From IMG/VR virus record IMGVR_UViG_3300030099_008323, positions 64,001-128,000 of that record: a stretch of DNA of 64,000 nt. One strand, given 5' to 3'. The stretch's first letter is position 1. Each line of letters opens with the position of its first letter. This document shows, in pieces, positions 1 through 64,000 of this stretch. A model generated the notes under the pieces. It did not search any database, had not been told where the DNA came from, and saw only the letters and a program-made list of their open reading frames with translations. Origin of the DNA: a virus. The translations under genes and the position numbers were made by a program.

Positions 1-2942
1 ACATTTAATAAAGCAAGGCGAATGGCCATAGCTGCAATAGTTTTCTCTGCTCCGGAGCCCATCTCAATTGGGCGTGCGTCATAACTCGGATGCTTTATCA
101 GTATATCAAGTTTCTTGTCATCATTTTCAAAGAAAACTTCAAAGTCAACAATGTTTGTCAATATTTTAGAAATCTCATCGTTTATGAGAGGAAGTCTTTT
201 TTTAATTATATCATATGAAATTCCGTTTGCATGCATGCAGCGCATAAAAAGATCAGCGGTTGTATAGGCCTGCTGCATATCTTCATAGCTATTTCGCTGT
301 GCAATTAACTCCGTATTTTTCTGCTCAAAACGACCAACTGAGGTGTATAAATCGATTAATTCTAATTTTTGTGTTTCTACTATCTTCTCCAAAGATAATA
401 TTTCTTGTGATAGGTGTACTTCTTGTTTCTGTAGATCTTCAAGATTTTCTATAACTTCTCTATTTTCTTCATAAAGCTTCTCTTTTTCTTCTAAGGTTTC
501 TAAAAGAGAGCTAGCTTTTAAAAGTTTAATCTTATCTTTCTCAATATCAATTTTTAGAGTTGACACCTCATTTCTTATAGCTACACCTCTCTCTTGAAGA
601 AGAATATATTTACTAGAATATTCATCTAGCTTGTCGACATTCATTTCGTCTAACTTATTCTGTAAAGTTTTTTTATTTAGAGTTAGTTGATTTAAGCCAA
701 TTTTAACTCTGTTTGTGTCATCGATTGCATATCTAGCATCAGAAACAAAATAACATTTTTCTTGCAGCTTGTGATTACACGGAGCAGATTTAAGCAATTC
801 AATTTTTTTCTCAATTATCTGCTTTCTTGCCTTGTGCTTTGAAATTTTGTCTTCAATTTCCTGCAGCCTTTGTATAAATTCACTTGCAATTTGTTTTTTA
901 TTATTAACATCTTCAATGTCGAAGCTATCAATAAAATTTTCAATTTTCTGTAGGAGTGCCTCTTCATCAACTACCCTTTCTCTTTTTTTCTTGAGATTGA
1001 CTTCTATCTTTGAAGCTTCAGTTTTAACAGTCTTCAATTTATCTAGAACTTGTTTAATATCAATTACTTCATTAGGAATTGATTTAATTTGATTTTGTAT
1101 GCCGCTTAAAGAATTTTTACAAGTCTGCAAAGCCAATATTTTTTCTTCGCTTAATCTTTGACGATTTAAGAGCTTTGTCTCCACTCTAGCTAGTTCAGTA
1201 TTAGATTGTTTTATTTCTTCATTTAAATTACGATCGGACATCTTACGAATAGCGCCTTTGAGATCGCTTGATTCGTCTTTTGCTAGTTTAAACTTCCGCT
1301 CAAAAATCTCTAAATCTAAAAATTTTGCTAATATTTCTTTTCTTCTTGTAGAACCTTCATTGATATAAGATAGTGATTCCAGCTGACTGGCCATTGAGGT
1401 AGTAAGAAAATCCTCAATTGTTCCAAATATTTTACGAATATTTTTGTCAGTTTGCATCCTGGTGATGCCGTTTAGGCTGGTGCTTACATCAGTTGCGTTA
1501 TCATAAACATTAAACTCTACATCAGTTTTCGCCTCATCAGTTTCTTTTCCTTTTAACTTTTTAGTGTATTTAGTGCTTTTTCTTTCAATACTATAGGTTT
1601 TAGTGCCTATATCAATCTCAACATAGCCGCGGCACCAGTCTTCGTCCTGGTTGATAAGATTAAAATTCTTCCTATTGTTTTTTGAAGTTGTATTGTATAT
1701 GGTATACAGGATACTATCAATAATACTTGATTTACCGGAAAAATTTTTTCCTAAGATGCCAACAATCCCCTCCATTTTTGAAAAATCAATACAATTTGAT
1801 TCTCCATAATTAAAAAGATTATCCCACGCGACTTTACTAAACTTCCAATTAATGTTTCTTCTTACATCCTCCTCATCTTCAACAACAGCGTTAAATTTTC
1901 TGTTCATATCAAAAACTTGTTTGAGCGCGGTAGAGCTTGGTTGGTAGTCCTTTAAGTATTCGTCAATAAACTCCTCTTGTACTGCGATATCGCGGAGATC
2001 TTCTTGAATTAAGCCATTTGTTAGTTCTTCAACAGAGCCTCTGTCGCCGGCAGATTTGTTCAAATAAGTAATGGCCTCGGGCTTAAAACGCACCTTAGCA
2101 ACATCTACCGCGCGCCTAACAACATCTAACGGCAAATTATTCTCAGAAATTAGCCGTAATCTTGCATTTTTTTGCACTTCAAGCTTATTAGGCAGTCTAC
2201 CTTTAGGAGTCAGTCTAATAGTTATAAAAGGCTTGGGATTGCGTAAAATTATATGCTTGCAAGTAAATGTATCTTTACCTTTGATATCCCAAATCAAAAA
2301 ACCTTTATCGTTGGTTTCCCCGTGGTTTTGTTGTACCGTCGAACCCGGATAACGTATTTTTCCCGCTTTGTCAAGGGCTTGATTGGTTTTGTGTATATCT
2401 CCAAGAAAACCATAATCAAAATTATTAAAAATATTAATATCATCTTCACCGTGCTCCATTGTCCAACCGGTATCAGTTTTTACGCCGCTAATCGAGCCAT
2501 GATACAGAGCAATATTAATTCGCTCGTTGCAGGTGGGATTTTGCCAATTATCTCTATCGAAAACCGAAAGGACATTAATAGTAAATTTCTCATCTAATTT
2601 TGTCTCTCCTGAGTTCTTAAGTAAATATAAGTTTGTGTGATTTAAAGCATCAATAATTGGAGATAAGGCATCTTGACGACTTGAGTTTTTCAAATTACCA
2701 TCATGATTGCCTAAAATCACATATGTTGGTGCAATATCTGCTAAGCTCGATAAAAAATTTGAGCACATTTCAACAAACTCTGGACTAATTTGAGTTTTTG
2801 TATGGGCAATATCTCCGCAATGTACAATGTAATCGGGCTTTTCTTGTCTCAGCTTCTCATATAAATTTTTAAAAACAGTTCTATATTCTTTGTGATATTT
2901 TAAATTACGAATGTGAGTATCTGCTATGTGTGCAAACTTCAT
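1..2942 (-). CDS. Fused Mre11/SbcD nuclease-Rad50/SbcC ATPase, 3' end outside window (>980 aa)
   Basis: Hand-translated from ATG 2942 (GGAG 6 nt upstream), with no stop down to base 1. Metallophosphoesterase motifs: AHIADTH, HCGDIAH, LGNHD, LYHG, LGDIHK. The same frame continues into Walker A GKNFSGKSS (~1730-1750), a Q-loop (MASQL), a long coiled coil and the signature-like MGSGAEK (~45-62). Not in the ORF track. Confidence 0.93.
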   Translation of the reverse strand, partial: MKFAHIADTHIRNLKYHKEYRTVFKNLYEKLRQEKPDYIVHCGDIAHTKTQISPEFVEMCSNFLSSLADIAPTYVILGNHDGNLKNSSRQDALSPIIDALNHTNLYLLKNSGETKLDEKFTINVLSVFDRDNWQNPTCNERINIALYHGSISGVKTDTGWTMEHGEDDINIFNNFDYGFLGDIHKTNQALDKAGKIRYPGSTVQQNHGETNDKGFLIWDIKGKDTFTCKHIILRNPKPFITIRLTPKGRLPNKLEVQKNARLRLISENNLPLDVVRRAVDVAKVRFKPEAITYLNKSAGDRGSVEELTNGLIQEDLRDIAVQEEFIDEYLKDYQPSSTALKQVFDMNRKFNAVVEDEEDVRRNINWKFSKVAWDNLFNYGESNCIDFSKMEGIVGILGKNFSGKSSIIDSILYTIYNTTSKNNRKNFNLINQDEDWCRGYVEIDIGTKTYSIERKSTKYTKKLKGKETDEAKTDVEFNVYDNATDVSTSLNGITRMQTDKNIRKIFGTIEDFLTTSMASQLESLSYINEGSTRRKEILAKFLDLEIFERKFKLAKDESSDLKGAIRKMSDRNLNEEIKQSNTELARVETKLLNRQRLSEEKILALQTCKNSLSGIQNQIKSIPNEVIDIKQVLDKLKTVKTEASKIEVNLKKKRERVVDEEALLQKIENFIDSFDIEDVNNKKQIASEFIQRLQEIEDKISKHKARKQIIEKKIELLKSAPCNHKLQEKCYFVSDARYAIDDTNRVKIGLNQLTLNKKTLQNKLDEMNVDKLDEYSSKYILLQERGVAIRNEVSTLKIDIEKDKIKLLKASSLLETLEEKEKLYEENREVIENLEDLQKQEVHLSQEILSLEKIVETQKLELIDLYTSVGRFEQKNTELIAQRNSYEDMQQAYTTADLFMRCMHANGISYDIIKKRLPLINDEISKILTNIVDFEVFFENDDKKLDILIKHPSYDARPIEMGSGAEKTIAAMAIRLALLN

Positions 2943-2989
2943 GTATTCTCCGGTCATAACAATATAAAAACAAAATATTTATTGTATTG

Positions 2990-3931
2990 CTAAATATTGA
3001 TAATTCTATTCAAAAGGTAAGTATCAGAATCAATAGCCACAGACTGGCTTTTTCTTTGCTCAAATGTTTTTATAGGCATCTCTGCTACATCATCATAAAG
3101 TGAAGTATCAATTAGATTAGTTTTAATATTGTGTTTCAATAAAAGATTAATAATAATATTAGTTTTTCTGTCAGCATCATTGTCTAGTGCTAAAAATACT
3201 TTAGTATCATGATTGACAATTTTCTGCAGTAAATATGAATTTTTGTTTAGAGTTGACCCTAGAATCGGTATTGAGTTTTCTCCGGCTCTCACAGCATCAA
3301 ACACTCCCTCTACCAGCACAATATCTTTATCAAAATCAATGTAAAGCTCATTAAAAATTATATCTTTAGAGAAACTAGGGTTTAGATACTTCTTCCAGCT
3401 ACCATCATAGGATCTAGCTATAAAATAATTTAATCTACCACTTTCGTTGAAAGATGGAATAATAATGCGGCCTCCAAACTTACCAGATGCACAGTAACCC
3501 ATCTTCCACCTGATTATATCTTGTTGTGTAAGCCCACGACTATACAAATAATTTAATGGTCTAGTTGCTGTAGAGGGTAGGTTTTTGTTAACCAATGAAA
3601 CAAATTTTTTTGGAAGTTCAATTTTCTGTTCTTCAACCTCGTCAGCCTCACCAAAAAGTTTTTCAACAAAATTGTTAATCTCAATCTGCTGGTCAAATGA
3701 AAGCCATTCTTTTCTGGTTGATAGACTAGCTTCATTTTTGATAATTGTATACAGGTTTCTACCAGACCAATCACAGACCCAACATTTAAAAACATTTTTC
3801 TCAATATTAACTGCTAATTTTTTTTTGTGATGGTTACATTTAGGACAGCTAAAGAGCAATTGAGAGTGGTTTTCTTGAAAATATGCTCCGAGGACCTCTT
3901 TTAATATTTTAATTTTTTTTATTTTTGACAT
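2990..3931 (-). CDS. DNA primase (zinc finger + TOPRIM, phage DnaG/gp61-like)
   Basis: CPKC...CWVC zinc-binding domain, GRIIIP, EGVFDA and LDND TOPRIM motifs. Start placed at ATG 3931 (MSKIKK); the track extends it to 3961. Confidence 0.9.
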   Translation of the reverse strand: MSKIKKIKILKEVLGAYFQENHSQLLFSCPKCNHHKKKLAVNIEKNVFKCWVCDWSGRNLYTIIKNEASLSTRKEWLSFDQQIEINNFVEKLFGEADEVEEQKIELPKKFVSLVNKNLPSTATRPLNYLYSRGLTQQDIIRWKMGYCASGKFGGRIIIPSFNESGRLNYFIARSYDGSWKKYLNPSFSKDIIFNELYIDFDKDIVLVEGVFDAVRAGENSIPILGSTLNKNSYLLQKIVNHDTKVFLALDNDADRKTNIIINLLLKHNIKTNLIDTSLYDDVAEMPIKTFEQRKSQSVAIDSDTYLLNRIINI

Positions 3932-4434
3932 TGAAGATAACCAGCTTGAGCAATAACCCAACTATCTGCCTTGTCAAAACAGTATGGCTTGGGGTTGCCA
4001 TGCTTAGTATATTCTATAAGAACATCCGAAACATTGTCAATCACATGCTGTATAACAACTTGTTTCGCTTTCACTCCTTTCGGCACTTTAATCCCACATT
4101 TTTTTCTTGCTGATGTAGCGGCGATATATTCAGGCTTTAATTTTAATATGCTGTAGCACAGCCAAGATACAATACCATTAAAGCGTGATAGTGTAGATAG
4201 AGTTTTGGCTGATGAAAAACCACTTCGAAAACTCTGCAGAGATTGTTCAATATAGACTCTTTTAATAAAAAAAGAAGATTTCAGATCGCCAATCTTGTCT
4301 TCGACGACCTTGGCCTTTTCAAAAAAATCTTTGTACTTTCTTAAATCCCAACCTTCATTATAGATGACGTTACCTGCCTCATCAATAATTGTGGCACCTG
4401 TTATGCTAGTGCTAATATCTAATCCTAAAATCAT
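3919..4434 (-). CDS. RuvC-like Holliday junction resolvase
   Basis: N-terminal ILGLDISTSITG, central VYIEQ and C-terminal DKADS acidic catalytic pattern of the RuvC/RNase H fold; adjacent to the primase. Confidence 0.85.
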   Translation of the reverse strand: MILGLDISTSITGATIIDEAGNVIYNEGWDLRKYKDFFEKAKVVEDKIGDLKSSFFIKRVYIEQSLQSFRSGFSSAKTLSTLSRFNGIVSWLCYSILKLKPEYIAATSARKKCGIKVPKGVKAKQVVIQHVIDNVSDVLIEYTKHGNPKPYCFDKADSWVIAQAGYLQCQK

Positions 4435-4440
4435 TTATAG

Positions 4441-4470
4441 ATTATATCATATATCAAGCTTGAGTTTAAA
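4441..4470 (-). promoter_or_regulatory. Candidate sigma70-type promoter (extended -10) for the RuvC-primase-Mre11/Rad50 block
   Basis: Minus strand reads TTTAAA-N18-TATAAT with TG at the extended -10 position (TGaTATAAT, hexamer at 4441-4446). The hexamer is 6 nt before the RuvC ATG, which has no SD. Confidence 0.45.
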
Positions 4471-5625
4471 TGTATAACTTCGTTCTTCTAGCTTTTTAAC
4501 TGGATTTGCTAATGATGCGATTGCAATTAAATTTCTATTTTCGTCGTAAACTCCAACTTTAGAAATATATGTTATTGGTTTAAAACTAGCCGAGTATCCT
4601 TTGTAGCTGCTAGAAACTATATTTTTTATGCCAGCGGTATTATTTTGCACATAAAAACTGCTGCCTGATAATGCATATAAATTGCCAGTAACATAAGTTG
4701 GATTGTTGGAAAAATTCAATTGATTTTCTTTAGCGTGTGCAAACATTGTTATAGTGTTAACATGATTAACACCATTAAACTCTATACTAAAGCTAGAACT
4801 TGGCGCGTGGGAGTGAGCATTTGTGGTTGCAAAATATTGCCAAGAGGGAGACACAAAGCTTGCGCCGGAGCCAGGGCCATACTTGTCTCTATTAGCCGAT
4901 CCGCTTGGACCTTTTAAATCAGCACTTGAGGTTAACACCAAAAAGCCTTCGTTGTACATCGCTACGCCGACAACTTGATTCGTCAATGTACCTGTTGTTT
5001 GTATTATTTCGCCATTTCTGTTTATATCAGAAGCTTCTGCAATTAACGTACCAGTAATATAATATTTTAATTTAATCGAGCCTTTCTTGATCGATGAGCC
5101 ATAAAAAATTGAAGGTATCTGAATCAATTTTATAATATTAGACTCTAAAGAGTTTATTGTTCTATCTTCATAATTATATTGATAGTGCGGGCTTAATCCT
5201 GTATAATAATTTAAACTATTTTGCATGGCTTGCAGAATAGTCTTTTTGCGGCCTGTGAAAGAAGCTGCAAATAAATCAGAATGAATTGAGGAAGTGACAA
5301 CATAACTTCCTTGGATTGTATCCCCCATATCATTATTAAGAGTATAATCACTCAATGAGATAGTGTTAAAGGAAGTAAAATTACCTCTCTTAGTAATAAA
5401 AGGAAATATTAATTGGTTACTCGGCCTATTGACGTTTAAATCGTAAAGATTGACGCAGCCATTAGGTGTGTTACTGTTTTCAAACTCTTGATCAGTGTTG
5501 TTATAATAGATTGAACTTGTATATATAAAAAACTTTGTTTTTGGATAAGTTTTTATAGTATTTATTAATACATCATTTTTATCAAATTTAAAAAAATTAC
5601 CATATTCTGGTACGTGAGATGGCAT
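4447..5625 (-). CDS. Virion/baseplate-associated protein (392 aa) with tail-collar-fibre-like C-terminal motif
   Basis: C-terminus YISKVGVYDENRNLIAIASLANPVKK...KLKLDI is shared with the 366-aa neighbour and resembles the C-terminal half of the DUF3751 tail-collar fibre domain. SD GGGGAGG. Confidence 0.6.
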   Translation of the reverse strand: MPSHVPEYGNFFKFDKNDVLINTIKTYPKTKFFIYTSSIYYNNTDQEFENSNTPNGCVNLYDLNVNRPSNQLIFPFITKRGNFTSFNTISLSDYTLNNDMGDTIQGSYVVTSSIHSDLFAASFTGRKKTILQAMQNSLNYYTGLSPHYQYNYEDRTINSLESNIIKLIQIPSIFYGSSIKKGSIKLKYYITGTLIAEASDINRNGEIIQTTGTLTNQVVGVAMYNEGFLVLTSSADLKGPSGSANRDKYGPGSGASFVSPSWQYFATTNAHSHAPSSSFSIEFNGVNHVNTITMFAHAKENQLNFSNNPTYVTGNLYALSGSSFYVQNNTAGIKNIVSSSYKGYSASFKPITYISKVGVYDENRNLIAIASLANPVKKLEERSYTFKLKLDI

Positions 5626-5639
5626 AAACTACCTCCCCA

Positions 5640-6740
5640 CTAGTAATCTAACCTAACACGTAAAGTAAGCTCAGTGTTTGGGTCTTTTCTAATTGGCTCA
5701 GATAGTTTTGCTACGGCTAACATCTCGTTGTCTGCAGAATAAAGACCTACAGTTGTTATATATGACAAAGGTAAGTCATTAACATTGTTTTTAACAACTA
5801 TTTTGCTGCTGTTAACATATGTCGGATTAGAACTATAATTAAATTCATTGTGGTTGGCCCTACAGAAATAAATTGTAGAATTTAATTCAATTGTATTATT
5901 AAAACTAATGTTATGAATCCTGTGTCTAAAGCCTCCTGCTAGTGTGTCGATAGTGGAGCCAGTTGAAGCAAGCTTTATGCCAGTGCCAGTAGCACTAGCA
6001 AGCGCATGCGCAGGGTTGTGCTTGCCTTCGCCGGCAGCAAAAGAAGCTGGAGTGCCAAACTGGTCTAAGAAAATCGCTGACGTTAAAACGACTACGCCGG
6101 CTTGATAAAATACCAATCCAACGGATTGTGACTCTTCGCCGGCTTGGGCTGATGAGCCTGTGAAGAGCAAGCCATAATCGCCAGCGGGGCTAGTTCTAAA
6201 TTGATTTGCAGATAAGTAATCGCCTATTGTTGTTTTATTTTTTCTAGTTGAACCGTTGCCATCAACTGCTCCAGAAAGATGAAGCCCAATTCTAAATGAA
6301 TTTTTCTTAATTTCATCTTTTGTTAATAATCTAGAAAAATTAACAAAGAAACATTGATTCATAATACCGGTATTATCATCAAGTGTGCCGTCAGAGTCAA
6401 ATTTTCTTATGCTGCCACTTTCGTTGTAGCCCATTAAAACTTGAGCCATTTGATTATAAATATTGAGTTTTTTAGAGTTTTGTATATTTGCGCTTGCGCT
6501 AGCGGCTGAACTATAGCCATATGAAACATCAAAAATGTGGTTAGCTGAGGAACTTAAGAAAGGGTAATCGTAAACTGACTGAAACATTCCATGAGAGAAT
6601 GTTTTTATATTTAGTTCAGTGCCTGGCGTATTCTGATACGTGCCGGAAGCTATCGTACCAGTGACAGGAATTGATTCATGTAGAAGTGTCCTTGTGTTAA
6701 CAACATCATTATTTAATAAAGTTTTAAAAGTGCTGGCCAT
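5640..6740 (-). CDS. Virion/baseplate-associated protein (366 aa), paralog of 4447..5625
   Basis: C-terminus YITTVGLYSADNEMLAVAKLSEPIRK...RVRLDY; shares the FNYSSNPTYV / LNFSNNPTYV motif with the 392-aa protein. Confidence 0.6.
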   Translation of the reverse strand: MASTFKTLLNNDVVNTRTLLHESIPVTGTIASGTYQNTPGTELNIKTFSHGMFQSVYDYPFLSSSANHIFDVSYGYSSAASASANIQNSKKLNIYNQMAQVLMGYNESGSIRKFDSDGTLDDNTGIMNQCFFVNFSRLLTKDEIKKNSFRIGLHLSGAVDGNGSTRKNKTTIGDYLSANQFRTSPAGDYGLLFTGSSAQAGEESQSVGLVFYQAGVVVLTSAIFLDQFGTPASFAAGEGKHNPAHALASATGTGIKLASTGSTIDTLAGGFRHRIHNISFNNTIELNSTIYFCRANHNEFNYSSNPTYVNSSKIVVKNNVNDLPLSYITTVGLYSADNEMLAVAKLSEPIRKDPNTELTLRVRLDY

Positions 6741-6750
6741 AATTTTTCAC

Positions 6751-7848
6751 CTATGCTATTTTTACATATCTAATTGGAATATCTAATCTAAATCCAGTGT
6801 TTGCTCCAACAATTCGTACCGTTGAATCAATAAAGTAAGCAGTTTTGTTTGCTAAGAAGCCATCAACGCTTTGATTCGCCAAACCAAGAGTTGTGCTGGC
6901 AGATGCAGCCTCTGATCGACCGATTTGAGTGAACAGATAAGTCGATGAATTAAGCTCTTGCGAAGCATGAATTCTAAGGCCTAAAGTATTTCCTCTAGGA
7001 CCAGCGAAAACTTGTGGGTCGCCAATAGCCTCTAAGGCTGATTGTGTTCTCTTGTTATCTGTTGTCCTAGCATTTGCTGGAGTTGACATGTCGCTTCTGT
7101 TAATGTACGTATTATTGCTTAAATAATAGGAAGCAATATTATCATCGTCAATAAAATTAACTGCTGCAGGAGAATTAACTGTAACAGGCTTAACTCTGCC
7201 TAAACGATAATCTAATTCTACTATAAAAGCTGTCTCAAGTAAATCTGTGTCTAAGCCTATCTCAGGCGCTAGCTCATTTGTATCTAATCCTTGATCAATA
7301 CGAATAAAGTCCTGTGCCTCTGTTTCATTACCTCCGCCGAAGCCTCTAATAACTCCTGTAAACGTAGGTACGGGGTCGCCATCACCGACAGCGCCGCCGA
7401 CGCGAAAAGTTGACAAAGCTTTGTAGGTATCTTGGTCAACAGCAACATAAAACCTAGTGTCAGTCTTGTCAGTAGCAGAAGTTGCGCCAGTTCGATTGTA
7501 CATTTCAGATGAAGCCGGCTGGTTGACGGGGCTACTCGTATTATTTTTATTAACCTTAAGAGTGGGCATAAATAGAATATTAGTTCTTGAAATTGTCAAA
7601 AGCTTAGTTTTTAAATTTGATGTATTGTTAGTAAAAGCCTCTAAAACTGGTGTTTGCAAAATCTGCAAATCGTAAAAAGCACTGCCGCTTGAATGATTTT
7701 TATCATACAAACCATAGTTTATTTCATCATCACCAAAAGCAAATTTGCTTATTTTAAAACTACCGTCACCTTGCGCTAACCTCAATCGACCAGTATCAGT
7801 CAATACCGCATCAAGAATTATATCACCTGAGTTATCTAAAAATGCCAT
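6751..7848 (-). CDS. Virion/baseplate-associated protein (365 aa) with tail-collar-fibre-like N-terminal motif
   Basis: N-terminus LDAVLTDTGRLRLAQGDGSFKISKFAFGDDEINY resembles the DUF3751 N-terminal strand-helix (ILT..G...LA.....I...A.GD). SD GAGGAG. Confidence 0.55.
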   Translation of the reverse strand: MAFLDNSGDIILDAVLTDTGRLRLAQGDGSFKISKFAFGDDEINYGLYDKNHSSGSAFYDLQILQTPVLEAFTNNTSNLKTKLLTISRTNILFMPTLKVNKNNTSSPVNQPASSEMYNRTGATSATDKTDTRFYVAVDQDTYKALSTFRVGGAVGDGDPVPTFTGVIRGFGGGNETEAQDFIRIDQGLDTNELAPEIGLDTDLLETAFIVELDYRLGRVKPVTVNSPAAVNFIDDDNIASYYLSNNTYINRSDMSTPANARTTDNKRTQSALEAIGDPQVFAGPRGNTLGLRIHASQELNSSTYLFTQIGRSEAASASTTLGLANQSVDGFLANKTAYFIDSTVRIVGANTGFRLDIPIRYVKIA

Positions 7849-7862
7849 CTGTATACTCCTCT

Positions 7863-7878
7863 TTAACTAAATAGTTAA
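7863..7878 (-). promoter_or_regulatory. Candidate phage late-promoter motif CTATTTA inside a 16-bp palindrome
   Basis: Plus strand TTAACTA-AA-TAGTTAA; minus strand contains CTATTTA (7868-7874), about 20 nt upstream of ATG 7848. Confidence 0.5.
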
Positions 7879-7922
7879 TAATCTTAATTATGTATTATTT
7901 TAATGTTTCTCTTGAATGCAGA

Positions 7923-10900
7923 CTAATATCCGCCTGAGCCGCCGCCGCCTGAGGCGCCGCCTGAGGGGCTGACATTGCCCATACCACCTGGTGTTGGCCC
8001 TGAGGGCATGCCAGTATTTCCAACAATGCCACCAGAGCTTGGAGTGTAACCACCATCTGACTGACTAGAACCTCCTTGATTACCTCCAGGTGTTAAACTA
8101 AGTTGATTTGCCTGATCAACAGTTTGAATGGTGTTGGTGGCTGCTGTACCTTGAACTGGAATTTTCTCAGCTGATACGAGCACTTTTTCCTCTTTCTTTT
8201 CAAATGCAAGGTTAACATCAATCTTCTTGCCGGATGTTTTTGAAGTTAATCTAATTTTATATTTCTTCTTAACATCTTTTGAAGAAAAAATACTATCGAC
8301 ATCAGAATTATCTGAGTTAAATAATTGAATTGTTGAGGGTGATATATACAAATATTTATTAAGCTCTATCCTAGGGTTTTCTAGCTCTGGTACAAGCAGC
8401 GGTACAGTCCTAATTATAGGCCTAACTGCGCCTTGCATATCAACTAACTCGACTAAATATATTTCAGACGGGTTAGATATGTGACCATGAGAGTCAATAG
8501 ATCTAAATGTGTAATAGTATTTTTTATTCGGCAATATAGTCTCTTCATAAACACTACCATTGACAGTCGCATAAAATTCAAAATCTCCATATGATTCTGG
8601 ATGAACTTCACTCCGGAAGATCTGAAAAGAACTAATTGGGTCATCAGAGCCAAATTCAATTTTACCATCAGGTGTAAGCTGCGCATCTTTAATTGTCTGA
8701 AATTGAATTTGATCAGACTCAAGTAACGATATTGGCTCTTGCCTGTACCTATCTACTGAACCATCAAGTAAAATTTTAATCTTGCTATTTACTGCTCTAT
8801 ATGGCACAATATTAACTTGTGGAGGTATTGGTGGTTTGTCAAGAATTGTCATGACAGGAGTCTCAAAAACTTTATCTGCAATTAGTTTAATTGATGGCTC
8901 AACCTTTACTCTTAGAGTCGCAGAAAAGTGTGTAAAATAATTATCATTCTGTGTCCCAATGGCATTATCAGCCATCAAACCTAAACCACCTAGTGTCATT
9001 GCTAGTCCTTGTGGGCCCAGGCCCGGGCCTTCAGCATTTCCAAAACTAATTTTAACTCCCTCAGCTAAACTTTGAAGATCTTCAGTTAATTCAACCGGCG
9101 AGTATGGGCCCTGGAGATCTTCTGGCAGGGCAAAGCCGGCTTGAAGAGCACCAATAGAGGGGAGGAAAATACTTAAATCAGTATAGTCGTCTGAATTAAT
9201 ATCCGGAGTGATTCCAGCAAGAACATCCGGATGAGGGGCGGTCCATTGATATCGGTACTTTGATCCAAAAACTATCCTATGGGCGTGGACAATATATTTG
9301 TATTTAGCCACATTACCATATTTAACTTGAGTATCAATATATTTCATTATATTGGTATCGTCTATATTGGGGAAAAACACATTTTGTATTGGTGTCTCAG
9401 ATCCGTCATTTCTAATGATATATTTTGTTACACTATAAAAAAGATCCTCTGTGTGGGCTGGCTTGCCATCTAGAATATCCTTGTAACTTCTTTTTGTGCC
9501 TTCATATATTTTCAAAATATTTTCTTTTAATGCCGGAACATTAATGTTTTTATTATAAACATTGTCCATATCTCCAGTTAACATAGTTGATATAATTTCG
9601 AAAAAACCTTTATCGCTCTCACTTTGAAGTTGGCATAAGAAATTTCTAATATCATAAGTATCAGTGTTATAATCATCAAAATAGTCTTCTATTTCAATAA
9701 ATTTATCAAGCATCTCAATAACATCAATAATTTGTTTAATATCTTGTACAGGTTGCTGTGCAGGAATATTAACAGGAGAACCATCATCAATATTTTGTTT
9801 TACCGGAGTGGAATTTAAATCAAAGAATCTATATGGTACTGCATAATCAAATTTTTGTGTTGCTGGATCCTGTACTTTTGTATCAATTGAATCAAATATT
9901 GTATCTTCTTCTACGATTGTTTGCTCGCCAGTAACAGGATTAATTATTATTTTTGTTGTTGGTGAAGTAGAGGCTCCAGATTCATCAAATTTATTAGTAA
10001 TATTTTTGTAGGGCAAAGATGAGTCCTCTCTTTGTTTTGAAAGTGACGAGGCAAGATGATACATAAATAAATTATGTAGATTATACTCTTTAATTAATTT
10101 TGATATTGATACATCTCCACCCTTTGCAGTTGAGCTTGTATTTTTTTCAGTAGAAAATTCTATTTCATTATAAAAAGGAAAATAATTTTTGTATTTATCA
10201 ACCTTGTTCATTATTGGTATGATATTAGGGTCAAATAAAACATTCATCATACACTTTTCTAGAAATTGAAATTTCTTGTTGAAAGCAAAATCATTGTTAA
10301 ACTTATTGTCTGTGGTTAGTCTGAAAGTGTATTCATTAATATAACTCTCAAATAGGCCATCAATGTCAACACCAGTTGGTTTTGGTCTTTTTTTGTATGG
10401 ATTAAACGCCGTGGTAGAATCGTATGGCGCACTTAAAATTTTATTAATAATATTGGAAGTTTTTTCTATTTTTGTGGTTTTAGCAATATCATAATCAACC
10501 GAACCTATAGAGCCATATAAAGTTACCAAAGTCTCAAATGGGTAATGAAAAAGAATATTATTAATGGCATCAGCGCCAGGCTTGTTAATTTCACTATAGT
10601 CTGCAAGCAAATCACCTTTATCATAAAATTTCTTTATCGCGCCGATTGTTTGGTTGTATTTTGCTTGCTGGCCGGCTAAATAATTTGTATCACCCTCTAA
10701 AATCTCTTGGCCGGCGATGATTCTTAGAAAACCGTATACACTAGGTAAGGAATTATTTAATTCGTTACGATTGGCGATCGCTGTTTCGTAATCAGCACTG
10801 TTTATTCTTTCGTTGTAGTATGTTTTATAGTTAGCTATAGAAATATTTGGGCCTGTCATGTTAAACTGCAGCTGCTCTTTTGGTGTAAAAGGACGGCTTG

Positions 10901-11450
10901 TAACGTAATAATGATCAAAAAAATCTTGAGATGTGTCAATAAGCGGAGGTACAAAGTCTCCGTTTGATTTAATAACACCCGTCTTAACTGCTGCCAGCCA
11001 AGAAAAATAACCTCCACTATGTCTTTCGGCTTGTGCTTCAGGTAATCCCAATGAAGACTCGCCAATCTCATTTAAATCACAATAAAAAGATATTTTCTCA
11101 ACTGTCGATTTTTTATTACTATCAAGCTCAAATGAAACGTCAGCACAGTGTTCTAATTGTATTTTGTGATTGTAGAAATACCTGAGAGGCCTCCAATTAT
11201 TTCCAAAAGACTCTTTCTCTGTATTTTCATTTTGCCTAGCTAGATCCCAATATTTGCCTAAAGCTATTCTAGCAAAATCTTTTTTAAAGTCGCCAAGCCT
11301 TAAATTTGATAAATTAGTAATTCCTATTACTTGATCAATATACTGAGGGTCATACCTGCTAAGATCAGTAGAACTTCTAGGCACTTGGGCATATGAAGTA
11401 GCGTCGACCACTATTTTCTCTTTTCCTACTATATTATCTTGTTGAGCCAT
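7923..11450 (-). CDS. Large virion structural protein (~1175 aa) with FN3/Ig-like C-terminal region and Gly-rich tail
   Basis: PPIPPQVNIVP...LPNKKYYYTFRSIDSHGHISNPSE is an FN3-like pattern; lies in the structural module. Start placed at ATG 11450 (track uses TTG 11468). Confidence 0.55.
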   Translation of the reverse strand: MAQQDNIVGKEKIVVDATSYAQVPRSSTDLSRYDPQYIDQVIGITNLSNLRLGDFKKDFARIALGKYWDLARQNENTEKESFGNNWRPLRYFYNHKIQLEHCADVSFELDSNKKSTVEKISFYCDLNEIGESSLGLPEAQAERHSGGYFSWLAAVKTGVIKSNGDFVPPLIDTSQDFFDHYYVTSRPFTPKEQLQFNMTGPNISIANYKTYYNERINSADYETAIANRNELNNSLPSVYGFLRIIAGQEILEGDTNYLAGQQAKYNQTIGAIKKFYDKGDLLADYSEINKPGADAINNILFHYPFETLVTLYGSIGSVDYDIAKTTKIEKTSNIINKILSAPYDSTTAFNPYKKRPKPTGVDIDGLFESYINEYTFRLTTDNKFNNDFAFNKKFQFLEKCMMNVLFDPNIIPIMNKVDKYKNYFPFYNEIEFSTEKNTSSTAKGGDVSISKLIKEYNLHNLFMYHLASSLSKQREDSSLPYKNITNKFDESGASTSPTTKIIINPVTGEQTIVEEDTIFDSIDTKVQDPATQKFDYAVPYRFFDLNSTPVKQNIDDGSPVNIPAQQPVQDIKQIIDVIEMLDKFIEIEDYFDDYNTDTYDIRNFLCQLQSESDKGFFEIISTMLTGDMDNVYNKNINVPALKENILKIYEGTKRSYKDILDGKPAHTEDLFYSVTKYIIRNDGSETPIQNVFFPNIDDTNIMKYIDTQVKYGNVAKYKYIVHAHRIVFGSKYRYQWTAPHPDVLAGITPDINSDDYTDLSIFLPSIGALQAGFALPEDLQGPYSPVELTEDLQSLAEGVKISFGNAEGPGLGPQGLAMTLGGLGLMADNAIGTQNDNYFTHFSATLRVKVEPSIKLIADKVFETPVMTILDKPPIPPQVNIVPYRAVNSKIKILLDGSVDRYRQEPISLLESDQIQFQTIKDAQLTPDGKIEFGSDDPISSFQIFRSEVHPESYGDFEFYATVNGSVYEETILPNKKYYYTFRSIDSHGHISNPSEIYLVELVDMQGAVRPIIRTVPLLVPELENPRIELNKYLYISPSTIQLFNSDNSDVDSIFSSKDVKKKYKIRLTSKTSGKKIDVNLAFEKKEEKVLVSAEKIPVQGTAATNTIQTVDQANQLSLTPGGNQGGSSQSDGGYTPSSGGIVGNTGMPSGPTPGGMGNVSPSGGASGGGGSGGY

Positions 11451-11471
11451 AAAAATTCTCTTTTTCAATAT

Positions 11472-11478
11472 TAATTAG
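11472..11478 (-). promoter_or_regulatory. Candidate phage late-promoter motif CTAATTA
   Basis: Minus-strand CTAATTA about 22 nt upstream of ATG 11450, matching the position of the motifs at 7868 and 21658. Confidence 0.4.
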
Positions 11479-11493
11479 GTTACTAATAATTTA

Positions 11494-14400
11494 TTAGCCA
11501 TTGTATGGGCCGGCGCCTGAGCCGCCTACAATTATGCTCTGGGAGCCTCCAGACATAGATGAACCTTGGCCTTGTTGATTCAACTGCTGACCAGGCGCGA
11601 GCTGAATTTGAGGCGCGCCGGATGCCGGCGAAGCTTGTGTTGCATTTTCTTGCACTTGCTGACTTTGTGCAGTCAAATTGCCTATTGAATGCTGTTGATT
11701 TTGTTTTCGCCACAGTGCTGTACTTGCCGGAGAGACCACACTCGATTTAAAGCCAAGCTCTAAAGGAATTATAACTTGCTGGTGATTAGGCGTAGAATAA
11801 TCTGAGATAGTGAAGTATTCATTTATAATAGGTATATCAATTCCGTCAATATTCTTTTCTTTATAAAATTTTAATCGACAAAATAATCTAATTCTAGGAT
11901 CTGAACTAACTCTGATTAGATCATCATTTGTTAAGAGTCTCCAATGTGTATTATCTTCTTTTGGAATTGCATCATATGAAAACCCAGTAAATACCTCTAC
12001 AGCTACTGTCATATTGTAGTGAAAAAATATAAAAGATTTATTTTCTTGAGGGTTCTCCAACTTGCTGCGCAATATATCATTTACTTCAGGACCAACTCCA
12101 TAATTTATCCTGTTATTCATATATTTAACCATCTTAAAATTATTTGGTCTTTTCTTGATCTCTACATACCCGCTTTTTACTCCTGCAAAATCTGGAGTTG
12201 GTATCTTTACAATTGATGAATTTTTATTCAGTTCACCAAAATAATTAGTAAGTTGCTCTTCGACTTCGCCATAGCCAGCGGCATCAGAGTATTGATCAGC
12301 CCCAAGAGGATATATATCGCTGAAAGGTCTTTTTACAGTACCATCAATTCTCCCATTAACTGCTCCGGGCTCTTTGTCAAAAAACTTATTAAATATAAGC
12401 TTTTCATGAAATGTAATTCCTAGTCTAGCTAATAAACCTTTGTAAGTGCCAATACTAGGCTTTGACATGATTGGATTATTGAGGTTTCTCACATCAGAAT
12501 GTTTGTTTTCTTTTTTAGTAATAGTGTAGCTAACTAACTCGGCAAATAATCCGTCATAATCCGTGAAAAAATATTCTGGAGCTAATACATCAAAATTATT
12601 TGATAATACCCTAGATACAGAATTATTAGCAAAGCTGCTAAAGAATAAAGCGCTCCTCTTCGAAGAATCTCGGTAATAAAGCGAGGAAGGTGTTAAATAG
12701 CTGTAAGCTGTTGAAGATAAATTATCAGAAAAATCTATAATAACACGTATATCTGGTCCTGAAAAATTTGATTGTTGTGCTTCTTTTATTCTTTCAACTG
12801 AATTGTAGTAGCTAGTATCTGGTACCAGCAAACCAATGTTTGTATTTGCAAAGGAATTATTATCTTTTGCTAGGCCAGTAAACTTGCAAGCATCAAGCTG
12901 GCAGCGGGCTCGGAAGTATTCCACTGATAAGTTTTTTAAGCCAAAAAAGTTTACATTTGTTATAGTGCTTAACCCATCGCCAAGATAATCAACAAAAACA
13001 GTATTTGTTGAGTCCACTCTATTAAGAGATCTAGGATTATCAAAAGTATGATGCTCAATGATTGTTGTTAGTGCTGGTGATGATAGCAGTTCATCTAAAT
13101 TATTAGTTTGTCCAGAGGAATTATTTTCCGTTAAGTCAGAGCCTCCGGGCTTTTGTTTGTTCGCACCTGTTTTAGTTTGTATTTTTTTTATAGCTGTGTC
13201 AAAGAATTTTATAAATAGCTCTATACCCTCAGGAGAACCAAATTCAGGATTAATCATTGATGCTAATGTATTATTTACTTGCGTATCAATGAACTCATCG
13301 GATAGAAGAAGCTTACATTGATTTAAATTGTCAATAGCAGTCTCCCATATGTACAAGCCATCTGAATTTTTTTTGCACACATTTTGAGCCTCACTAATAA
13401 ACTCAGGTTCGAAAGTCCTATAAATCATATTGTAATACGGTTTAAAAAATGATTTTCTATGTTCTTTAGAAATTAAATCCGCCCTATAGTTTTTAACTAA
13501 TTTATTGCTTCTAACACCAGAAAGTGATAAATTGTAATATTTATCTAATTTCCTTCTAGCTTGTTTAAGCTCATGTAAAAATTTGTTTAAAAAATGATAT
13601 GTACCGTCTTTGAAATGTAGTTCAACTCTATATTGATAAACACCTGCAGAGATATCTTTAGTTTCTAAATCTGAAAAACTAAAAAACCTCTTGCTGGTTG
13701 TGCCAGGACTAAGAGACAACTCATGTATCTGTGGGCTTGGTGTCGTAGTTCCATAATCATTTTGATCACCAATTACAGCAATTAATTTTGATGGCTCTTC
13801 ATAAGACGTATCATCTTTAAACTTTTTATAATTACGCCCAATTGTGTGCTCGTTTATGCGATCTCTATACACCTTTAATTCTATCAACCTTGAATTAGAA
13901 AGCACCTCGGGCGCCCAGAGCGGCTGCTGAGCTTTAGTAGCGACTGTATCAGACATGAGTCCCTGTACAGAGCGACGAAGGTCACTATACAACGTAGAAT
14001 TATTTTTTAGCAAATTGTCAAAATCAATAAAAAATAAGCCGCGGGTGCCACCAGATGCGTCGCGCGTTAAATAAAGCTTTGAATATTCATCATCATTGTC
14101 TCTGGTAAAATATTTTTTAGTTTTCTTTTCATAACTACCCAATTCTTTGCCAATTTGTTTTAATTGTAGCTCTGGCCTTGGGCCTAGAGTTGATCGATCA
14201 CCTCGGCCGACTACCCCCAAGACATTTGGTGCCGTAGGTGGAATTAAACTACCTCTAAAATCATCTATTTTATAGTTTGGATATTCAACTAATTCTAATT
14301 TTGGCTGTGATGCACCAGGAATATGCAGCTGGCCTACCATCCACCCTCTATTATAACCAAAAGATCCATCTCCAAAGTATCCTGATGGATCTGGATTATC

Positions 14401-15273
14401 AGGGCCATGTAAATGCACAGAGCCCTCCCAAATCTCTCCTCCAGGCATAAAAAAAGATTCTCTATTCTGCAACACATCCCCGGCATCAAAAACTATTTCA
14501 GAATTAACCGGGCCTTCAATGATATAATCTTCAAACTTACTAACACTATCATCGTTTATGTTGTTAAAATTTGCCTGAAGAAAATGAGGAACATGTAGTA
14601 AGCTGTAAAACATGAACCCTAATGATGAGCCTGCAATCTCAGGTGATACTATTGTATATCTGTATTCTATTGGTACTATATAATATGGCTTGCCCTTTCT
14701 AACCTCTTGCCTCACTTTCCCTTGAGAAATTGCACTTTGTAAATCTAAAGGTTGTTGGCCGCCGAAAGCAGTTGATGTAGCTATTTGAACTGGGGGAGGC
14801 AAAGCAAGATTTGAGGTGGCGCTAGCTAACAAACTATGCTTGCCTACATAGCCAACTTCAGGCGAAGAATCAATTCCAATTATTTTTGACATAGGCCCTC
14901 GTGGGAGCCAATTTTTACCTAATATAGCCCCTGCAACATATATGTTACCACCATCATCAGATCTTTTAATTGATAGTGGATCATTACTAGGCTTAAGTAC
15001 GTCGACGTTAACAACAGGCACAATTTGGACAAACAATGAATTGAACAAGCTACTTTTCTTGCCATCTGGGCCCGGAGGCGCGTATTGTCCAAGCCAAGAA
15101 GAGTGAACATTTGTAGCATTGGCTAACATTTCTAGATTTAAGGTAACAGTTATATTAGCTGTTTTTTGCTCAGTATTGTTGCCTACTATTACTTTTTCTC
15201 TGTCTAAAATAATCTTTCTGCAGTACACGTGCGGCAATAAACCTGCGCCCTCTATCATATCCAAGTACTTCAT
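11494..15273 (-). CDS. Large putative virion protein (~1259 aa), Gln/Gly-rich C-terminal tail
   Basis: Long ORF in the structural module with beta-rich segments (AGVYQYRVELHFKD); no catalytic motif recognised. Start placed at ATG 15273, 2 nt after the upstream stop. Confidence 0.5.
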   Translation of the reverse strand: MKYLDMIEGAGLLPHVYCRKIILDREKVIVGNNTEQKTANITVTLNLEMLANATNVHSSWLGQYAPPGPDGKKSSLFNSLFVQIVPVVNVDVLKPSNDPLSIKRSDDGGNIYVAGAILGKNWLPRGPMSKIIGIDSSPEVGYVGKHSLLASATSNLALPPPVQIATSTAFGGQQPLDLQSAISQGKVRQEVRKGKPYYIVPIEYRYTIVSPEIAGSSLGFMFYSLLHVPHFLQANFNNINDDSVSKFEDYIIEGPVNSEIVFDAGDVLQNRESFFMPGGEIWEGSVHLHGPDNPDPSGYFGDGSFGYNRGWMVGQLHIPGASQPKLELVEYPNYKIDDFRGSLIPPTAPNVLGVVGRGDRSTLGPRPELQLKQIGKELGSYEKKTKKYFTRDNDDEYSKLYLTRDASGGTRGLFFIDFDNLLKNNSTLYSDLRRSVQGLMSDTVATKAQQPLWAPEVLSNSRLIELKVYRDRINEHTIGRNYKKFKDDTSYEEPSKLIAVIGDQNDYGTTTPSPQIHELSLSPGTTSKRFFSFSDLETKDISAGVYQYRVELHFKDGTYHFLNKFLHELKQARRKLDKYYNLSLSGVRSNKLVKNYRADLISKEHRKSFFKPYYNMIYRTFEPEFISEAQNVCKKNSDGLYIWETAIDNLNQCKLLLSDEFIDTQVNNTLASMINPEFGSPEGIELFIKFFDTAIKKIQTKTGANKQKPGGSDLTENNSSGQTNNLDELLSSPALTTIIEHHTFDNPRSLNRVDSTNTVFVDYLGDGLSTITNVNFFGLKNLSVEYFRARCQLDACKFTGLAKDNNSFANTNIGLLVPDTSYYNSVERIKEAQQSNFSGPDIRVIIDFSDNLSSTAYSYLTPSSLYYRDSSKRSALFFSSFANNSVSRVLSNNFDVLAPEYFFTDYDGLFAELVSYTITKKENKHSDVRNLNNPIMSKPSIGTYKGLLARLGITFHEKLIFNKFFDKEPGAVNGRIDGTVKRPFSDIYPLGADQYSDAAGYGEVEEQLTNYFGELNKNSSIVKIPTPDFAGVKSGYVEIKKRPNNFKMVKYMNNRINYGVGPEVNDILRSKLENPQENKSFIFFHYNMTVAVEVFTGFSYDAIPKEDNTHWRLLTNDDLIRVSSDPRIRLFCRLKFYKEKNIDGIDIPIINEYFTISDYSTPNHQQVIIPLELGFKSSVVSPASTALWRKQNQQHSIGNLTAQSQQVQENATQASPASGAPQIQLAPGQQLNQQGQGSSMSGGSQSIIVGGSGAGPYNG

Positions 15274-15275
15274 TG

Positions 15276-16265
15276 CTAACAAATCTCCCCAGGATAATCT
15301 GATTCATCTTCATAAATATCAAAAGTTCTATCTCTATCTCTTTGGGAGATTTCTTCACAAGTGGCAACGTCTTTTTCAGCAAACAATCCAGATCTAGTTT
15401 TGTTGTCTTTTACTACGTCATACTTACAGATAACTTCGTCTTCAATTTGATTATCGACTCTAATATCAAAATAATAGTCAGCATATTTAGGTCCTATCTC
15501 TGGACCTATATTCTCTAATATTTGAGAATTTGTAAAATTATCAGGAACAAACGAGAGAGTTCTAAGTGTCTCTGTTGTAACACCACTTTCTGTTGTCTCT
15601 TCTATTTCAAATATCTCTAGGTCAAAATTAAGTTTTTGATCCCGAGAATTAGCTTCTACAAATTTAATTAGTATAAAATTTTCATCTTCAGCTGCAGAAA
15701 TTATTGTTGACCCGCCTGAGAGGCCGGCTTCGTTAATATCTGTGACAGCCTGAGAATTACCAAATGTTTTTATTTCCATAACAGAATCAAGCTGAGGAAT
15801 ATCTAACACTATATTTGAACCTGTTATGTTTGCTGGTCCGGAGCCAACTATGGTCAATGTGTTTGATGAGCCAGTTATAGAACCTTGCAGAAAATTTACT
15901 CCCCATGCTGGAGCGTGTTTGGAGTTTAAATCCATTGTGCCGATCGGCTTTGGAAGTCTATAATTTTTTTCTGCACTTTTCTGCAAATTATCATATCTAT
16001 TTTCATCATAGTGATCAAATAGAAGTTCAAATTCTTTTTCTAGTGATGTAAAGCCAGTTTGTGTCTTCATAGTTTGTGTCTGTTTTATTCGCTCAATCGA
16101 TTCATTTTGCTCTTCAACTATGCCCGCCTTTCCTGAATCGTACATCACATTGTCATCGAAAAAAGAATAATATTTAGGTTTAAATTTACCCCTAGAAAGT
16201 AAATTTCTTCCAAATTGAGTTAATTTAAGTTCGATGACGTCTTGTTTTTTATTAAAATATTCCAT
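15276..16265 (-). CDS. Virion/baseplate-associated protein (329 aa), diverged paralog of 6751..7848
   Basis: N-terminus IELKLTQFGRNLLSRGKFKPKYYSFFDDNVMYD aligns with LDAVLTDTGRLRLAQG..FKISKFAFGDDEINY. Confidence 0.55.
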   Translation of the reverse strand: MEYFNKKQDVIELKLTQFGRNLLSRGKFKPKYYSFFDDNVMYDSGKAGIVEEQNESIERIKQTQTMKTQTGFTSLEKEFELLFDHYDENRYDNLQKSAEKNYRLPKPIGTMDLNSKHAPAWGVNFLQGSITGSSNTLTIVGSGPANITGSNIVLDIPQLDSVMEIKTFGNSQAVTDINEAGLSGGSTIISAAEDENFILIKFVEANSRDQKLNFDLEIFEIEETTESGVTTETLRTLSFVPDNFTNSQILENIGPEIGPKYADYYFDIRVDNQIEDEVICKYDVVKDNKTRSGLFAEKDVATCEEISQRDRDRTFDIYEDESDYPGEIC

Positions 16266-16268
16266 TTT

Positions 16269-19200
16269 TTACATAGTAATTTCTATATCTAGCTTAATTG
16301 CCTCTATAAGAGAGAAGTAATCATATGGCCAGTTTGTTCCGTATACCTCGTGAGTAGATCTATTCTTGAGAGAATTATCAAATCTTGTCGGTAATTTTAA
16401 TTTTTTTCTGTCAGGGTCTTGGTCAATAAATCTTGATTTAATTGCCCGGGCGATTTGTCTATTTTTATAAGTATCGTAATTTTTTTCTGCTTTTTGTTTA
16501 AGTTTGAAAACCATAAATTTTAAATTCCTATAAAAATCTTTTACTGTCCAATCTGGTACCAAACCATTTTGTCTAGCATCACTAATTTCGTCTACCCAAT
16601 TTTGAGTAAATATCATTGGGCTCAAAAAATCTGCCAGATTTAGATTAGATAAGCTGCTTACAATCTCATCTCCATCACTATTTTTAAAAATTTGTGGTGA
16701 ATAGATGTTAGAATCTACAATCTCTAAAATTCGTCTAGGATTTGTCGCGGCTAAAGAGAGTTGTTTTTCCATACGCATACTTATATCTGGCATAACACCT
16801 TGATAGATATTTATTAAATCTTGCTTATGAAGTTTATGAGCAAAAGGAATTACAATCATCTGGAATGGGTCAATTGCTGCATTGTTTAAGAAATCAAATT
16901 CTGGTGGTAACTGAAAACCGCCAAGATTATTTTCAATACCCATCATCTTCTTTATCATGTGTCCACAATCTGTCATTGATGCATTATTATAACTTTTAGT
17001 TGATGACCCCCAAAGCTCTTTATAATCTAGTTGTGCTGGGTCATATAACTCGCGAGATAATAAGATGCTGTATATATTTTCAAATATTTGTTTATTAATT
17101 GGCAAAAAGTGTTTTCCAGGGATAATATGCCGTGTAGAATATATTTCTGACTCACTGTCAATTGGTTGAAAATTAATTGGCTGTTCAAAGTAAGGAATAA
17201 CAACAACTGCCTCAGATACAAGCTTTGAATGGGCTATTCTGCCTATCTCTACAGACTGCTCATCAAAAAGATTTATATCGCTCAACAAAGAACCTGTTGT
17301 TTGTATCTCGGCGCGGTGGGCTGTTCTTTCAGTAAAGAAATCTTTTCCATTGGCTGCGGAGAGTCTGGAGTCAACATTGTTGTCTTGACTAACTAAACGG
17401 CGATTTTCTAAAAAGACATCTTCAACTTTTAGAACAATTCCTTTTTCCATTGTTGTTGGATCTATGTTCAAGTTTTCATAAATGCTGTTCATTGCTGCAG
17501 CATCATACGGATCGGTGCCATATCCTGCCCATATTGATTTACCAGTCGATGCACTATGATACGGGTTTTCAAGCAACTTAAATTGTCGTCTTAAAGATAA
17601 ATTTGCCTGCTTCGAAGAAAATCCAGATATTCCAGAAGATCCGGCTTTTTCATTGTGAGTAAATTCTTCATAAGCTGATATAGAGGATGAAAAATCTAAA
17701 ACAGGGCACACCCACTTAGGATTAATATACCATACACTTTTTTCCGCGTCATTCTGGCCTAAAGTCTTAATTTGTACCGGATTGTTAAACACATCAACAC
17801 TAGCATCAATCTTCATCCTACCAGTTGTTATTTTCTGAGCCGATCCAGAAGTTGGAATGGTAATTGCTAGCTTGTTATCTAAGTCATATTCTTCTTTATA
17901 AAAAGATCCACTTCTTTCGTTACATTTAGAGAATATTGAAAACAAATCGTTTGTTGTTGTATCGGGCGTAAAGCTAAACACCATGCTGCTTTTTCCGTAG
18001 AAATATGGAGGTGTATATGTTTGATAAGCAGGATCTTGTAGATTATACATGTAGTATTTTTCTGAGTCTTGATAGTGTAATGAAAAAGTATCAATAGTGC
18101 CGTCATTCTTAAGAGAAGTAATTCTTTGGTTAGAGGTATCACCCACTGCGCCGACATCCACTATTTCAATTGGTGGGCCGTATAAATAACCCCTAAGAGA
18201 AGACGTAACATTGTGTGTTGTATTGGATGATGCCGGAATATGTAGTCCTGATTCTCTAGGACCCTCACACATAATTTGATCTTTGCCCATCTCTAATGAA
18301 ATTGCTGCATAATATGTTGAATCTAAGTCTGCTGCCAGTTCCGTGTCAATTGCATTTGAAAACAATATTGGCATCTTTACACCGGGCGTTTGATCGCTTA
18401 AGAAAAATTCCATTGTTTCTGCTAGGAAATTATGCATTGAGTCCTGGTATAAATTCTGTGTATTACCCTTCGTAGTTTTAGATATCTTTCTATTGTCCAT
18501 GTAAAAATGCACGTTGGGGGCATTATAACCATTTGTTACTATATTTGAATCTGGATTATCAGATTCCCTGTGTCTGTTTTGATCAAAATAGTCTGGCATC
18601 AGGAATGTTCTTATTGGATTTTCTTTCTTACCGGCGCTGAAATATGTCTTTAATTTGCCGACATCTCTTAGAAGCTCAAAATTAAATCTAGTAGTAAATC
18701 CACCACCAGAATTTTGAAGAAATGACTGCACAATACCAGGCAGAATCATTCTTGCGCCTTGGGCTTGAAAGCCGCCATATGGAATTGATCCTGTTACTTG
18801 TATATCTAAAGGCTGAAGTGCCACAGATGCAGTTAAAGTTGGTACGTAAAAGTTCATTGGGGAAAATGTTGTAGTGTTAACAGTGCCATCAGTCCTATTA
18901 ACATGATAATCAACAGCTATGCCAGACTTAATAGAGTTGTATAATACTCCTGGCGCCATTGTAGGCTCTAAAAGAGCTTGCAGCTTTGAATTAAGATCTA
19001 AATTAAGATCTGATTGCAACAAAGCCTCTTGCCCAAAACCATTTTTAAAGTAAGCGCCGATTTGCACAGTGCGCGTAACTGGGTAAAAACCATTATAAGG
19101 AAGTAGTTTTTTTAACCCTTTGCACCTAAAGGATATCTTTTGTGGTATTAAATCATCTCCAATAATTTTTGTGTCTAATAGTTTAGTAAAATCTGTTAAA

Positions 19201-21635
19201 TCATCAGTGTGTGCATATCTCTTTAAAAACTCAATTCCTTGTGGATCTCTCTTATAACTGTGTATGCCTTCTGTATTAGGAACTGCAAATCTTTGTCTTA
19301 CCGGATTTGATGTTAAAACCTGAGATAGAAAGCGGGCAGCTGCAGGGTTTAATTCTAGCTCTGGCGACCACTCATATAGTTCACTAGATGGCGCTAAGGA
19401 TTTATGCGATTCTGCGCCTCGGTATGGCCCAGAGCCAGTAACTCCACGGGCGCCTTCGAGCTTTAAGAAATCTAGCTTATGATATCTGAATGTTTCATTG
19501 TTAGAAAAATAGTCAGAAATATCTGCGCTAGCTGCTCTTAATATTCTAAACTTTTTAGATTTTTTGTCTTGTTTTTTATAATAAACAAGCGGTGAGGAAT
19601 TTTCATAATTGCTTATTAAGGGAGAGTAGTAGGAATAATGATCAGAGTCAGATATTCTAAATTCAGAAATTATTGAGTAGTCTTTTCCAACATATCTAAG
19701 ATCTTCGCCTATAAATGATTCATAAGAGTCATACATGGGGTTTCTACCGACAATCTTATGCGTCGCCCAAAATGGTGAATTATAGGGGTAGACATGCCTG
19801 TGGAGCTGTAAAGAAGCTGTTGTGTTTAAATAACCGTGTATCCCAAAAGATGAAGTGGTTGCTGATCTGCCGCGTCCGTCAACGTCATTTGCAGCAAAGT
19901 CTGGTTTTGTGTGTAGAGTATTTGAATCTGACGCCTGATGTCTTCTATAGAATATTGTAGGCTTCGTGCTATACACTAGCTCGCCAGCAGATCTTGTAAT
20001 AAGATTCATTGTGCCTGTTATAGCACTTAAAAAACTTTGACTTAAATGAAACAAGTGCTGCAAGCCGGCGAAGCCTTGATTGGCTGCGGATGAAGTCGCA
20101 GAATGAGGCGTTAAACCTATCATAACTCCATTACCACCACGAGAAGAAGTTAAATAATTTGGTCTGGTATAGACATCATCCCTAACGTCTAGAGGCCAAG
20201 TGCTCAATAATGTTATGGGATATGGCTGATAAGCATCAAGCTGCACCATACCGCTTCCTGTTGAAGCATTTCTAAACTGATCAAGGCCACCACTAAGGCA
20301 ATTAATTTGATTTGTTACAATTCCATTTACAATATATCTTATTACATGATCATCAGCACCAATATCAGTATGATTATCCATATAAGGCAAATTAACAATT
20401 GTGCCTGTCACTGCCATTGATGCGGTGCCGGCGGCAACAGCAATGCCGGAATAAAGTCCTGGAATTGAAAAACTTTGTGTCACTATTTGTGAATTAACTG
20501 CTATCTCTGGATCTCTTAGCCTAGATGATAAAGTAACTCCGCGCGATGATTGAGGATTTTCTTCATCTTGATTTGCCTTTCCTGGTACAGACGCACTTAT
20601 TGCGGCGGGTGGCTGAGAGTTTTTCCAAAAAGTTCTATACTGCTGTACATTATAGCTGGTCATGCCAAACTTCTCTGGGCTTGCACTACCATTGCTTAAT
20701 TGAGAGTTATTCTGCTCATATCTTGGTTTTTCAGTTGTAAATTTTCTGTAAGTATTAATAGCTCTTGGAAATATTGTTTGTGAATATTTAAAGTTTTGAG
20801 CCCCAAGCTCTCTAGCCAATTTAATAGTTTTTAAATGCTCATCTTTGTTTTGTATTGAGCCTGTAGTGGACGGATCTCCATCTGATAAATGCAGGCGATT
20901 GTTCAATTCATTATTAGAGAAATATAAGATCTCGTTGAAAAGTGTATGTTTGGCTTTAACACTGCCGATTTCATAAGTCAGCGGTTTATAATGTGAAATA
21001 ACAGATGGTTCATAAAAATGCCTAAGGTCTGGCTTTGTGGGTATGTCACCAAAAGATGTAGATTTTATAAGCTTGTGTCTTAAATCTGGATGTGGCTGTG
21101 GAAAATACTTATCGTGGTCATAATTTTTAATTGTTTTTTTTGGTTGACTGGCATCAATTGACATTGTATTATTAAGACGTAGATGTCTTGCAACAGGATG
21201 ATCGCCACCTCTAATTTGCTTCCACGATGGGTGTTGATATGGGCCATTCCTTCGATGAAGAAGCGTATTTAACAAAGATGCGGCGCCGATGGGATCTGTT
21301 GTTAATAATTCGTCGACAAGACCGCCTCGATAATTAAATTTTTTGTTGTTGACAACGACTTGTGATGGAAAACCTAAAACATTAGTTGCAACCAAAAAGT
21401 TGCTGGGATGATCTTGCCCTTGGCTTCTTAGCCCTGGATAGCCTTTATCTACATTACCGTGCGTACCAGATATTGGTTCATATACATTTGTATTGAGTCC
21501 GACAAAATCATTAGGTATGAATCCAGCGTTAGCTGATCCAGTTACACTCCGAACATTAAGCCTTACATTATTAGCTGCAACCCAGCTGCCTACTTCACTG
21601 GCTGTTAGAAAATTTAATGATCCGCTTATAGCCAT
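16269..21635 (-). CDS. Very large putative virion (baseplate/tail) protein, 1788 aa
   Basis: Long Ser/Thr/Gly/Asn-rich ORF between structural genes; SD GAGGT; no recognisable enzyme motif. Confidence 0.55.
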   Translation of the reverse strand: MAISGSLNFLTASEVGSWVAANNVRLNVRSVTGSANAGFIPNDFVGLNTNVYEPISGTHGNVDKGYPGLRSQGQDHPSNFLVATNVLGFPSQVVVNNKKFNYRGGLVDELLTTDPIGAASLLNTLLHRRNGPYQHPSWKQIRGGDHPVARHLRLNNTMSIDASQPKKTIKNYDHDKYFPQPHPDLRHKLIKSTSFGDIPTKPDLRHFYEPSVISHYKPLTYEIGSVKAKHTLFNEILYFSNNELNNRLHLSDGDPSTTGSIQNKDEHLKTIKLARELGAQNFKYSQTIFPRAINTYRKFTTEKPRYEQNNSQLSNGSASPEKFGMTSYNVQQYRTFWKNSQPPAAISASVPGKANQDEENPQSSRGVTLSSRLRDPEIAVNSQIVTQSFSIPGLYSGIAVAAGTASMAVTGTIVNLPYMDNHTDIGADDHVIRYIVNGIVTNQINCLSGGLDQFRNASTGSGMVQLDAYQPYPITLLSTWPLDVRDDVYTRPNYLTSSRGGNGVMIGLTPHSATSSAANQGFAGLQHLFHLSQSFLSAITGTMNLITRSAGELVYSTKPTIFYRRHQASDSNTLHTKPDFAANDVDGRGRSATTSSFGIHGYLNTTASLQLHRHVYPYNSPFWATHKIVGRNPMYDSYESFIGEDLRYVGKDYSIISEFRISDSDHYSYYSPLISNYENSSPLVYYKKQDKKSKKFRILRAASADISDYFSNNETFRYHKLDFLKLEGARGVTGSGPYRGAESHKSLAPSSELYEWSPELELNPAAARFLSQVLTSNPVRQRFAVPNTEGIHSYKRDPQGIEFLKRYAHTDDLTDFTKLLDTKIIGDDLIPQKISFRCKGLKKLLPYNGFYPVTRTVQIGAYFKNGFGQEALLQSDLNLDLNSKLQALLEPTMAPGVLYNSIKSGIAVDYHVNRTDGTVNTTTFSPMNFYVPTLTASVALQPLDIQVTGSIPYGGFQAQGARMILPGIVQSFLQNSGGGFTTRFNFELLRDVGKLKTYFSAGKKENPIRTFLMPDYFDQNRHRESDNPDSNIVTNGYNAPNVHFYMDNRKISKTTKGNTQNLYQDSMHNFLAETMEFFLSDQTPGVKMPILFSNAIDTELAADLDSTYYAAISLEMGKDQIMCEGPRESGLHIPASSNTTHNVTSSLRGYLYGPPIEIVDVGAVGDTSNQRITSLKNDGTIDTFSLHYQDSEKYYMYNLQDPAYQTYTPPYFYGKSSMVFSFTPDTTTNDLFSIFSKCNERSGSFYKEEYDLDNKLAITIPTSGSAQKITTGRMKIDASVDVFNNPVQIKTLGQNDAEKSVWYINPKWVCPVLDFSSSISAYEEFTHNEKAGSSGISGFSSKQANLSLRRQFKLLENPYHSASTGKSIWAGYGTDPYDAAAMNSIYENLNIDPTTMEKGIVLKVEDVFLENRRLVSQDNNVDSRLSAANGKDFFTERTAHRAEIQTTGSLLSDINLFDEQSVEIGRIAHSKLVSEAVVVIPYFEQPINFQPIDSESEIYSTRHIIPGKHFLPINKQIFENIYSILLSRELYDPAQLDYKELWGSSTKSYNNASMTDCGHMIKKMMGIENNLGGFQLPPEFDFLNNAAIDPFQMIVIPFAHKLHKQDLINIYQGVMPDISMRMEKQLSLAATNPRRILEIVDSNIYSPQIFKNSDGDEIVSSLSNLNLADFLSPMIFTQNWVDEISDARQNGLVPDWTVKDFYRNLKFMVFKLKQKAEKNYDTYKNRQIARAIKSRFIDQDPDRKKLKLPTRFDNSLKNRSTHEVYGTNWPYDYFSLIEAIKLDIEITM

Positions 21636-21655
21636 TTTTTACCTCTTTCCTATCT

Positions 21656-21675
21656 TATAAATAGATTATAATCTA
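21656..21675 (-). promoter_or_regulatory. Candidate late-promoter motif CTATTTA overlapping a perfect 14-bp palindrome
   Basis: TAGATTATAATCTA (21662-21675) is self-complementary. Minus-strand CTATTTA at 21658-21664 lies about 23 nt upstream of ATG 21635. Confidence 0.5.
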
Positions 21676-24600
21676 ATTTAATGATGCTGTTATCCATCTT
21701 GTTTGATTCTCTGTTCGCGGTATCATATGAGAAACAAAAGCATTGTCAAATGAAGAAGCTGTTATAACTGTCATACCTGCAAAATCTGCAGAGGATCCTG
21801 AAAGTTCAAGCCTCTCTATATTATTTCTGTGATATTTATGCCTCGATGCATCACCAGATATAGCATAATCATCAGATCTAATTGTTCCGACGGCCTCACT
21901 ACCATATACCCTGGCAGTATTGGTACCATGAGAACTAACGCCATATCTTCCACTATGAGCTTGCAATTGTGAATTGAAAACTTTTCTAACCCAGTTATTT
22001 CTAAATGTCATTGCATTGTAAACAGAAAAAGTTTCATGTGCAACATCTAAAAAGCCACGAGACATAACTTCAAACCCACCTGGTGAGCTAAATTTTGTTT
22101 TAATTCTAGTTCTATTCCTTATACTGCCAGTTAGAAATGTCCTATCTAAAAGTGTGTAGTTAACACCAATGTCACCATCATCTAATCTTATACCAGAATT
22201 ATTGCGTCGTGGTGTGCTTCCATCGATTAGTGAAGCAACATTCAGCCTGTGTTCAATACTTGAAACATCTAAATTCAGACTTTCGGCAGTCGACCTTTTG
22301 ATTTTATCGGCGTTCTTAACGAACCATGGATCATTTGCCTCAGGACTAACTGTGCTAACATATTGATATCTATCTAAGAAATTACCAGCTTTTGTTGGTG
22401 AGGAAGACGTCATGTGTATATTTCTAATATTTACAGGTCTTTTCGCAAACTCTGGCCTCATATAGAACGCGCGCGGTCGATTATGATTATCGTGTGTGGC
22501 ATCAAATAACTTAAATGAGTTCCTCTCGATACCACCGTCGTCAGGACCTATATACAAATTTATATCTGCAATTGCACAGTCACCTAAGTGAAGAATTCCA
22601 GAAGTATATAAAAACCTTAAGTAAAATCTTTTACCTATAAATTTGTCTAAACCATTGCCAAATGCAGCATTCGCTGTTGTTGTCGCAACGCGCCAAGGGT
22701 CATCAGAAGCAGTTTGTTGTTGGCCACTAATTGATCCAATTGCGTTAAGTGTGGTGGCTGTCGTATTTCCAGCATACCAATAAATTGGCAAGTCAGTTAC
22801 GTTGTTATTAAAATCTACACTAGTACAAGCTTGCACTTTTAGAGTGCCTTGGCTTACGCCAAACATATGATATCTAAAAAACAAAAAGACATCATCATCC
22901 TCAGCCACATCAAGTAAATCAATTAGTGGAGTAACCAATCCAAACGTCTCACCTACTCTGTCGGGCAAAACCTCACAATATGCATAGCCAGCATTTGGTA
23001 CGTATCCTATTGATGGGCCGGTATGAATACTATCAGTTGAGCCGCTGAAGAAAGACCAACTGTTATCAGTGCCTAATCCATTTCTCCAATACTCTTCTTC
23101 CCCAGGGTCGCCGGCTGCGGATCCAGAGGGCAAGTTCAATACTGTCACATCTGTTGTTGCAGTATCAGTGGTATTTGCAAAAGGCTCGTAAACTAGACTA
23201 GAAGTCAATGATTCATTTAGAAAAGATTGTAAATGCCATCCTTCAGGTCTTGTTAGTTGTCCATCTAATTTATTTAAATTATTAGAGTTCTTAACAGAAT
23301 CGTGGATGTTTAAGCCAACATGGCGATGTTGCATACCACCAACATGCATCTCAGTAAAAGGGCCCTGAAGTGGTATCTCTGCATGGGGACCATATTTGTC
23401 ATCATGCATATTGGTAAAGTCTAGGTTTATCGCACTTGGGCTAAACTGAGCTATATATCCAGTGTTGAACGAAGATGAATAAATGCTAAAAGGTAACAAT
23501 AATGTACTTTTATAATCGTCTTCCTCTGCTACAAAGTCTGCACGTGGATTCTTTGCAAACATTGTGTAGGCTTTCATAATAAAGAGTTGTTTATTAATCT
23601 CAGGTGGAACGTTTTGATCTCGTATATCGATTTTCTTATTTTCATTATCTAAGTCTATGTAAATAAAGTCATCATCACTACCCCATTTAATCGCGTTCTT
23701 ATAAAAATCATGCACTTTATTATTGGTCGGATTAGAACCTGCCTTAAGGTTGTGAGATTTTCTGACAAAATAATTAGCCAAAGTACTCACAGACCTAACA
23801 CCGAAGAATGAAGATCCATATCTTGTGCCAGCAGCAGTCTTAAGAGTAGGCTCAGAGCTTGAGACTAGTGTTTGTGCTGTTTTCAAGAATATATTTCTAG
23901 CCTCATCAACGCCGGTAACTCCAGATGATAACTCTAGAACATCCCTTTCGGCTCTGTTTTTCCACCATGCTGCTCTAATATTTTGAGGCGCGGGAGATTG
24001 ACGCAGCGGTGGCTGCAGCACTTTATAACCTCTTGCTGCATGCTCCATCGCATCAGCATTACCTCTTATGTTGGCCCTTTCTGATCCATCCGGCTCTACA
24101 GTATGTGGTAAGTTTCCTATACCTTGAAGTGATGCTCCTAGATCTGGCGGCTTAAGAGAGAGAGTTGGAAACTTTGTCCAATACTTATTTCTTTCAAGCA
24201 CATGGCTTTCAACCATATTCCTAAGCATTTCAGATGTGTTAGAAGATGCGGGTATCAACTGAATAATCATTGCAGTTATAGCATCATCGATCCATTTATA
24301 GTATTCTATAAACTTGTCTAGATCTGGCTCATTCTGAACCTTGTCAAAGAAGATATCTCTAATTTTACCTAGTTTTTTGTATTCTTGCCTGTAGCGATTG
24401 ACTGGATCGCCAATCAAATTGTTAAAATCAACAATTGTCGAAAACATTCTGAGCATCTCATCAGATATTGTCTGATACATGCTCTTCTCAACGGATAGTA
24501 TATGCTGTACATACGTGGTATCTCTAGTGAAAACAACGTCATCTTGCTTGTTTAAGATCTGTACCATGTCATCACTATTGATAACCTCCGGTAAGTTCTG

Positions 24601-27600
24601 ACGAGCTGTTTGCACAAATTCAATATCAACTGCTTGATCACGTTGAGCTGAGGATGATACAAAGAAATCACCTCGACCTGTATAATTATACTCCGTGAAA
24701 GCTGACATTGGGCCATATGTCTTAGCTTGTCTTCTGCTGGCAGAGCCAGATGTAAAGTCTTCGATTATAAATCTTCCGCTAGCATCTGAGCCGGTTACAT
24801 TATCCATTGTCCAATTCAGAGCTAGAGTTTTGATTTGCGGCATGAAAGACTTAGCATCTCTATCATTTCTGTTATCTGGGCGTCCAGAAGTTAATTGTAC
24901 GTGATTATTCTCATAAGGGTTTAAAGCTCCGTAATTAGATGCATCTCTAGCATGTCCCTTAATCGCTTCGTCAGAAAGATAATCAAACCAAACACGTGTC
25001 GAAGAAACCTTAACGTCAGAGTGCTTTAGAATACTACCGGTATAATTTTGTCTTTTAGCTCCAACATATATTCTTTTTGGCTCTGCAAAAAAACGCATTG
25101 CTCTTTTAATTGTCATCGTATTTGATATTTTAAATTCATTTTTTACAATGTTAGAGACTGTATTTACTCCGTAAAGTTCATATGTATAAGAATTTTTTTC
25201 TGTATGTAAACTTCCTGTCAGGGAGCCACTTACCATTGGTGCTGCTGGATACCTCGTAGGCCTAAGTCGAAATGCTAAATTCCATTTTTCATTATCATAA
25301 GCAGCTGCATAAGTCTCGGGTGTTTCAATAGAAGAGAATGCAACTGGGTTGTCAGATGAAATTTTAAACTTAACGTTTCTTCTATCATGATCTGGCTTGG
25401 TTGCAACAACATCAAAAGTTGTTTCAGTGCCCGGTGCATAAGCATAATCTGTATCAGAGGCGCCGACTGCACTAAGACCAAAAATGGCTGTTTCGTCAGA
25501 AGGGAACAAAGAATAGTTATCGTCATTCGCTATTGTTCTCTTGGGGAAAAATACTTCTGTCTCAATGGTAAATGAAGACCCTGACGCCAATACATGACTC
25601 ATGCTTGGTATATATGAAATTGAATTTGAATCGTTAGGGTCTTTAAACTGATATGCAGTGGCAGTATAGGCGCCACCATAACTATTATTCTCAGCTAATC
25701 TAGATTCAGGGTCATCAAAGTCTAAATATTTTTTTCTATATGCAGTGCTTGTAAAGTTGTCTTTTAGCTCATACTCATCGTTGCTAGCATATATATTAAA
25801 TTTAATTAGCTCTTCGTCAACACCAAAACATCTTAAAAAGTTTCGCATTGACTTGTTTGTGCCTTTTGATTTTTGTATAAAAGTTAAGTTGTTGTAGATA
25901 TTTTGATAAATTGTATTTTTAACATCATGAAGTTTTTTCTCAAATAATCTTCTTTCATCTCGTTGCAAAAATTTAGCCAGCATATCAGCATCAGAAAATA
26001 ATTCAGGTGGGCTGTAGCCTCTGGCAGATAATAACCTGTCAGCAAAAGGAAGCGGCTTTTCATACTTTGAATCATAGGGATAATTTATATCTTTTAAAGT
26101 TGGTAGCTTCTCCATCTTCAAATAAATTTCGTCAAAGAAACTTGACATAATCTGTGTTAAGAATTTTAAATGATCAGACCTTTTCTCATCGTCTTCCAAA
26201 ATCCAACCTGGCATTGATCTGTACAAAGAAGAATTATTTTCATGGTCATGTATTGATCCTGATGCTTTCTTAGATGCTAGCAGATTAGCGACAGCTGGAT
26301 GGTGTGCATATAAAATAGGATCTTTAAATTCAGAAGCGGCAGCGGACGATGACACAATTGCAGAACCAATAGATCTATTCGCTGCTTTATAATTAATAAA
26401 TTCACCATTTGATATTCTTCCAGAATAATCTAAAATAGTTTTATCTGTCGCTGCGACACCAGTTATACCTTCGTTAAATTTAAAGTACACCCCTAAATCA
26501 ATCTTGTTATTTTGATCATCATACTTTACATTATCAGTATTTGTACCGCCATTTATTGGTGTCCTAAAGTTTCTTCCAATTTGTTGTGCGTTTCTTTCAG
26601 TTTTCCAATATCTGAATTCGTCAAAAGAAGTAGCTATAATATTGCCCCAGCCTTTTTCTGCGTTATCTAAATCAGAGTTTGATGGGCCCGCGAGGGCGCC
26701 AATGGATGCGACTAAGGTACCAGTAATTGGATTAATTTGTGCTGCAGCTGTTTTGTCAGATTTTAGCTGACCATCGACATACAATCTTGTTTGCGTTGAT
26801 GACCCAACTTTTTTTGCAGTTAGTGCATAGTGGTGCCAACCACTACCAGAAATATTTGATAATCCTGTTATGTGATCGTGTGAGAATGCTGTAGTGCCTG
26901 AAGCAATTGATAGGAGAATTCTAGATTGCAAAGCAGCTGTCGTGCCTCCTCTCATCATAACCTTCACATTACCAAAAGTACTTCCGGCAGCACCAGATGA
27001 AATAAGATTAAATATAGTTTCATATTTTGTTGCAGAAGTTGATAACCAAGCATCTTTCTTCATCCAAAATTCAACTGTTGCTCCTTTAGATAAATCAAAT
27101 TCTAAATTATTTGTTCTTTGGCTAGCGGTGTGATATACATTGGCCTTTGATATTCCATCTCTAGAGGCGCCAGCTGAAAGATCACTCTTAAAATCACCTT
27201 TTGAATCTGGATTCGGACCACCTTTAAAATATATATACTCCGGAACACTACTACTAAAGAAATTACCTTGGCCAGTGTTAGTGTACGTGTTTTGTGTTGA
27301 GTTAAATTTTACATGCCCGTTTGTTCTTGGATATTCATTCTCGAATATAAAAAGATCTAAACCAGTGCTTTCATTTTCCCACTCTGTTTTTTCTGCTAAT
27401 GAACCATCGTAAGGGTATGTTTGATATACACGCTTTATAGAATTTTCATAGTATAGCTCTGCTTGGCCAAATCTTGCAAAATTAGAAGCTGTTGTGTAAT
27501 CAACATCTGGAAGAAACCGATCTCTTTTTTCTATGTAAGCATCAATGAATCTAGGGGACTCCACATCTTCACGCAAGTTATCTAAACTTTTATCTTTTAG

Positions 27601-27645
27601 TAACTTAGCAGAATATCCCTTATCAAATAATTCTTTAATGCTCAT
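21673..27645 (-). CDS. Very large virion protein (1990 aa) with LamG/ConA-like domains and a MAM-like domain
   Basis: LamG pattern TVEFWMK...WHHYALT...LYVDGQL...FDEFRYW (~26590-27090). A second degenerate LamG-like unit at ~24980-25580. MAM-like unit at ~22552-23100. Confidence 0.7.
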   Translation of the reverse strand: MSIKELFDKGYSAKLLKDKSLDNLREDVESPRFIDAYIEKRDRFLPDVDYTTASNFARFGQAELYYENSIKRVYQTYPYDGSLAEKTEWENESTGLDLFIFENEYPRTNGHVKFNSTQNTYTNTGQGNFFSSSVPEYIYFKGGPNPDSKGDFKSDLSAGASRDGISKANVYHTASQRTNNLEFDLSKGATVEFWMKKDAWLSTSATKYETIFNLISSGAAGSTFGNVKVMMRGGTTAALQSRILLSIASGTTAFSHDHITGLSNISGSGWHHYALTAKKVGSSTQTRLYVDGQLKSDKTAAAQINPITGTLVASIGALAGPSNSDLDNAEKGWGNIIATSFDEFRYWKTERNAQQIGRNFRTPINGGTNTDNVKYDDQNNKIDLGVYFKFNEGITGVAATDKTILDYSGRISNGEFINYKAANRSIGSAIVSSSAAASEFKDPILYAHHPAVANLLASKKASGSIHDHENNSSLYRSMPGWILEDDEKRSDHLKFLTQIMSSFFDEIYLKMEKLPTLKDINYPYDSKYEKPLPFADRLLSARGYSPPELFSDADMLAKFLQRDERRLFEKKLHDVKNTIYQNIYNNLTFIQKSKGTNKSMRNFLRCFGVDEELIKFNIYASNDEYELKDNFTSTAYRKKYLDFDDPESRLAENNSYGGAYTATAYQFKDPNDSNSISYIPSMSHVLASGSSFTIETEVFFPKRTIANDDNYSLFPSDETAIFGLSAVGASDTDYAYAPGTETTFDVVATKPDHDRRNVKFKISSDNPVAFSSIETPETYAAAYDNEKWNLAFRLRPTRYPAAPMVSGSLTGSLHTEKNSYTYELYGVNTVSNIVKNEFKISNTMTIKRAMRFFAEPKRIYVGAKRQNYTGSILKHSDVKVSSTRVWFDYLSDEAIKGHARDASNYGALNPYENNHVQLTSGRPDNRNDRDAKSFMPQIKTLALNWTMDNVTGSDASGRFIIEDFTSGSASRRQAKTYGPMSAFTEYNYTGRGDFFVSSSAQRDQAVDIEFVQTARQNLPEVINSDDMVQILNKQDDVVFTRDTTYVQHILSVEKSMYQTISDEMLRMFSTIVDFNNLIGDPVNRYRQEYKKLGKIRDIFFDKVQNEPDLDKFIEYYKWIDDAITAMIIQLIPASSNTSEMLRNMVESHVLERNKYWTKFPTLSLKPPDLGASLQGIGNLPHTVEPDGSERANIRGNADAMEHAARGYKVLQPPLRQSPAPQNIRAAWWKNRAERDVLELSSGVTGVDEARNIFLKTAQTLVSSSEPTLKTAAGTRYGSSFFGVRSVSTLANYFVRKSHNLKAGSNPTNNKVHDFYKNAIKWGSDDDFIYIDLDNENKKIDIRDQNVPPEINKQLFIMKAYTMFAKNPRADFVAEEDDYKSTLLLPFSIYSSSFNTGYIAQFSPSAINLDFTNMHDDKYGPHAEIPLQGPFTEMHVGGMQHRHVGLNIHDSVKNSNNLNKLDGQLTRPEGWHLQSFLNESLTSSLVYEPFANTTDTATTDVTVLNLPSGSAAGDPGEEEYWRNGLGTDNSWSFFSGSTDSIHTGPSIGYVPNAGYAYCEVLPDRVGETFGLVTPLIDLLDVAEDDDVFLFFRYHMFGVSQGTLKVQACTSVDFNNNVTDLPIYWYAGNTTATTLNAIGSISGQQQTASDDPWRVATTTANAAFGNGLDKFIGKRFYLRFLYTSGILHLGDCAIADINLYIGPDDGGIERNSFKLFDATHDNHNRPRAFYMRPEFAKRPVNIRNIHMTSSSPTKAGNFLDRYQYVSTVSPEANDPWFVKNADKIKRSTAESLNLDVSSIEHRLNVASLIDGSTPRRNNSGIRLDDGDIGVNYTLLDRTFLTGSIRNRTRIKTKFSSPGGFEVMSRGFLDVAHETFSVYNAMTFRNNWVRKVFNSQLQAHSGRYGVSSHGTNTARVYGSEAVGTIRSDDYAISGDASRHKYHRNNIERLELSGSSADFAGMTVITASSFDNAFVSHMIPRTENQTRWITASLN

Positions 27646-27668
27646 ATTTTAAACCCAACTCTATAGTC

Positions 27669-29228
27669 TTAATTATCTTCAACTCTAAATTTAAACACCT
27701 CTTCTTGTTCACGCCAACCAACAGAGGTATAATAAGCTAATTTTATACCGTACAAATAGCCAGGCTCTAGCAAAGACATATCTAAATCAAAGTAGCTTCC
27801 AGAGTTGTCATATGATAAATAAGTATGATAAGTGCTGCTGCCAGTTGAATTATTTATTACGGTTGCATTGTCAACCATTCTTATTATTTCGTACGAAGCG
27901 CTTTGGATAATTGTATTTTCCGGATCCAAGCTTGCAATACTATAAATTGTTTGGGATGATTTTCTAGCTCTTGTAAAAACTCTAAACCTAGCCTGTTCAT
28001 TACTGACATATAAAGGTTTAAGATTGGTAATTTTTGTTGCGTAACGTGGATAGTTATTCCAACCAGGTGATGTTAAAGTCTCTGGCTTAATAGCACCAGT
28101 AAAGAACTCAGTTGAGCCAGTATGCCAAACATCGTACAAAGTCTTAAGAGACGTTGACCCTGTAAAAGCAAATGAACAAGAGTATATGCCAGTAGCCACA
28201 AAACCACCGGTTATATTAAGATTGTTTGTATCTCCAGTAAAGCCCACGCCGCTAGCCTTATCATTTCTACTAGGCTGCAATTTTGGTCCAAATGGAGCAG
28301 TATCATCTGTAGACCCAGAATATATACTGACCAATATGGTACCAGTGCCTACAGACGGTATATTTGTTAATCTACCTCTAACATAGTTGTAAAGATAAAT
28401 TGTATTAAGATTATCTTCTGCTGGTGCTAATGAGCTGCTATAGAAAAAACTTCCTCTATTATCCAGTCTTCTAGAGTCCCATCGAGCTTCAATGTTAGGT
28501 TTTTTAAAAAAGAACTCACTAGTTCTTGAAAAAAACCTCTTAGTGTAAAAACTTGTCTTTTGACCTGCCGTATTAGCCAACACAAAGCTATCTGATGCAG
28601 TTACAAGCGCAGAAAAACTAGATGTCAGGAATATTCCAAAACCATAATTTGCTTGGTTTCCAGCAATCCACTCTTCAACAGCAGCAGTAACATCTAGAAA
28701 AATATCCTCATCTCCATCTTCAAACGTAAATGTGTAATTTGGCATTGTTGTTCCGGGAGCATATGTTGAGGAATGATAAGTGCCACCAATTTGAGCCCAT
28801 GAGTCTGTTTTAGATCTTCTTATCCAGTTTGAGCCTACAATTGCATCTTCTGTTACATCCGTATAGCCCTCCATATCCAAGCCATGGCCTTCTTGCCAAG
28901 ACTGAGATACAGCTAAAACATTGACTGTAAAATCTCTAGGTAGTTGCTCTGAGTGCCTAGCATTACATACCCTCAAATAAAAACTCACACTCCCAGAAGC
29001 AGGAATATCTCCGTTGGTTCTATCTGCAGCAATTTTTGTTATAGGAAATTCGAGCAATACGCGAGATAGTTCTGCCGATGATGTTGTATTCCCCTGGCCA
29101 TATAACGAAAAAACCTCTAAAATGTCTGACGCGCCCATATTTGAGCCTGTGCCTCTAGTAGTTAAATTAGATTGAAAAGCATTAGTGATAGTGTTGTCTT
29201 TATTAGCTGTGTATCTCTTGACGCCCAT
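27669..29228 (-). CDS. Baseplate-associated protein with DNRLRE-like N-terminal domain (519 aa)
   Basis: KDNTI...ILEVF...SRVLLEFP...FYLRV...VLAVSQSWQEG pattern; directly downstream of the baseplate wedge gene (TAATG overlap). Confidence 0.55.
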   Translation of the reverse strand: MGVKRYTANKDNTITNAFQSNLTTRGTGSNMGASDILEVFSLYGQGNTTSSAELSRVLLEFPITKIAADRTNGDIPASGSVSFYLRVCNARHSEQLPRDFTVNVLAVSQSWQEGHGLDMEGYTDVTEDAIVGSNWIRRSKTDSWAQIGGTYHSSTYAPGTTMPNYTFTFEDGDEDIFLDVTAAVEEWIAGNQANYGFGIFLTSSFSALVTASDSFVLANTAGQKTSFYTKRFFSRTSEFFFKKPNIEARWDSRRLDNRGSFFYSSSLAPAEDNLNTIYLYNYVRGRLTNIPSVGTGTILVSIYSGSTDDTAPFGPKLQPSRNDKASGVGFTGDTNNLNITGGFVATGIYSCSFAFTGSTSLKTLYDVWHTGSTEFFTGAIKPETLTSPGWNNYPRYATKITNLKPLYVSNEQARFRVFTRARKSSQTIYSIASLDPENTIIQSASYEIIRMVDNATVINNSTGSSTYHTYLSYDNSGSYFDLDMSLLEPGYLYGIKLAYYTSVGWREQEEVFKFRVEDN

Positions 29229-31018
29229 TATTTAATAGTTCCTTTGATATCTGTGTTTGCAAATTTTAATTCATAAATTGCATTTTCAGGAGCATACAAT
29301 ATTCTTCCATCAGCGGAAGTGTAATGCTTAAGATTGACACTTTCGTCAGAATATCTTTCACCAACTTTTTCAACTATCTCAACATTTACTACATCAACTA
29401 TTTCTTCTAAGTTATTAAGTTTATTAAATATATCAATAATATAAATTGGTTGTCCTATATCTAGTTTCTCTTCAAACATCCCTTCAATTGATTCAATGCC
29501 TGCATTCAAAGCCTCGTATTTATCTTGATCAAAATTAACAACAGCAGTAAAATTAATTCCAATATTTATTATCATCGGATCTAAAATGTCGACAGTATCA
29601 TTTATCATTTTGTAATGGTTTATCCACGTTTTGACATTATTCTTTAAAACGGGATTAGCTACAGCTAATTTACCATCTAAATCTTCGCCTAATACATATA
29701 GATTTAAATTTCTTTTAAATGAATCTTGATCTCGAATTATTTTTGCTCGTTTAATTTTTCCAAATTTCGATGGCATCCTGTATATTAGAGCTTGATAGTC
29801 TTCAGCAGTCACTGCTCTATTTTGTGAAGAGAAAACATCATTAATTCTTTGTTTCAATTCAGAAACTGTTGGAAGACTTACATCTCCATTTATTGAAGTT
29901 TCGTTGGTGCATTCTAAGCTGTTCTTAACATAGTTTATTTTAGCGGTATCTGTTGCACTGCTGGGAAATACAAATAATGGATCTGAGATAGATGACAATT
30001 CACGTGCAGCTAAATTAGAATTTTCAGTTGTATTCGCTCTGTACACAACATTTAATATTGTATTTGCTGGTGATATGCCAAATTTGTCAGTTTCAATTAA
30101 TTTTGCTGGATCAAAAGATGTATCTTTTTCGTAATCTCTGCCATGCATTTGCAAAACAATTTTTGATGGGTGCGTTGTATTGTCATTCTTGAGAGAAGAT
30201 TCTGAGCCATATCCAAACTTTAATAATGTTTGGCCGGCTCTGCTGAATACGGTAAATCTCCTTGGTATGCTAGTCGCAACCATAACATTTGGTGTTAGAT
30301 CTTTTGATTTATTATCTTTATTAATTACAGACCTGAATACAGTATCTTGTGATAAGTAATCAACTTCAAAATATTGGTGTCCCTCAGTATCAATTACTGA
30401 TATGATCTCACTAACATTGGCATCATCAATCGAAACAGTCAAGAATCTTCTAAAATCACCAACTGAAATAGAAGTTGTTTTTAGTTCACCAGAAACTACT
30501 TTTCCAAAAGATTTAACAGCAAAAGATGTTGGATTACCTGAGTTATCTGACGTAGCTGTAATTATTTCATTGTTTGTGTCTGCAAAGTTTACATCATCAA
30601 CCAAAGAAAAAACTTGTCCTGAATTTGAAGTAATTTTTGTTCCCTTAGCCAAAACTGGAAGATAATTTAAATCAGGCGCCGTTGCATTAGGTTGTGTTGT
30701 GACTAAAATATAAAATGTTGCAATTCCAAAAGAATTTGCCTTTAAAGGTTGTTTATAGCCAACTTGCTCACCCATTCTTAATATATTATTATACTCAACT
30801 GCGGTATCGAGAAATGATTCATTAGCTTGATAATCTAGATAAAAAGAAAGAATGTCTCCAACATAAGACACAGTATCTAACATTAATGATCCAAAAGATG
30901 CTTCTGAAAAATCTTTATGGATAGAAGGGTAATAACGCTTTGCATAATCTACTAAGCCTTCTTTTATAGAAGTAAAATCTCTATTTGTATATTTTATTAT
31001 TTTTTTATCTTTGCTCAT
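29228..31018 (-). CDS. Baseplate wedge subunit (T4 gp6/baseplate J-like)
   Basis: RDFTSIKEGLVDY...DFSEASFGSLMLD...GDILSFYLDYQANESFLDTA and QNRAVTAEDY motifs; next to the gp25-like gene. Confidence 0.85.
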   Translation of the reverse strand: MSKDKKIIKYTNRDFTSIKEGLVDYAKRYYPSIHKDFSEASFGSLMLDTVSYVGDILSFYLDYQANESFLDTAVEYNNILRMGEQVGYKQPLKANSFGIATFYILVTTQPNATAPDLNYLPVLAKGTKITSNSGQVFSLVDDVNFADTNNEIITATSDNSGNPTSFAVKSFGKVVSGELKTTSISVGDFRRFLTVSIDDANVSEIISVIDTEGHQYFEVDYLSQDTVFRSVINKDNKSKDLTPNVMVATSIPRRFTVFSRAGQTLLKFGYGSESSLKNDNTTHPSKIVLQMHGRDYEKDTSFDPAKLIETDKFGISPANTILNVVYRANTTENSNLAARELSSISDPLFVFPSSATDTAKINYVKNSLECTNETSINGDVSLPTVSELKQRINDVFSSQNRAVTAEDYQALIYRMPSKFGKIKRAKIIRDQDSFKRNLNLYVLGEDLDGKLAVANPVLKNNVKTWINHYKMINDTVDILDPMIINIGINFTAVVNFDQDKYEALNAGIESIEGMFEEKLDIGQPIYIIDIFNKLNNLEEIVDVVNVEIVEKVGERYSDESVNLKHYTSADGRILYAPENAIYELKFANTDIKGTIK

Positions 31019-31416
31019 ATCTTATTTGTTCCGTCAGTAGATAAAACTAAACTAGTATTTAAATTTAAACCAGGAATTGAATAATCAATAGACAAATTTA
31101 GTATTTGAGAATCTTTTGCAAAATCTTCACTCAAATCCTGATCAAAAGAAATTTTATTCACTTCAATAAAAGGAAGATATTTTTTTGTTTGATTTATTAT
31201 TCTCTGTCTAATTTTAGGTATTGCATCACTCTTTTTTTCAAAAAGAAAATTACGCAGCCCAATACCAAAATCTGGGTTCATAACTCTCTCTCCCGGAGAA
31301 GTTAGTAAAAGATTTTTAAAATTTTGATTAATTTGTTCTGGAAAAGTAGTGGTGAGACCATAGAAACCATGCTCACTATCTCTTCTCAATGGTAACTTTG
31401 GTCCTATTCCTATCAT
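31015..31416 (-). CDS. Baseplate wedge protein gp25-like (sheath initiator)
   Basis: QNFKNLLLTSPGERVMNPDFGIGLRNFLFE is the hallmark gp25/GPW motif; 133 aa. Confidence 0.9.
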   Translation of the reverse strand: MIGIGPKLPLRRDSEHGFYGLTTTFPEQINQNFKNLLLTSPGERVMNPDFGIGLRNFLFEKKSDAIPKIRQRIINQTKKYLPFIEVNKISFDQDLSEDFAKDSQILNLSIDYSIPGLNLNTSLVLSTDGTNKI

Positions 31417-31426
31417 ATCTTAATCC

Positions 31427-34400
31427 TTATAATTCATCTTCGCAATTAACACCATCTTGGTTTTCAATGCTTTGAGATAATTCATGCTGCTTCTCTTCAT
31501 ATCCATCTATAAATAGTAGTGCAAGATAAATCATACCAGGAATGGTGCTCGGTGGACCAACAAAGAAAGGTATTGGTACTAATCCTCCGAGAAAAGGCAG
31601 CTGAGAAGGCACTAATGCAGCCCACAAACTAGGCAACAACCACGGTGATGAAAATATATCTTTAAGCACTTGTTTTGCTTTGGTGACTTTTTCATCTATT
31701 TCTTTTGTAATCTCCAACATTTGCTCTTCTAATTCGCTAACGCTGTCTTTTGCTTCTTTGTATGCTTCTATCAAATCCGCTGCTGAGTCCATCTGTTCTT
31801 TAAAATCTAAGAACGATTCATCATCCTTTAAAGTTTGCGGTACTTTGGACATATTCACTTCAAATTTCCACTCTGTTATTTCATCTGCCGATGCGTCAAG
31901 TGTAATTGCATCTTCAATGTCTTCGTCAGACCATCCCTCAGGCGCGACCGCTGATTTCCAAGCAGGGGTCAAACCTGTTTTGGTTGCACTTAAGGCAGCA
32001 CTAACTGAAGAAGCGTTAACTTCTATTTCCGTCATTGAGCTTTTTGCTTCATCTATGGCCGTTTGAATTCCTTGTTTAACTGCTCTAAGTGCTTGCTCTA
32101 CTGCTGCAATGGTCGCTTTTTGAATTGTATTTGCTATATCAATAATCGATTTTGCAATTATAATAGCCATGTCTGTGACTTCAACAAACCCTTTCAATAT
32201 AAGCATTGGTGTTCTTAATATTATCTTCAAGATCTCTTTCTCTAAATCAGGATCTTGGCCGCGGGTATCACCCATATCACCTGCTAAAGCTGGATGTCCG
32301 CCCGGGCCTAGAGGGTCAGGCTGATACTCAAATCTATCAGAATTAATCAGTGCTTCAAATATCTGCCTTAGCGCTGACTTTGACTGCTCTAAGATTTTTG
32401 TATTGTCTGTTATAAATCTAGACAAACTATCACCAGCATATAAAAATGAAAGAGTCATGTATCGGCGAAGTGGTAACAAGTGCTCAAAAACTAATTTAAA
32501 TTCAGCAGAATTCTGAAGTTCAATTAATAAATCAGAAGCAAGATCTCTATAAAACAGTTGAGAAAAATTATTAGAAAAGTGAGCTATTAATCCGTTAATA
32601 CTATCTTTTTTGTCAAAATCAGTGCTCATTTCTCTCAACACTGTATCCAAGCCAAGAATTTTGTAATCAGCCACAACATTATTCTTGTCAAACTTTGAGT
32701 AGAATCCTAATTGTGAGTATGGTCGAATAGGACTCTCATCAGAATCAGTATTGTATCTAAAGCCTTTTCTATCAAAAATTAATTTTCTAGACACCTCAAC
32801 AATTGGTATGTGTATTTCATTCGATGGAGTTCCCGCGGCGTCTTCACCTATGTATATTTTAGATTTGTTTGTAGTATAGTCATATACTTCTCGTCGACGA
32901 AGACGCTGAGATATTAAAGTTTTGCACTCGTTCAGGCCTCTCCTATTCATATGCTTACCCATGAAAGATGCAAAGTTTTTTATTCCTTCATCATTCACGG
33001 CACTGGGAGATTCTACAACGTGACTGCATGCATATGTCATACGAATCCCAATTTCTAAATTTTTAAAAAACGGTTTTAAGCCAAATCTATCAAAATATTT
33101 TTTTAATATTTCGTTATTTTCTATTTCTTTTAAAAATTTATTGTGGTAGAAGTCTGTCCATATATTTAAAGGAACATAGCCATACAAATGTGTATGCCAA
33201 GGATTAGCTCCGTAAATATTTTGTGCATCCTTAATATAATTACCTGAAGCATCAACCTCAGGTTTAACTACAGTGCCATCTGCCAAGCCCTCCCTGTAAT
33301 TTATTAATATTGGAAGATGCTCTTCTGGGTTATATTCAACAGGAGTGCCAATTGATACATCGCAAACTTGACCAGTATTTGGATCTACATACTCAACAAA
33401 CCTAAACTGATTCAAATCGTCCTGCTCAATAACTTTTACATAAGTTTGAAATATGATATTTCCTATTTGAGCATTTAAGTTATTAGACACAGTTAATTCA
33501 TGAATATTTTCTTTATCATATGGGAGTAAACCCTTGAACATGTCTGAAAAAACAACATCTCGGGCTGGCTCGCCTTCATTTTTTCCTTCGTCATAGTTTG
33601 CCCAATTTTCACTATTTATAAACTGGTCTGCTTTTATAACATACGTGCCGTCTTTTGCGGAACCCTCGGATAAAGAATTATAATCTGTTGTAGATAAATC
33701 CCCCAAAGCTTTATCATAAAATTGTCTAGTTGGCAATGAGTGGAAATAATCTTTTTGTCTATTTCTTTTCATATCTCGTCTTAAGGATGATCCTACAATG
33801 TCATCATTTATACCGAAGTTTTGATTTATGTCCGTAACCGTGTTAATATTTTTAAAGCTAAAGTTTGAATTTTTAAACGGGTGCCCATGATTAAAGCTAT
33901 AAATATTGTTGTTTAATTTAGCATCAACAATTATCTCATATCCAAAATTAAGATAAAAAGATCTTAATATTTCAGCTTCCAGTGTAATGTCTTCGTCATT
34001 AACAGATTCATATCTCGATCGGTATCTATCAACAAAATCTTCATCTGCATTAGATAACTTTGTAATATTTAGTTTTGTTGTAATTCTCTCTCCATTAATA
34101 AACATATCATCAATTATAGAAGATATTTCTCTAGACTCATTTTTAATTAAGATATCTAAAGGACTCGATTCGACCAACCTACTCCAATTGTCCTTGTAAT
34201 TTAATTTCGTTTGGTTGGTGACTATTTCTCTAGCATGCCTAGATATGAAGCTTATGTCACCAAAATCATTAATTATATTTTGTAATATTACTTTAGTCAT
34301 CAATTCATCTGAAAAAATATCTTGCATATCCATAACGTCCCACGCTATGACGCTAGCGATGCACATCTCCAAAGAATATATTTTAATAATTAATAAAACT

Positions 34401-37400
34401 ATACCTTGCAGTAAGGAATTTTTTACAGAATTTTCGCCCTCAGGGGAACTTTCATACACATCTCTACAAATTGATTTTTCATAATATTCCATAATATGAC
34501 TTTTAATCGCACCAATATTAAAAAAGTCAGTATCAGCTTCTTTTAGATCTTTTGACGATGTAATACCAAGGTTATTAAATATTTGCTGGCAAGCCTCATC
34601 TGCTTTTGATGTCTCTCCTCTAGCCTGCGGCGTCTTTAATATCTTATCCCATAGCTTTCTTAAGAACTTTCTTTTATTGAGTCTAGAAGTACGAAGGCGA
34701 GCAAACATCTGATTAGTATATGCAAATTGAAGAGCTGAATATCCATATGTAGCCATGTTAAATTCAATTGAAGACATAAATTCAGCCACTTGCTCAGTTG
34801 ATGGTGGTACATATTTTTGTTCAGTCTCAACACCTAGACCGAGGGCGTTTAAAACTGCGCTAGCTTGGGCTACTTGGGCTGTGTTTGTAGCACCGAGGAC
34901 TCCTTGGTGGCCACCATATTCTTTATAGTATTTCTCAAATTTGTTCCGGAGCAATCTTCCAAATACTTTTGCCTTGTAGTTCATTGTTTCTAAGCCGCGA
35001 AACCTTTCCTCTTGTAGGGCTTTAGTTTGTTGGTCTGATGGCGCCTGAGCTAGTAACCCTTCGGTATCTGGCGAGTTAATAATAACATCTTGTACTTTAT
35101 TAAACTCTTCGTCTATAACACTATGCATAATATCATTTATAGAGTTGTTTTCTGCGGCGGTAGGATAAAGTTCTTTTAATAAACCCTCTACATCGCTATC
35201 TATATTTTTAATAAACGAAAAATTGTAATCGATATCTGCTACATGATTATGAAATCTTGAATCAATGCTGTTAAACATTCTTGGTGGATCGTTTGAGATA
35301 AACTTTGCTTTTGCAAAATGATAATCATCTTTAAAACTATTATATATTACACTTGCGGCGCCGTTTTGATACCATATTTCTTTATTACTATCAAATGTTG
35401 ATATAGAATCACTAATCCCCTGTATCTGTCCTTCGTCTCCTAGGACAGTTAAATCACTAAATATTTCACCAATTTGTTTATTTAATTCGCTCTGATTAAC
35501 GCCGTAAACTATTTTGTTATCAATCGGCAGTGGATACCTCAAAGTATTAGGATTAAAGTTATTATAAAATGATGGCACTCTTGGCTCATATTCAGAATCT
35601 CTTTGATAATTTGATGTGTTATTGGTAGGATCCTCTTTTTTAAAATTACCATCTGGTGTAAAACCTAAATACTGAGGGAATAAATCATTGTCACCTAAGG
35701 TTTCATAAAATTTCTTGTTAACTAAATTTTCTCCCATCTCCCACGAGCCAGGGTCGTCAAACATATCTGGCTTGCGAAAATACTTAAAGAAAGTTACCGC
35801 TAAGGGAATAATTTGAGGGTGGCTATTTACATGTAGCCTAATCTTTGCATGTGTATTCGTTCTGAAACCATCAAAGTCACTATTTTTAAAAGGTGGATAA
35901 TAATCTTCGAAGATTGGTACATGTAATTCTTCTAAGGCTGAATTTAAAATGTTCTGCAGACTTTCATAATCTATGACTCCGGGAGATTCTAATATTTCTA
36001 TCATAGCGTCAATTTGTTTCTTTACACTCTTAAGTCGCTTATTCAGCTGCTTACGAACTTTGTCGCGATCGTCTTGATATGATTCGTCAGAATCGTAATC
36101 TGATCTGGGTGGAGTGTAAAAATCAATAATATCTTCAGAAATTGAAAACTGTGCGTCCTCATGGGCTCTTATCTCAGATTTTTTATCATCAAGCTCTCTT
36201 CGTTTTTTATCTTTTGCTTCATGTTCATATGAAGGTATGTCTCTAAGTTGTTGAAATAATATATGTTTTTCTTGTTCGAGTTCTTGTAGATGGTCGTTAT
36301 AATCTAAGGTTTGCTGTAGTAAATTTACACCCCCAATTGATAATTGTGTTCCAATGTCTTCAATTGCGCTTATAGAAGTCGCGCTATCTATATGCCCTAT
36401 GTCACTATTGTCCACTAGACGGCCGGTGTTTAAACATGCCGAAGAAAAAGAAGTGCCCAATAAGACATGTTCAATACTTAAGTTTTGTTCTAAATTTGGA
36501 TATATAGCTTTAATTCTTTCTTGTGTTAGCCCGGAGGCCTCAGCTAGTGTCATGTGCATAAATGCCCACGCTAGATTACCAATATAAAGAGTTGTTGTCC
36601 TAGCCATTGTCACTTCTTGATCGTAATCGCTCAGGCCGGCCTGGGCTAATTTTCTATCTATCTCTTCATCACTATAATCCTCATCTTCCCATTGATCAAT
36701 GAGATTTTCAGCTGTTTCAACTCTATCTGGATCAATTCCAAAATGAGAGCCAACCTGCACAGTATGAGGGTATGCACTTCCATCGCCAATATAATGTGGA
36801 CTTTCTGTTAGTTTTACTACTCCTGGAGATGTAGCCCTCCACACATAATCTTTATCATTTATATCATGCTTATCATCACTGTTGGGGTCATATATAGTTT
36901 GCCAAGTGATCTTTGCGCCTGTGTAATATTGTAACATCCCGTTCCAATAATTTGGGTTAGGGTTAATATCTATCAACCTATCAGTTAGCTTATATTTTTT
37001 CTTCCATATAAATTTTCTGTTTTTATTAGTGAAATCTACTGCAGTTTGCTTTGTCTCCTGATGGTTTTCCATAAAAGCTGCAAATTCTGCTTTTTTATCA
37101 GGCTTGTGGTAGTTGCTGTGGCCAGGTGAAGTTGAAAGCCCAAAAGAACCTCCAGTTTTCAAATTGTTTATTTGCCCGGAATATTGTCCGTCGTTTCTGC
37201 GGCGGCGTGGGGCGCTATCATAGGACTTTTCGTCCAGCAACATATCAACAGAATAAACAATGTTATCCAAACCGGGAGGTTTAATACTTTTTTCAAATTG
37301 CTCATAAATAACTTTATCAATATTTTCTTTTGTTTCAGTATTAGAAATTGTAGTATATTCAGAATTTTTAGAAAGAGATTCAATATAATTTTCAATAAAT

Positions 37401-40400
37401 GGTGCCAGACTATCATATCTGTTTTTATAAGTATTAAAAAATTCAATTGAATTTTCTGTTAGCACTCTGCTGTTTTCAAAAGGAAGATCGGAGTTGTCTA
37501 AAAGATCAGAAAGATCTATTGGTGATAACAACTCTCCAGCTAGAGGATTTGATGACTTACTAGACCAATATTTCGTACCCTCGGGAAGCTCATTAAAAAA
37601 CTCTGTCATAAGAACTGGCAACATCTGCTCTCTTCCAAATAAATTTTTTCCGCCATTTCTTATGAAATGGCCTATATTGCTATTGCCGACTTCATCTGGC
37701 CATGGAAGCTGCATATTTATTATTTTTCTGGCTAATGACACATAAGTCAAACTAGCTCCATAGCCAGCAAGCTCAGGGGCGTTAGAAATAGGATCGGCAA
37801 CTCCTAAAATAGGTACTCGCGGGGCAGATACATCATCCATTGAGTGGAAAATTAACTTTTGTACAGGGTTTTCCAATAACGCATTCTCTGGCGCTTTGAA
37901 TTGCGCTGAATTATAATGTATAAATTCATTGTAAGTCAAGCAATAGTTGGTATTTCTATATCTATTTTCTGTATCGGTTGAAGTATTTATAAAGTTAGGG
38001 CCAACAAAAGCGAAGCACTCAACTTTATAAGGATCTCTAGTAGCCTCTAAAAATTCTGTTTGCGCAAGCGCCATCTCATTTGGATCCGATATGGCCATTA
38101 AAGCTCTTGAGGGCAGGGAGAAGAATTTTAATGTCGACAAATCTCGAAGAAGAGTGCCTTCAACATTCATCAATATATTATCAGTAACCCTGTTCATTGT
38201 GTCTTTAATCCCCGCCGGCAAGGAAAAGGCGCCTTGAGGGCCACAAATTTCAGGTAACTTATTAGCAATTGGGTTACCTGTTGGGTATAAAAGATCTGCA
38301 ATGTCTTTTATTGTTCCACTTAAATCTTCTAACTCACGAGCAAATTGTCTCCTGGCTTGTTCATCAGACATTCCTGTATCCACAAGTTGTGTAATTCTAG
38401 CTGCGCTATTATAATCACTCTTTTGGCACAGTCCTTGTGAGGCTATTATGCGCGCGCCTTGAATAGTATCACATATGTCAATATCAATATCTTCTGATAT
38501 TCTTGTAAATATTGATTGGATAACTGCTCCGGAATCAATGCCGGCTCTATAAATACCATTGTGATTTGTAATTGTAAACTCAACACACTGGTTCAAAAGA
38601 TTAGTAGACGCCTGTGTTTTTAACAAAGCACATAGTTGATCTGTAGAGAGAGTCTCAACTATTTCAGTAAGCCACTTCAACAAATCGTTAGACCTGACTT
38701 CAGCGGGACCAACAGACTGACCTCCTCTAAAACCAGCTAGCTTACCAATGTCAGGTATCAATTGCGACGGATTGTTTCTTCCTAAAGATGAGCCTCTATC
38801 CTGTTCATCATCCTGCTCAAAGCATGTATTAAGATAGTGGGTAAGAACTGAATTTAAAATCTGACCAAGCATGGTGCCTACCGTACCCAAAAAAGTATCT
38901 AAAAGCATGTCTCCATAATCGCCCATAAAATTATTTGTGTTTAAATTATCTGAAAGATCAAGCTTTGGAGTGGGAAACCTAAACATTTTTTGTAAGTTCT
39001 CCCAATAATTTTCATAATATGAGGAATTAAACCCTTCGCCTCTTAGCAAATCTCTAGGCATATTCAATAGAGGACCTATGATAGCTTCACATATCTGCCC
39101 CAAATCTACAACTCTTTTTGCATAGGCAACCCACGCTTTAGCATCCTCAGCAAAAGCCTTAGTCGCATTAGACGTTTCAGCTGTAGCATAAACAGCTGCA
39201 TTGTTAGAATAATTAAAAGCGTCGCCTATGTCCCCTAAAGCATCAAAAGTACTGTTGATTAAAGAATCATACTGTTCTTTTTTAGGAACCAAAAAACCAT
39301 TTTGGACCATTATAGCATTTGCTTCAGCCACTGAATATCCTAATTCTTTTAGTCTCTGTCTCTCCTCTTGTATACTGCGTAAGTTATATCTTTCTAGATT
39401 TCCTTGTGCATCATATACCGGTGGCCTGATTACTCCAGGATTTAATTCAATCGCTACACCGCCTTTTTCTAAATTTTTAATGACATTAATTGCATAAGGG
39501 TCGACAACGCCAAATAATAAAGCTGCTGTCGCGAATGGTGCTCCGTCGTATGTCTCATCTAAATTTAATCCATCCTGTGAACTAAATTGAACTTCACCTG
39601 TGATAGGATCAGGTACGCCCTCAGAACGCTCTTCGCCTAAAATTTTGTCTAGATTATTGTCAATTCTATCTCTTAGACCATCTGCTGGATTAATTCCTAA
39701 AGCCATGGCTAGCGTTGGATTATAGTCGATCAATGCTTGTTTGAAGCCCATAGGATCGCTTTCAATAATTTTGACGATCACTGCCTCACATATTGCTTCA
39801 GCAGTTAGTGGCATACCAAACTTAGATTGCAAACAAGACATTAGAAGAGATAAAATACTTTGTGGATCTAAGTTGTTAAGAAACCCTCGATATAAAATCA
39901 TTAATTTTTCAAAAGCTACACTACTTGACTCCTCAAGTTCTTTTTGCCTCTCCTCAATGCTCTCTCTAGAGGACTGAGGACCAACTGCTGGAGTTGGCTT
40001 TTTAAATTGATCAAAGTAACTAGCTTGGCACTCTGGGCGACTATAAAACTGTTCTAAAATTTTTCGATCAGCTGTTGTAAGATCTGTCGACATTTCGTTA
40101 ATTTGCTTTAGTAACTCTTGACAGCTTATCATCTCTGGACTTGAGCTTTTTTTCTTAGATATATATACTCTCAATGGCGGAACAGAGTGTGTCATTAACA
40201 TCTCTATCCATGGGTCATTAATATCTTCAGTCATTGACGTCGGCGAGCTGGGGGTTTCCTCATATTTTACTAAGTGCCTAGCGTTCATTAAATAATGTAA
40301 AGTGCGTGTACCAATAACAGAAGATGTCTTAAGAATGCTTGGTGGCGAATCTCCAGATGATTCATCTGCTTCACTTTCTGATACAGCAATATCAGCTATC

Positions 40401-42685
40401 TCGTTTCGTAAATAACTTAAGCCTTTTCTTAAAATAACAGCTGAGCGATTTTCTCTTAAAAAACTTTCTGTTGGGCGGTCTGGAAAATAAGGGTCAAAAT
40501 CAAATAAATCAAGCTGATCATCTTCTAAGTCCCTTAGAGAATTGGGGTCTGGAGAAAATAAAACGTGTGAAACTGTTAGCCTTACATCTTCACCAACTTT
40601 GCCATTGTCTCTTAAACCAACTTGAATTATATGATCGAACTCGTCACTATCAGAGAAAGATTTAGATATTAATTCGTTTAAGCGATCTTGCTCCGTAGTA
40701 TAAGGTGACCACTGCCTCTGTAAAAAGCCTTCAAATTTTGTTCGAAGACCTTTAAAAGCCTTTATCTGCTCTTCAACTTTATACTCTAAATCATATGGAT
40801 CTGTTATTTTGTTACCGGCATCTTCAAAAGTCTGTATTTGACTTTTAAATTTTTCAAAAACTTCTATCAAATTATCTACTTGTTTTTTGAAACCATTATT
40901 TTTTGTTGTGAAATTAAAAACAAAATTGTTGCCGCTATAGAATTCAGAATTTGTCGAAAATGTATTGAAATATGGTTTTGTCGACATTGGTAGTGAGTCA
41001 ACATATGACGCAGGTATAGCAAAAAGAACCTGCTGCTTTCCTGTGTTGAGTCCACTAGTTTGCATCCTTGTTGAAACAGGTGCAAAATATTCGTCTCTTA
41101 GCATCTGCAAAAGATTTACTGGCACTGTAGTATTGCTAAATGGGTCTTTTCCTAGATATCTTAAAAGATCATTAAAGGTTTTATTAAGTATGGCTGGTGG
41201 TACCTCTAAGCTAGTTGCTAAGCCAATGCCTTCTGACTGTCCTTCACCAACAATAAAATAGTAATAACCCTCAGAAAATTTATGAGTTTTTTTAAATCGA
41301 CCAGCAATATATCCTTGGGGCGTCAATTTTATTTTCTTATTAAAAACTTTTTCAGACTCTAACTCATTATATTTATTAAAATTAAAGTACCCCAGCCTCA
41401 CGTCCATGGGCTTCATTTCATTTGTCCAAGTATAAGTGATTTTATCATCTGCCAAGACTTTTGAAAACTTATCACTAGTTTTTGATGCGGGGCCCTTAGT
41501 TAAATTGTTTGCCCCATAGCTTGTAATATTTGTTGTTAAATTTAATTTAATCAGAGGGTCTGGCAAGGAATTAACAGAAGCCTCGCGCTTTCTTAAATAT
41601 TCAGGCCTAGTATAAAGAATCTTTTGATAATTGTTGGTAACTTTATTAACTAGCTTACCTATTTCTGAGTCTTCGCCACTTTCTGTACCTTGGCCGGAAA
41701 AAACAGGTACAAAGCCAACCCATATACCAGTTGCACTAGAAACTATCTCAGTAACAAAGACTGTCATTCCTAAAGGAAATTCAACTCCAGATGAATAGTC
41801 AGTGTAAAGACCCGATACAGCTATCGGCTCTGCTTTGCTGTTAATTAGCTGAAAGTCAGGATCATCCCAACCACGTGGAAGTGGACTAGAGCCTTTTTGT
41901 GGGGAATAACGTACAGGAATAAAATCTTTATCTGTTTGGCCTTTGGCTTCTTGGAGTTGTGAGAATGTCTTTTTTAAAATCATTCCTATGTAATAATCAC
42001 CAACAGTTATGCCTCGTCCTAGTAAGCTAGCTTCCAGCTCAGCATCGCTCTTAATGATTGCAGTACCAGCCTCAGCAGTATTAGGTACTGATCTAATATC
42101 ACCCAATAAATTAACTTGTATGCCTAAAGTGTCAAGAAAGACAGACGCTGCACCACCTGCTATCAGCAACCCATCCAACTTATCAAATAAATCTTGCTTG
42201 GGAACTGGATCAAAATAATTTGCTATTGATCCAGTTCCATCAAAATTGTTCCAGAATGGATTTTCTTTAGCAACTAATATATCCTCCAGCAGTGTCTCTA
42301 CAAGAGGGCCTATGATGTTTTTATAGAACGAGTATTCATCAGTGCCTGGTGGATGACCAAGAGCTACAGTCTGCACAATATTTGTTATAGATCCCCTGAC
42401 AATGCTCATAACTTCCATAAAAGGATTAATTTGTGCTTTATTCGCGTCGGGAATTTGTGTATCGTCTGCATTATCTGCTAAAGACCAAACATCTGTTTTA
42501 GGGCCCCACTGTTGAGCAACTGGGCTGTCTGGATCAATATCTACCTCAACTTGCTCGCCGGCTAAAAATACCGGGATGCCCATAAAAGTTACGGATCCGG
42601 TTGAACTTACACTTAATACTTGATTAAGCTCATCAATTAATTTAGCTAATTCATCTTTAGATTTTTTTGCTTGCGCAATTGACAT
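31427..42685 (-). CDS. Giant protein of unknown function (3752 aa), probably virion-associated
   Basis: Uninterrupted 11.26-kb ORF with SD GAGGT, located between the gp5-like and gp25-like genes. Acidic and largely helical-looking, with a C-terminal coiled coil and hydrophobic segments. Confidence 0.6.
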   Translation of the reverse strand: MSIAQAKKSKDELAKLIDELNQVLSVSSTGSVTFMGIPVFLAGEQVEVDIDPDSPVAQQWGPKTDVWSLADNADDTQIPDANKAQINPFMEVMSIVRGSITNIVQTVALGHPPGTDEYSFYKNIIGPLVETLLEDILVAKENPFWNNFDGTGSIANYFDPVPKQDLFDKLDGLLIAGGAASVFLDTLGIQVNLLGDIRSVPNTAEAGTAIIKSDAELEASLLGRGITVGDYYIGMILKKTFSQLQEAKGQTDKDFIPVRYSPQKGSSPLPRGWDDPDFQLINSKAEPIAVSGLYTDYSSGVEFPLGMTVFVTEIVSSATGIWVGFVPVFSGQGTESGEDSEIGKLVNKVTNNYQKILYTRPEYLRKREASVNSLPDPLIKLNLTTNITSYGANNLTKGPASKTSDKFSKVLADDKITYTWTNEMKPMDVRLGYFNFNKYNELESEKVFNKKIKLTPQGYIAGRFKKTHKFSEGYYYFIVGEGQSEGIGLATSLEVPPAILNKTFNDLLRYLGKDPFSNTTVPVNLLQMLRDEYFAPVSTRMQTSGLNTGKQQVLFAIPASYVDSLPMSTKPYFNTFSTNSEFYSGNNFVFNFTTKNNGFKKQVDNLIEVFEKFKSQIQTFEDAGNKITDPYDLEYKVEEQIKAFKGLRTKFEGFLQRQWSPYTTEQDRLNELISKSFSDSDEFDHIIQVGLRDNGKVGEDVRLTVSHVLFSPDPNSLRDLEDDQLDLFDFDPYFPDRPTESFLRENRSAVILRKGLSYLRNEIADIAVSESEADESSGDSPPSILKTSSVIGTRTLHYLMNARHLVKYEETPSSPTSMTEDINDPWIEMLMTHSVPPLRVYISKKKSSSPEMISCQELLKQINEMSTDLTTADRKILEQFYSRPECQASYFDQFKKPTPAVGPQSSRESIEERQKELEESSSVAFEKLMILYRGFLNNLDPQSILSLLMSCLQSKFGMPLTAEAICEAVIVKIIESDPMGFKQALIDYNPTLAMALGINPADGLRDRIDNNLDKILGEERSEGVPDPITGEVQFSSQDGLNLDETYDGAPFATAALLFGVVDPYAINVIKNLEKGGVAIELNPGVIRPPVYDAQGNLERYNLRSIQEERQRLKELGYSVAEANAIMVQNGFLVPKKEQYDSLINSTFDALGDIGDAFNYSNNAAVYATAETSNATKAFAEDAKAWVAYAKRVVDLGQICEAIIGPLLNMPRDLLRGEGFNSSYYENYWENLQKMFRFPTPKLDLSDNLNTNNFMGDYGDMLLDTFLGTVGTMLGQILNSVLTHYLNTCFEQDDEQDRGSSLGRNNPSQLIPDIGKLAGFRGGQSVGPAEVRSNDLLKWLTEIVETLSTDQLCALLKTQASTNLLNQCVEFTITNHNGIYRAGIDSGAVIQSIFTRISEDIDIDICDTIQGARIIASQGLCQKSDYNSAARITQLVDTGMSDEQARRQFARELEDLSGTIKDIADLLYPTGNPIANKLPEICGPQGAFSLPAGIKDTMNRVTDNILMNVEGTLLRDLSTLKFFSLPSRALMAISDPNEMALAQTEFLEATRDPYKVECFAFVGPNFINTSTDTENRYRNTNYCLTYNEFIHYNSAQFKAPENALLENPVQKLIFHSMDDVSAPRVPILGVADPISNAPELAGYGASLTYVSLARKIINMQLPWPDEVGNSNIGHFIRNGGKNLFGREQMLPVLMTEFFNELPEGTKYWSSKSSNPLAGELLSPIDLSDLLDNSDLPFENSRVLTENSIEFFNTYKNRYDSLAPFIENYIESLSKNSEYTTISNTETKENIDKVIYEQFEKSIKPPGLDNIVYSVDMLLDEKSYDSAPRRRRNDGQYSGQINNLKTGGSFGLSTSPGHSNYHKPDKKAEFAAFMENHQETKQTAVDFTNKNRKFIWKKKYKLTDRLIDINPNPNYWNGMLQYYTGAKITWQTIYDPNSDDKHDINDKDYVWRATSPGVVKLTESPHYIGDGSAYPHTVQVGSHFGIDPDRVETAENLIDQWEDEDYSDEEIDRKLAQAGLSDYDQEVTMARTTTLYIGNLAWAFMHMTLAEASGLTQERIKAIYPNLEQNLSIEHVLLGTSFSSACLNTGRLVDNSDIGHIDSATSISAIEDIGTQLSIGGVNLLQQTLDYNDHLQELEQEKHILFQQLRDIPSYEHEAKDKKRRELDDKKSEIRAHEDAQFSISEDIIDFYTPPRSDYDSDESYQDDRDKVRKQLNKRLKSVKKQIDAMIEILESPGVIDYESLQNILNSALEELHVPIFEDYYPPFKNSDFDGFRTNTHAKIRLHVNSHPQIIPLAVTFFKYFRKPDMFDDPGSWEMGENLVNKKFYETLGDNDLFPQYLGFTPDGNFKKEDPTNNTSNYQRDSEYEPRVPSFYNNFNPNTLRYPLPIDNKIVYGVNQSELNKQIGEIFSDLTVLGDEGQIQGISDSISTFDSNKEIWYQNGAASVIYNSFKDDYHFAKAKFISNDPPRMFNSIDSRFHNHVADIDYNFSFIKNIDSDVEGLLKELYPTAAENNSINDIMHSVIDEEFNKVQDVIINSPDTEGLLAQAPSDQQTKALQEERFRGLETMNYKAKVFGRLLRNKFEKYYKEYGGHQGVLGATNTAQVAQASAVLNALGLGVETEQKYVPPSTEQVAEFMSSIEFNMATYGYSALQFAYTNQMFARLRTSRLNKRKFLRKLWDKILKTPQARGETSKADEACQQIFNNLGITSSKDLKEADTDFFNIGAIKSHIMEYYEKSICRDVYESSPEGENSVKNSLLQGIVLLIIKIYSLEMCIASVIAWDVMDMQDIFSDELMTKVILQNIINDFGDISFISRHAREIVTNQTKLNYKDNWSRLVESSPLDILIKNESREISSIIDDMFINGERITTKLNITKLSNADEDFVDRYRSRYESVNDEDITLEAEILRSFYLNFGYEIIVDAKLNNNIYSFNHGHPFKNSNFSFKNINTVTDINQNFGINDDIVGSSLRRDMKRNRQKDYFHSLPTRQFYDKALGDLSTTDYNSLSEGSAKDGTYVIKADQFINSENWANYDEGKNEGEPARDVVFSDMFKGLLPYDKENIHELTVSNNLNAQIGNIIFQTYVKVIEQDDLNQFRFVEYVDPNTGQVCDVSIGTPVEYNPEEHLPILINYREGLADGTVVKPEVDASGNYIKDAQNIYGANPWHTHLYGYVPLNIWTDFYHNKFLKEIENNEILKKYFDRFGLKPFFKNLEIGIRMTYACSHVVESPSAVNDEGIKNFASFMGKHMNRRGLNECKTLISQRLRRREVYDYTTNKSKIYIGEDAAGTPSNEIHIPIVEVSRKLIFDRKGFRYNTDSDESPIRPYSQLGFYSKFDKNNVVADYKILGLDTVLREMSTDFDKKDSINGLIAHFSNNFSQLFYRDLASDLLIELQNSAEFKLVFEHLLPLRRYMTLSFLYAGDSLSRFITDNTKILEQSKSALRQIFEALINSDRFEYQPDPLGPGGHPALAGDMGDTRGQDPDLEKEILKIILRTPMLILKGFVEVTDMAIIIAKSIIDIANTIQKATIAAVEQALRAVKQGIQTAIDEAKSSMTEIEVNASSVSAALSATKTGLTPAWKSAVAPEGWSDEDIEDAITLDASADEITEWKFEVNMSKVPQTLKDDESFLDFKEQMDSAADLIEAYKEAKDSVSELEEQMLEITKEIDEKVTKAKQVLKDIFSSPWLLPSLWAALVPSQLPFLGGLVPIPFFVGPPSTIPGMIYLALLFIDGYEEKQHELSQSIENQDGVNCEDEL

Positions 42686-42717
42686 TTATTACCTCGTCAT
42701 ATTATATATTATCATAT

Positions 42718-44133
42718 TTAATTTGTTTTGTTATTTGGGCTGCCTATATACTTACTGCCACTGTCATAAAAATATTTACTTTTTACTGCAGCGAGATTAT
42801 GAGAGTGTTTAAGCATGTCAACCTCAACTTTTGAGGCAACGTCAACGTCTAGAGTAAGGCCCTTCATGAACACATCTAAATTAAGCAAGCTGTTGAGCGC
42901 AAAAAATGGCGAAACATGATCATGATTTGCAATGGCTTGATTAAATTTTTGTTGATATTTTATGTATGAATGCATGCTTTGAGCAATTTTTTCTACATGA
43001 AACATCACTCTTTTCATGCCCTCAGCCAGATTATCTCCTAGTACTAATGGTTGTAGTGTAGTGTGGTCATTGTTGGCGATAAGCTCAATTCCAGCATTTT
43101 CTCCAGATATATCACCATTTTGTGAGTTCTTTTTGTCAGTTCCAGTAACTAATCTCAAGCTCTCCCTAGCAATCAATCTTACATTATCAGCCTTGAGTGC
43201 TACGGCAGATTTAGCATTAAAAGGACTAGCTGCATCTCTTATGTTTGATTTACCTTTCATCTCAGCTATTCCAAAATTTTTGTCAACGTCCGTTTTTTGA
43301 CTAATATAAATTCTTGCGGCGTCAACAAAAAAATTAGGATTTATTTTAATTGGCACTTGTATATTTCCACGTGGCGTGGTACCATCTATTGTTGTATCTG
43401 TAGCAGCAATGTCGGCAGGCTCTTCTACATATTCTCTAGGATGAGGGCCTGCCATACCTACAACAATATCAATTGAGTCTGTTTGTGTATGGCCTTTACC
43501 TCCATAGCCTGTGTGAGGAAAACTAACTCTGTCATTCCCAAGAACTATAAAAGCATTATTGTCTAACCCTCTTATAACTTTCTCACATGCCGTATTTTGC
43601 CTGTCAATCATTGGCTGCAATCTTTTTGCGCCGAAGACTCCAGAAACGCCTAGGGCACCTCGCTGTTGCTCGCTCAATTTTCTATAATCTTGCAGTCGAG
43701 TAGAGCGTACGCCGGCGATGTATCTTGTATCTTTTGTTTGGCTCGGGGGCCTAACTGGTATTCTTCCAGAATCTGGCTGTCCTGGATTACGATCTGGTGG
43801 TTTATATGGGCTTTCTTCTAACTGTTCAGAACTAGTTGTTTCAGACAATTTATCTAAATTATTTGGACTCGGGCTAATTATTGGCCCTGCGGGGTCAGCA
43901 GGCTGAATATCGATTGTATCTGCCAATGGATTATCTTGGCCACCATTTATAGTAGCATTGGGATTCTGTTTTTTTACTTCATTTATAAATCTTTTAGCTT
44001 CTACTGCGTTAGTTGTGTTTAATGATTTTCTTGGTACTCCGTTTTGATCAACAACGTCTATACTATAGTATTGATTAATACCAGCGGCACCTGATTGGTT
44101 AACGGTCCTAAATAATATATCTTCTTGCGCCAT
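42718..44133 (-). CDS. Baseplate central spike, gp5/gpV-like C-terminal region
   Basis: Stacked short beta-strand segments (AFIVLGNDR, SIDIVVG, AARIYISQKTDVD, SAVALKADNVRLIARESLRLVTG) and a C-proximal HxH (NHDHVSP, 42916-42924). Start placed at ATG 44133. Confidence 0.65.
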   Translation of the reverse strand: MAQEDILFRTVNQSGAAGINQYYSIDVVDQNGVPRKSLNTTNAVEAKRFINEVKKQNPNATINGGQDNPLADTIDIQPADPAGPIISPSPNNLDKLSETTSSEQLEESPYKPPDRNPGQPDSGRIPVRPPSQTKDTRYIAGVRSTRLQDYRKLSEQQRGALGVSGVFGAKRLQPMIDRQNTACEKVIRGLDNNAFIVLGNDRVSFPHTGYGGKGHTQTDSIDIVVGMAGPHPREYVEEPADIAATDTTIDGTTPRGNIQVPIKINPNFFVDAARIYISQKTDVDKNFGIAEMKGKSNIRDAASPFNAKSAVALKADNVRLIARESLRLVTGTDKKNSQNGDISGENAGIELIANNDHTTLQPLVLGDNLAEGMKRVMFHVEKIAQSMHSYIKYQQKFNQAIANHDHVSPFFALNSLLNLDVFMKGLTLDVDVASKVEVDMLKHSHNLAAVKSKYFYDSGSKYIGSPNNKTN

Positions 44134-44134
44134 T

Positions 44135-47100
44135 TTATGCAACTCCCTGTGGATTGTAATCGCCGCGCGGGTCTACATTCATCATTTTGACCTCTAATTG
44201 TAAGGCTTCATCTTCGAGCTGATCCCATGGAATAGAATTAACTGGATCGGTTGGTAGAGGATTCCAAAACTGAAAATATGAATGATTATCAACTTTAGTT
44301 GTGACACCCGGCCATGATATAGCTATAATCTTGTCAACAACATTCTTAATGCCATACAGTCTATCTAAGCGTGCTTTTTCCCGGAGGCTCCACTTATACT
44401 GACCCGTAATAGCATTTCGCCAACGACCAGATTTGAATCTTCTCTTCATGAAAAAGCTATTACCCCACTTCATACCTGAAGCTTCACAGAAGGCTATAAT
44501 CCACCTAGTTGGGTTTGATAGAGGGTAACCTGATAAAGGCACGATCGGGGTATCAGTAGCCTCAACTAAAACTTTTTCTACTTCGGCTGTATGTAAATCA
44601 CTATCATGTAAAGCAGCTTTTTCGATATCGTTTGTTACTAATTGAACTCTGCTATTATAATCGCCGTCCCTCCAACAATTCTCTCTAAAAGACTCATAAT
44701 GATTATTAAAAACGCCTAAGTCATATAGCTCTTTTGCAAAAGCAGGATGCCCACCCAGGCCTGGCGACCAAGCACCTGTCCATACGCTCATTGAGCCATG
44801 GCCGGGATTATTAGGGTTGCCGCACAAAAAGGCATCGATGTTCAAAGCCAAGCCGTAAGCGGCCGGCGACATTCCGGTATCATACGCAACAATACCATCT
44901 TTACCACCAGGCTTCCCTTTGTAAGAGCCAACTATACCAGAAGCTACATGAAAAGGATAGTAATTTGAAGCTGCGCATGCTTTTCTCCACGCCATTTCAA
45001 TTCTGGGTGCGAGGCAAGACCATACAGATACATCACTTTTTTTTCTTTTAACGGCGCCATTTCTAGCCCTTACCTGGTGAAAAAATTTGTCAGCCTCAAA
45101 TTTATATTGAGAATACGAAGGAATTTTTTCTTCAAGTTTGGAATCTTCACTAGAAATGTTTGTTGTTATTTGTTGGTCTGTACCTTCGAGAATAACTGAA
45201 CTAACAGTATGGAATGTGTAATCTGTTTTCTTTGGCGCAAACGGGATATGCTGTATAATTTCAGCAGCAGTGCGGAAAGCGCTCTTGAACTTTTTATCTC
45301 TGCAAATTGTTGTTGGTGCTGTAGACACCGCGTCAATACCTGGCGCTTGATAGGGAGATTCTGCCATTCTGACTGGGATTTGTTCACAGTCTCCTACGCG
45401 CTCGGGGGCGCCAATTCTTTTTAATTGTTCTAATTTTTGCTTCGCCTTTTGAGCTTCGATTTTCAAGGAATCCAATTCAGCTATTTTTTTTACCAATGGG
45501 GTTGTAATTGCGGCGTCGGATTGACCAGGAAAGACTAAAGGCTCGCCATAAATTTTGGTTACTTCTGCAAGATCTTGAAACTTTGTTGAAACAAAATAAG
45601 ATTTTAGCGCGCGGAAGGTATCTTTGTAGCTTAGCCCAGATTGACCAACTAAAACTCCAGACCCATCGTAAACGCTGTCAGCTTCATTTTCTGCTAAGGC
45701 CAGTTCTGTATCCTTTAGGTTTGCCTCTTGAGCTGCCTGCTGTTGAGTGCGGATTTGATCTTGTAGATATATTTCATAGTTTACAACTCTTTCGATTATT
45801 AATAATCTCTTTACGTTAGTCCACCACTCGGACATGTCCCTCATAAACTCACCGTCTTTTCCAAAGTATAGTAAATCTCTCTTACAATACCTTTTATATT
45901 CGTCTATTTTACAAACATTGCTAACATCACCAACCATTTGAAACAGAGCATTAGAGAAATACTCTATTTTAGGGAGCATCTCATCCCTCTCTCTAAGCAA
46001 TATGGTTGCGCTAGAAAGGCCAGTTTGGCTAGAGATTGCGCCGGCGTGATCTGGCATATCGGAAGTAGTAACAGAATTATAGGACTCTTTTCTTCTCATT
46101 GGCTCTTCACCAGTCTTGTAGACCATCGCGTAACCAACAGCTTCATCAGCGTCAATGTTTGGACCCGTAATATGAAGATTTACAGTTAAATTATTAATAG
46201 TTTTGGTAAACTTTAATTCGCCGGCTTGGACAGAGGGCGCTACAGCAGCTGCATTAATCTCATTGGGGCTAACCGCCATGTTAAATTGAGTATTGACTTC
46301 AGATCCGTGTGTAAAGAACTCTCGGCCGGCGCACTCAGAAGATTTAAATTCTTCTTCCGTTGCAATATAATTAAACTCTACTCTCCTAGATGGATTATTT
46401 TGAATTCTCCTCTGCAAATCATTTTGAAAAAATTCTATTGGTGGAAAATGTTGAAAATGAAAAAATTTAGATTTGTCAATACCTCTAGAAATAAAATCAA
46501 ACCTATCAATTGGCATCGACAAAAAAGATTTTCTTGCTTCATTTTGTGTTCTTCTTTGAAGAGATATTTTTGATAGACCAGCTAGTGTTACGGCTGCCAA
46601 TCCGTCAGCTATAACAGAAACATATTCCACACCTTCATAAGTTATACCTAGGTAATTTTGAATTACCTGCAGAACTTCTTCGTGCATTGCCGCAAAATTG
46701 CCACCTGTAACACTACCATCAAATGTACTTAATTCGCGCTGCTGTAATCTTGTGATTTGTGATAAATTTTCGTTTGTCTTTGAAGGTATTGAATTAAGAT
46801 AATTTGTTACCTCGGCGCGCATAGATGGAACAGTGAAATTAATTTTTGTCCTTATAGAAGGATTTGTAGTTGTACTGGCTTTGGAAGGTGTTGTTCGTGA
46901 TATTCCTAGCGCCATATCGCTTACTCTAGCGGCATCGCCATTTCTTGTACCAAATCCAAGTGAATAAAACATTTCCGGGATTACCAGTATAACATTTCTT
47001 TTATTTTTAATAAGGTCTTTAATAGACGGCGCTATTTTATTTTTAAAATCATTATTAGTACTAATATCTACTCCAACTGGCGTATTTGGGCCCGAAGACC

Positions 47101-48148
47101 AAGAATTTCCAAATCCTCCTATATCATGTAAATAATATTTTATCTCAACTGGCTGAGATGCATCTAACATTTTAGAGGCATATATGATAGTCTCTCTTCC
47201 TGGTGATATTGGTCTATCTAATAAATCTAAATATCCATTATTTTTTAAATGACCAACCCAAACAAAAGCATTCTCTCCATCAGGTGAAGGTCCTCCAATT
47301 TTTCCTACAGCAGATGGCAAAGGATGATTTTTAAGAATATTAACAAAATGTGATTTTGTTTGTGCTGTTCCATCTCCATATATACCGGTTTTATTTGTTG
47401 ATTTTATAAATTTAAAAGATGGTGATGGAAGATTTGCACTGGAAAACGTACTAACAACTAATTTTTTCGCTCCAGCATCATTATATTCTGGAGGTGGACA
47501 TTCTTTATCTATTTTTGCGCCGGCTAGCTCCACCACAGTCTGCATTCTTGCTATTACATTTTCGTGAAATGGTCCTAGGAGTAATCCTGCGGGATTTCCA
47601 GTCAAGCTAGCAGTTCTAGATTCTTTATTTGGTAACGAGACAAGAACTAACTGGCCGACCGCAAGACTGTTAAAAGACTCAGTATCACCTATTGCCCAGA
47701 ACTCACCATGCAGAGAGTCTAATAATTTATCCCATGGCTTTGGAAGTTGAAAATCTAAATCTAAATCTGTATCGTAAACCTTAGCTATGACTCTAATTGG
47801 ATTTTCTGATGCTGATCTTAGTTTTTCTTCATAAACTGCATCTGATAGCATAAGCTCTTGTTGCAATCTTTGCTTACCGCGTAAATTTAAACACTTAGTC
47901 TCACCATATCCAACAGTATTTGGTCCTTTTAAAATTCTTAATATTCTTGCAGGATGAGGGCCTGAACTATCAGGAAGCATCTGATATTTAAATTCATTAT
48001 CTAATATGCCCCTAATGTGCTCGAATACATCAACGCCCGGGTTCTTGCGCGCTCTTAATATATTGCCATGAAGACTGGTAAGCCTAGAGAATTGCTCTGA
48101 ATAGAGCGCTTGAGTTTTTAAATTTTGGGTGTTTGGTTCTTCTGCCAC
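44135..48148 (-). CDS. Multidomain baseplate-hub/tail-associated protein (1337 aa) with degenerate alpha/beta-hydrolase-like and M15-peptidase-like domains
   Basis: GTG start with SD GGAGGAG. Central YYLHD...VILVIPEM...SVIADGLAA; C-terminal SPAAYGLALNID...GMKWG...DNHSYFQF. Confidence 0.5.
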   Translation of the reverse strand: MAEEPNTQNLKTQALYSEQFSRLTSLHGNILRARKNPGVDVFEHIRGILDNEFKYQMLPDSSGPHPARILRILKGPNTVGYGETKCLNLRGKQRLQQELMLSDAVYEEKLRSASENPIRVIAKVYDTDLDLDFQLPKPWDKLLDSLHGEFWAIGDTESFNSLAVGQLVLVSLPNKESRTASLTGNPAGLLLGPFHENVIARMQTVVELAGAKIDKECPPPEYNDAGAKKLVVSTFSSANLPSPSFKFIKSTNKTGIYGDGTAQTKSHFVNILKNHPLPSAVGKIGGPSPDGENAFVWVGHLKNNGYLDLLDRPISPGRETIIYASKMLDASQPVEIKYYLHDIGGFGNSWSSGPNTPVGVDISTNNDFKNKIAPSIKDLIKNKRNVILVIPEMFYSLGFGTRNGDAARVSDMALGISRTTPSKASTTTNPSIRTKINFTVPSMRAEVTNYLNSIPSKTNENLSQITRLQQRELSTFDGSVTGGNFAAMHEEVLQVIQNYLGITYEGVEYVSVIADGLAAVTLAGLSKISLQRRTQNEARKSFLSMPIDRFDFISRGIDKSKFFHFQHFPPIEFFQNDLQRRIQNNPSRRVEFNYIATEEEFKSSECAGREFFTHGSEVNTQFNMAVSPNEINAAAVAPSVQAGELKFTKTINNLTVNLHITGPNIDADEAVGYAMVYKTGEEPMRRKESYNSVTTSDMPDHAGAISSQTGLSSATILLRERDEMLPKIEYFSNALFQMVGDVSNVCKIDEYKRYCKRDLLYFGKDGEFMRDMSEWWTNVKRLLIIERVVNYEIYLQDQIRTQQQAAQEANLKDTELALAENEADSVYDGSGVLVGQSGLSYKDTFRALKSYFVSTKFQDLAEVTKIYGEPLVFPGQSDAAITTPLVKKIAELDSLKIEAQKAKQKLEQLKRIGAPERVGDCEQIPVRMAESPYQAPGIDAVSTAPTTICRDKKFKSAFRTAAEIIQHIPFAPKKTDYTFHTVSSVILEGTDQQITTNISSEDSKLEEKIPSYSQYKFEADKFFHQVRARNGAVKRKKSDVSVWSCLAPRIEMAWRKACAASNYYPFHVASGIVGSYKGKPGGKDGIVAYDTGMSPAAYGLALNIDAFLCGNPNNPGHGSMSVWTGAWSPGLGGHPAFAKELYDLGVFNNHYESFRENCWRDGDYNSRVQLVTNDIEKAALHDSDLHTAEVEKVLVEATDTPIVPLSGYPLSNPTRWIIAFCEASGMKWGNSFFMKRRFKSGRWRNAITGQYKWSLREKARLDRLYGIKNVVDKIIAISWPGVTTKVDNHSYFQFWNPLPTDPVNSIPWDQLEDEALQLEVKMMNVDPRGDYNPQGVA

Positions 48149-48160
48149 CTTTCTCCTCCA

Positions 48161-48457
48161 CTATTCATCTTTAATCAGATCATATATTTCATCTTTTTCA
48201 AGAGAAGAAAGGTTAGAAACAGTAGTTTCTTTTTTTGATATAAGAGTAGCTAACTTAACCATTTGTTCATTAGAGCGTTGCAGTGTTTCAAGATACTTTG
48301 CTGCAACAGGGCCAGAGTATTGATGTTTCGTTGTATCTTCTTTTAGCATCTTCATGAGATCCAGCAGTAATGTTGAGGCTAGCGCTCTATCTTCTCTAAG
48401 GTTGTTTATAGCCTCTGTTGCCAACTCTTTTGAATCTAAATGTTTCCCTTTTCCCAT
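48161..48457 (-). CDS. Small helical hypothetical protein (98 aa)
   Basis: Compact ORF tightly packed between the sigma factor and the hub/spike genes; no motif recognised. Confidence 0.7.
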   Translation of the reverse strand: MGKGKHLDSKELATEAINNLREDRALASTLLLDLMKMLKEDTTKHQYSGPVAAKYLETLQRSNEQMVKLATLISKKETTVSNLSSLEKDEIYDLIKDE

Positions 48458-49137
48458 TCTATTTTAAAGCTCCTATATCTACTTCTTATACGGTTTAAAT
48501 TATTAACAATCTGCTTAGTATTCAAACCGGTTATCTCTCTCATGTATAGGTAAATAGCTTTTTTATTAAAAATTTCAATTTGTTCTATGCTATCAAAAAG
48601 TATATTTATTGCATCAAGTACTTTTTTTTCATTATCTTTTAATTTAAGTTTTTCCCACTGTTTCATCTCTTTGAATAAATGCTGCCAAAACTCTATCTGC
48701 TCTCTATCAGTTTCATACGTATTCTCTGTAACAAGTTCTTTTAACTCAGTGTCACTTGTCAGGTCTTCATATTTAAGATCTCTTTTTAACTTTTTAGAGT
48801 TTTGTTTTACTTTGTGAATAAACCAATTTTTAGTTATAACGCTAAAATATGAAAATGCTTTAGATTTTTTGCTAGGGTCGTATTTATCAAGAATTGTCAT
48901 TAGCCATATTTTACAATCGTCTTTTAAATAATCAATATTTGGTAAGTTGTTGAACTTATAAGTATATACAATTTTATCCACCATTTCATTAAAGGCTGGT
49001 TCTATAAAATCTATGTACAACTCTGTCCTTACCATTCGATCATCATTCAAGGCATATTTAATAATTGCCTCTTCATGTACTTTAGTAAAGTAGTTATTCT
49101 TTTTTCTAGTCCTTGTTTTCTTCTTCTTCATCGTCAT
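48436..49137 (-). CDS. Phage RNA polymerase sigma factor (sigma70-family, probable late sigma)
   Basis: Region-2-like DCKIWLMTILDKYDPSKKSKAFSYFSVITKNWFIHKV and C-terminal HTH-like KKAIYLYMREITGLNTKQIVNNLNRIR. Start uncertain (49146/49137/49131). Confidence 0.75.
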   Translation of the reverse strand: MTMKKKKTRTRKKNNYFTKVHEEAIIKYALNDDRMVRTELYIDFIEPAFNEMVDKIVYTYKFNNLPNIDYLKDDCKIWLMTILDKYDPSKKSKAFSYFSVITKNWFIHKVKQNSKKLKRDLKYEDLTSDTELKELVTENTYETDREQIEFWQHLFKEMKQWEKLKLKDNEKKVLDAINILFDSIEQIEIFNKKAIYLYMREITGLNTKQIVNNLNRIRSRYRSFKIEWEKGNI

Positions 49138-49486
49138 ATGTTTCAACTTCTACTTGTATATCTTCATCGTATTCTACTTGAAGATCTATGATATCATTCA
49201 CTAAACGTCGTGAATGTTGAATTAAACTTTGTAACTTTTCATCGCCGTAAAAAGCTTCTAGTTGGTGTATGCTCTCCAAATGATCCAAAAAAGATTCAAT
49301 AGAAGTAAAAATTGACGTGATGTCATCTCTTAAGTTTTGTTGCTGTCTAAGCAGTTGGATAGTGTACCAAGCTAATACAATATTAGCCACTACACTAACA
49401 AACAATAAAAATGAAAGTGGACCTATCACATACATTATTAATACTGAATTAATAACTGCTGACAATATTAATAAATAATTAATCAC
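49106..49486 (-). CDS. Small membrane protein (N-terminal TM hairpin + acidic coiled coil)
   Basis: About 40 hydrophobic N-terminal residues (two probable TM helices) followed by a charged helical region. Confidence 0.65.
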   Translation of the reverse strand: MINYLLILSAVINSVLIMYVIGPLSFLLFVSVVANIVLAWYTIQLLRQQQNLRDDITSIFTSIESFLDHLESIHQLEAFYGDEKLQSLIQHSRRLVNDIIDLQVEYDEDIQVEVETYDDEEEENKD

Positions 49487-49739
49487 TTTTTTCCCACATT
49501 ATATTACTCATCTTTTCTTTCTCCTCATTCAATTCTTCACTAAATTCGTCAATTGATCTTTTTACAATATCACCTATTTTTTCTTTTTTATTAATTTTTT
49601 GTAAAGAAAATTTTGACGGCAGCTTCTCTAATGTGTTGTTATTACCACACGTATCACAATCTTTTTTAATATCGCTAACAGAGTGGTAAAAAAAATTTTC
49701 AACATCACAAGAACTACATCGGTAAAGATATTTTGGCAT
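49479..49739 (-). CDS. FmdB-family zinc-ribbon protein
   Basis: MPKYLYRCSSC...CDTCG, the typical MP.Y.Y.C..C start. Confidence 0.8.
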   Translation of the reverse strand: MPKYLYRCSSCDVENFFYHSVSDIKKDCDTCGNNNTLEKLPSKFSLQKINKKEKIGDIVKRSIDEFSEELNEEKEKMSNIMWEKSD

Positions 49740-49951
49740 TATTCACTGCCATTGCTGTGAGGATATTCATCATGCTCCTCATATTCTTCTTTAAATTTAA
49801 CCAATGGTGGATTCATGACAAACAATTCTTTATTTTCGCTCACCTTAAAATTAAAATTTTTAAGAACTGGAACAATATCACTTTGTTCTAATAAAGATTT
49901 CTGCAGAGCCATCATAACAGCTCCTAGTGCCTCATCTGATAATTTATACAT
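49739..49951 (-). CDS. Small hypothetical protein (70 aa)
   Basis: Translationally coupled on both sides (overlapping start/stop); plausible amphipathic helix. Confidence 0.65.
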   Translation of the reverse strand: MYKLSDEALGAVMMALQKSLLEQSDIVPVLKNFNFKVSENKELFVMNPPLVKFKEEYEEHDEYPHSNGSE

Positions 49952-50810
49952 TACTTCTCCTTTTTATATTATTTATATAATCTTCTAAATTATGCTTTGT
50001 TTTCCATTTTAATTCTTCCTCACATCTTCTGAAAGGTATAACTGGATCTTTTCTATTACCTTTTTGTTGCTGTATATATTCAATATTATTAGAAAACATA
50101 CGAGCTACTTCTTCAATAGAATGTAAAGAATTACTATCACACAAGCAATATCCATCACCAGAACCATGAATACCTATTTTTTCCAAGCCGCTAACAACGT
50201 CTTGTATATGTGTAAAAAATCTTTTTTGTGTGCCAGGTCTAACAACTTTTAAAGCCTTGCCAGCTTTATATAATTCTTCGAATATACCAATTACAGTAGC
50301 ATACTTGCCATTTGATATTTGTCCGGGACCATATACATTAAAAAAGTATGCAATTGCATATTCTAGTCCAAACCACTCAGAATAGTTCTTAATTAACTCT
50401 ACGTTTTTTGCCTTAACCCAGGAGTACGGAGTTAAATTTTCATCCCTACCGGAATTTCCAAACTTGCTACTTGATCCGCCATATATTAATTTTGAATTGT
50501 TTTTCAAACAATATTTCAATACTTGATATGTCCCATCAACATTGTACTTCCATACTTTATCAATATCTTCAAAACTAGTTGATATTCTAGCATATTCACC
50601 AAGATGATATACAATATCTGCTTTTATACTAACTAAATCTAAAATATTGTTAGTGCTACCGGGAATATGGTTTACCCGTGTGTCAAAGAATAATTGACGT
50701 CCAGTAAAGTAATTATCCAGACAATATATATTATTAGATCTATCAAGTAGAAGTTTTTCAATTAAGGCTGATCCTATAAATCCGGCCCCACCTGTAACTA
50801 ATATATTCAT
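49944..50810 (-). CDS. NAD-dependent epimerase/dehydratase (extended SDR; HldD/GalE-like)
   Basis: ILVTGGAGFIG, YSWVK (YxxxK), FNVYGPGQ. Confidence 0.9.
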   Translation of the reverse strand: MNILVTGGAGFIGSALIEKLLLDRSNNIYCLDNYFTGRQLFFDTRVNHIPGSTNNILDLVSIKADIVYHLGEYARISTSFEDIDKVWKYNVDGTYQVLKYCLKNNSKLIYGGSSSKFGNSGRDENLTPYSWVKAKNVELIKNYSEWFGLEYAIAYFFNVYGPGQISNGKYATVIGIFEELYKAGKALKVVRPGTQKRFFTHIQDVVSGLEKIGIHGSGDGYCLCDSNSLHSIEEVARMFSNNIEYIQQQKGNRKDPVIPFRRCEEELKWKTKHNLEDYINNIKRRSNV

Positions 50811-51172
50811 TAGTCTCCCTTAATTAGTCTATAACTGTCTTCATCGAAATGTTGAGTTGAAAATTCAAATAGCTCTGTATCCTCTAGCGCAATCATTTGA
50901 TGTCTTAGTCCAGTTGGGACGTGAAAATTATCTCCTGGAACTAATATTATTTCTTTAGCGCAATCCAAATCATCATATTTAGAATACTTTACTTTTATTT
51001 TACCAGACTGAACATAAAAAACCTCGTCTTTGATTTTATGATAGTGCCAAGAACATCTCCTATCTTTGACAAAATAAAGTAATTTTCCGCAATATTGTTC
51101 TTTGTTAACAATCCACTTTTCAAAACCCCAGCCTTTAGGCACAAAATGAATCGGTAAAAAACTTCTCATCAT
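50810..51172 (-). CDS. Cupin-fold sugar isomerase-like protein
   Basis: PKGWGFE...SWHYHKIKDEVFYVQSG...HVPTGLRHQM cupin metal motif. Start placed at ATG 51172 after GGGGG. Confidence 0.8.
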   Translation of the reverse strand: MMRSFLPIHFVPKGWGFEKWIVNKEQYCGKLLYFVKDRRCSWHYHKIKDEVFYVQSGKIKVKYSKYDDLDCAKEIILVPGDNFHVPTGLRHQMIALEDTELFEFSTQHFDEDSYRLIKGD

Positions 51173-51479
51173 TAACCCCCTTATCATCAACATAATAATC
51201 TGCAGCTGGTTTTCCTAAAAACAACTGATGATATTTGCATCCCCACTCACCAAGCTGCTTTGCAGTTAAAACATAAAAATCTTGTATTGCTTTTTGAGCA
51301 TTGTTATCATGCCTGCCCATACCGCGAGCTGTCATATAGATAATTTTATGGCCATCATCATACAAAGAATTAATAAAACTAATTCTATCTCTCATAGGCT
51401 CCGACAATAAATAATTGCCACCACTCAGCTCACACTGTTTAGTACAAATAGTGCCATCAATATCAAATACATATGTCAT
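51135..51479 (-). CDS. HAD-family phosphatase (capsule biosynthesis phosphatase type)
   Basis: YVFDIDGTI motif I, YMTARG motif II, GKPAAD.YVDDK motifs III/IV. Confidence 0.85.
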   Translation of the reverse strand: MTYVFDIDGTICTKQCELSGGNYLLSEPMRDRISFINSLYDDGHKIIYMTARGMGRHDNNAQKAIQDFYVLTAKQLGEWGCKYHQLFLGKPAADYYVDDKGVNDEKFFTDSFCA

Positions 51480-51856
51480 TTTTTCTCCAATGCCTTAGTT
51501 GTTGAATACCCATCAATATACCCAAAGATCTTAACCCTAGCAATATCTTTTCCAACAACTTCTTCTGGTTTGTAATCTCCACCTTTTACAATTATATCAG
51601 GCTTTAGCTTTTTAATTAAGTTATAAGGTGTATCTTCTTCAAAAATTACAACCCCATCAACATATTTACAAGACTCAAGCATAAATTTTCTATCCTCTGC
51701 AGAAAAAATTGGCCTTGAGGATCCTTTGAGATTTTTGACACTCTCATCGCTGTTGATACCAACTATTACGTCCCCCAAGCTTTTACAATATCTTAAAAGC
51801 TCAAAATGTCCTCTGTGTAACACGTCGAAACAACCATTAGTAAAAACAACACTCAT
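51476..51856 (-). CDS. Nucleotidyltransferase, RfaE/HldE domain II-like (cytidylyltransferase fold)
   Basis: TNGCFDVLHRGH, VGINSDESV..LKG..RP, KGGDY, GYSTT. Confidence 0.9.
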   Translation of the reverse strand: MSVVFTNGCFDVLHRGHFELLRYCKSLGDVIVGINSDESVKNLKGSSRPIFSAEDRKFMLESCKYVDGVVIFEEDTPYNLIKKLKPDIIVKGGDYKPEEVVGKDIARVKIFGYIDGYSTTKALEKK

Positions 51857-52584
51857 ACCGTACTAACTCCTCTTTTCTGCACAACAGCTGTGGCGCATTG
51901 ATTAGCAAAGTTAATTGATTGCTCTATGTTCGATGTCTCTACAAATTTAACCACCAAGGCAGATATAAATGTATCGCCTGCTCCAGATGAATCTTTAATC
52001 TCAACCTCTGGCACTGGATATAAAACATTAAGATGCTTACATCCATCTCTACTCATTGTCACAATTAGTTTGTCTTTTATATCATTAGATATAGTGTGCT
52101 TTGTCTTTTCATATTCAGTGTTGTTAATTTTTATATATTTAACATGCTCACACCAATCACCTAATATTTTTTTTGTGTCCAGGAACACACAATCATGTTT
52201 TAAAGAGATGTTTTTTATATCGTCTTCAGATAAAAATCCTTTGTTATAATCAGAAATTATAACAGCATCATAGTTGTCAAAAGATATATTATTAATGTTA
52301 GATCTTCCATATTGTTTGTCATTTTCATCAACTCTCATAAACATATGGTTCATATTAAAATCTATATATCTAGTCTTTGTAATCCCCTTCCAATTTTCAT
52401 TGGTAAGCAAATTAGCTTTAGCTCCTAATGAAGAAACATTTCTGTATACATTTCTTGCCATACCACCATTATCAACTGATTTTACAGGATTAAAAACAGG
52501 CACTGGAGCTTCAGGGCATAATCGATTACATTCGCCATAAATAAAAACGTCCCTACAGCTCTCTCCGATAACTAATATCTTCAC
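51853..52584 (-). CDS. PfkB-family sugar kinase, RfaE/HldE domain I-like
   Basis: IGES..D.F.YG...RLCPEAPVPV, SDYNKG, DSSGAGDTF. Start placed at GTG 52584 after GAGG. Confidence 0.88.
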   Translation of the reverse strand: MKILVIGESCRDVFIYGECNRLCPEAPVPVFNPVKSVDNGGMARNVYRNVSSLGAKANLLTNENWKGITKTRYIDFNMNHMFMRVDENDKQYGRSNINNISFDNYDAVIISDYNKGFLSEDDIKNISLKHDCVFLDTKKILGDWCEHVKYIKINNTEYEKTKHTISNDIKDKLIVTMSRDGCKHLNVLYPVPEVEIKDSSGAGDTFISALVVKFVETSNIEQSINFANQCATAVVQKRGVSTV

Positions 52585-52585
52585 T

Positions 52586-53746
52586 CTAGCCTCTAACAAC
52601 ATCGCATATGTGTTTTATTTCTTCAAATGTCAACTCAGGATAATTTGGTAAGAAAAAACCGTTTGAGTGTATCTTATTACTCATTCGGTCATTAAACCTA
52701 CCGTACCTTTCATACCAAAAAGGATGCAAGCCTAGATTTCCTGCACTGAATATTCTAGTCTCTACACCATTTTCTACCAGTCTTTCTACTATCTGCTGCC
52801 TATGTTGATTACTCTCAGCCAAAGCACCAAAGGAGATTGACACAGGTTTGTTATTAAACCAATTTTGATACTGTACATATCCGTCCAAAAGGCGCGCATA
52901 TTCTAAATGATTCTCATATCTTCTTTGTGTTGCCCAGTCAGCTTTCTTAACTTGTCTAATTCCTAAAAATGCCTGTAAGTCAGTTGACCTTAAATTAAAA
53001 CCAGGCACAAAAAATGTAAAAGGCTTATGAAAATCATCAACCCTATATTTCTTAATTAAGCGACCATATTCTTTCTCATCTAGATCTTTTGCCCAACCAT
53101 GGCTGCGCAGCATAAGCAGCATATCGTATAGCTCTTTATCATCTGTATTCACCATACCGCCCTCAATAGTTGAAAGCTGGTGGCCAAAATAAAACGAAAA
53201 CGAAGACATATCGCCAATTGTACCAACCTTGCTGCCATCTTCATACTCTGCGCCTAAAGCAGCACATGCATCTTCCAATAAACAAAAGCCATATTTTTCT
53301 TTGAGTTGTAGCAATTTCTCCTTATAATGTGGCACTCCTAATACCTGCACATATATTACAGCGTCAGGCTTTTCAGTCTTGCAAATAAATTCTAACTGGT
53401 CTAGATCAATACCAAAGGTTTCTTCATCAGCACCAACCATAATTGGCTTAAGCCCAAGTTGAATCGCTGGTGATATTGTTGTGACCCAGCCAACCGAAGG
53501 CACAGCAATTTTTTTATTCTTTATTCTGCCAGACATTAAAGCGGCCGCAACCATCAAGAGATTTGCTGAAGATCCAGAATTATTAAAAACTGCATAATCA
53601 GTGCCAATAAATTCAGCCCAATCTTTTTCTACCTGCCAAGTCAGCTCACCCTTTGTAAGTCTAGGATAGCTTTTTAACCATGTACACAGTGCATCGATAT
53701 CTTCATCATTAATTGTTTCTTTAGCTAGGGGATATTTAATGTCCAT
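52586..53746 (-). CDS. PLP/PMP-dependent NDP-4-keto-6-deoxyhexose 3-dehydratase-like (ColD/E1 subgroup of the DegT/DnrJ family)
   Basis: NSGSSANLL, LLEDAC and SFYFGHQLSTIEGG, with His at the position of the usual PLP lysine. Confidence 0.8.
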   Translation of the reverse strand: MDIKYPLAKETINDEDIDALCTWLKSYPRLTKGELTWQVEKDWAEFIGTDYAVFNNSGSSANLLMVAAALMSGRIKNKKIAVPSVGWVTTISPAIQLGLKPIMVGADEETFGIDLDQLEFICKTEKPDAVIYVQVLGVPHYKEKLLQLKEKYGFCLLEDACAALGAEYEDGSKVGTIGDMSSFSFYFGHQLSTIEGGMVNTDDKELYDMLLMLRSHGWAKDLDEKEYGRLIKKYRVDDFHKPFTFFVPGFNLRSTDLQAFLGIRQVKKADWATQRRYENHLEYARLLDGYVQYQNWFNNKPVSISFGALAESNQHRQQIVERLVENGVETRIFSAGNLGLHPFWYERYGRFNDRMSNKIHSNGFFLPNYPELTFEEIKHICDVVRG

Positions 53747-53747
53747 A

Positions 53748-54425
53748 TTACACCTTTATATTATATTTTTTATGTTTTGCAAAGTTCTTGCAAAGATTTT
53801 CATAAACTATTTTATCATAAAAGTCATTTTTTTTAATACTTTCATGTGGTAAATTTGTAATTTTAAATTCTGTCTCTTCACAAACTTTTTTTCCTATTAA
53901 TGCACAGTATGTGCCAAGCCAATTATCACAATAATGGTGAATAAAAGATTCAGCGAAGATTACACCATCTAAATATTTATCTATTGTGTCTCTTAAAAAT
54001 AGAGGATATCTTATTATCTGTGGCGCATTTTTGCCTCTGCCACTAAGTCCAGCTGCGTATCGAGCCCAACGAGGTATAACAAAAGAGTGATTGTTTTCAT
54101 CACATGGAGATTTTATTATAAAATCAGTACCGTTATTATATTCTATTTCCATTTTCTTTATTAAATCATTAATATTGGCCGGCGGTAGTGTAACTCCTGT
54201 TAGACAAACAATAAATTTTCCTGTAGAGTTTTTATAAAGATTATTATAACAAGACACACTAGAGCCTGTGTCTTCAAATATTTTATATTCTATATTATTT
54301 TCACAAGAAATTTTTTTTGGACTGGCAATCAATATTTCATATGAGTAATCAATTTTTATTTTATTGAGAAAATTTATTTGCCTTAAGCAATCATCCAACG
54401 AGACAATTAGAAATGATATGTCCAT
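53748..54425 (-). CDS. Putative GT-A fold glycosyltransferase-like protein (divergent)
   Basis: DISFLIVS start, YNNLYKNSTGKFIV and F.HHYCDNWL patterns recall GT2 proteins, but no clear DxD is visible. Confidence 0.4.
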   Translation of the reverse strand: MDISFLIVSLDDCLRQINFLNKIKIDYSYEILIASPKKISCENNIEYKIFEDTGSSVSCYNNLYKNSTGKFIVCLTGVTLPPANINDLIKKMEIEYNNGTDFIIKSPCDENNHSFVIPRWARYAAGLSGRGKNAPQIIRYPLFLRDTIDKYLDGVIFAESFIHHYCDNWLGTYCALIGKKVCEETEFKITNLPHESIKKNDFYDKIVYENLCKNFAKHKKYNIKV

Positions 54426-54440
54426 GATGCCTTCAAAAAT

Positions 54441-55400
54441 CTAATCCAAAAACTCTACTATTTTAATTGGTGCTCTTTCATAAAGCCTGGTATCTGCTAA
54501 TTTAGGATTTGCATACTTTATATTAGCTTGTTCTAGGGTCTCTTGTACAGAAATAAAAAGTGTATCTCCTAGTTTAGAGTATATCTCTTTATCTAAATAT
54601 TCATATCGATAATCTTCTAGATGAGCTTTCTTTCTAGTTTTTGCATCATAATACAGAGAATTAGGATTGTTAGTAATTACACCAAGGTCAAAAGATACCC
54701 TTATACCACCTTCGTTTAAACTTGTTCTGTGCAGACATGCATGGTCAAAAACGCTTATATAGCCCATTCTAGCATATCCTAGAAATTTTTTATCATTAAA
54801 TTTTTTTAATCCCTCATCATAATTTTCTAAGGGCAAAAAGAAATCTTTATTAACGTCACATGGTTCATAAAACTCTAGTTTTGTAGAAGGATCTCCTGTT
54901 AGAGACACGCCTAGTATTGCATCTCCAACATGAGATGCCCAAGAATCAGAATGTAGCTTTGTTGTAGCTAATGGCCTTGTGTGGTCTAAATCAGCTGTTT
55001 TGCCGGACATAACTCTTACAGTGCATGGCTGCACAGCCAAAAAATTATCTAATATATTAACTTCTCTAAGTGCGGTTACAATATGTTTTTGTAGATTGTT
55101 ATACTCTACAATATTTTCTTTTTTTGGATGAAACGCGCCATTGGGGGTTCGATTAGGTAATCTTAATATTTCTTTTTCATATTTTATTAAAAATTGTTCA
55201 TCAATAGCAATTTCTTTTTTTTGTACGACAGAAAGTGCTTTTGCAATGTATTTTAATACAAGATCTGTCAAAATACCATGTGTTTGTTCAGATAATTTAA
55301 TATCAAAATATATTCCGTGATCTCTATCCAAAATACAGTCAGGTCTTAAATAATCGTATAAACTGGATCTTTTTTCTAGTATCTCTTCTCTTTTTTTCAT
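54441..55400 (-). CDS. Putative 2OG-Fe(II) dioxygenase
   Basis: HSD (HxD)...LHRT...RVS (RxS) facial-triad pattern. Start placed at ATG 55400 by ATGA overlap with the upstream stop. Confidence 0.6.
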   Translation of the reverse strand: MKKREEILEKRSSLYDYLRPDCILDRDHGIYFDIKLSEQTHGILTDLVLKYIAKALSVVQKKEIAIDEQFLIKYEKEILRLPNRTPNGAFHPKKENIVEYNNLQKHIVTALREVNILDNFLAVQPCTVRVMSGKTADLDHTRPLATTKLHSDSWASHVGDAILGVSLTGDPSTKLEFYEPCDVNKDFFLPLENYDEGLKKFNDKKFLGYARMGYISVFDHACLHRTSLNEGGIRVSFDLGVITNNPNSLYYDAKTRKKAHLEDYRYEYLDKEIYSKLGDTLFISVQETLEQANIKYANPKLADTRLYERAPIKIVEFLD

Positions 55401-55909
55401 ATGAATGAGGCCTCTTGATCTCTTATAGATAAAATAGGATTGTTTATTGGCCACTTTATATTAAGCGTGGGATCATTCCACTTAATAGATATTTGATTTT
55501 CTGGGCCATTATATCTCTCAGACCACTTATAAAAAAATAAACATTTTTTACTCACACATAAATGGCCATTCAAAAAACCTGCTGGTACATAAACCATTGT
55601 AGGTTTTTGATCAGACAGGTGAAAAGTCTTTGTCTTTAAGAAAGTATCTGAATCTTGCCTAAAATCAACAACGGCAAGAAATATCTCTCCATGTAAACAA
55701 CTTATTAATTTACCAGTAATATAGTCTCCATGTAAACCTCTTAAAACATTTTTGTAAGATATTGTAATCTTGTCTTCAATAAATTTAGGTAATATGTTGC
55801 AGTCCTCATATATCGACCAAATTTCACCACGGTTATCTACATGTTTATCTAATTTTATTTCTAACAAACCATCTAAATTATGATTAATTATTTCTCTTAC
55901 ATACTTCAT
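55397..55909 (-). CDS. rmlC: dTDP-4-dehydrorhamnose 3,5-epimerase family protein
   Basis: DNRG, NVLRGLH, KLISCLHGEIF..VVDFR..S.TF, VPAGF.NG, I.WNDP.LNIKWP. Confidence 0.88.
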   Translation of the reverse strand: MKYVREIINHNLDGLLEIKLDKHVDNRGEIWSIYEDCNILPKFIEDKITISYKNVLRGLHGDYITGKLISCLHGEIFLAVVDFRQDSDTFLKTKTFHLSDQKPTMVYVPAGFLNGHLCVSKKCLFFYKWSERYNGPENQISIKWNDPTLNIKWPINNPILSIRDQEASFI

Positions 55910-56856
55910 GGAATGAATTTACACTTAATTTTATCATAACACAACTCGTCCTCATTTAAGAAAAAATACTCGTTTACCTTTTCTAGTAGACGAGATGAAT
56001 TTTTTGCAAATCCATTTTCATCATAGGCATCTGGATTGTGTGGCATAATTTTATTGCACTCTTCGTATCCAACACCGCATTCATACGCCTCTTTATCATT
56101 TATAAATGCTAGAGCATCACGGCCATAAAGTAAATTATTCCATGTATTTGAATGCTTATGTGAGTGATGAGAAAAACCTGCAGAAGCGCCGTCGATGCTA
56201 GTATGATGTCTTATTTGACGATCTGCCATTATCACCCATCTTTGAGATGATGCCGCGGCAATATAATTAAATACAGATTCTGAACAATGCGCTGCAAATA
56301 CGTCAGGCTCAATTTTATTATTACAATTTTTAAATATTTCCTTGCTAAACAAGTGAGTATGTTGATTAATAGATTTACCTATGGGGATTATATAATCATC
56401 TCCTGTAATCTGCATTTTATCAGTTGTATGTTTAAATTTAGGATCTAAAATGTCTAAAGCCTCATCAGTGTCCACTTGCAGCGCAACAATTCCATTTGGG
56501 CCAGATTTTAGACACTCATAGGATTTTGCTAGTATATCATCATCTTCAAACCAACACCCAGAATCAACATACATATAAGACTCAAACTCTCCTAGATGTC
56601 TTACAGATTCTTGACATGCCTTATTAAAAGTTATATTTACAGTATGAAGCTCTGGAGTTAGACAGTAGGATATCTGATTGCCAAATGTTTCTAATATTTT
56701 TTTAATACATTCAGGGCTATTTTTGCAAGACGACAAAACAACCCTAAAGCCATCAAAATTTTGATTTAAGAATGTTCTAATGCATTTTATATAATGCTCA
56801 GTGTTGTCTCTTCTGATGCCACATGTGTTATAAACCAATAATACTTTGTTTTGCAT
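55906..56856 (-). CDS. Putative glycosyltransferase-like protein, tandem paralog A (316 aa)
   Basis: GT-A-like layout (VYNTCG, VVLSSC, VNITFNKA, YMYVDSG); sits in the sugar cluster. Confidence 0.5.
   Translation of the reverse strand: MQNKVLLVYNTCGIRRDNTEHYIKCIRTFLNQNFDGFRVVLSSCKNSPECIKKILETFGNQISYCLTPELHTVNITFNKACQESVRHLGEFESYMYVDSGCWFEDDDILAKSYECLKSGPNGIVALQVDTDEALDILDPKFKHTTDKMQITGDDYIIPIGKSINQHTHLFSKEIFKNCNNKIEPDVFAAHCSESVFNYIAAASSQRWVIMADRQIRHHTSIDGASAGFSHHSHKHSNTWNNLLYGRDALAFINDKEAYECGVGYEECNKIMPHNPDAYDENGFAKNSSRLLEKVNEYFFLNEDELCYDKIKCKFIP
56017..56064. repeat. 48-bp exact direct repeat, copy 1
   Basis: ttcatcataggcatctggattgtgtggcataattttattgcactcttc, identical at 56974-57021; encodes EECNKIMPHNPDAYDE. 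Confidence 0.95.
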
Positions 56857-56862
56857 ATTTTC

Positions 56863-57840
56863 CTAAGGGATAAACTTACACTTTATTGTATCATAATTTA
56901 ATTCTTTATTTGACAAAAATAAATATTTTTTTATTACACTTTGTAAATTATCTATGTTCTTGCATAGGCCCTCTTCATCATAGGCATCTGGATTGTGTGG
57001 CATAATTTTATTGCACTCTTCATACCCTAAACCTGCATCTGCAGCTAATTTATTATTAACAAAATCTACCGCGTCTCTTCCATATAGTAAATTATTCCAA
57101 GAGTTATTTTTAACTAATTCACCACTCTTATTTTTAGATTCTACTCTATGCGTAAATCCTGACGAGGGGCCATCAACAGCTTTCAAATGCCTAACCTGAT
57201 AGTCGGCCATTATAGCCCATCTTTTGCCAACTGATGCTGCAATGTAATTCAGCACAGACTCTGAACAAAAGGCAGCAAAAACATCAGGATAAAGCTTCTT
57301 ATATTTTTTAAATATTTGATTACTAAAAACAGCAGTGTGCTGATTAACAGATGTTCCAATTGGCACTACTAGATGCTCGCCAGTAACTTGGATATGCTTT
57401 GATTCGTATAAATATGGATAGCCTAAATTTTCTAAGCATTCATCTGTATCGGTCTGTACCACAACAATACCATAATTATTTTCAACTAAAGTTTTATGAG
57501 ATAGACTGAAAATATCATTTTGGTCATCGAAAGTACATCCAGAATCAACGTACATATACCCATCAAATTCACCAAACTTCTTTACAGATTCTTGAACTGC
57601 CTTGTTGAAAGTTATATTAACGGTATGTAATTCTGGTGTCAAAGAATAAGATATCTTATTACCAAATTCTTGATAAATTTTCTTAATGCAATCAGTACTA
57701 TTTTTACAAGAAGATAATACTACTCTACAGTTATCTAAATTTTGAGCTAGCATACTTTTTAGTGAGGATATATACCAATCCGTGTTATCGCCATTTATTC
57801 CACATGTGTTATACACTGCTAATATTTTATTATTATTCAT
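56863..57840 (-). CDS. Putative glycosyltransferase-like protein, tandem paralog B (325 aa)
   Basis: Colinear with 55906..56856 over its full length (TPELHTVNITFNKA, YMYVDSG, WNNLLYGRDA, YEECNKIMPHNPDAYDE). Confidence 0.5.
   Translation of the reverse strand: MNNNKILAVYNTCGINGDNTDWYISSLKSMLAQNLDNCRVVLSSCKNSTDCIKKIYQEFGNKISYSLTPELHTVNITFNKAVQESVKKFGEFDGYMYVDSGCTFDDQNDIFSLSHKTLVENNYGIVVVQTDTDECLENLGYPYLYESKHIQVTGEHLVVPIGTSVNQHTAVFSNQIFKKYKKLYPDVFAAFCSESVLNYIAASVGKRWAIMADYQVRHLKAVDGPSSGFTHRVESKNKSGELVKNNSWNNLLYGRDAVDFVNNKLAADAGLGYEECNKIMPHNPDAYDEEGLCKNIDNLQSVIKKYLFLSNKELNYDTIKCKFIP
56974..57021. repeat. 48-bp exact direct repeat, copy 2
   Basis: Identical to 56017-56064; flanking bases differ. 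Confidence 0.95.
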
Positions 57841-59033
57841 ATAAATTCTGGATGTTTAATTTTTGAAACAATTTGTTTTTGCGCATCTAAAAGCTTTTGC
57901 TTATCTAAATTATCAATATCTTTATACAATGTCCACATCATTTTATTGCTCTCATGTGGCTTACAAAGCTGTGTACATTTAGAGAAACACTCAACATTAT
58001 CGATTAAATGCATAACTTTTTGTCTTTTATTAACATTTTGCCAAATATCTTTAAAACTACTGTCGTACAATCTACCATAGCTATATTGCTTATACCCTCG
58101 ATGATTTGTACAAACATAAACATGGCCGTCTGCGCCAACGCAGGGTTGGATTTGCGATCCTAAACATTTTTTATAGTTTCTTCCATATAGAGATGGATCA
58201 TTTTCTAAATCTTGCAGCTTGTACCCATTAATTTGATATTTATCCCCTAATATTTCTTTAGCCTGCTTGAGCAAGGGCTCTACCTCTGTATTCCAAAAAT
58301 CAATCTCTCTTTGTACACCCTCTTCTCTTTCACGATTCACAACCTCGGGTTTAAACTGGCAGTAGTCAACATCAAATTTACTAAAGTATTTAGCAAAATC
58401 TACAATCTCACTATAGGTGTCAGGAGTTATAACAAAACCAACACCTATAGTTATTTTTTTACCTTTATTATTATTAATTTGTACTAGTTTAGCTAAGTTA
58501 TCAGACATCTTTTGCCAGCCTTGATTTTTTCTAGCTCTTCTAACTGAATTATATGTTTCTGGGGTTCCAGCATCAATCGAAAAGCGCACCCAAGTCATAT
58601 TTTCAACAAATGTATCAAATAGATCCCACCTGTCAAGTAAAACACCGTTAGTGAAAATACCCATTTTAACAGAATTAGCTCCTAAAAATTGAATAGCCTC
58701 TTTCAAATGTCTATTAAGTGTTGGTTCTCCGCCGCCGGTCCAATTTACTGCCCTAACTTTCATGTCAACAAAGTCTCTGCAAAGATCCATTAGGACCTTG
58801 CGGGGCATAATTGATCGATCAAAAGTTTCTAAATTTTTTGATTCTGGAAGGTGTATATACGAGGATATACAAAAATAGCATCCGTGATTGCATGCATTGC
58901 TAGGATCAACCTCCACTAAAACAGGATTTGAATAGCCTGTTTCTAAATGTTCTAAAGCTCTGTCGACATTAGCGATTATCTTTGCTTGGGGGTTGAAAAT
59001 AAGAGAATCATTTAATAAATCTTCAATTTTCAT
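57837..59033 (-). CDS. Radical SAM protein with SPASM/twitch domain
   Basis: CNHGCYFC (CxxxCxxC), TGGGEPT, C-terminal C...CVGADGHVYVC...C..C...C. Confidence 0.9.
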   Translation of the reverse strand: MKIEDLLNDSLIFNPQAKIIANVDRALEHLETGYSNPVLVEVDPSNACNHGCYFCISSYIHLPESKNLETFDRSIMPRKVLMDLCRDFVDMKVRAVNWTGGGEPTLNRHLKEAIQFLGANSVKMGIFTNGVLLDRWDLFDTFVENMTWVRFSIDAGTPETYNSVRRARKNQGWQKMSDNLAKLVQINNNKGKKITIGVGFVITPDTYSEIVDFAKYFSKFDVDYCQFKPEVVNREREEGVQREIDFWNTEVEPLLKQAKEILGDKYQINGYKLQDLENDPSLYGRNYKKCLGSQIQPCVGADGHVYVCTNHRGYKQYSYGRLYDSSFKDIWQNVNKRQKVMHLIDNVECFSKCTQLCKPHESNKMMWTLYKDIDNLDKQKLLDAQKQIVSKIKHPEFI

Positions 59034-59937
59034 TTTTATTTTTTAGCCACTTTAAAAAATATTCGGTAGGATCTTTAAAATATTCACGTATCACGTCGTC
59101 AAAATATCTTTTAGCTTTTTCAGCTCTTTGTTCCAACAATTTGTGGGGTATATTATTTATCTCCTGAAGACATTCTTTAATATATTCTGGGCTATTATCC
59201 TCCTTACATATTCTATAAACAAAACTAGTATCGTAAGTATCTTCACCAACTAAAAAATAATCATAATCTGATATTAATATTGGTACCCTATTATAATAGC
59301 AGCTCTCTAGCAACCTTACACTATCAATTCCAGATCCCCTAGGACACAAAGATATGCTACTTTGCAACATAGTATCGATGTAATCTTTTTGTACCTTTGA
59401 TCCAATTTCAGATGGACCAGACCAAGTCCTATTGATATGAAGATTCTTATCTAAATCTGAATGATGAAGTGCATGGACCATCATTGCTCTAACAATATGA
59501 TTTAAATATCCACGAAAACCAAAACTTTTTTTCCTGGGAAACTCATACTGTTCATTTTGATTATCAATAATATCCAATAAAAGATGAGAAAAAGTTGGTC
59601 TGGCAAAAAGATATTTAATATCTGAGTAAATCTTAAGTGGACCCATAGTTGTGATGATACAATTGTGAAGCCAATTAGGTATTTGCATTCCACCTTCACC
59701 TTCTATATCACATATATGCTTATCTTCATTTCCGTCAAAATATTCAAAATCAGATTTTTTAAAATTTTGATATTGATCATTGGGGATCTGTCCCATATAA
59801 AAATAATCAGCTTCTTCCGGGCTGACTATTGTACAATGATCTCTAATTCCTTGCTCACTTAATGGCACCGTATTATAATAGATTTTAGTATCATCATGCA
59901 CATGTTTTTTTGCATTAGGATATACGTATAATTTCAT
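59023..59937 (-). CDS. Exostosin-family glycosyltransferase (GT47-like)
   Basis: SSISLCPRGSGIDSVRLLESCYYNRVPILISD matches the F.L.P.G....S.R..EA....CIPV.ISD GT47 motif. Confidence 0.75.
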   Translation of the reverse strand: MKLYVYPNAKKHVHDDTKIYYNTVPLSEQGIRDHCTIVSPEEADYFYMGQIPNDQYQNFKKSDFEYFDGNEDKHICDIEGEGGMQIPNWLHNCIITTMGPLKIYSDIKYLFARPTFSHLLLDIIDNQNEQYEFPRKKSFGFRGYLNHIVRAMMVHALHHSDLDKNLHINRTWSGPSEIGSKVQKDYIDTMLQSSISLCPRGSGIDSVRLLESCYYNRVPILISDYDYFLVGEDTYDTSFVYRICKEDNSPEYIKECLQEINNIPHKLLEQRAEKAKRYFDDVIREYFKDPTEYFLKWLKNKNEN

Positions 59938-59939
59938 AT

Positions 59940-61808
59940 TTATTCCATCGATTCGCTAACATTAAAAATACTAGGCATTGGTGGATCCTCAGAAATAGGC
60001 AGAGGCTCTACAATCATATTTTCATAAAATTCTTCTCTAGGAAGATAAGGGTACATATCCTCTACTGGAGTACTCCAGCCAACTATTTTTGGCTCATATG
60101 TATGGTATTCATGGCAATTAACGTCACAAACCATTGGGCCATCAAACTCTAGAAATTGTCTTATCTTGTCTCTAACTTGTTCATATGTATCCTCTCCAGT
60201 TATAGTCATTGTAGGTACTCCATATGCGTCTGCAATTGCAATGAAGTTTGGCGGCGCATATCCTTTTGGGCCACATGCTTCACTTCTTCCTTCAAAGTTG
60301 ACTTCTTGAAATGCTTTCGTAATTCCGTATATATGATTATTTAAAATAACTGTTTTAAGCTTAATATTGTAATTTAAAAGAGTCTGAAGCTCTTGAATAT
60401 TCATATTAAACCCACCGTCTCCAATAACACAAACAACATTTTGATCTTCGCTAGCAGCGAATACGCCTCCCATTGCTCCAGCAAAAGAAAAGCCCATAGG
60501 TGAATTTCCGTTATTTGTATAATATCTTTGACCGGTCTTTGTTTTAAAAGCGTGGTTCAACACAACAATATTACCGCCACAGTCTCCTACCAACACATCA
60601 TTGGATTTCATTTCCTCTGACAATATTCTTGCAAAAGCATATGGATGAACAGAGTCACCCTCCTTAAACATATCTTCCGTGACAGGATCATACTTCTCCT
60701 TCCAATCTTTTACTTTAGTCATCCACTTAGAGAAGTCTGGCAAATAAGAGCCGGCAGTAGAGTTATTGCAATATGCTAGCCTTTCTCTTAAGAGCTTTAT
60801 AAAAAGCTTAGCATCTGAATGAATACACTCATCGAATGGAAGCTGCTGCCATTTTTTAACTAAATTAGCTTTGTCAATGTCAACCATATATTTTTTTGCT
60901 TCTCTAGCAAAAGTACTAGGCTCACCGCCAGTTATCCTACCAGATATTCTACTTCCAATAGCTAATATTAAATCAGAATTCTGTATACCAAAATTTCTTC
61001 CAGCGCCGCCGTATGTGCCGATTCTACCACCATAATATTCAAAATCAGAACAAACTATGTCAAGAGCGTTCCAAGTTGGAAAACAGGGTATCTGTAGTTC
61101 TCTAGCTAACTCCATAAAATCTTCATTTGCATCAGCAAGGCCCACGCCTGCTCCAATCATCAAGCAAGGCCTTTCAGAGTTTTTTAAATCTTCTATAAAC
61201 TTATCAATCTGAAAATTAATCTTGTCGACATTAAAAACTGGCTGGTTAATCTCTTTGTTGTAAGACCTAAGAGAATCAACCTCAACTTCCATTTTTGCCA
61301 CATCAATTGGTAAATCAATTAGTACAGGGCCCGGTCGTCCAGTAGTTGCAATGTGAATTGCCTTTTCCAGCTCATACCTGATGTCCTCTGGGTTTTCTAC
61401 TAGTTTAGCATATTTTGTAATTGGTTCTACAATACTGACTATATCAGTCTCTTGAAATCCTATTTGCCTAATTGACTCATCAGGTCGCATGTATTGCGTC
61501 TTGATTTGACCAGTGATAAATACACATGGAACTGTATCATAAAAACAATTGCCAATTGGTGTTACAAAGTTCATACCACCAGGACCACTGGTTGCAATAG
61601 ACACGCCATATTTTCCAGAAACCTTTGCATAGCCCTCTGCGGCAAAGCCACCAGCTTGCTCATGCATAACAGCAATATATCTGGTTTTATCATTTCTGGT
61701 GAACGCATCAATCAAATGACCATTAGCTGCTCCATAAACTACAAAAACTTCTTTTATACCATCTTCTGCTAAGTGATCAATAACATAATCAGCAACTTTT
61801 TTTTTCAT
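59940..61808 (-). CDS. ThDP-dependent acetolactate-synthase-like enzyme (YerE-like subgroup suspected)
   Basis: HEQAGGFAAEGYAK, TSGPG, GRPGPVLIDLP and GDGGF..NIQEL...LNN ThDP motif. IRQIGFQE stands where housekeeping AHAS has GTDAFQE. Confidence 0.85.
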   Translation of the reverse strand: MKKKVADYVIDHLAEDGIKEVFVVYGAANGHLIDAFTRNDKTRYIAVMHEQAGGFAAEGYAKVSGKYGVSIATSGPGGMNFVTPIGNCFYDTVPCVFITGQIKTQYMRPDESIRQIGFQETDIVSIVEPITKYAKLVENPEDIRYELEKAIHIATTGRPGPVLIDLPIDVAKMEVEVDSLRSYNKEINQPVFNVDKINFQIDKFIEDLKNSERPCLMIGAGVGLADANEDFMELARELQIPCFPTWNALDIVCSDFEYYGGRIGTYGGAGRNFGIQNSDLILAIGSRISGRITGGEPSTFAREAKKYMVDIDKANLVKKWQQLPFDECIHSDAKLFIKLLRERLAYCNNSTAGSYLPDFSKWMTKVKDWKEKYDPVTEDMFKEGDSVHPYAFARILSEEMKSNDVLVGDCGGNIVVLNHAFKTKTGQRYYTNNGNSPMGFSFAGAMGGVFAASEDQNVVCVIGDGGFNMNIQELQTLLNYNIKLKTVILNNHIYGITKAFQEVNFEGRSEACGPKGYAPPNFIAIADAYGVPTMTITGEDTYEQVRDKIRQFLEFDGPMVCDVNCHEYHTYEPKIVGWSTPVEDMYPYLPREEFYENMIVEPLPISEDPPMPSIFNVSESME

Positions 61809-61887
61809 TTATTCCTCTATTGTATACCATGCATCATTATAAGCTCTTTTTTAAAATGCTTAAATTCTTCCGCGTCAAATTTTTTAT

Positions 61888-62826
61888 CTACTTTTTTTTT
61901 ACTGTAGTTGTTTCAGGGGTGGCGCTATGATTCGTTGGAAAGCCCTGATCAGTCTCATAAACAACCTCATCGTGCTTCCAATTACCACCACCTAAGAGCT
62001 TCTCTAGTTCTTCCTCTTTAATAGCATAAAAGTTCTCTTCTGAGGGAAACTCACCAGACCTAACCTCCTCTGCATACTTAGTTAAAGCAGATTGCATCAT
62101 CTGGCCGGCCTCACAATATCTTTTAACAAACTTTGATTTAAATTCCCAAAACAAACCCATTAGATCATGAAAGATTACTAATTGGCCATCAACTTTATCT
62201 CCTGCGCCAATACCATAAACAGGAATATTAAGCTCGCTAGCAATCATATCAGCTGACTCGCGGGGCATGCCCTCTAACAATAGAAAAGAGCAGCCGGCTT
62301 CTTGTAGTTCTAGAGCTTGCTGGAGGATAATTTCAGCTTGTTTAGCTGTTTTTCCCTGCACTCTATAGCCGCCTAGCTTTGCTCTGGTGTGAGGTGTAAG
62401 GCCTAAGTGGCTCATAACCATAATACCAGCATCTGCAATTGCTCTAATTCTCTCAGTCATTGCACCTTCGACTTTAACACAGTCCATACCAGCTCGAACA
62501 AAACGACCAGCATTATGAACTGCTTCTTCATTAGATATCTGATATGACATATAAGGCATATCACCAATTAAAAATGCGTTTTTAGCACCTTTCGAGACTG
62601 CCTCACACGAACTAATCATTTGGTCCATACTAACAGGAATAGTTGTCTTATAACCTAATGTAGTCATGCCCAAAGAGTCGCCTACCAAAATACAGTCTAC
62701 ACCTGCACCATCAGCGATTCTAGCTTGCGGGTAATCATAAGCTGTAGTAAGAACAGTTTTTGTATTTTCTCTCTTGTGTCTTCTCAATCTGAGAATAGTT
62801 ACTTTATTTTTATCATCTGCTGGCAT
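61888..62826 (-). CDS. panB: 3-methyl-2-oxobutanoate hydroxymethyltransferase (PanB family)
   Basis: TAYD, ILVGDSLG, GDMP, VKVEG, HLGLTP, GIGAG..DGQ.LV.HDL.G; SD AGGAG. Confidence 0.92.
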   Translation of the reverse strand: MPADDKNKVTILRLRRHKRENTKTVLTTAYDYPQARIADGAGVDCILVGDSLGMTTLGYKTTIPVSMDQMISSCEAVSKGAKNAFLIGDMPYMSYQISNEEAVHNAGRFVRAGMDCVKVEGAMTERIRAIADAGIMVMSHLGLTPHTRAKLGGYRVQGKTAKQAEIILQQALELQEAGCSFLLLEGMPRESADMIASELNIPVYGIGAGDKVDGQLVIFHDLMGLFWEFKSKFVKRYCEAGQMMQSALTKYAEEVRSGEFPSEENFYAIKEEELEKLLGGGNWKHDEVVYETDQGFPTNHSATPETTTVKKK

Positions 62827-62827
62827 T

Positions 62828-64000
62828 TTAATCTCCTAAAATTTTTCTTTTGAGACTTATTTTAGCAGTCTCAATAACGTTTTGTTCAGCTCTTTTTCCA
62901 AATTTTTCTCTTAAAAGCTGTAAGTATTTTGGATTAGTATGGTATTTTGTCCAGGCTTCATCTCGAAACTTTAAAATTTGTGCAGCCGTAAGACTATCTG
63001 TTGGTAAATTTTGTGTATCGTAAGAATGCTGACTGTAACCAGTATAACTATCCGGCAATTTCATGCCCTTACTTTTTGCTTGTATATATAAAGGACTACC
63101 TGGGTATGCCATAGCTGTATAAAAATTAACCATTTCTGTATTTGACTCCATGGCGAAGTTTAGCGTATATTCTAAAGACTCCATAGTGTCCATAGGTAAT
63201 CCAAAAATATAATTTGCCGCTATGTTTATTCCAGATGATCTCATGTTGTCCATTATATCACCAATCTTAACATCTTTAAAGTTATCTTTATGAACTTCTT
63301 TACGTAAGATTTGGTCTGGATTTTCTATGCCTAGGCCGAGCCAATTAACTCCTGCCTTTTTAAGAGTGTCCAGGTATTTTGGCTTGCAGGTATCAATCCT
63401 AGAATATGCCCAAATATTAAAATCATATTGTCTCTCTATAATCATTTGACATATTTTTTCAAAATGACGAGGGTTTAAAACAAAAAGTTCATCTGCGATC
63501 TTAACGTTTTTAACACCTAGGCTTGCAATATAATCAAATTGATTAATTATAAATTCAGGTGACCAATACCTCCATACGTTACTTTTATCGCTAGCTACTC
63601 CAATTGATGAGTCTGTTCTGTTGATGATGTTAATCATGCAGAAAGAGCATTTATATGGACAACCTAAACTGGTATACAAAGCAGCAAAAGGCTCTTTCTC
63701 TGTATTGTTGGACCATGAATGCCATCCTGCTGTTCTGTACTTTTTTATATCAGGGAGCAAATCCCATGCCATTCCTGGTAAATCTACTTCAAGTTTATTC
63801 TTGGGCACTATTGATTGTGGCTTGTTTAAAACGATGCCTTCTTCTGTCTTGTATCCCAGGCCATCTACTTTTTTTAGCTGCACTTCATCAGAAAAATTAG
63901 TTACTTGAAGAAAATTACTTATTGTATATACACCTTCATTTTGACATATATAGTCAACACAGCTCTCTGATAAGACTTCTCTTGGTAGCGCTGCGACGTG
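62828..64000 (-). CDS. Cobalamin-dependent radical SAM enzyme, 5' end outside window
   Basis: TSLGCPYKCSFC and IADELF...LGIE...YIFGLP.DT motifs. The frame is open from 63883 to 64000 (HVAALPREV..., the B12-binding GxH..ALP tail), so the track start is an internal GTG. Confidence 0.88.
   Translation of the reverse strand, partial: HVAALPREVLSESCVDYICQNEGVYTISNFLQVTNFSDEVQLKKVDGLGYKTEEGIVLNKPQSIVPKNKLEVDLPGMAWDLLPDIKKYRTAGWHSWSNNTEKEPFAALYTSLGCPYKCSFCMINIINRTDSSIGVASDKSNVWRYWSPEFIINQFDYIASLGVKNVKIADELFVLNPRHFEKICQMIIERQYDFNIWAYSRIDTCKPKYLDTLKKAGVNWLGLGIENPDQILRKEVHKDNFKDVKIGDIMDNMRSSGINIAANYIFGLPMDTMESLEYTLNFAMESNTEMVNFYTAMAYPGSPLYIQAKSKGMKLPDSYTGYSQHSYDTQNLPTDSLTAAQILKFRDEAWTKYHTNPKYLQLLREKFGKRAEQNVIETAKISLKRKILGD

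Follow-up and report, generated by a model that had tools for sequence, protein, structure and literature searches.

A PanB-family enzyme in a marine phage glycan cluster, proposed to supply a donor for branched-sugar synthesis

The stretch of 64,000 nucleotides analysed here (the window) belongs to a complete 186-kb marine phage genome, and it carries a panB gene inside a glycan cluster, next to the gene of a YerE/JanthE-like, ThDP-dependent carboligase. The analysis established to which family PanB belongs, that the two genes are conserved as a pair, which enzymes its partners are, and that the genome lacks the pantothenate pathway. The phage PanB most likely makes a building block for the side chain of a branched sugar rather than vitamin B5. 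With moderate confidence, we propose that large marine phages have recruited PanB into C-branched deoxysugar synthesis, where it makes a 4-hydroxy-2-oxoacid, probably ketopantoate, as the donor for the carboligase. From sequence and gene context we infer the activities, the pathway and the contextual reading of the cluster, as well as the substrate, the step order, the product and the glycosylation target.

The phage PanB protein

The open reading frame that the first-pass annotation had assigned to panB was recovered with exactly the same limits (Table 1). Its translation matched the Pfam model PF02548 over its entire length (330.5 bits, cut-off 28.7; model positions 1-259 of 259), and the cut-offs of the equivalog TIGR00222 (282.1 bits, cut-off 207.55) and of NF001452 (319.7 bits, cut-off 272) were also passed. 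When the protein was aligned to solved structures, matches were found to 1OY0 (E 1e-56) and 1M3U (E 1e-54), the PanB proteins of M. tuberculosis and E. coli, which are the canonical comparison structures for the phage enzyme. According to the AF2 model (mean pLDDT 73, core blocks mostly >85), whose top Foldseek match was 1M3U (TM 0.84, target-normalised; E 1e-24), the protein is predicted to have the (beta-alpha)8 barrel fold of PanB. PanB is a member of the PEP-mutase/isocitrate-lyase superfamily and takes its C1 unit from methylene-THF. All of the motifs named earlier as its catalytic set, GDS (in VGDSLG), GDMP, KVEG, HLGLTP and LLEG, were found in the translation, as were SSCEAV and LTPHT. 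The seven residues that we take to be the catalytic and metal set of the E. coli enzyme (D45, S46, D84, K112, E114, H136 and E181) were all kept in the window protein and in 175/175 aligned PanBs. Judged by these residues and scores, the product is a PanB-family enzyme with its catalytic apparatus intact, as had been predicted. With respect to selection, dN was 0.06-0.26; synonymous sites were saturated, and for this reason the NG86 estimate of dN/dS failed for most pairs, being 0.04-0.10 in the four pairs for which it could be computed.

The phage PanBs, which are 40-53% identical to cellular PanBs, form a separate monophyletic clade (SH-aLRT 99). Module types are mixed through this clade in the tree, which points to a single common small substrate. 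Three positions that are fully or nearly invariant in canonical PanBs were switched: E. coli position 142 (His in 88/92 phage-clade proteins, Gln in 82/82 canonical ones), D166Q (Gln in 92/92, Asp in 81/82) and P227S (Ser in 90/92, Pro in 81/82). The further switch V144R lies at a position that is variable among canonical PanBs. Two spots had been singled out by the first-pass annotation as reading differently from the family. One, the change of LTPQS to LTPHT, is the clade-wide switch at position 142. The other, SSCEAV, does differ at the position of E. coli His68, but it is relaxed rather than switched throughout the clade: among 92 phage-clade proteins, 53 have Ser, 31 His and 7 Ala, against His in 75/82 canonical PanBs, and the M. 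tuberculosis enzyme also has a residue other than His there.

Specificity-determining changes in the pocket that would hint at a larger substrate were sought in the PanB alignment and none was found; the switches lie elsewhere. The pocket positions (E. coli L42, I202, I212 and V214) read LILI in the window protein, which is within the canonical range, and the pocket is therefore not enlarged. His146 and Arg148 of the phage protein are located in the loop that follows the catalytic His, and with this added positive charge the phosphate of an NDP-sugar, or another C1 donor, could bind there.

The paired carboligase gene and the missing pantothenate pathway

In 79 of 80 related IMG/VR loci (PanB at 68-90% identity), an ALS-like ThDP gene directly adjoined panB on the same strand, at a median HSP gap of 15 nt; the sole unpaired locus was interrupted by a contig end. 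Among cellular loci with canonical PanB, an adjacent ThDP gene was present in 0/78. The same-strand pair was seen in three different gene arrangements, as well as in two more distant phage-like lineages (PanB 59% and 45% identical) and in one cellular polysaccharide locus with Wzx. In the PanB tree, L012, the one cellular example, has a long branch on the canonical side, and the pairing may therefore have had more than one origin. Sister PanBs that are 90-96% identical adjoin ThDP partners that are just 30-35% identical, with different types of 3-dehydratase.

The best solved relatives of the window ThDP enzyme were 8RPH, which is JanthE (303.7 bits), and 5AHK, which we take to be PpYerE (272 bits), both ahead of plant AHAS (240); JanthE and PpYerE are carboligases that accept ketones. 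For all three ThDP partner types JanthE was ranked first, with 5AHK at or above the level of AHAS. The window enzyme also has a C-terminal extension of the JanthE type, and Phe stands at the position of the AHAS acceptor-site Trp (presumably W574 in A. thaliana numbering), inside an FQE..FEGR segment common with 5AHK. The enzyme had initially been read as ALS. This reading was not upheld, since the TIGR00118 score (382) fell short of the cut-off (538), the AHAS Trp is replaced by Phe, and no match to the ALS small subunit (ALS_ss_C) was found across the 186-kb genome. By sequence ranking, the neighbour of PanB is a YerE-like carboligase rather than AHAS. The proposal of the first-pass annotation that PanB works in connection with its ThDP neighbour and in branched-sugar chemistry is thus strengthened by the contrast in pairing between viral and cellular loci, by the type of the partner and by a ColD-type 3-dehydratase in the cluster. 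In the neighbourhoods compared, phage-type PanBs were almost always found beside YerE-like genes and never beside pan genes.

A second suggestion had been that ALS and PanB together boost pantothenate synthesis in the host. PanB, with or without the ALS-like enzyme, would then be an auxiliary metabolic gene that raises host pantothenate/CoA in infection, and its position in a glycan cluster would be incidental. The intact active site and the passed equivalog cut-off are consistent with such a role, phages often duplicate rate-limiting host enzymes, and viral panB has been interpreted in this way in viromics papers (PMC8940887; PMC6851583). We nevertheless regard it as very improbable. PanC, PanD, ApbA/PanE, IlvC and IlvD all gave no match in the whole 186-kb genome, so that the lack of panC, panD and panE first seen in the window holds for the full record; the ALS small subunit is likewise missing, the ThDP enzyme scores under the cut-off for ALS and has no Trp at the AHAS position, and several residues invariant in canonical PanBs are switched in the phage clade. 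The near-universal YerE-like neighbour, kept on the same strand through three arrangements, also argues against it. Moreover, a Prochlorococcus single-cell assembly containing a contig with phage-type panB (81% identical) already has its own canonical PanB, which is 40% identical to the phage enzyme. The context of the 79/80 loci suggests that panB is a glycan gene in this phage lineage, and CoA-boost inferences drawn from viral panB would therefore need revision.

Two further sets of records were considered. A 130-kb Prochlorococcus single-cell contig (L098) was rejected as a host glycan island, since it encodes gp32-like and UvsX/RecA-like proteins and is therefore a phage genome from an infected cell. 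A tblastn search of cultured phage records with PanB gave 13 matches, most of which look like host-DNA contamination; in the best of them, Microcystis phage MaAM05, panB lies beside panC and sufBCDS, a cellular-type context that made it uninformative here.

The glycan cluster and a candidate pathway

Table 1. Features of the glycan cluster in the window (positions in nucleotides of the window)
Feature	Position	Strand	Length	Remarks
PanB (ketopantoate hydroxymethyltransferase family)	61888..62826	minus	312 aa	C-terminal tail of ~45 aa, clade-specific
B12-binding radical SAM enzyme	62828..64000	minus	517 aa, of which C-terminal 390 in the window	upstream of PanB
YerE/JanthE-like ThDP-dependent carboligase	59940..61808	minus	622 aa	three-domain; downstream of PanB; 'ALS' of the first-pass annotation
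GT47/RXYLT1-like putative glycosyltransferase	59023..59937	minus	304 aa	PF24785 35 bits, PF03016 26 bits
Radical SAM/SPASM enzyme	57837..59033	minus	398 aa	PF04055 66 bits, PF13186 24 bits
Two adjacent proteins	55906..57840	minus	325 + 316 aa	no Pfam or NCBIfam match
RmlC-like sugar 3,5-epimerase (cupin)	55397..55909	minus	170 aa	PF00908 133.5 bits; TIGR01221 114.5 bits, under cut-off
Two proteins	53748..55454	minus	337 + 225 aa	no family match (Pfam, NCBIfam)
ColD-type PMP-dependent NDP-4-keto-6-deoxyhexose 3-dehydratase	52586..53746	minus	386 aa	PF01041 216 bits
Sugar activation block	49944..52602	minus		HldE-like kinase (249 aa), HldE-like adenylyltransferase (126 aa), HAD-like phosphatase (114 aa), cupin (127 aa), SDR (288 aa)

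PanB is flanked, as had been described, by the B12-radical SAM gene and the ThDP gene. The former extends 381 nt past the end of the window, and only 1 nt separates its stop codon from the start of PanB. The full reading frame (L002:2828-4381) contains PF02310 and PF04055; its best NCBIfam scores, to HpnJ (111 bits) and a PhpK-type model (81 bits), are both far under cut-off, and no close solved relative was found. The gene was present in 14/17 type I viral loci. The GT47/RXYLT1-like protein (52-70% identity) and the radical SAM/SPASM enzyme (64-77%) are also conserved in type I loci. The DegT protein of the window was most similar in the PDB to ColD/WbdK (2GMS, 188 bits) and 3GR9, and it has His at the position of ColD His188, where aminotransferases have Lys. 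This His is kept in the E1-like DegT proteins of type II loci (3BCX, 338 bits). The two dehydratase types are expected to act on different NDP-sugars, judging from the PDB names as GDP- and CDP-sugar dehydratases.

The proteins of 325 and 316 aa appear to be paralogues, both matching the same target positions in related loci, and those of 337 and 225 aa contain no hydrophobic stretch over a TM-like threshold. In the activation block, the scores to rfaE_dom_I (120 bits) and rfaE_dom_II (152 bits) were under cut-off, and a heptose-epimerase model gave 77 bits. The cluster SDRs of 315 and 288 aa scored weakly against several models; type II loci have a dTDP-glucose-4,6-dehydratase-like SDR (297 bits, under the cut-off of 365). 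An SDR always lay near PanB.

Altogether the island comprises ~24 genes, is hypervariable, apparently encodes soluble proteins throughout, and adjoins late and tail genes. Its PanB-carboligase core is constant and the genes around it are swapped, which suggests that a surface sugar is under diversifying selection and bears on host recognition or evasion. A lipid-linked, exported polysaccharide was rejected as the product: Wzx and Bac_transf were both missing, and none of the proteins was convincingly a membrane protein; use of the host export machinery for the glycan is conceivable. One marginal hydrophobic stretch was seen in the 315-aa SDR. DNA hypermodification was likewise rejected as the purpose of the cluster: nothing spoke in its favour, and the enzymes are those of NDP-sugar tailoring together with glycosyltransferases.

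In the pathway that we propose, PanB would act on a free 2-oxoacid of the host pool, most likely alpha-ketoisovalerate, and transfer to it a hydroxymethyl group from methylene-tetrahydrofolate, giving a 4-hydroxy-2-oxoacid, most likely ketopantoate. The YerE/JanthE-like enzyme would decarboxylate this product to an acyl-anion equivalent and add it to the C4 keto group of an NDP-3,6-dideoxy-4-keto sugar supplied by the ColD-type 3-dehydratase. The branch ketone would then be reduced by an SDR, like YerF, and soluble glycosyltransferases would place the sugar on a target in the cytoplasm, most likely proteins of the virion. PanB would hold the role that a pyruvate aldolase has in the erwiniose, caryophyllose and gastriose pathways. 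HpaI-type (PF03328) and BphI/ErwI-type (PF00682) aldolases gave no match in the phage genome, and PanB is therefore the only candidate for the donor-extending step. Ketopantoate is a hindered (neopentyl) donor, and we know of no YerE-like enzyme shown to accept it.

The first-pass annotation had linked the two enzymes in the opposite order, and of this scheme the link stands and the order is probably to be reversed. Spelled out, the YerE-like enzyme would first add a pyruvate-derived acetyl group at C4 of the NDP-keto sugar, and PanB would then hydroxymethylate the methyl beside the new ketone, giving a 3-hydroxypropanoyl branch. This order agrees just as well with the gene pairing and the identities of the partners, the clade-specific His146/Thr147/Arg148 loop adds positive charge close to the active site, where an NDP group could be bound, and YpYerE prefers pyruvate (PMC12247030). 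It is unlikely all the same. The ligands of PanB for the 2-oxoacid and Mg and its small hydrophobic pocket are unchanged, and recognition of a sugar by PanB is hard to reconcile with nearly identical PanBs that serve such divergent ThDP partners and either ColD-type or E1-type dehydratases. In the one pathway that has been tested by experiment, moreover, the acid is extended before the carboligase step, and pyruvate is not accepted by the carboligase (PMC9306805). The catalytic set and pocket suited to a small 2-oxoacid, the 30-35% identity of the partners and the erwiniose order make it more likely that PanB takes the earlier step and that its substrate is a free 2-oxoacid.

Another role in glycan synthesis is also conceivable, though doubtful to a greater degree. 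The PanB product might be reduced to pantoate and used as an acyl or ester decoration, or PanB might add its hydroxymethyl group at C3 of a 3-deoxy-2-ulosonic acid similar to KDO or sialic acid; in chemical terms such a sugar is a 2-oxoacid that has a beta-CH2 group. The SDR that is always nearby would suit the former, and some type II loci (L006/L008) contain a CMP-ulosonic-acid synthetase-like gene and a weak sialyltransferase-like gene. Against this, the conserved core has no acyl-activating enzyme (ligase or ATP-grasp), ulosonic-acid genes are missing from the window cluster and from L007, and the ThDP carboligase alone is invariably adjacent to PanB.

Returning to the donor-first pathway, a more specific version is put forward tentatively. 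Abundant ocean phages, probably of Prochlorococcus, may decorate their virions with an undescribed 3,6-dideoxy sugar (a hexose, possibly a heptose), the C4 branch of which would be a five-carbon 1,3-dihydroxy-2,2-dimethylpropyl ('pantoyl-derived') group. This group would be drawn from a host valine precursor, via the virus-specific PanB, into the YerE-like carboligase, and would be altered further by the B12-radical SAM enzyme in type I phages. Most of the auxiliary genes counted as 'pantothenate' or 'acetolactate synthase' in marine viromes would in that case be glycan genes. The donor role, if true, would make the phage protein the first PanB-family enzyme to function outside pantothenate synthesis; it would also mean that acyl-branched sugars can be made in a new way, with folate-dependent C1 extension in place of an aldolase. 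In biocatalysis, PanB combined with a JanthE-like enzyme could also give hindered tertiary alcohols in two steps.

Comparison with known systems

With canonical PanB/KPHMT, the phage enzyme has in common the fold, the metal and catalytic residues, the pocket and an equivalog-level score. It differs in its separate clade, in Q142H, D166Q, P227S and V144R, in the C-terminal tail of ~45 aa, and in never lying beside pan genes and almost always beside a YerE-like gene. The E. coli KPHMT makes 3-substituted 4-hydroxy-2-oxoacids, exactly the class of donor proposed here (PMC7611260).

The same gene family has been described in other marine viruses, with which the phage gene was compared by description: the virome of the ETNP oxygen-minimum zone (PMC8940887) and the Ostreococcus viruses OlV7/OtV-2 (PMC6851583). 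Among the vitamin-related auxiliary genes of an ocean virome, 'pantoate transferase' was reported to be the most abundant, and it was read as a CoA boost (PMC8940887). In these papers a pantothenate/CoA boost was deduced from annotation alone, whereas the gene context reported here points to a glycan. A literature search on PanB in O-antigen or branched-sugar contexts, or in cyanophages, found nothing relevant.

The yersiniose A system of Y. pseudotuberculosis (E1/E3, YerE and YerF) likewise has a PMP-dependent 3-dehydratase with His for Lys, an SDR and an ALS-like, flavin-type ThDP enzyme that acts on the C4 ketone, an activity that is predicted for the phage enzyme. YerE, however, takes pyruvate directly, so that no donor-making enzyme is needed. 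The phage ThDP enzymes are nearer to JanthE than to the 5AHK enzyme, and the window dehydratase is of the ColD type rather than the E1 type. More than 200 YerE-like clusters have reportedly been surveyed by Krug et al. (2024).

The nearest parallel in logic is offered by the 'unifying scheme' of Steitz et al. (2022) for acyl-branched sugars, which covers erwiniose, caryophyllose and gastriose (ErwI-ErwE-ErwF, MMAR_2331-2332 and MygI-MyGE-MygF; PMC9306805). Experiments on the erwiniose pathway place the extension of the 2-oxoacid ahead of the carboligase step, for which the extended acid is the donor; ErwE does not accept pyruvate but uses the 4-hydroxy-2-oxoacids that the cluster-encoded aldolase makes (PMC9306805). 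The phage cluster likewise combines a 3-dehydratase leading to an NDP-3,6-dideoxy-4-keto sugar, a YerE-like ThDP carboligase, an SDR and, by our proposal for PanB, a cluster-encoded enzyme that extends a 2-oxoacid to a gamma-hydroxy-2-oxoacid donor. It differs in its phage setting, without flippase or lipid-carrier transferase, and in the B12-radical SAM enzyme added in type I loci. In place of an HpaI-type or BphI-type pyruvate aldolase, the extender would be PanB with a C1 unit from methylene-THF, and the branch is predicted to end in CH2OH and probably to carry a gem-dimethyl group.

PanB in the phage glycan cluster

The panB gene encodes a protein of 312 amino acid residues, which matched PF02548 from end to end (330.5 bits) in a Pfam profile search and passed the NCBIfam equivalog cut-offs of TIGR00222 (282 against 207.55 bits) and NF001452 (319.7 against 272). 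Approximately 260 residues were aligned with the PanB enzymes of M. tuberculosis (1OY0, E 1.7e-56) and E. coli (1M3U, E 1.4e-54). In the AlphaFold model the barrel core was confident, and 1M3U was the top structural match (target-normalised TM 0.84). The seven catalytic or metal positions were unchanged across 175/175 aligned PanBs. Every motif quoted in the first-pass annotation was found in the translation, and its observation of a PanB gene was confirmed by the ORF, the HMM scores, the two alignments and the match of the model. Judged by score, residues and modelled fold, the protein is assigned to the PanB family; it differs from canonical PanB at a number of near-invariant positions, as well as in genomic role.

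The window covers bases 64001-128000 of an IMG/VR virus record of 186,103 bp (CheckV completeness 100%). Genes for a baseplate wedge, a DNA primase and a late-sigma-like protein also lie in it; for the baseplate protein, identity to the nearest cultured relatives was just ∼31%. PanB is located within a run of ∼24 co-oriented genes, extending from 49944 to ∼7.3 kb beyond the window end, which encode enzymes of sugar activation, tailoring and transfer. The 316- and 325-residue proteins, without a family match, matched the same positions in related loci and were kept across the type I loci described below. The SDR at the end of the run weakly resembled heptose 6-epimerase, and the HldE-like activation genes hint at a possible heptose, in place of a hexose, as the base sugar to be branched. 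No convincing membrane-spanning protein was found in the cluster (one marginal hydrophobic stretch lies in the 315-residue SDR), and a Wzx flippase and a Bac_transf initiating transferase were absent from the 186-kb genome. It is solely from these missing export genes that we infer the glycosylation target; if virion proteins are the target, the very large ORFs of the structural region are possible glycan carriers.

Features of the glycan cluster in order of transcription, of the structural region and of related loci (window positions; L-numbered fetched loci with PanB relatives in their own coordinates)
Order	Feature	Length (aa)	Position	Strand
1	two GT4 glycosyltransferases
2	GT2 glycosyltransferase
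3	two small unknown proteins
4	LicD-like protein
5	SAM methyltransferase
6	SDR	315
7	B12-radical SAM enzyme	517
8	PanB	312	61888-62826	minus
9	ThDP enzyme	622	59940-61808
10	GT47-like protein
11	radical SAM/SPASM enzyme
12	two adjacent unknown proteins, probably tandem paralogues	316, 325	55906-57840
13	RmlC-like epimerase
14	two unknown proteins
15	DegT-family protein
16	split HldE-like kinase + adenylyltransferase	249, 126	within 49944-52602	minus
17	HAD-like phosphatase		within 49944-52602	minus
18	cupin		within 49944-52602	minus
19	SDR	288	within 49944-52602	minus
	very large ORFs, structural region	3752, 1990, 1788, 1337, 1262, 1181	7923-48148	glycan-island strand
	L097, type III: PanB, JanthE-like ThDP enzyme, transketolase split into N and C genes		2898-4633
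	L010, phage-like contig: B12-radical SAM gene	779	3306-5645
	L005, phosphonate-type genes		1633-4528
	L003, phosphonate-type genes		274-1477
	L006-L008, NifU-like + IscA-like Fe-S assembly genes		1-458
	L009 (MW495066.1, Microcystis phage MaAM05): panB with panC and sufBCDS		255330-272139

Partner enzymes and the pairing of PanB with a ThDP enzyme

The ThDP enzyme beside PanB scored 382 bits against the NCBIfam ALS model, whose cut-off is 538. Its best solved relatives were 8RPH (303.7 bits), confirmed as the YerE-like enzyme JanthE, and 5AHK (272), followed by plant AHAS (240). The PDB title of 5AHK is "acetolactate synthase II"; the entry is probably the structure of YerE from Pseudomonas protegens reported by Hampel et al. 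2018. The phage enzyme and 5AHK have a common FQE..FEGR segment, with Phe at the position of the acceptor-specificity Trp of AHAS, and a C-terminal extension is found in the phage enzyme and JanthE and not in AHAS. For the DegT protein the top relative was ColD (2GMS, 188 bits), and a His at the ColD His188 position marks it, by sequence, as a predicted PMP-dependent 3-dehydratase, not an aminotransferase. In yersiniose synthesis, an NDP-3,6-dideoxy-4-keto sugar is made and then branched at C4 (PMC9306805); by analogy, the DegT and ThDP enzymes would constitute the set required for both steps.

Viral panB has been read as a vitamin gene in viromics papers (PMC8940887, PMC6851583). PanC, PanD, ApbA/PanE, IlvC, IlvD and the ALS small subunit were all absent from the 186-kb genome, so that the lack of panC, panD and panE noted for the window extends to the entire genome. 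The alternative that ALS and PanB together boost host pantothenate synthesis is unlikely, given the missing remainder of the pathway and the sub-threshold ALS score. One Prochlorococcus single-cell assembly contained a phage-type PanB contig (81% identical to the window PanB) and a canonical PanB of its own, just 40% identical to the phage enzyme; at least that cell thus already has PanB function.

Hundreds of PanB variants with 84-99% identity were present in the protein database, many of them from Tara ocean samples. To see whether the pairing exceeds chance, the proteins of the window were searched against each of 80 viral loci and a further 80 taken from species-representative genomes. In 79/80 viral loci (PanB 68-90% identical), PanB and a ThDP gene were immediate same-strand neighbors, the sole exception having just 331 nt upstream of PanB; of 78 cellular loci (PanB identity 43-53%; flanks of 2.5 kb or more on either side in 51), none had an adjacent ThDP gene. 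A DegT/3-dehydratase homolog occurred within 10 kb in 70 of the 80 viral loci.

Three module types were distinguished: type I, that of the window (B12-radical SAM, PanB, ThDP), in 17 viral loci, 14 of them with the B12-radical SAM gene; type II (ThDP, PanB, SDR, E1-type dehydratase, 4,6-dehydratase-like SDR) in 61; and type III (PanB, ThDP, split transketolase) in one viral locus and one contig of a single-cell Prochlorococcus assembly. The split transketolase type is a suspected second sugar-branching system (2025 review). JanthE was the first-ranked solved structure for all three ThDP types. The pair was also found in two remoter phage-like lineages (PanB 59% and 45% identical) and in a cellular-looking polysaccharide locus (51%) with genes for a Wzx flippase, nucleotidyltransferase, 4,6-dehydratase-like SDR, DegT, ThDP, PanB and SDR.

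Several related loci showed features of their own. The B12-radical SAM gene of L010 (PanB 59% identical) includes an intein splicing domain together with an HNH endonuclease. In L005 and L003 (PanB 91-92% identical), a cytidylyltransferase-PEP mutase fusion, a split ThDP decarboxylase and an Fe-alcohol dehydrogenase stand just upstream of the SDR/B12-radical SAM/PanB block, a place held in the window's phage by the methyltransferase and LicD-like genes; cassette swapping is shown by this comparison, and decoration of the L003/L005 glycan with phosphonate is possible. The Fe-S assembly genes of L006-L008 lie a few kb upstream of the island and might support the radical SAM enzymes or the E1 dehydratase, which is Fe-S-dependent. 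In L009, the surroundings of panB suggest either cellular DNA or a setting that is very different and truly of the pantothenate type.

The phage PanBs formed a single clade (SH-aLRT 99) apart from the cellular sample, with types I-III intermixed; well-supported branches require at least six type changes. Sister PanBs with 90-96% identity adjoin ThDP enzymes just 30-35% identical. PanB dN was 0.06-0.26 with synonymous sites saturated, and dN/dS was 0.04-0.10 where computable. Strong conservation thus marks PanB as a core gene whose partners have been replaced.

Contigs with the PanB cassette were held by two Prochlorococcus single-cell assemblies, AG-670-O13 (L097, 10.7 kb) and Prochlorococcus sp. 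AG-409-P03 (L098, 130 kb). Since L098 encodes gp32-like and UvsX/RecA-like genes, it was taken as the genome of a phage infecting that cell, which suggests Prochlorococcus as host of the wider phage group; both contigs are a caution on contamination in the species-representative genome set.

Clade-specific switches and the step of PanB

Three positions (E. coli numbering) were switched in the phage clade: Gln142 to His (88/92; Gln in 82/82 canonical PanBs), Asp166 to Gln (92/92; Asp in 81/82) and Pro227 to Ser (90/92; Pro in 81/82). Further changes were Ser143 to Thr, Val144 to Arg and Gly135 to Ser. The Gln142 switch is limited to the main marine clade; that of Asp166 also occurs in the distant phage lineages and not in the PanB of the cellular locus. 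As for two spots flagged as unusual in the first-pass annotation, LTPHT holds as the Gln142 switch, and SSCEAV (E. coli His68) proved only to be relaxed in the clade. The resulting His-Thr-Arg loop follows the catalytic His, with low confidence in the AlphaFold model, and the ∼45-residue tail is clade-specific, conserved in part and predicted to be disordered.

That PanB is tied to the ThDP enzyme, as initially proposed, agrees with the pairing in the viral loci. The proposed order, in which PanB acts after the ThDP enzyme on the branched NDP-sugar, could draw on the new positive charge of the loop, which could bind phosphate. However, the pocket positions L42, I202, I212 and V214 (E. coli) read LILI in the phage clade, within the canonical range, so that there is no sign of a pocket opened for an NDP-sugar; I202 and I212 are those mutated by the Clapes group for a wider substrate range (PMC7611260). 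The unchanged pocket and the exchange of ThDP partners beside near-identical PanBs favor instead a free 2-oxoacid, a substrate that every module type would share.

The erwiniose precedent also argues against PanB acting second, given that the 2-oxoacid is extended first and then used by the carboligase: a cluster-encoded aldolase makes a 4-hydroxy-2-oxoacid, which the YerE-like ErwE uses as donor, accepting 4-hydroxy-2-oxobutanoate and rejecting pyruvate (PMC9306805). E. coli KPHMT makes 3-substituted 4-hydroxy-2-oxoacids from many 2-oxoacids (PMC7611260), and no HpaI-type or BphI-type aldolase was found in the phage genome. On these grounds, PanB would be a functional substitute for the aldolase. 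The likeliest donor would be ketopantoate, formed from host alpha-ketoisovalerate, in part because E. coli PanB reportedly (Powers and Snell, 1976) does not use pyruvate. We are confident, short of certainty, of a role for PanB in the glycan pathway, and lean toward donor supply as its specific mechanism.

No description of PanB in a branched-sugar pathway was found in the literature covered, one relevant survey lying outside this coverage. The feature itself is real, and the phage system would work like the erwiniose-type pathway, with PanB in place of the aldolase.
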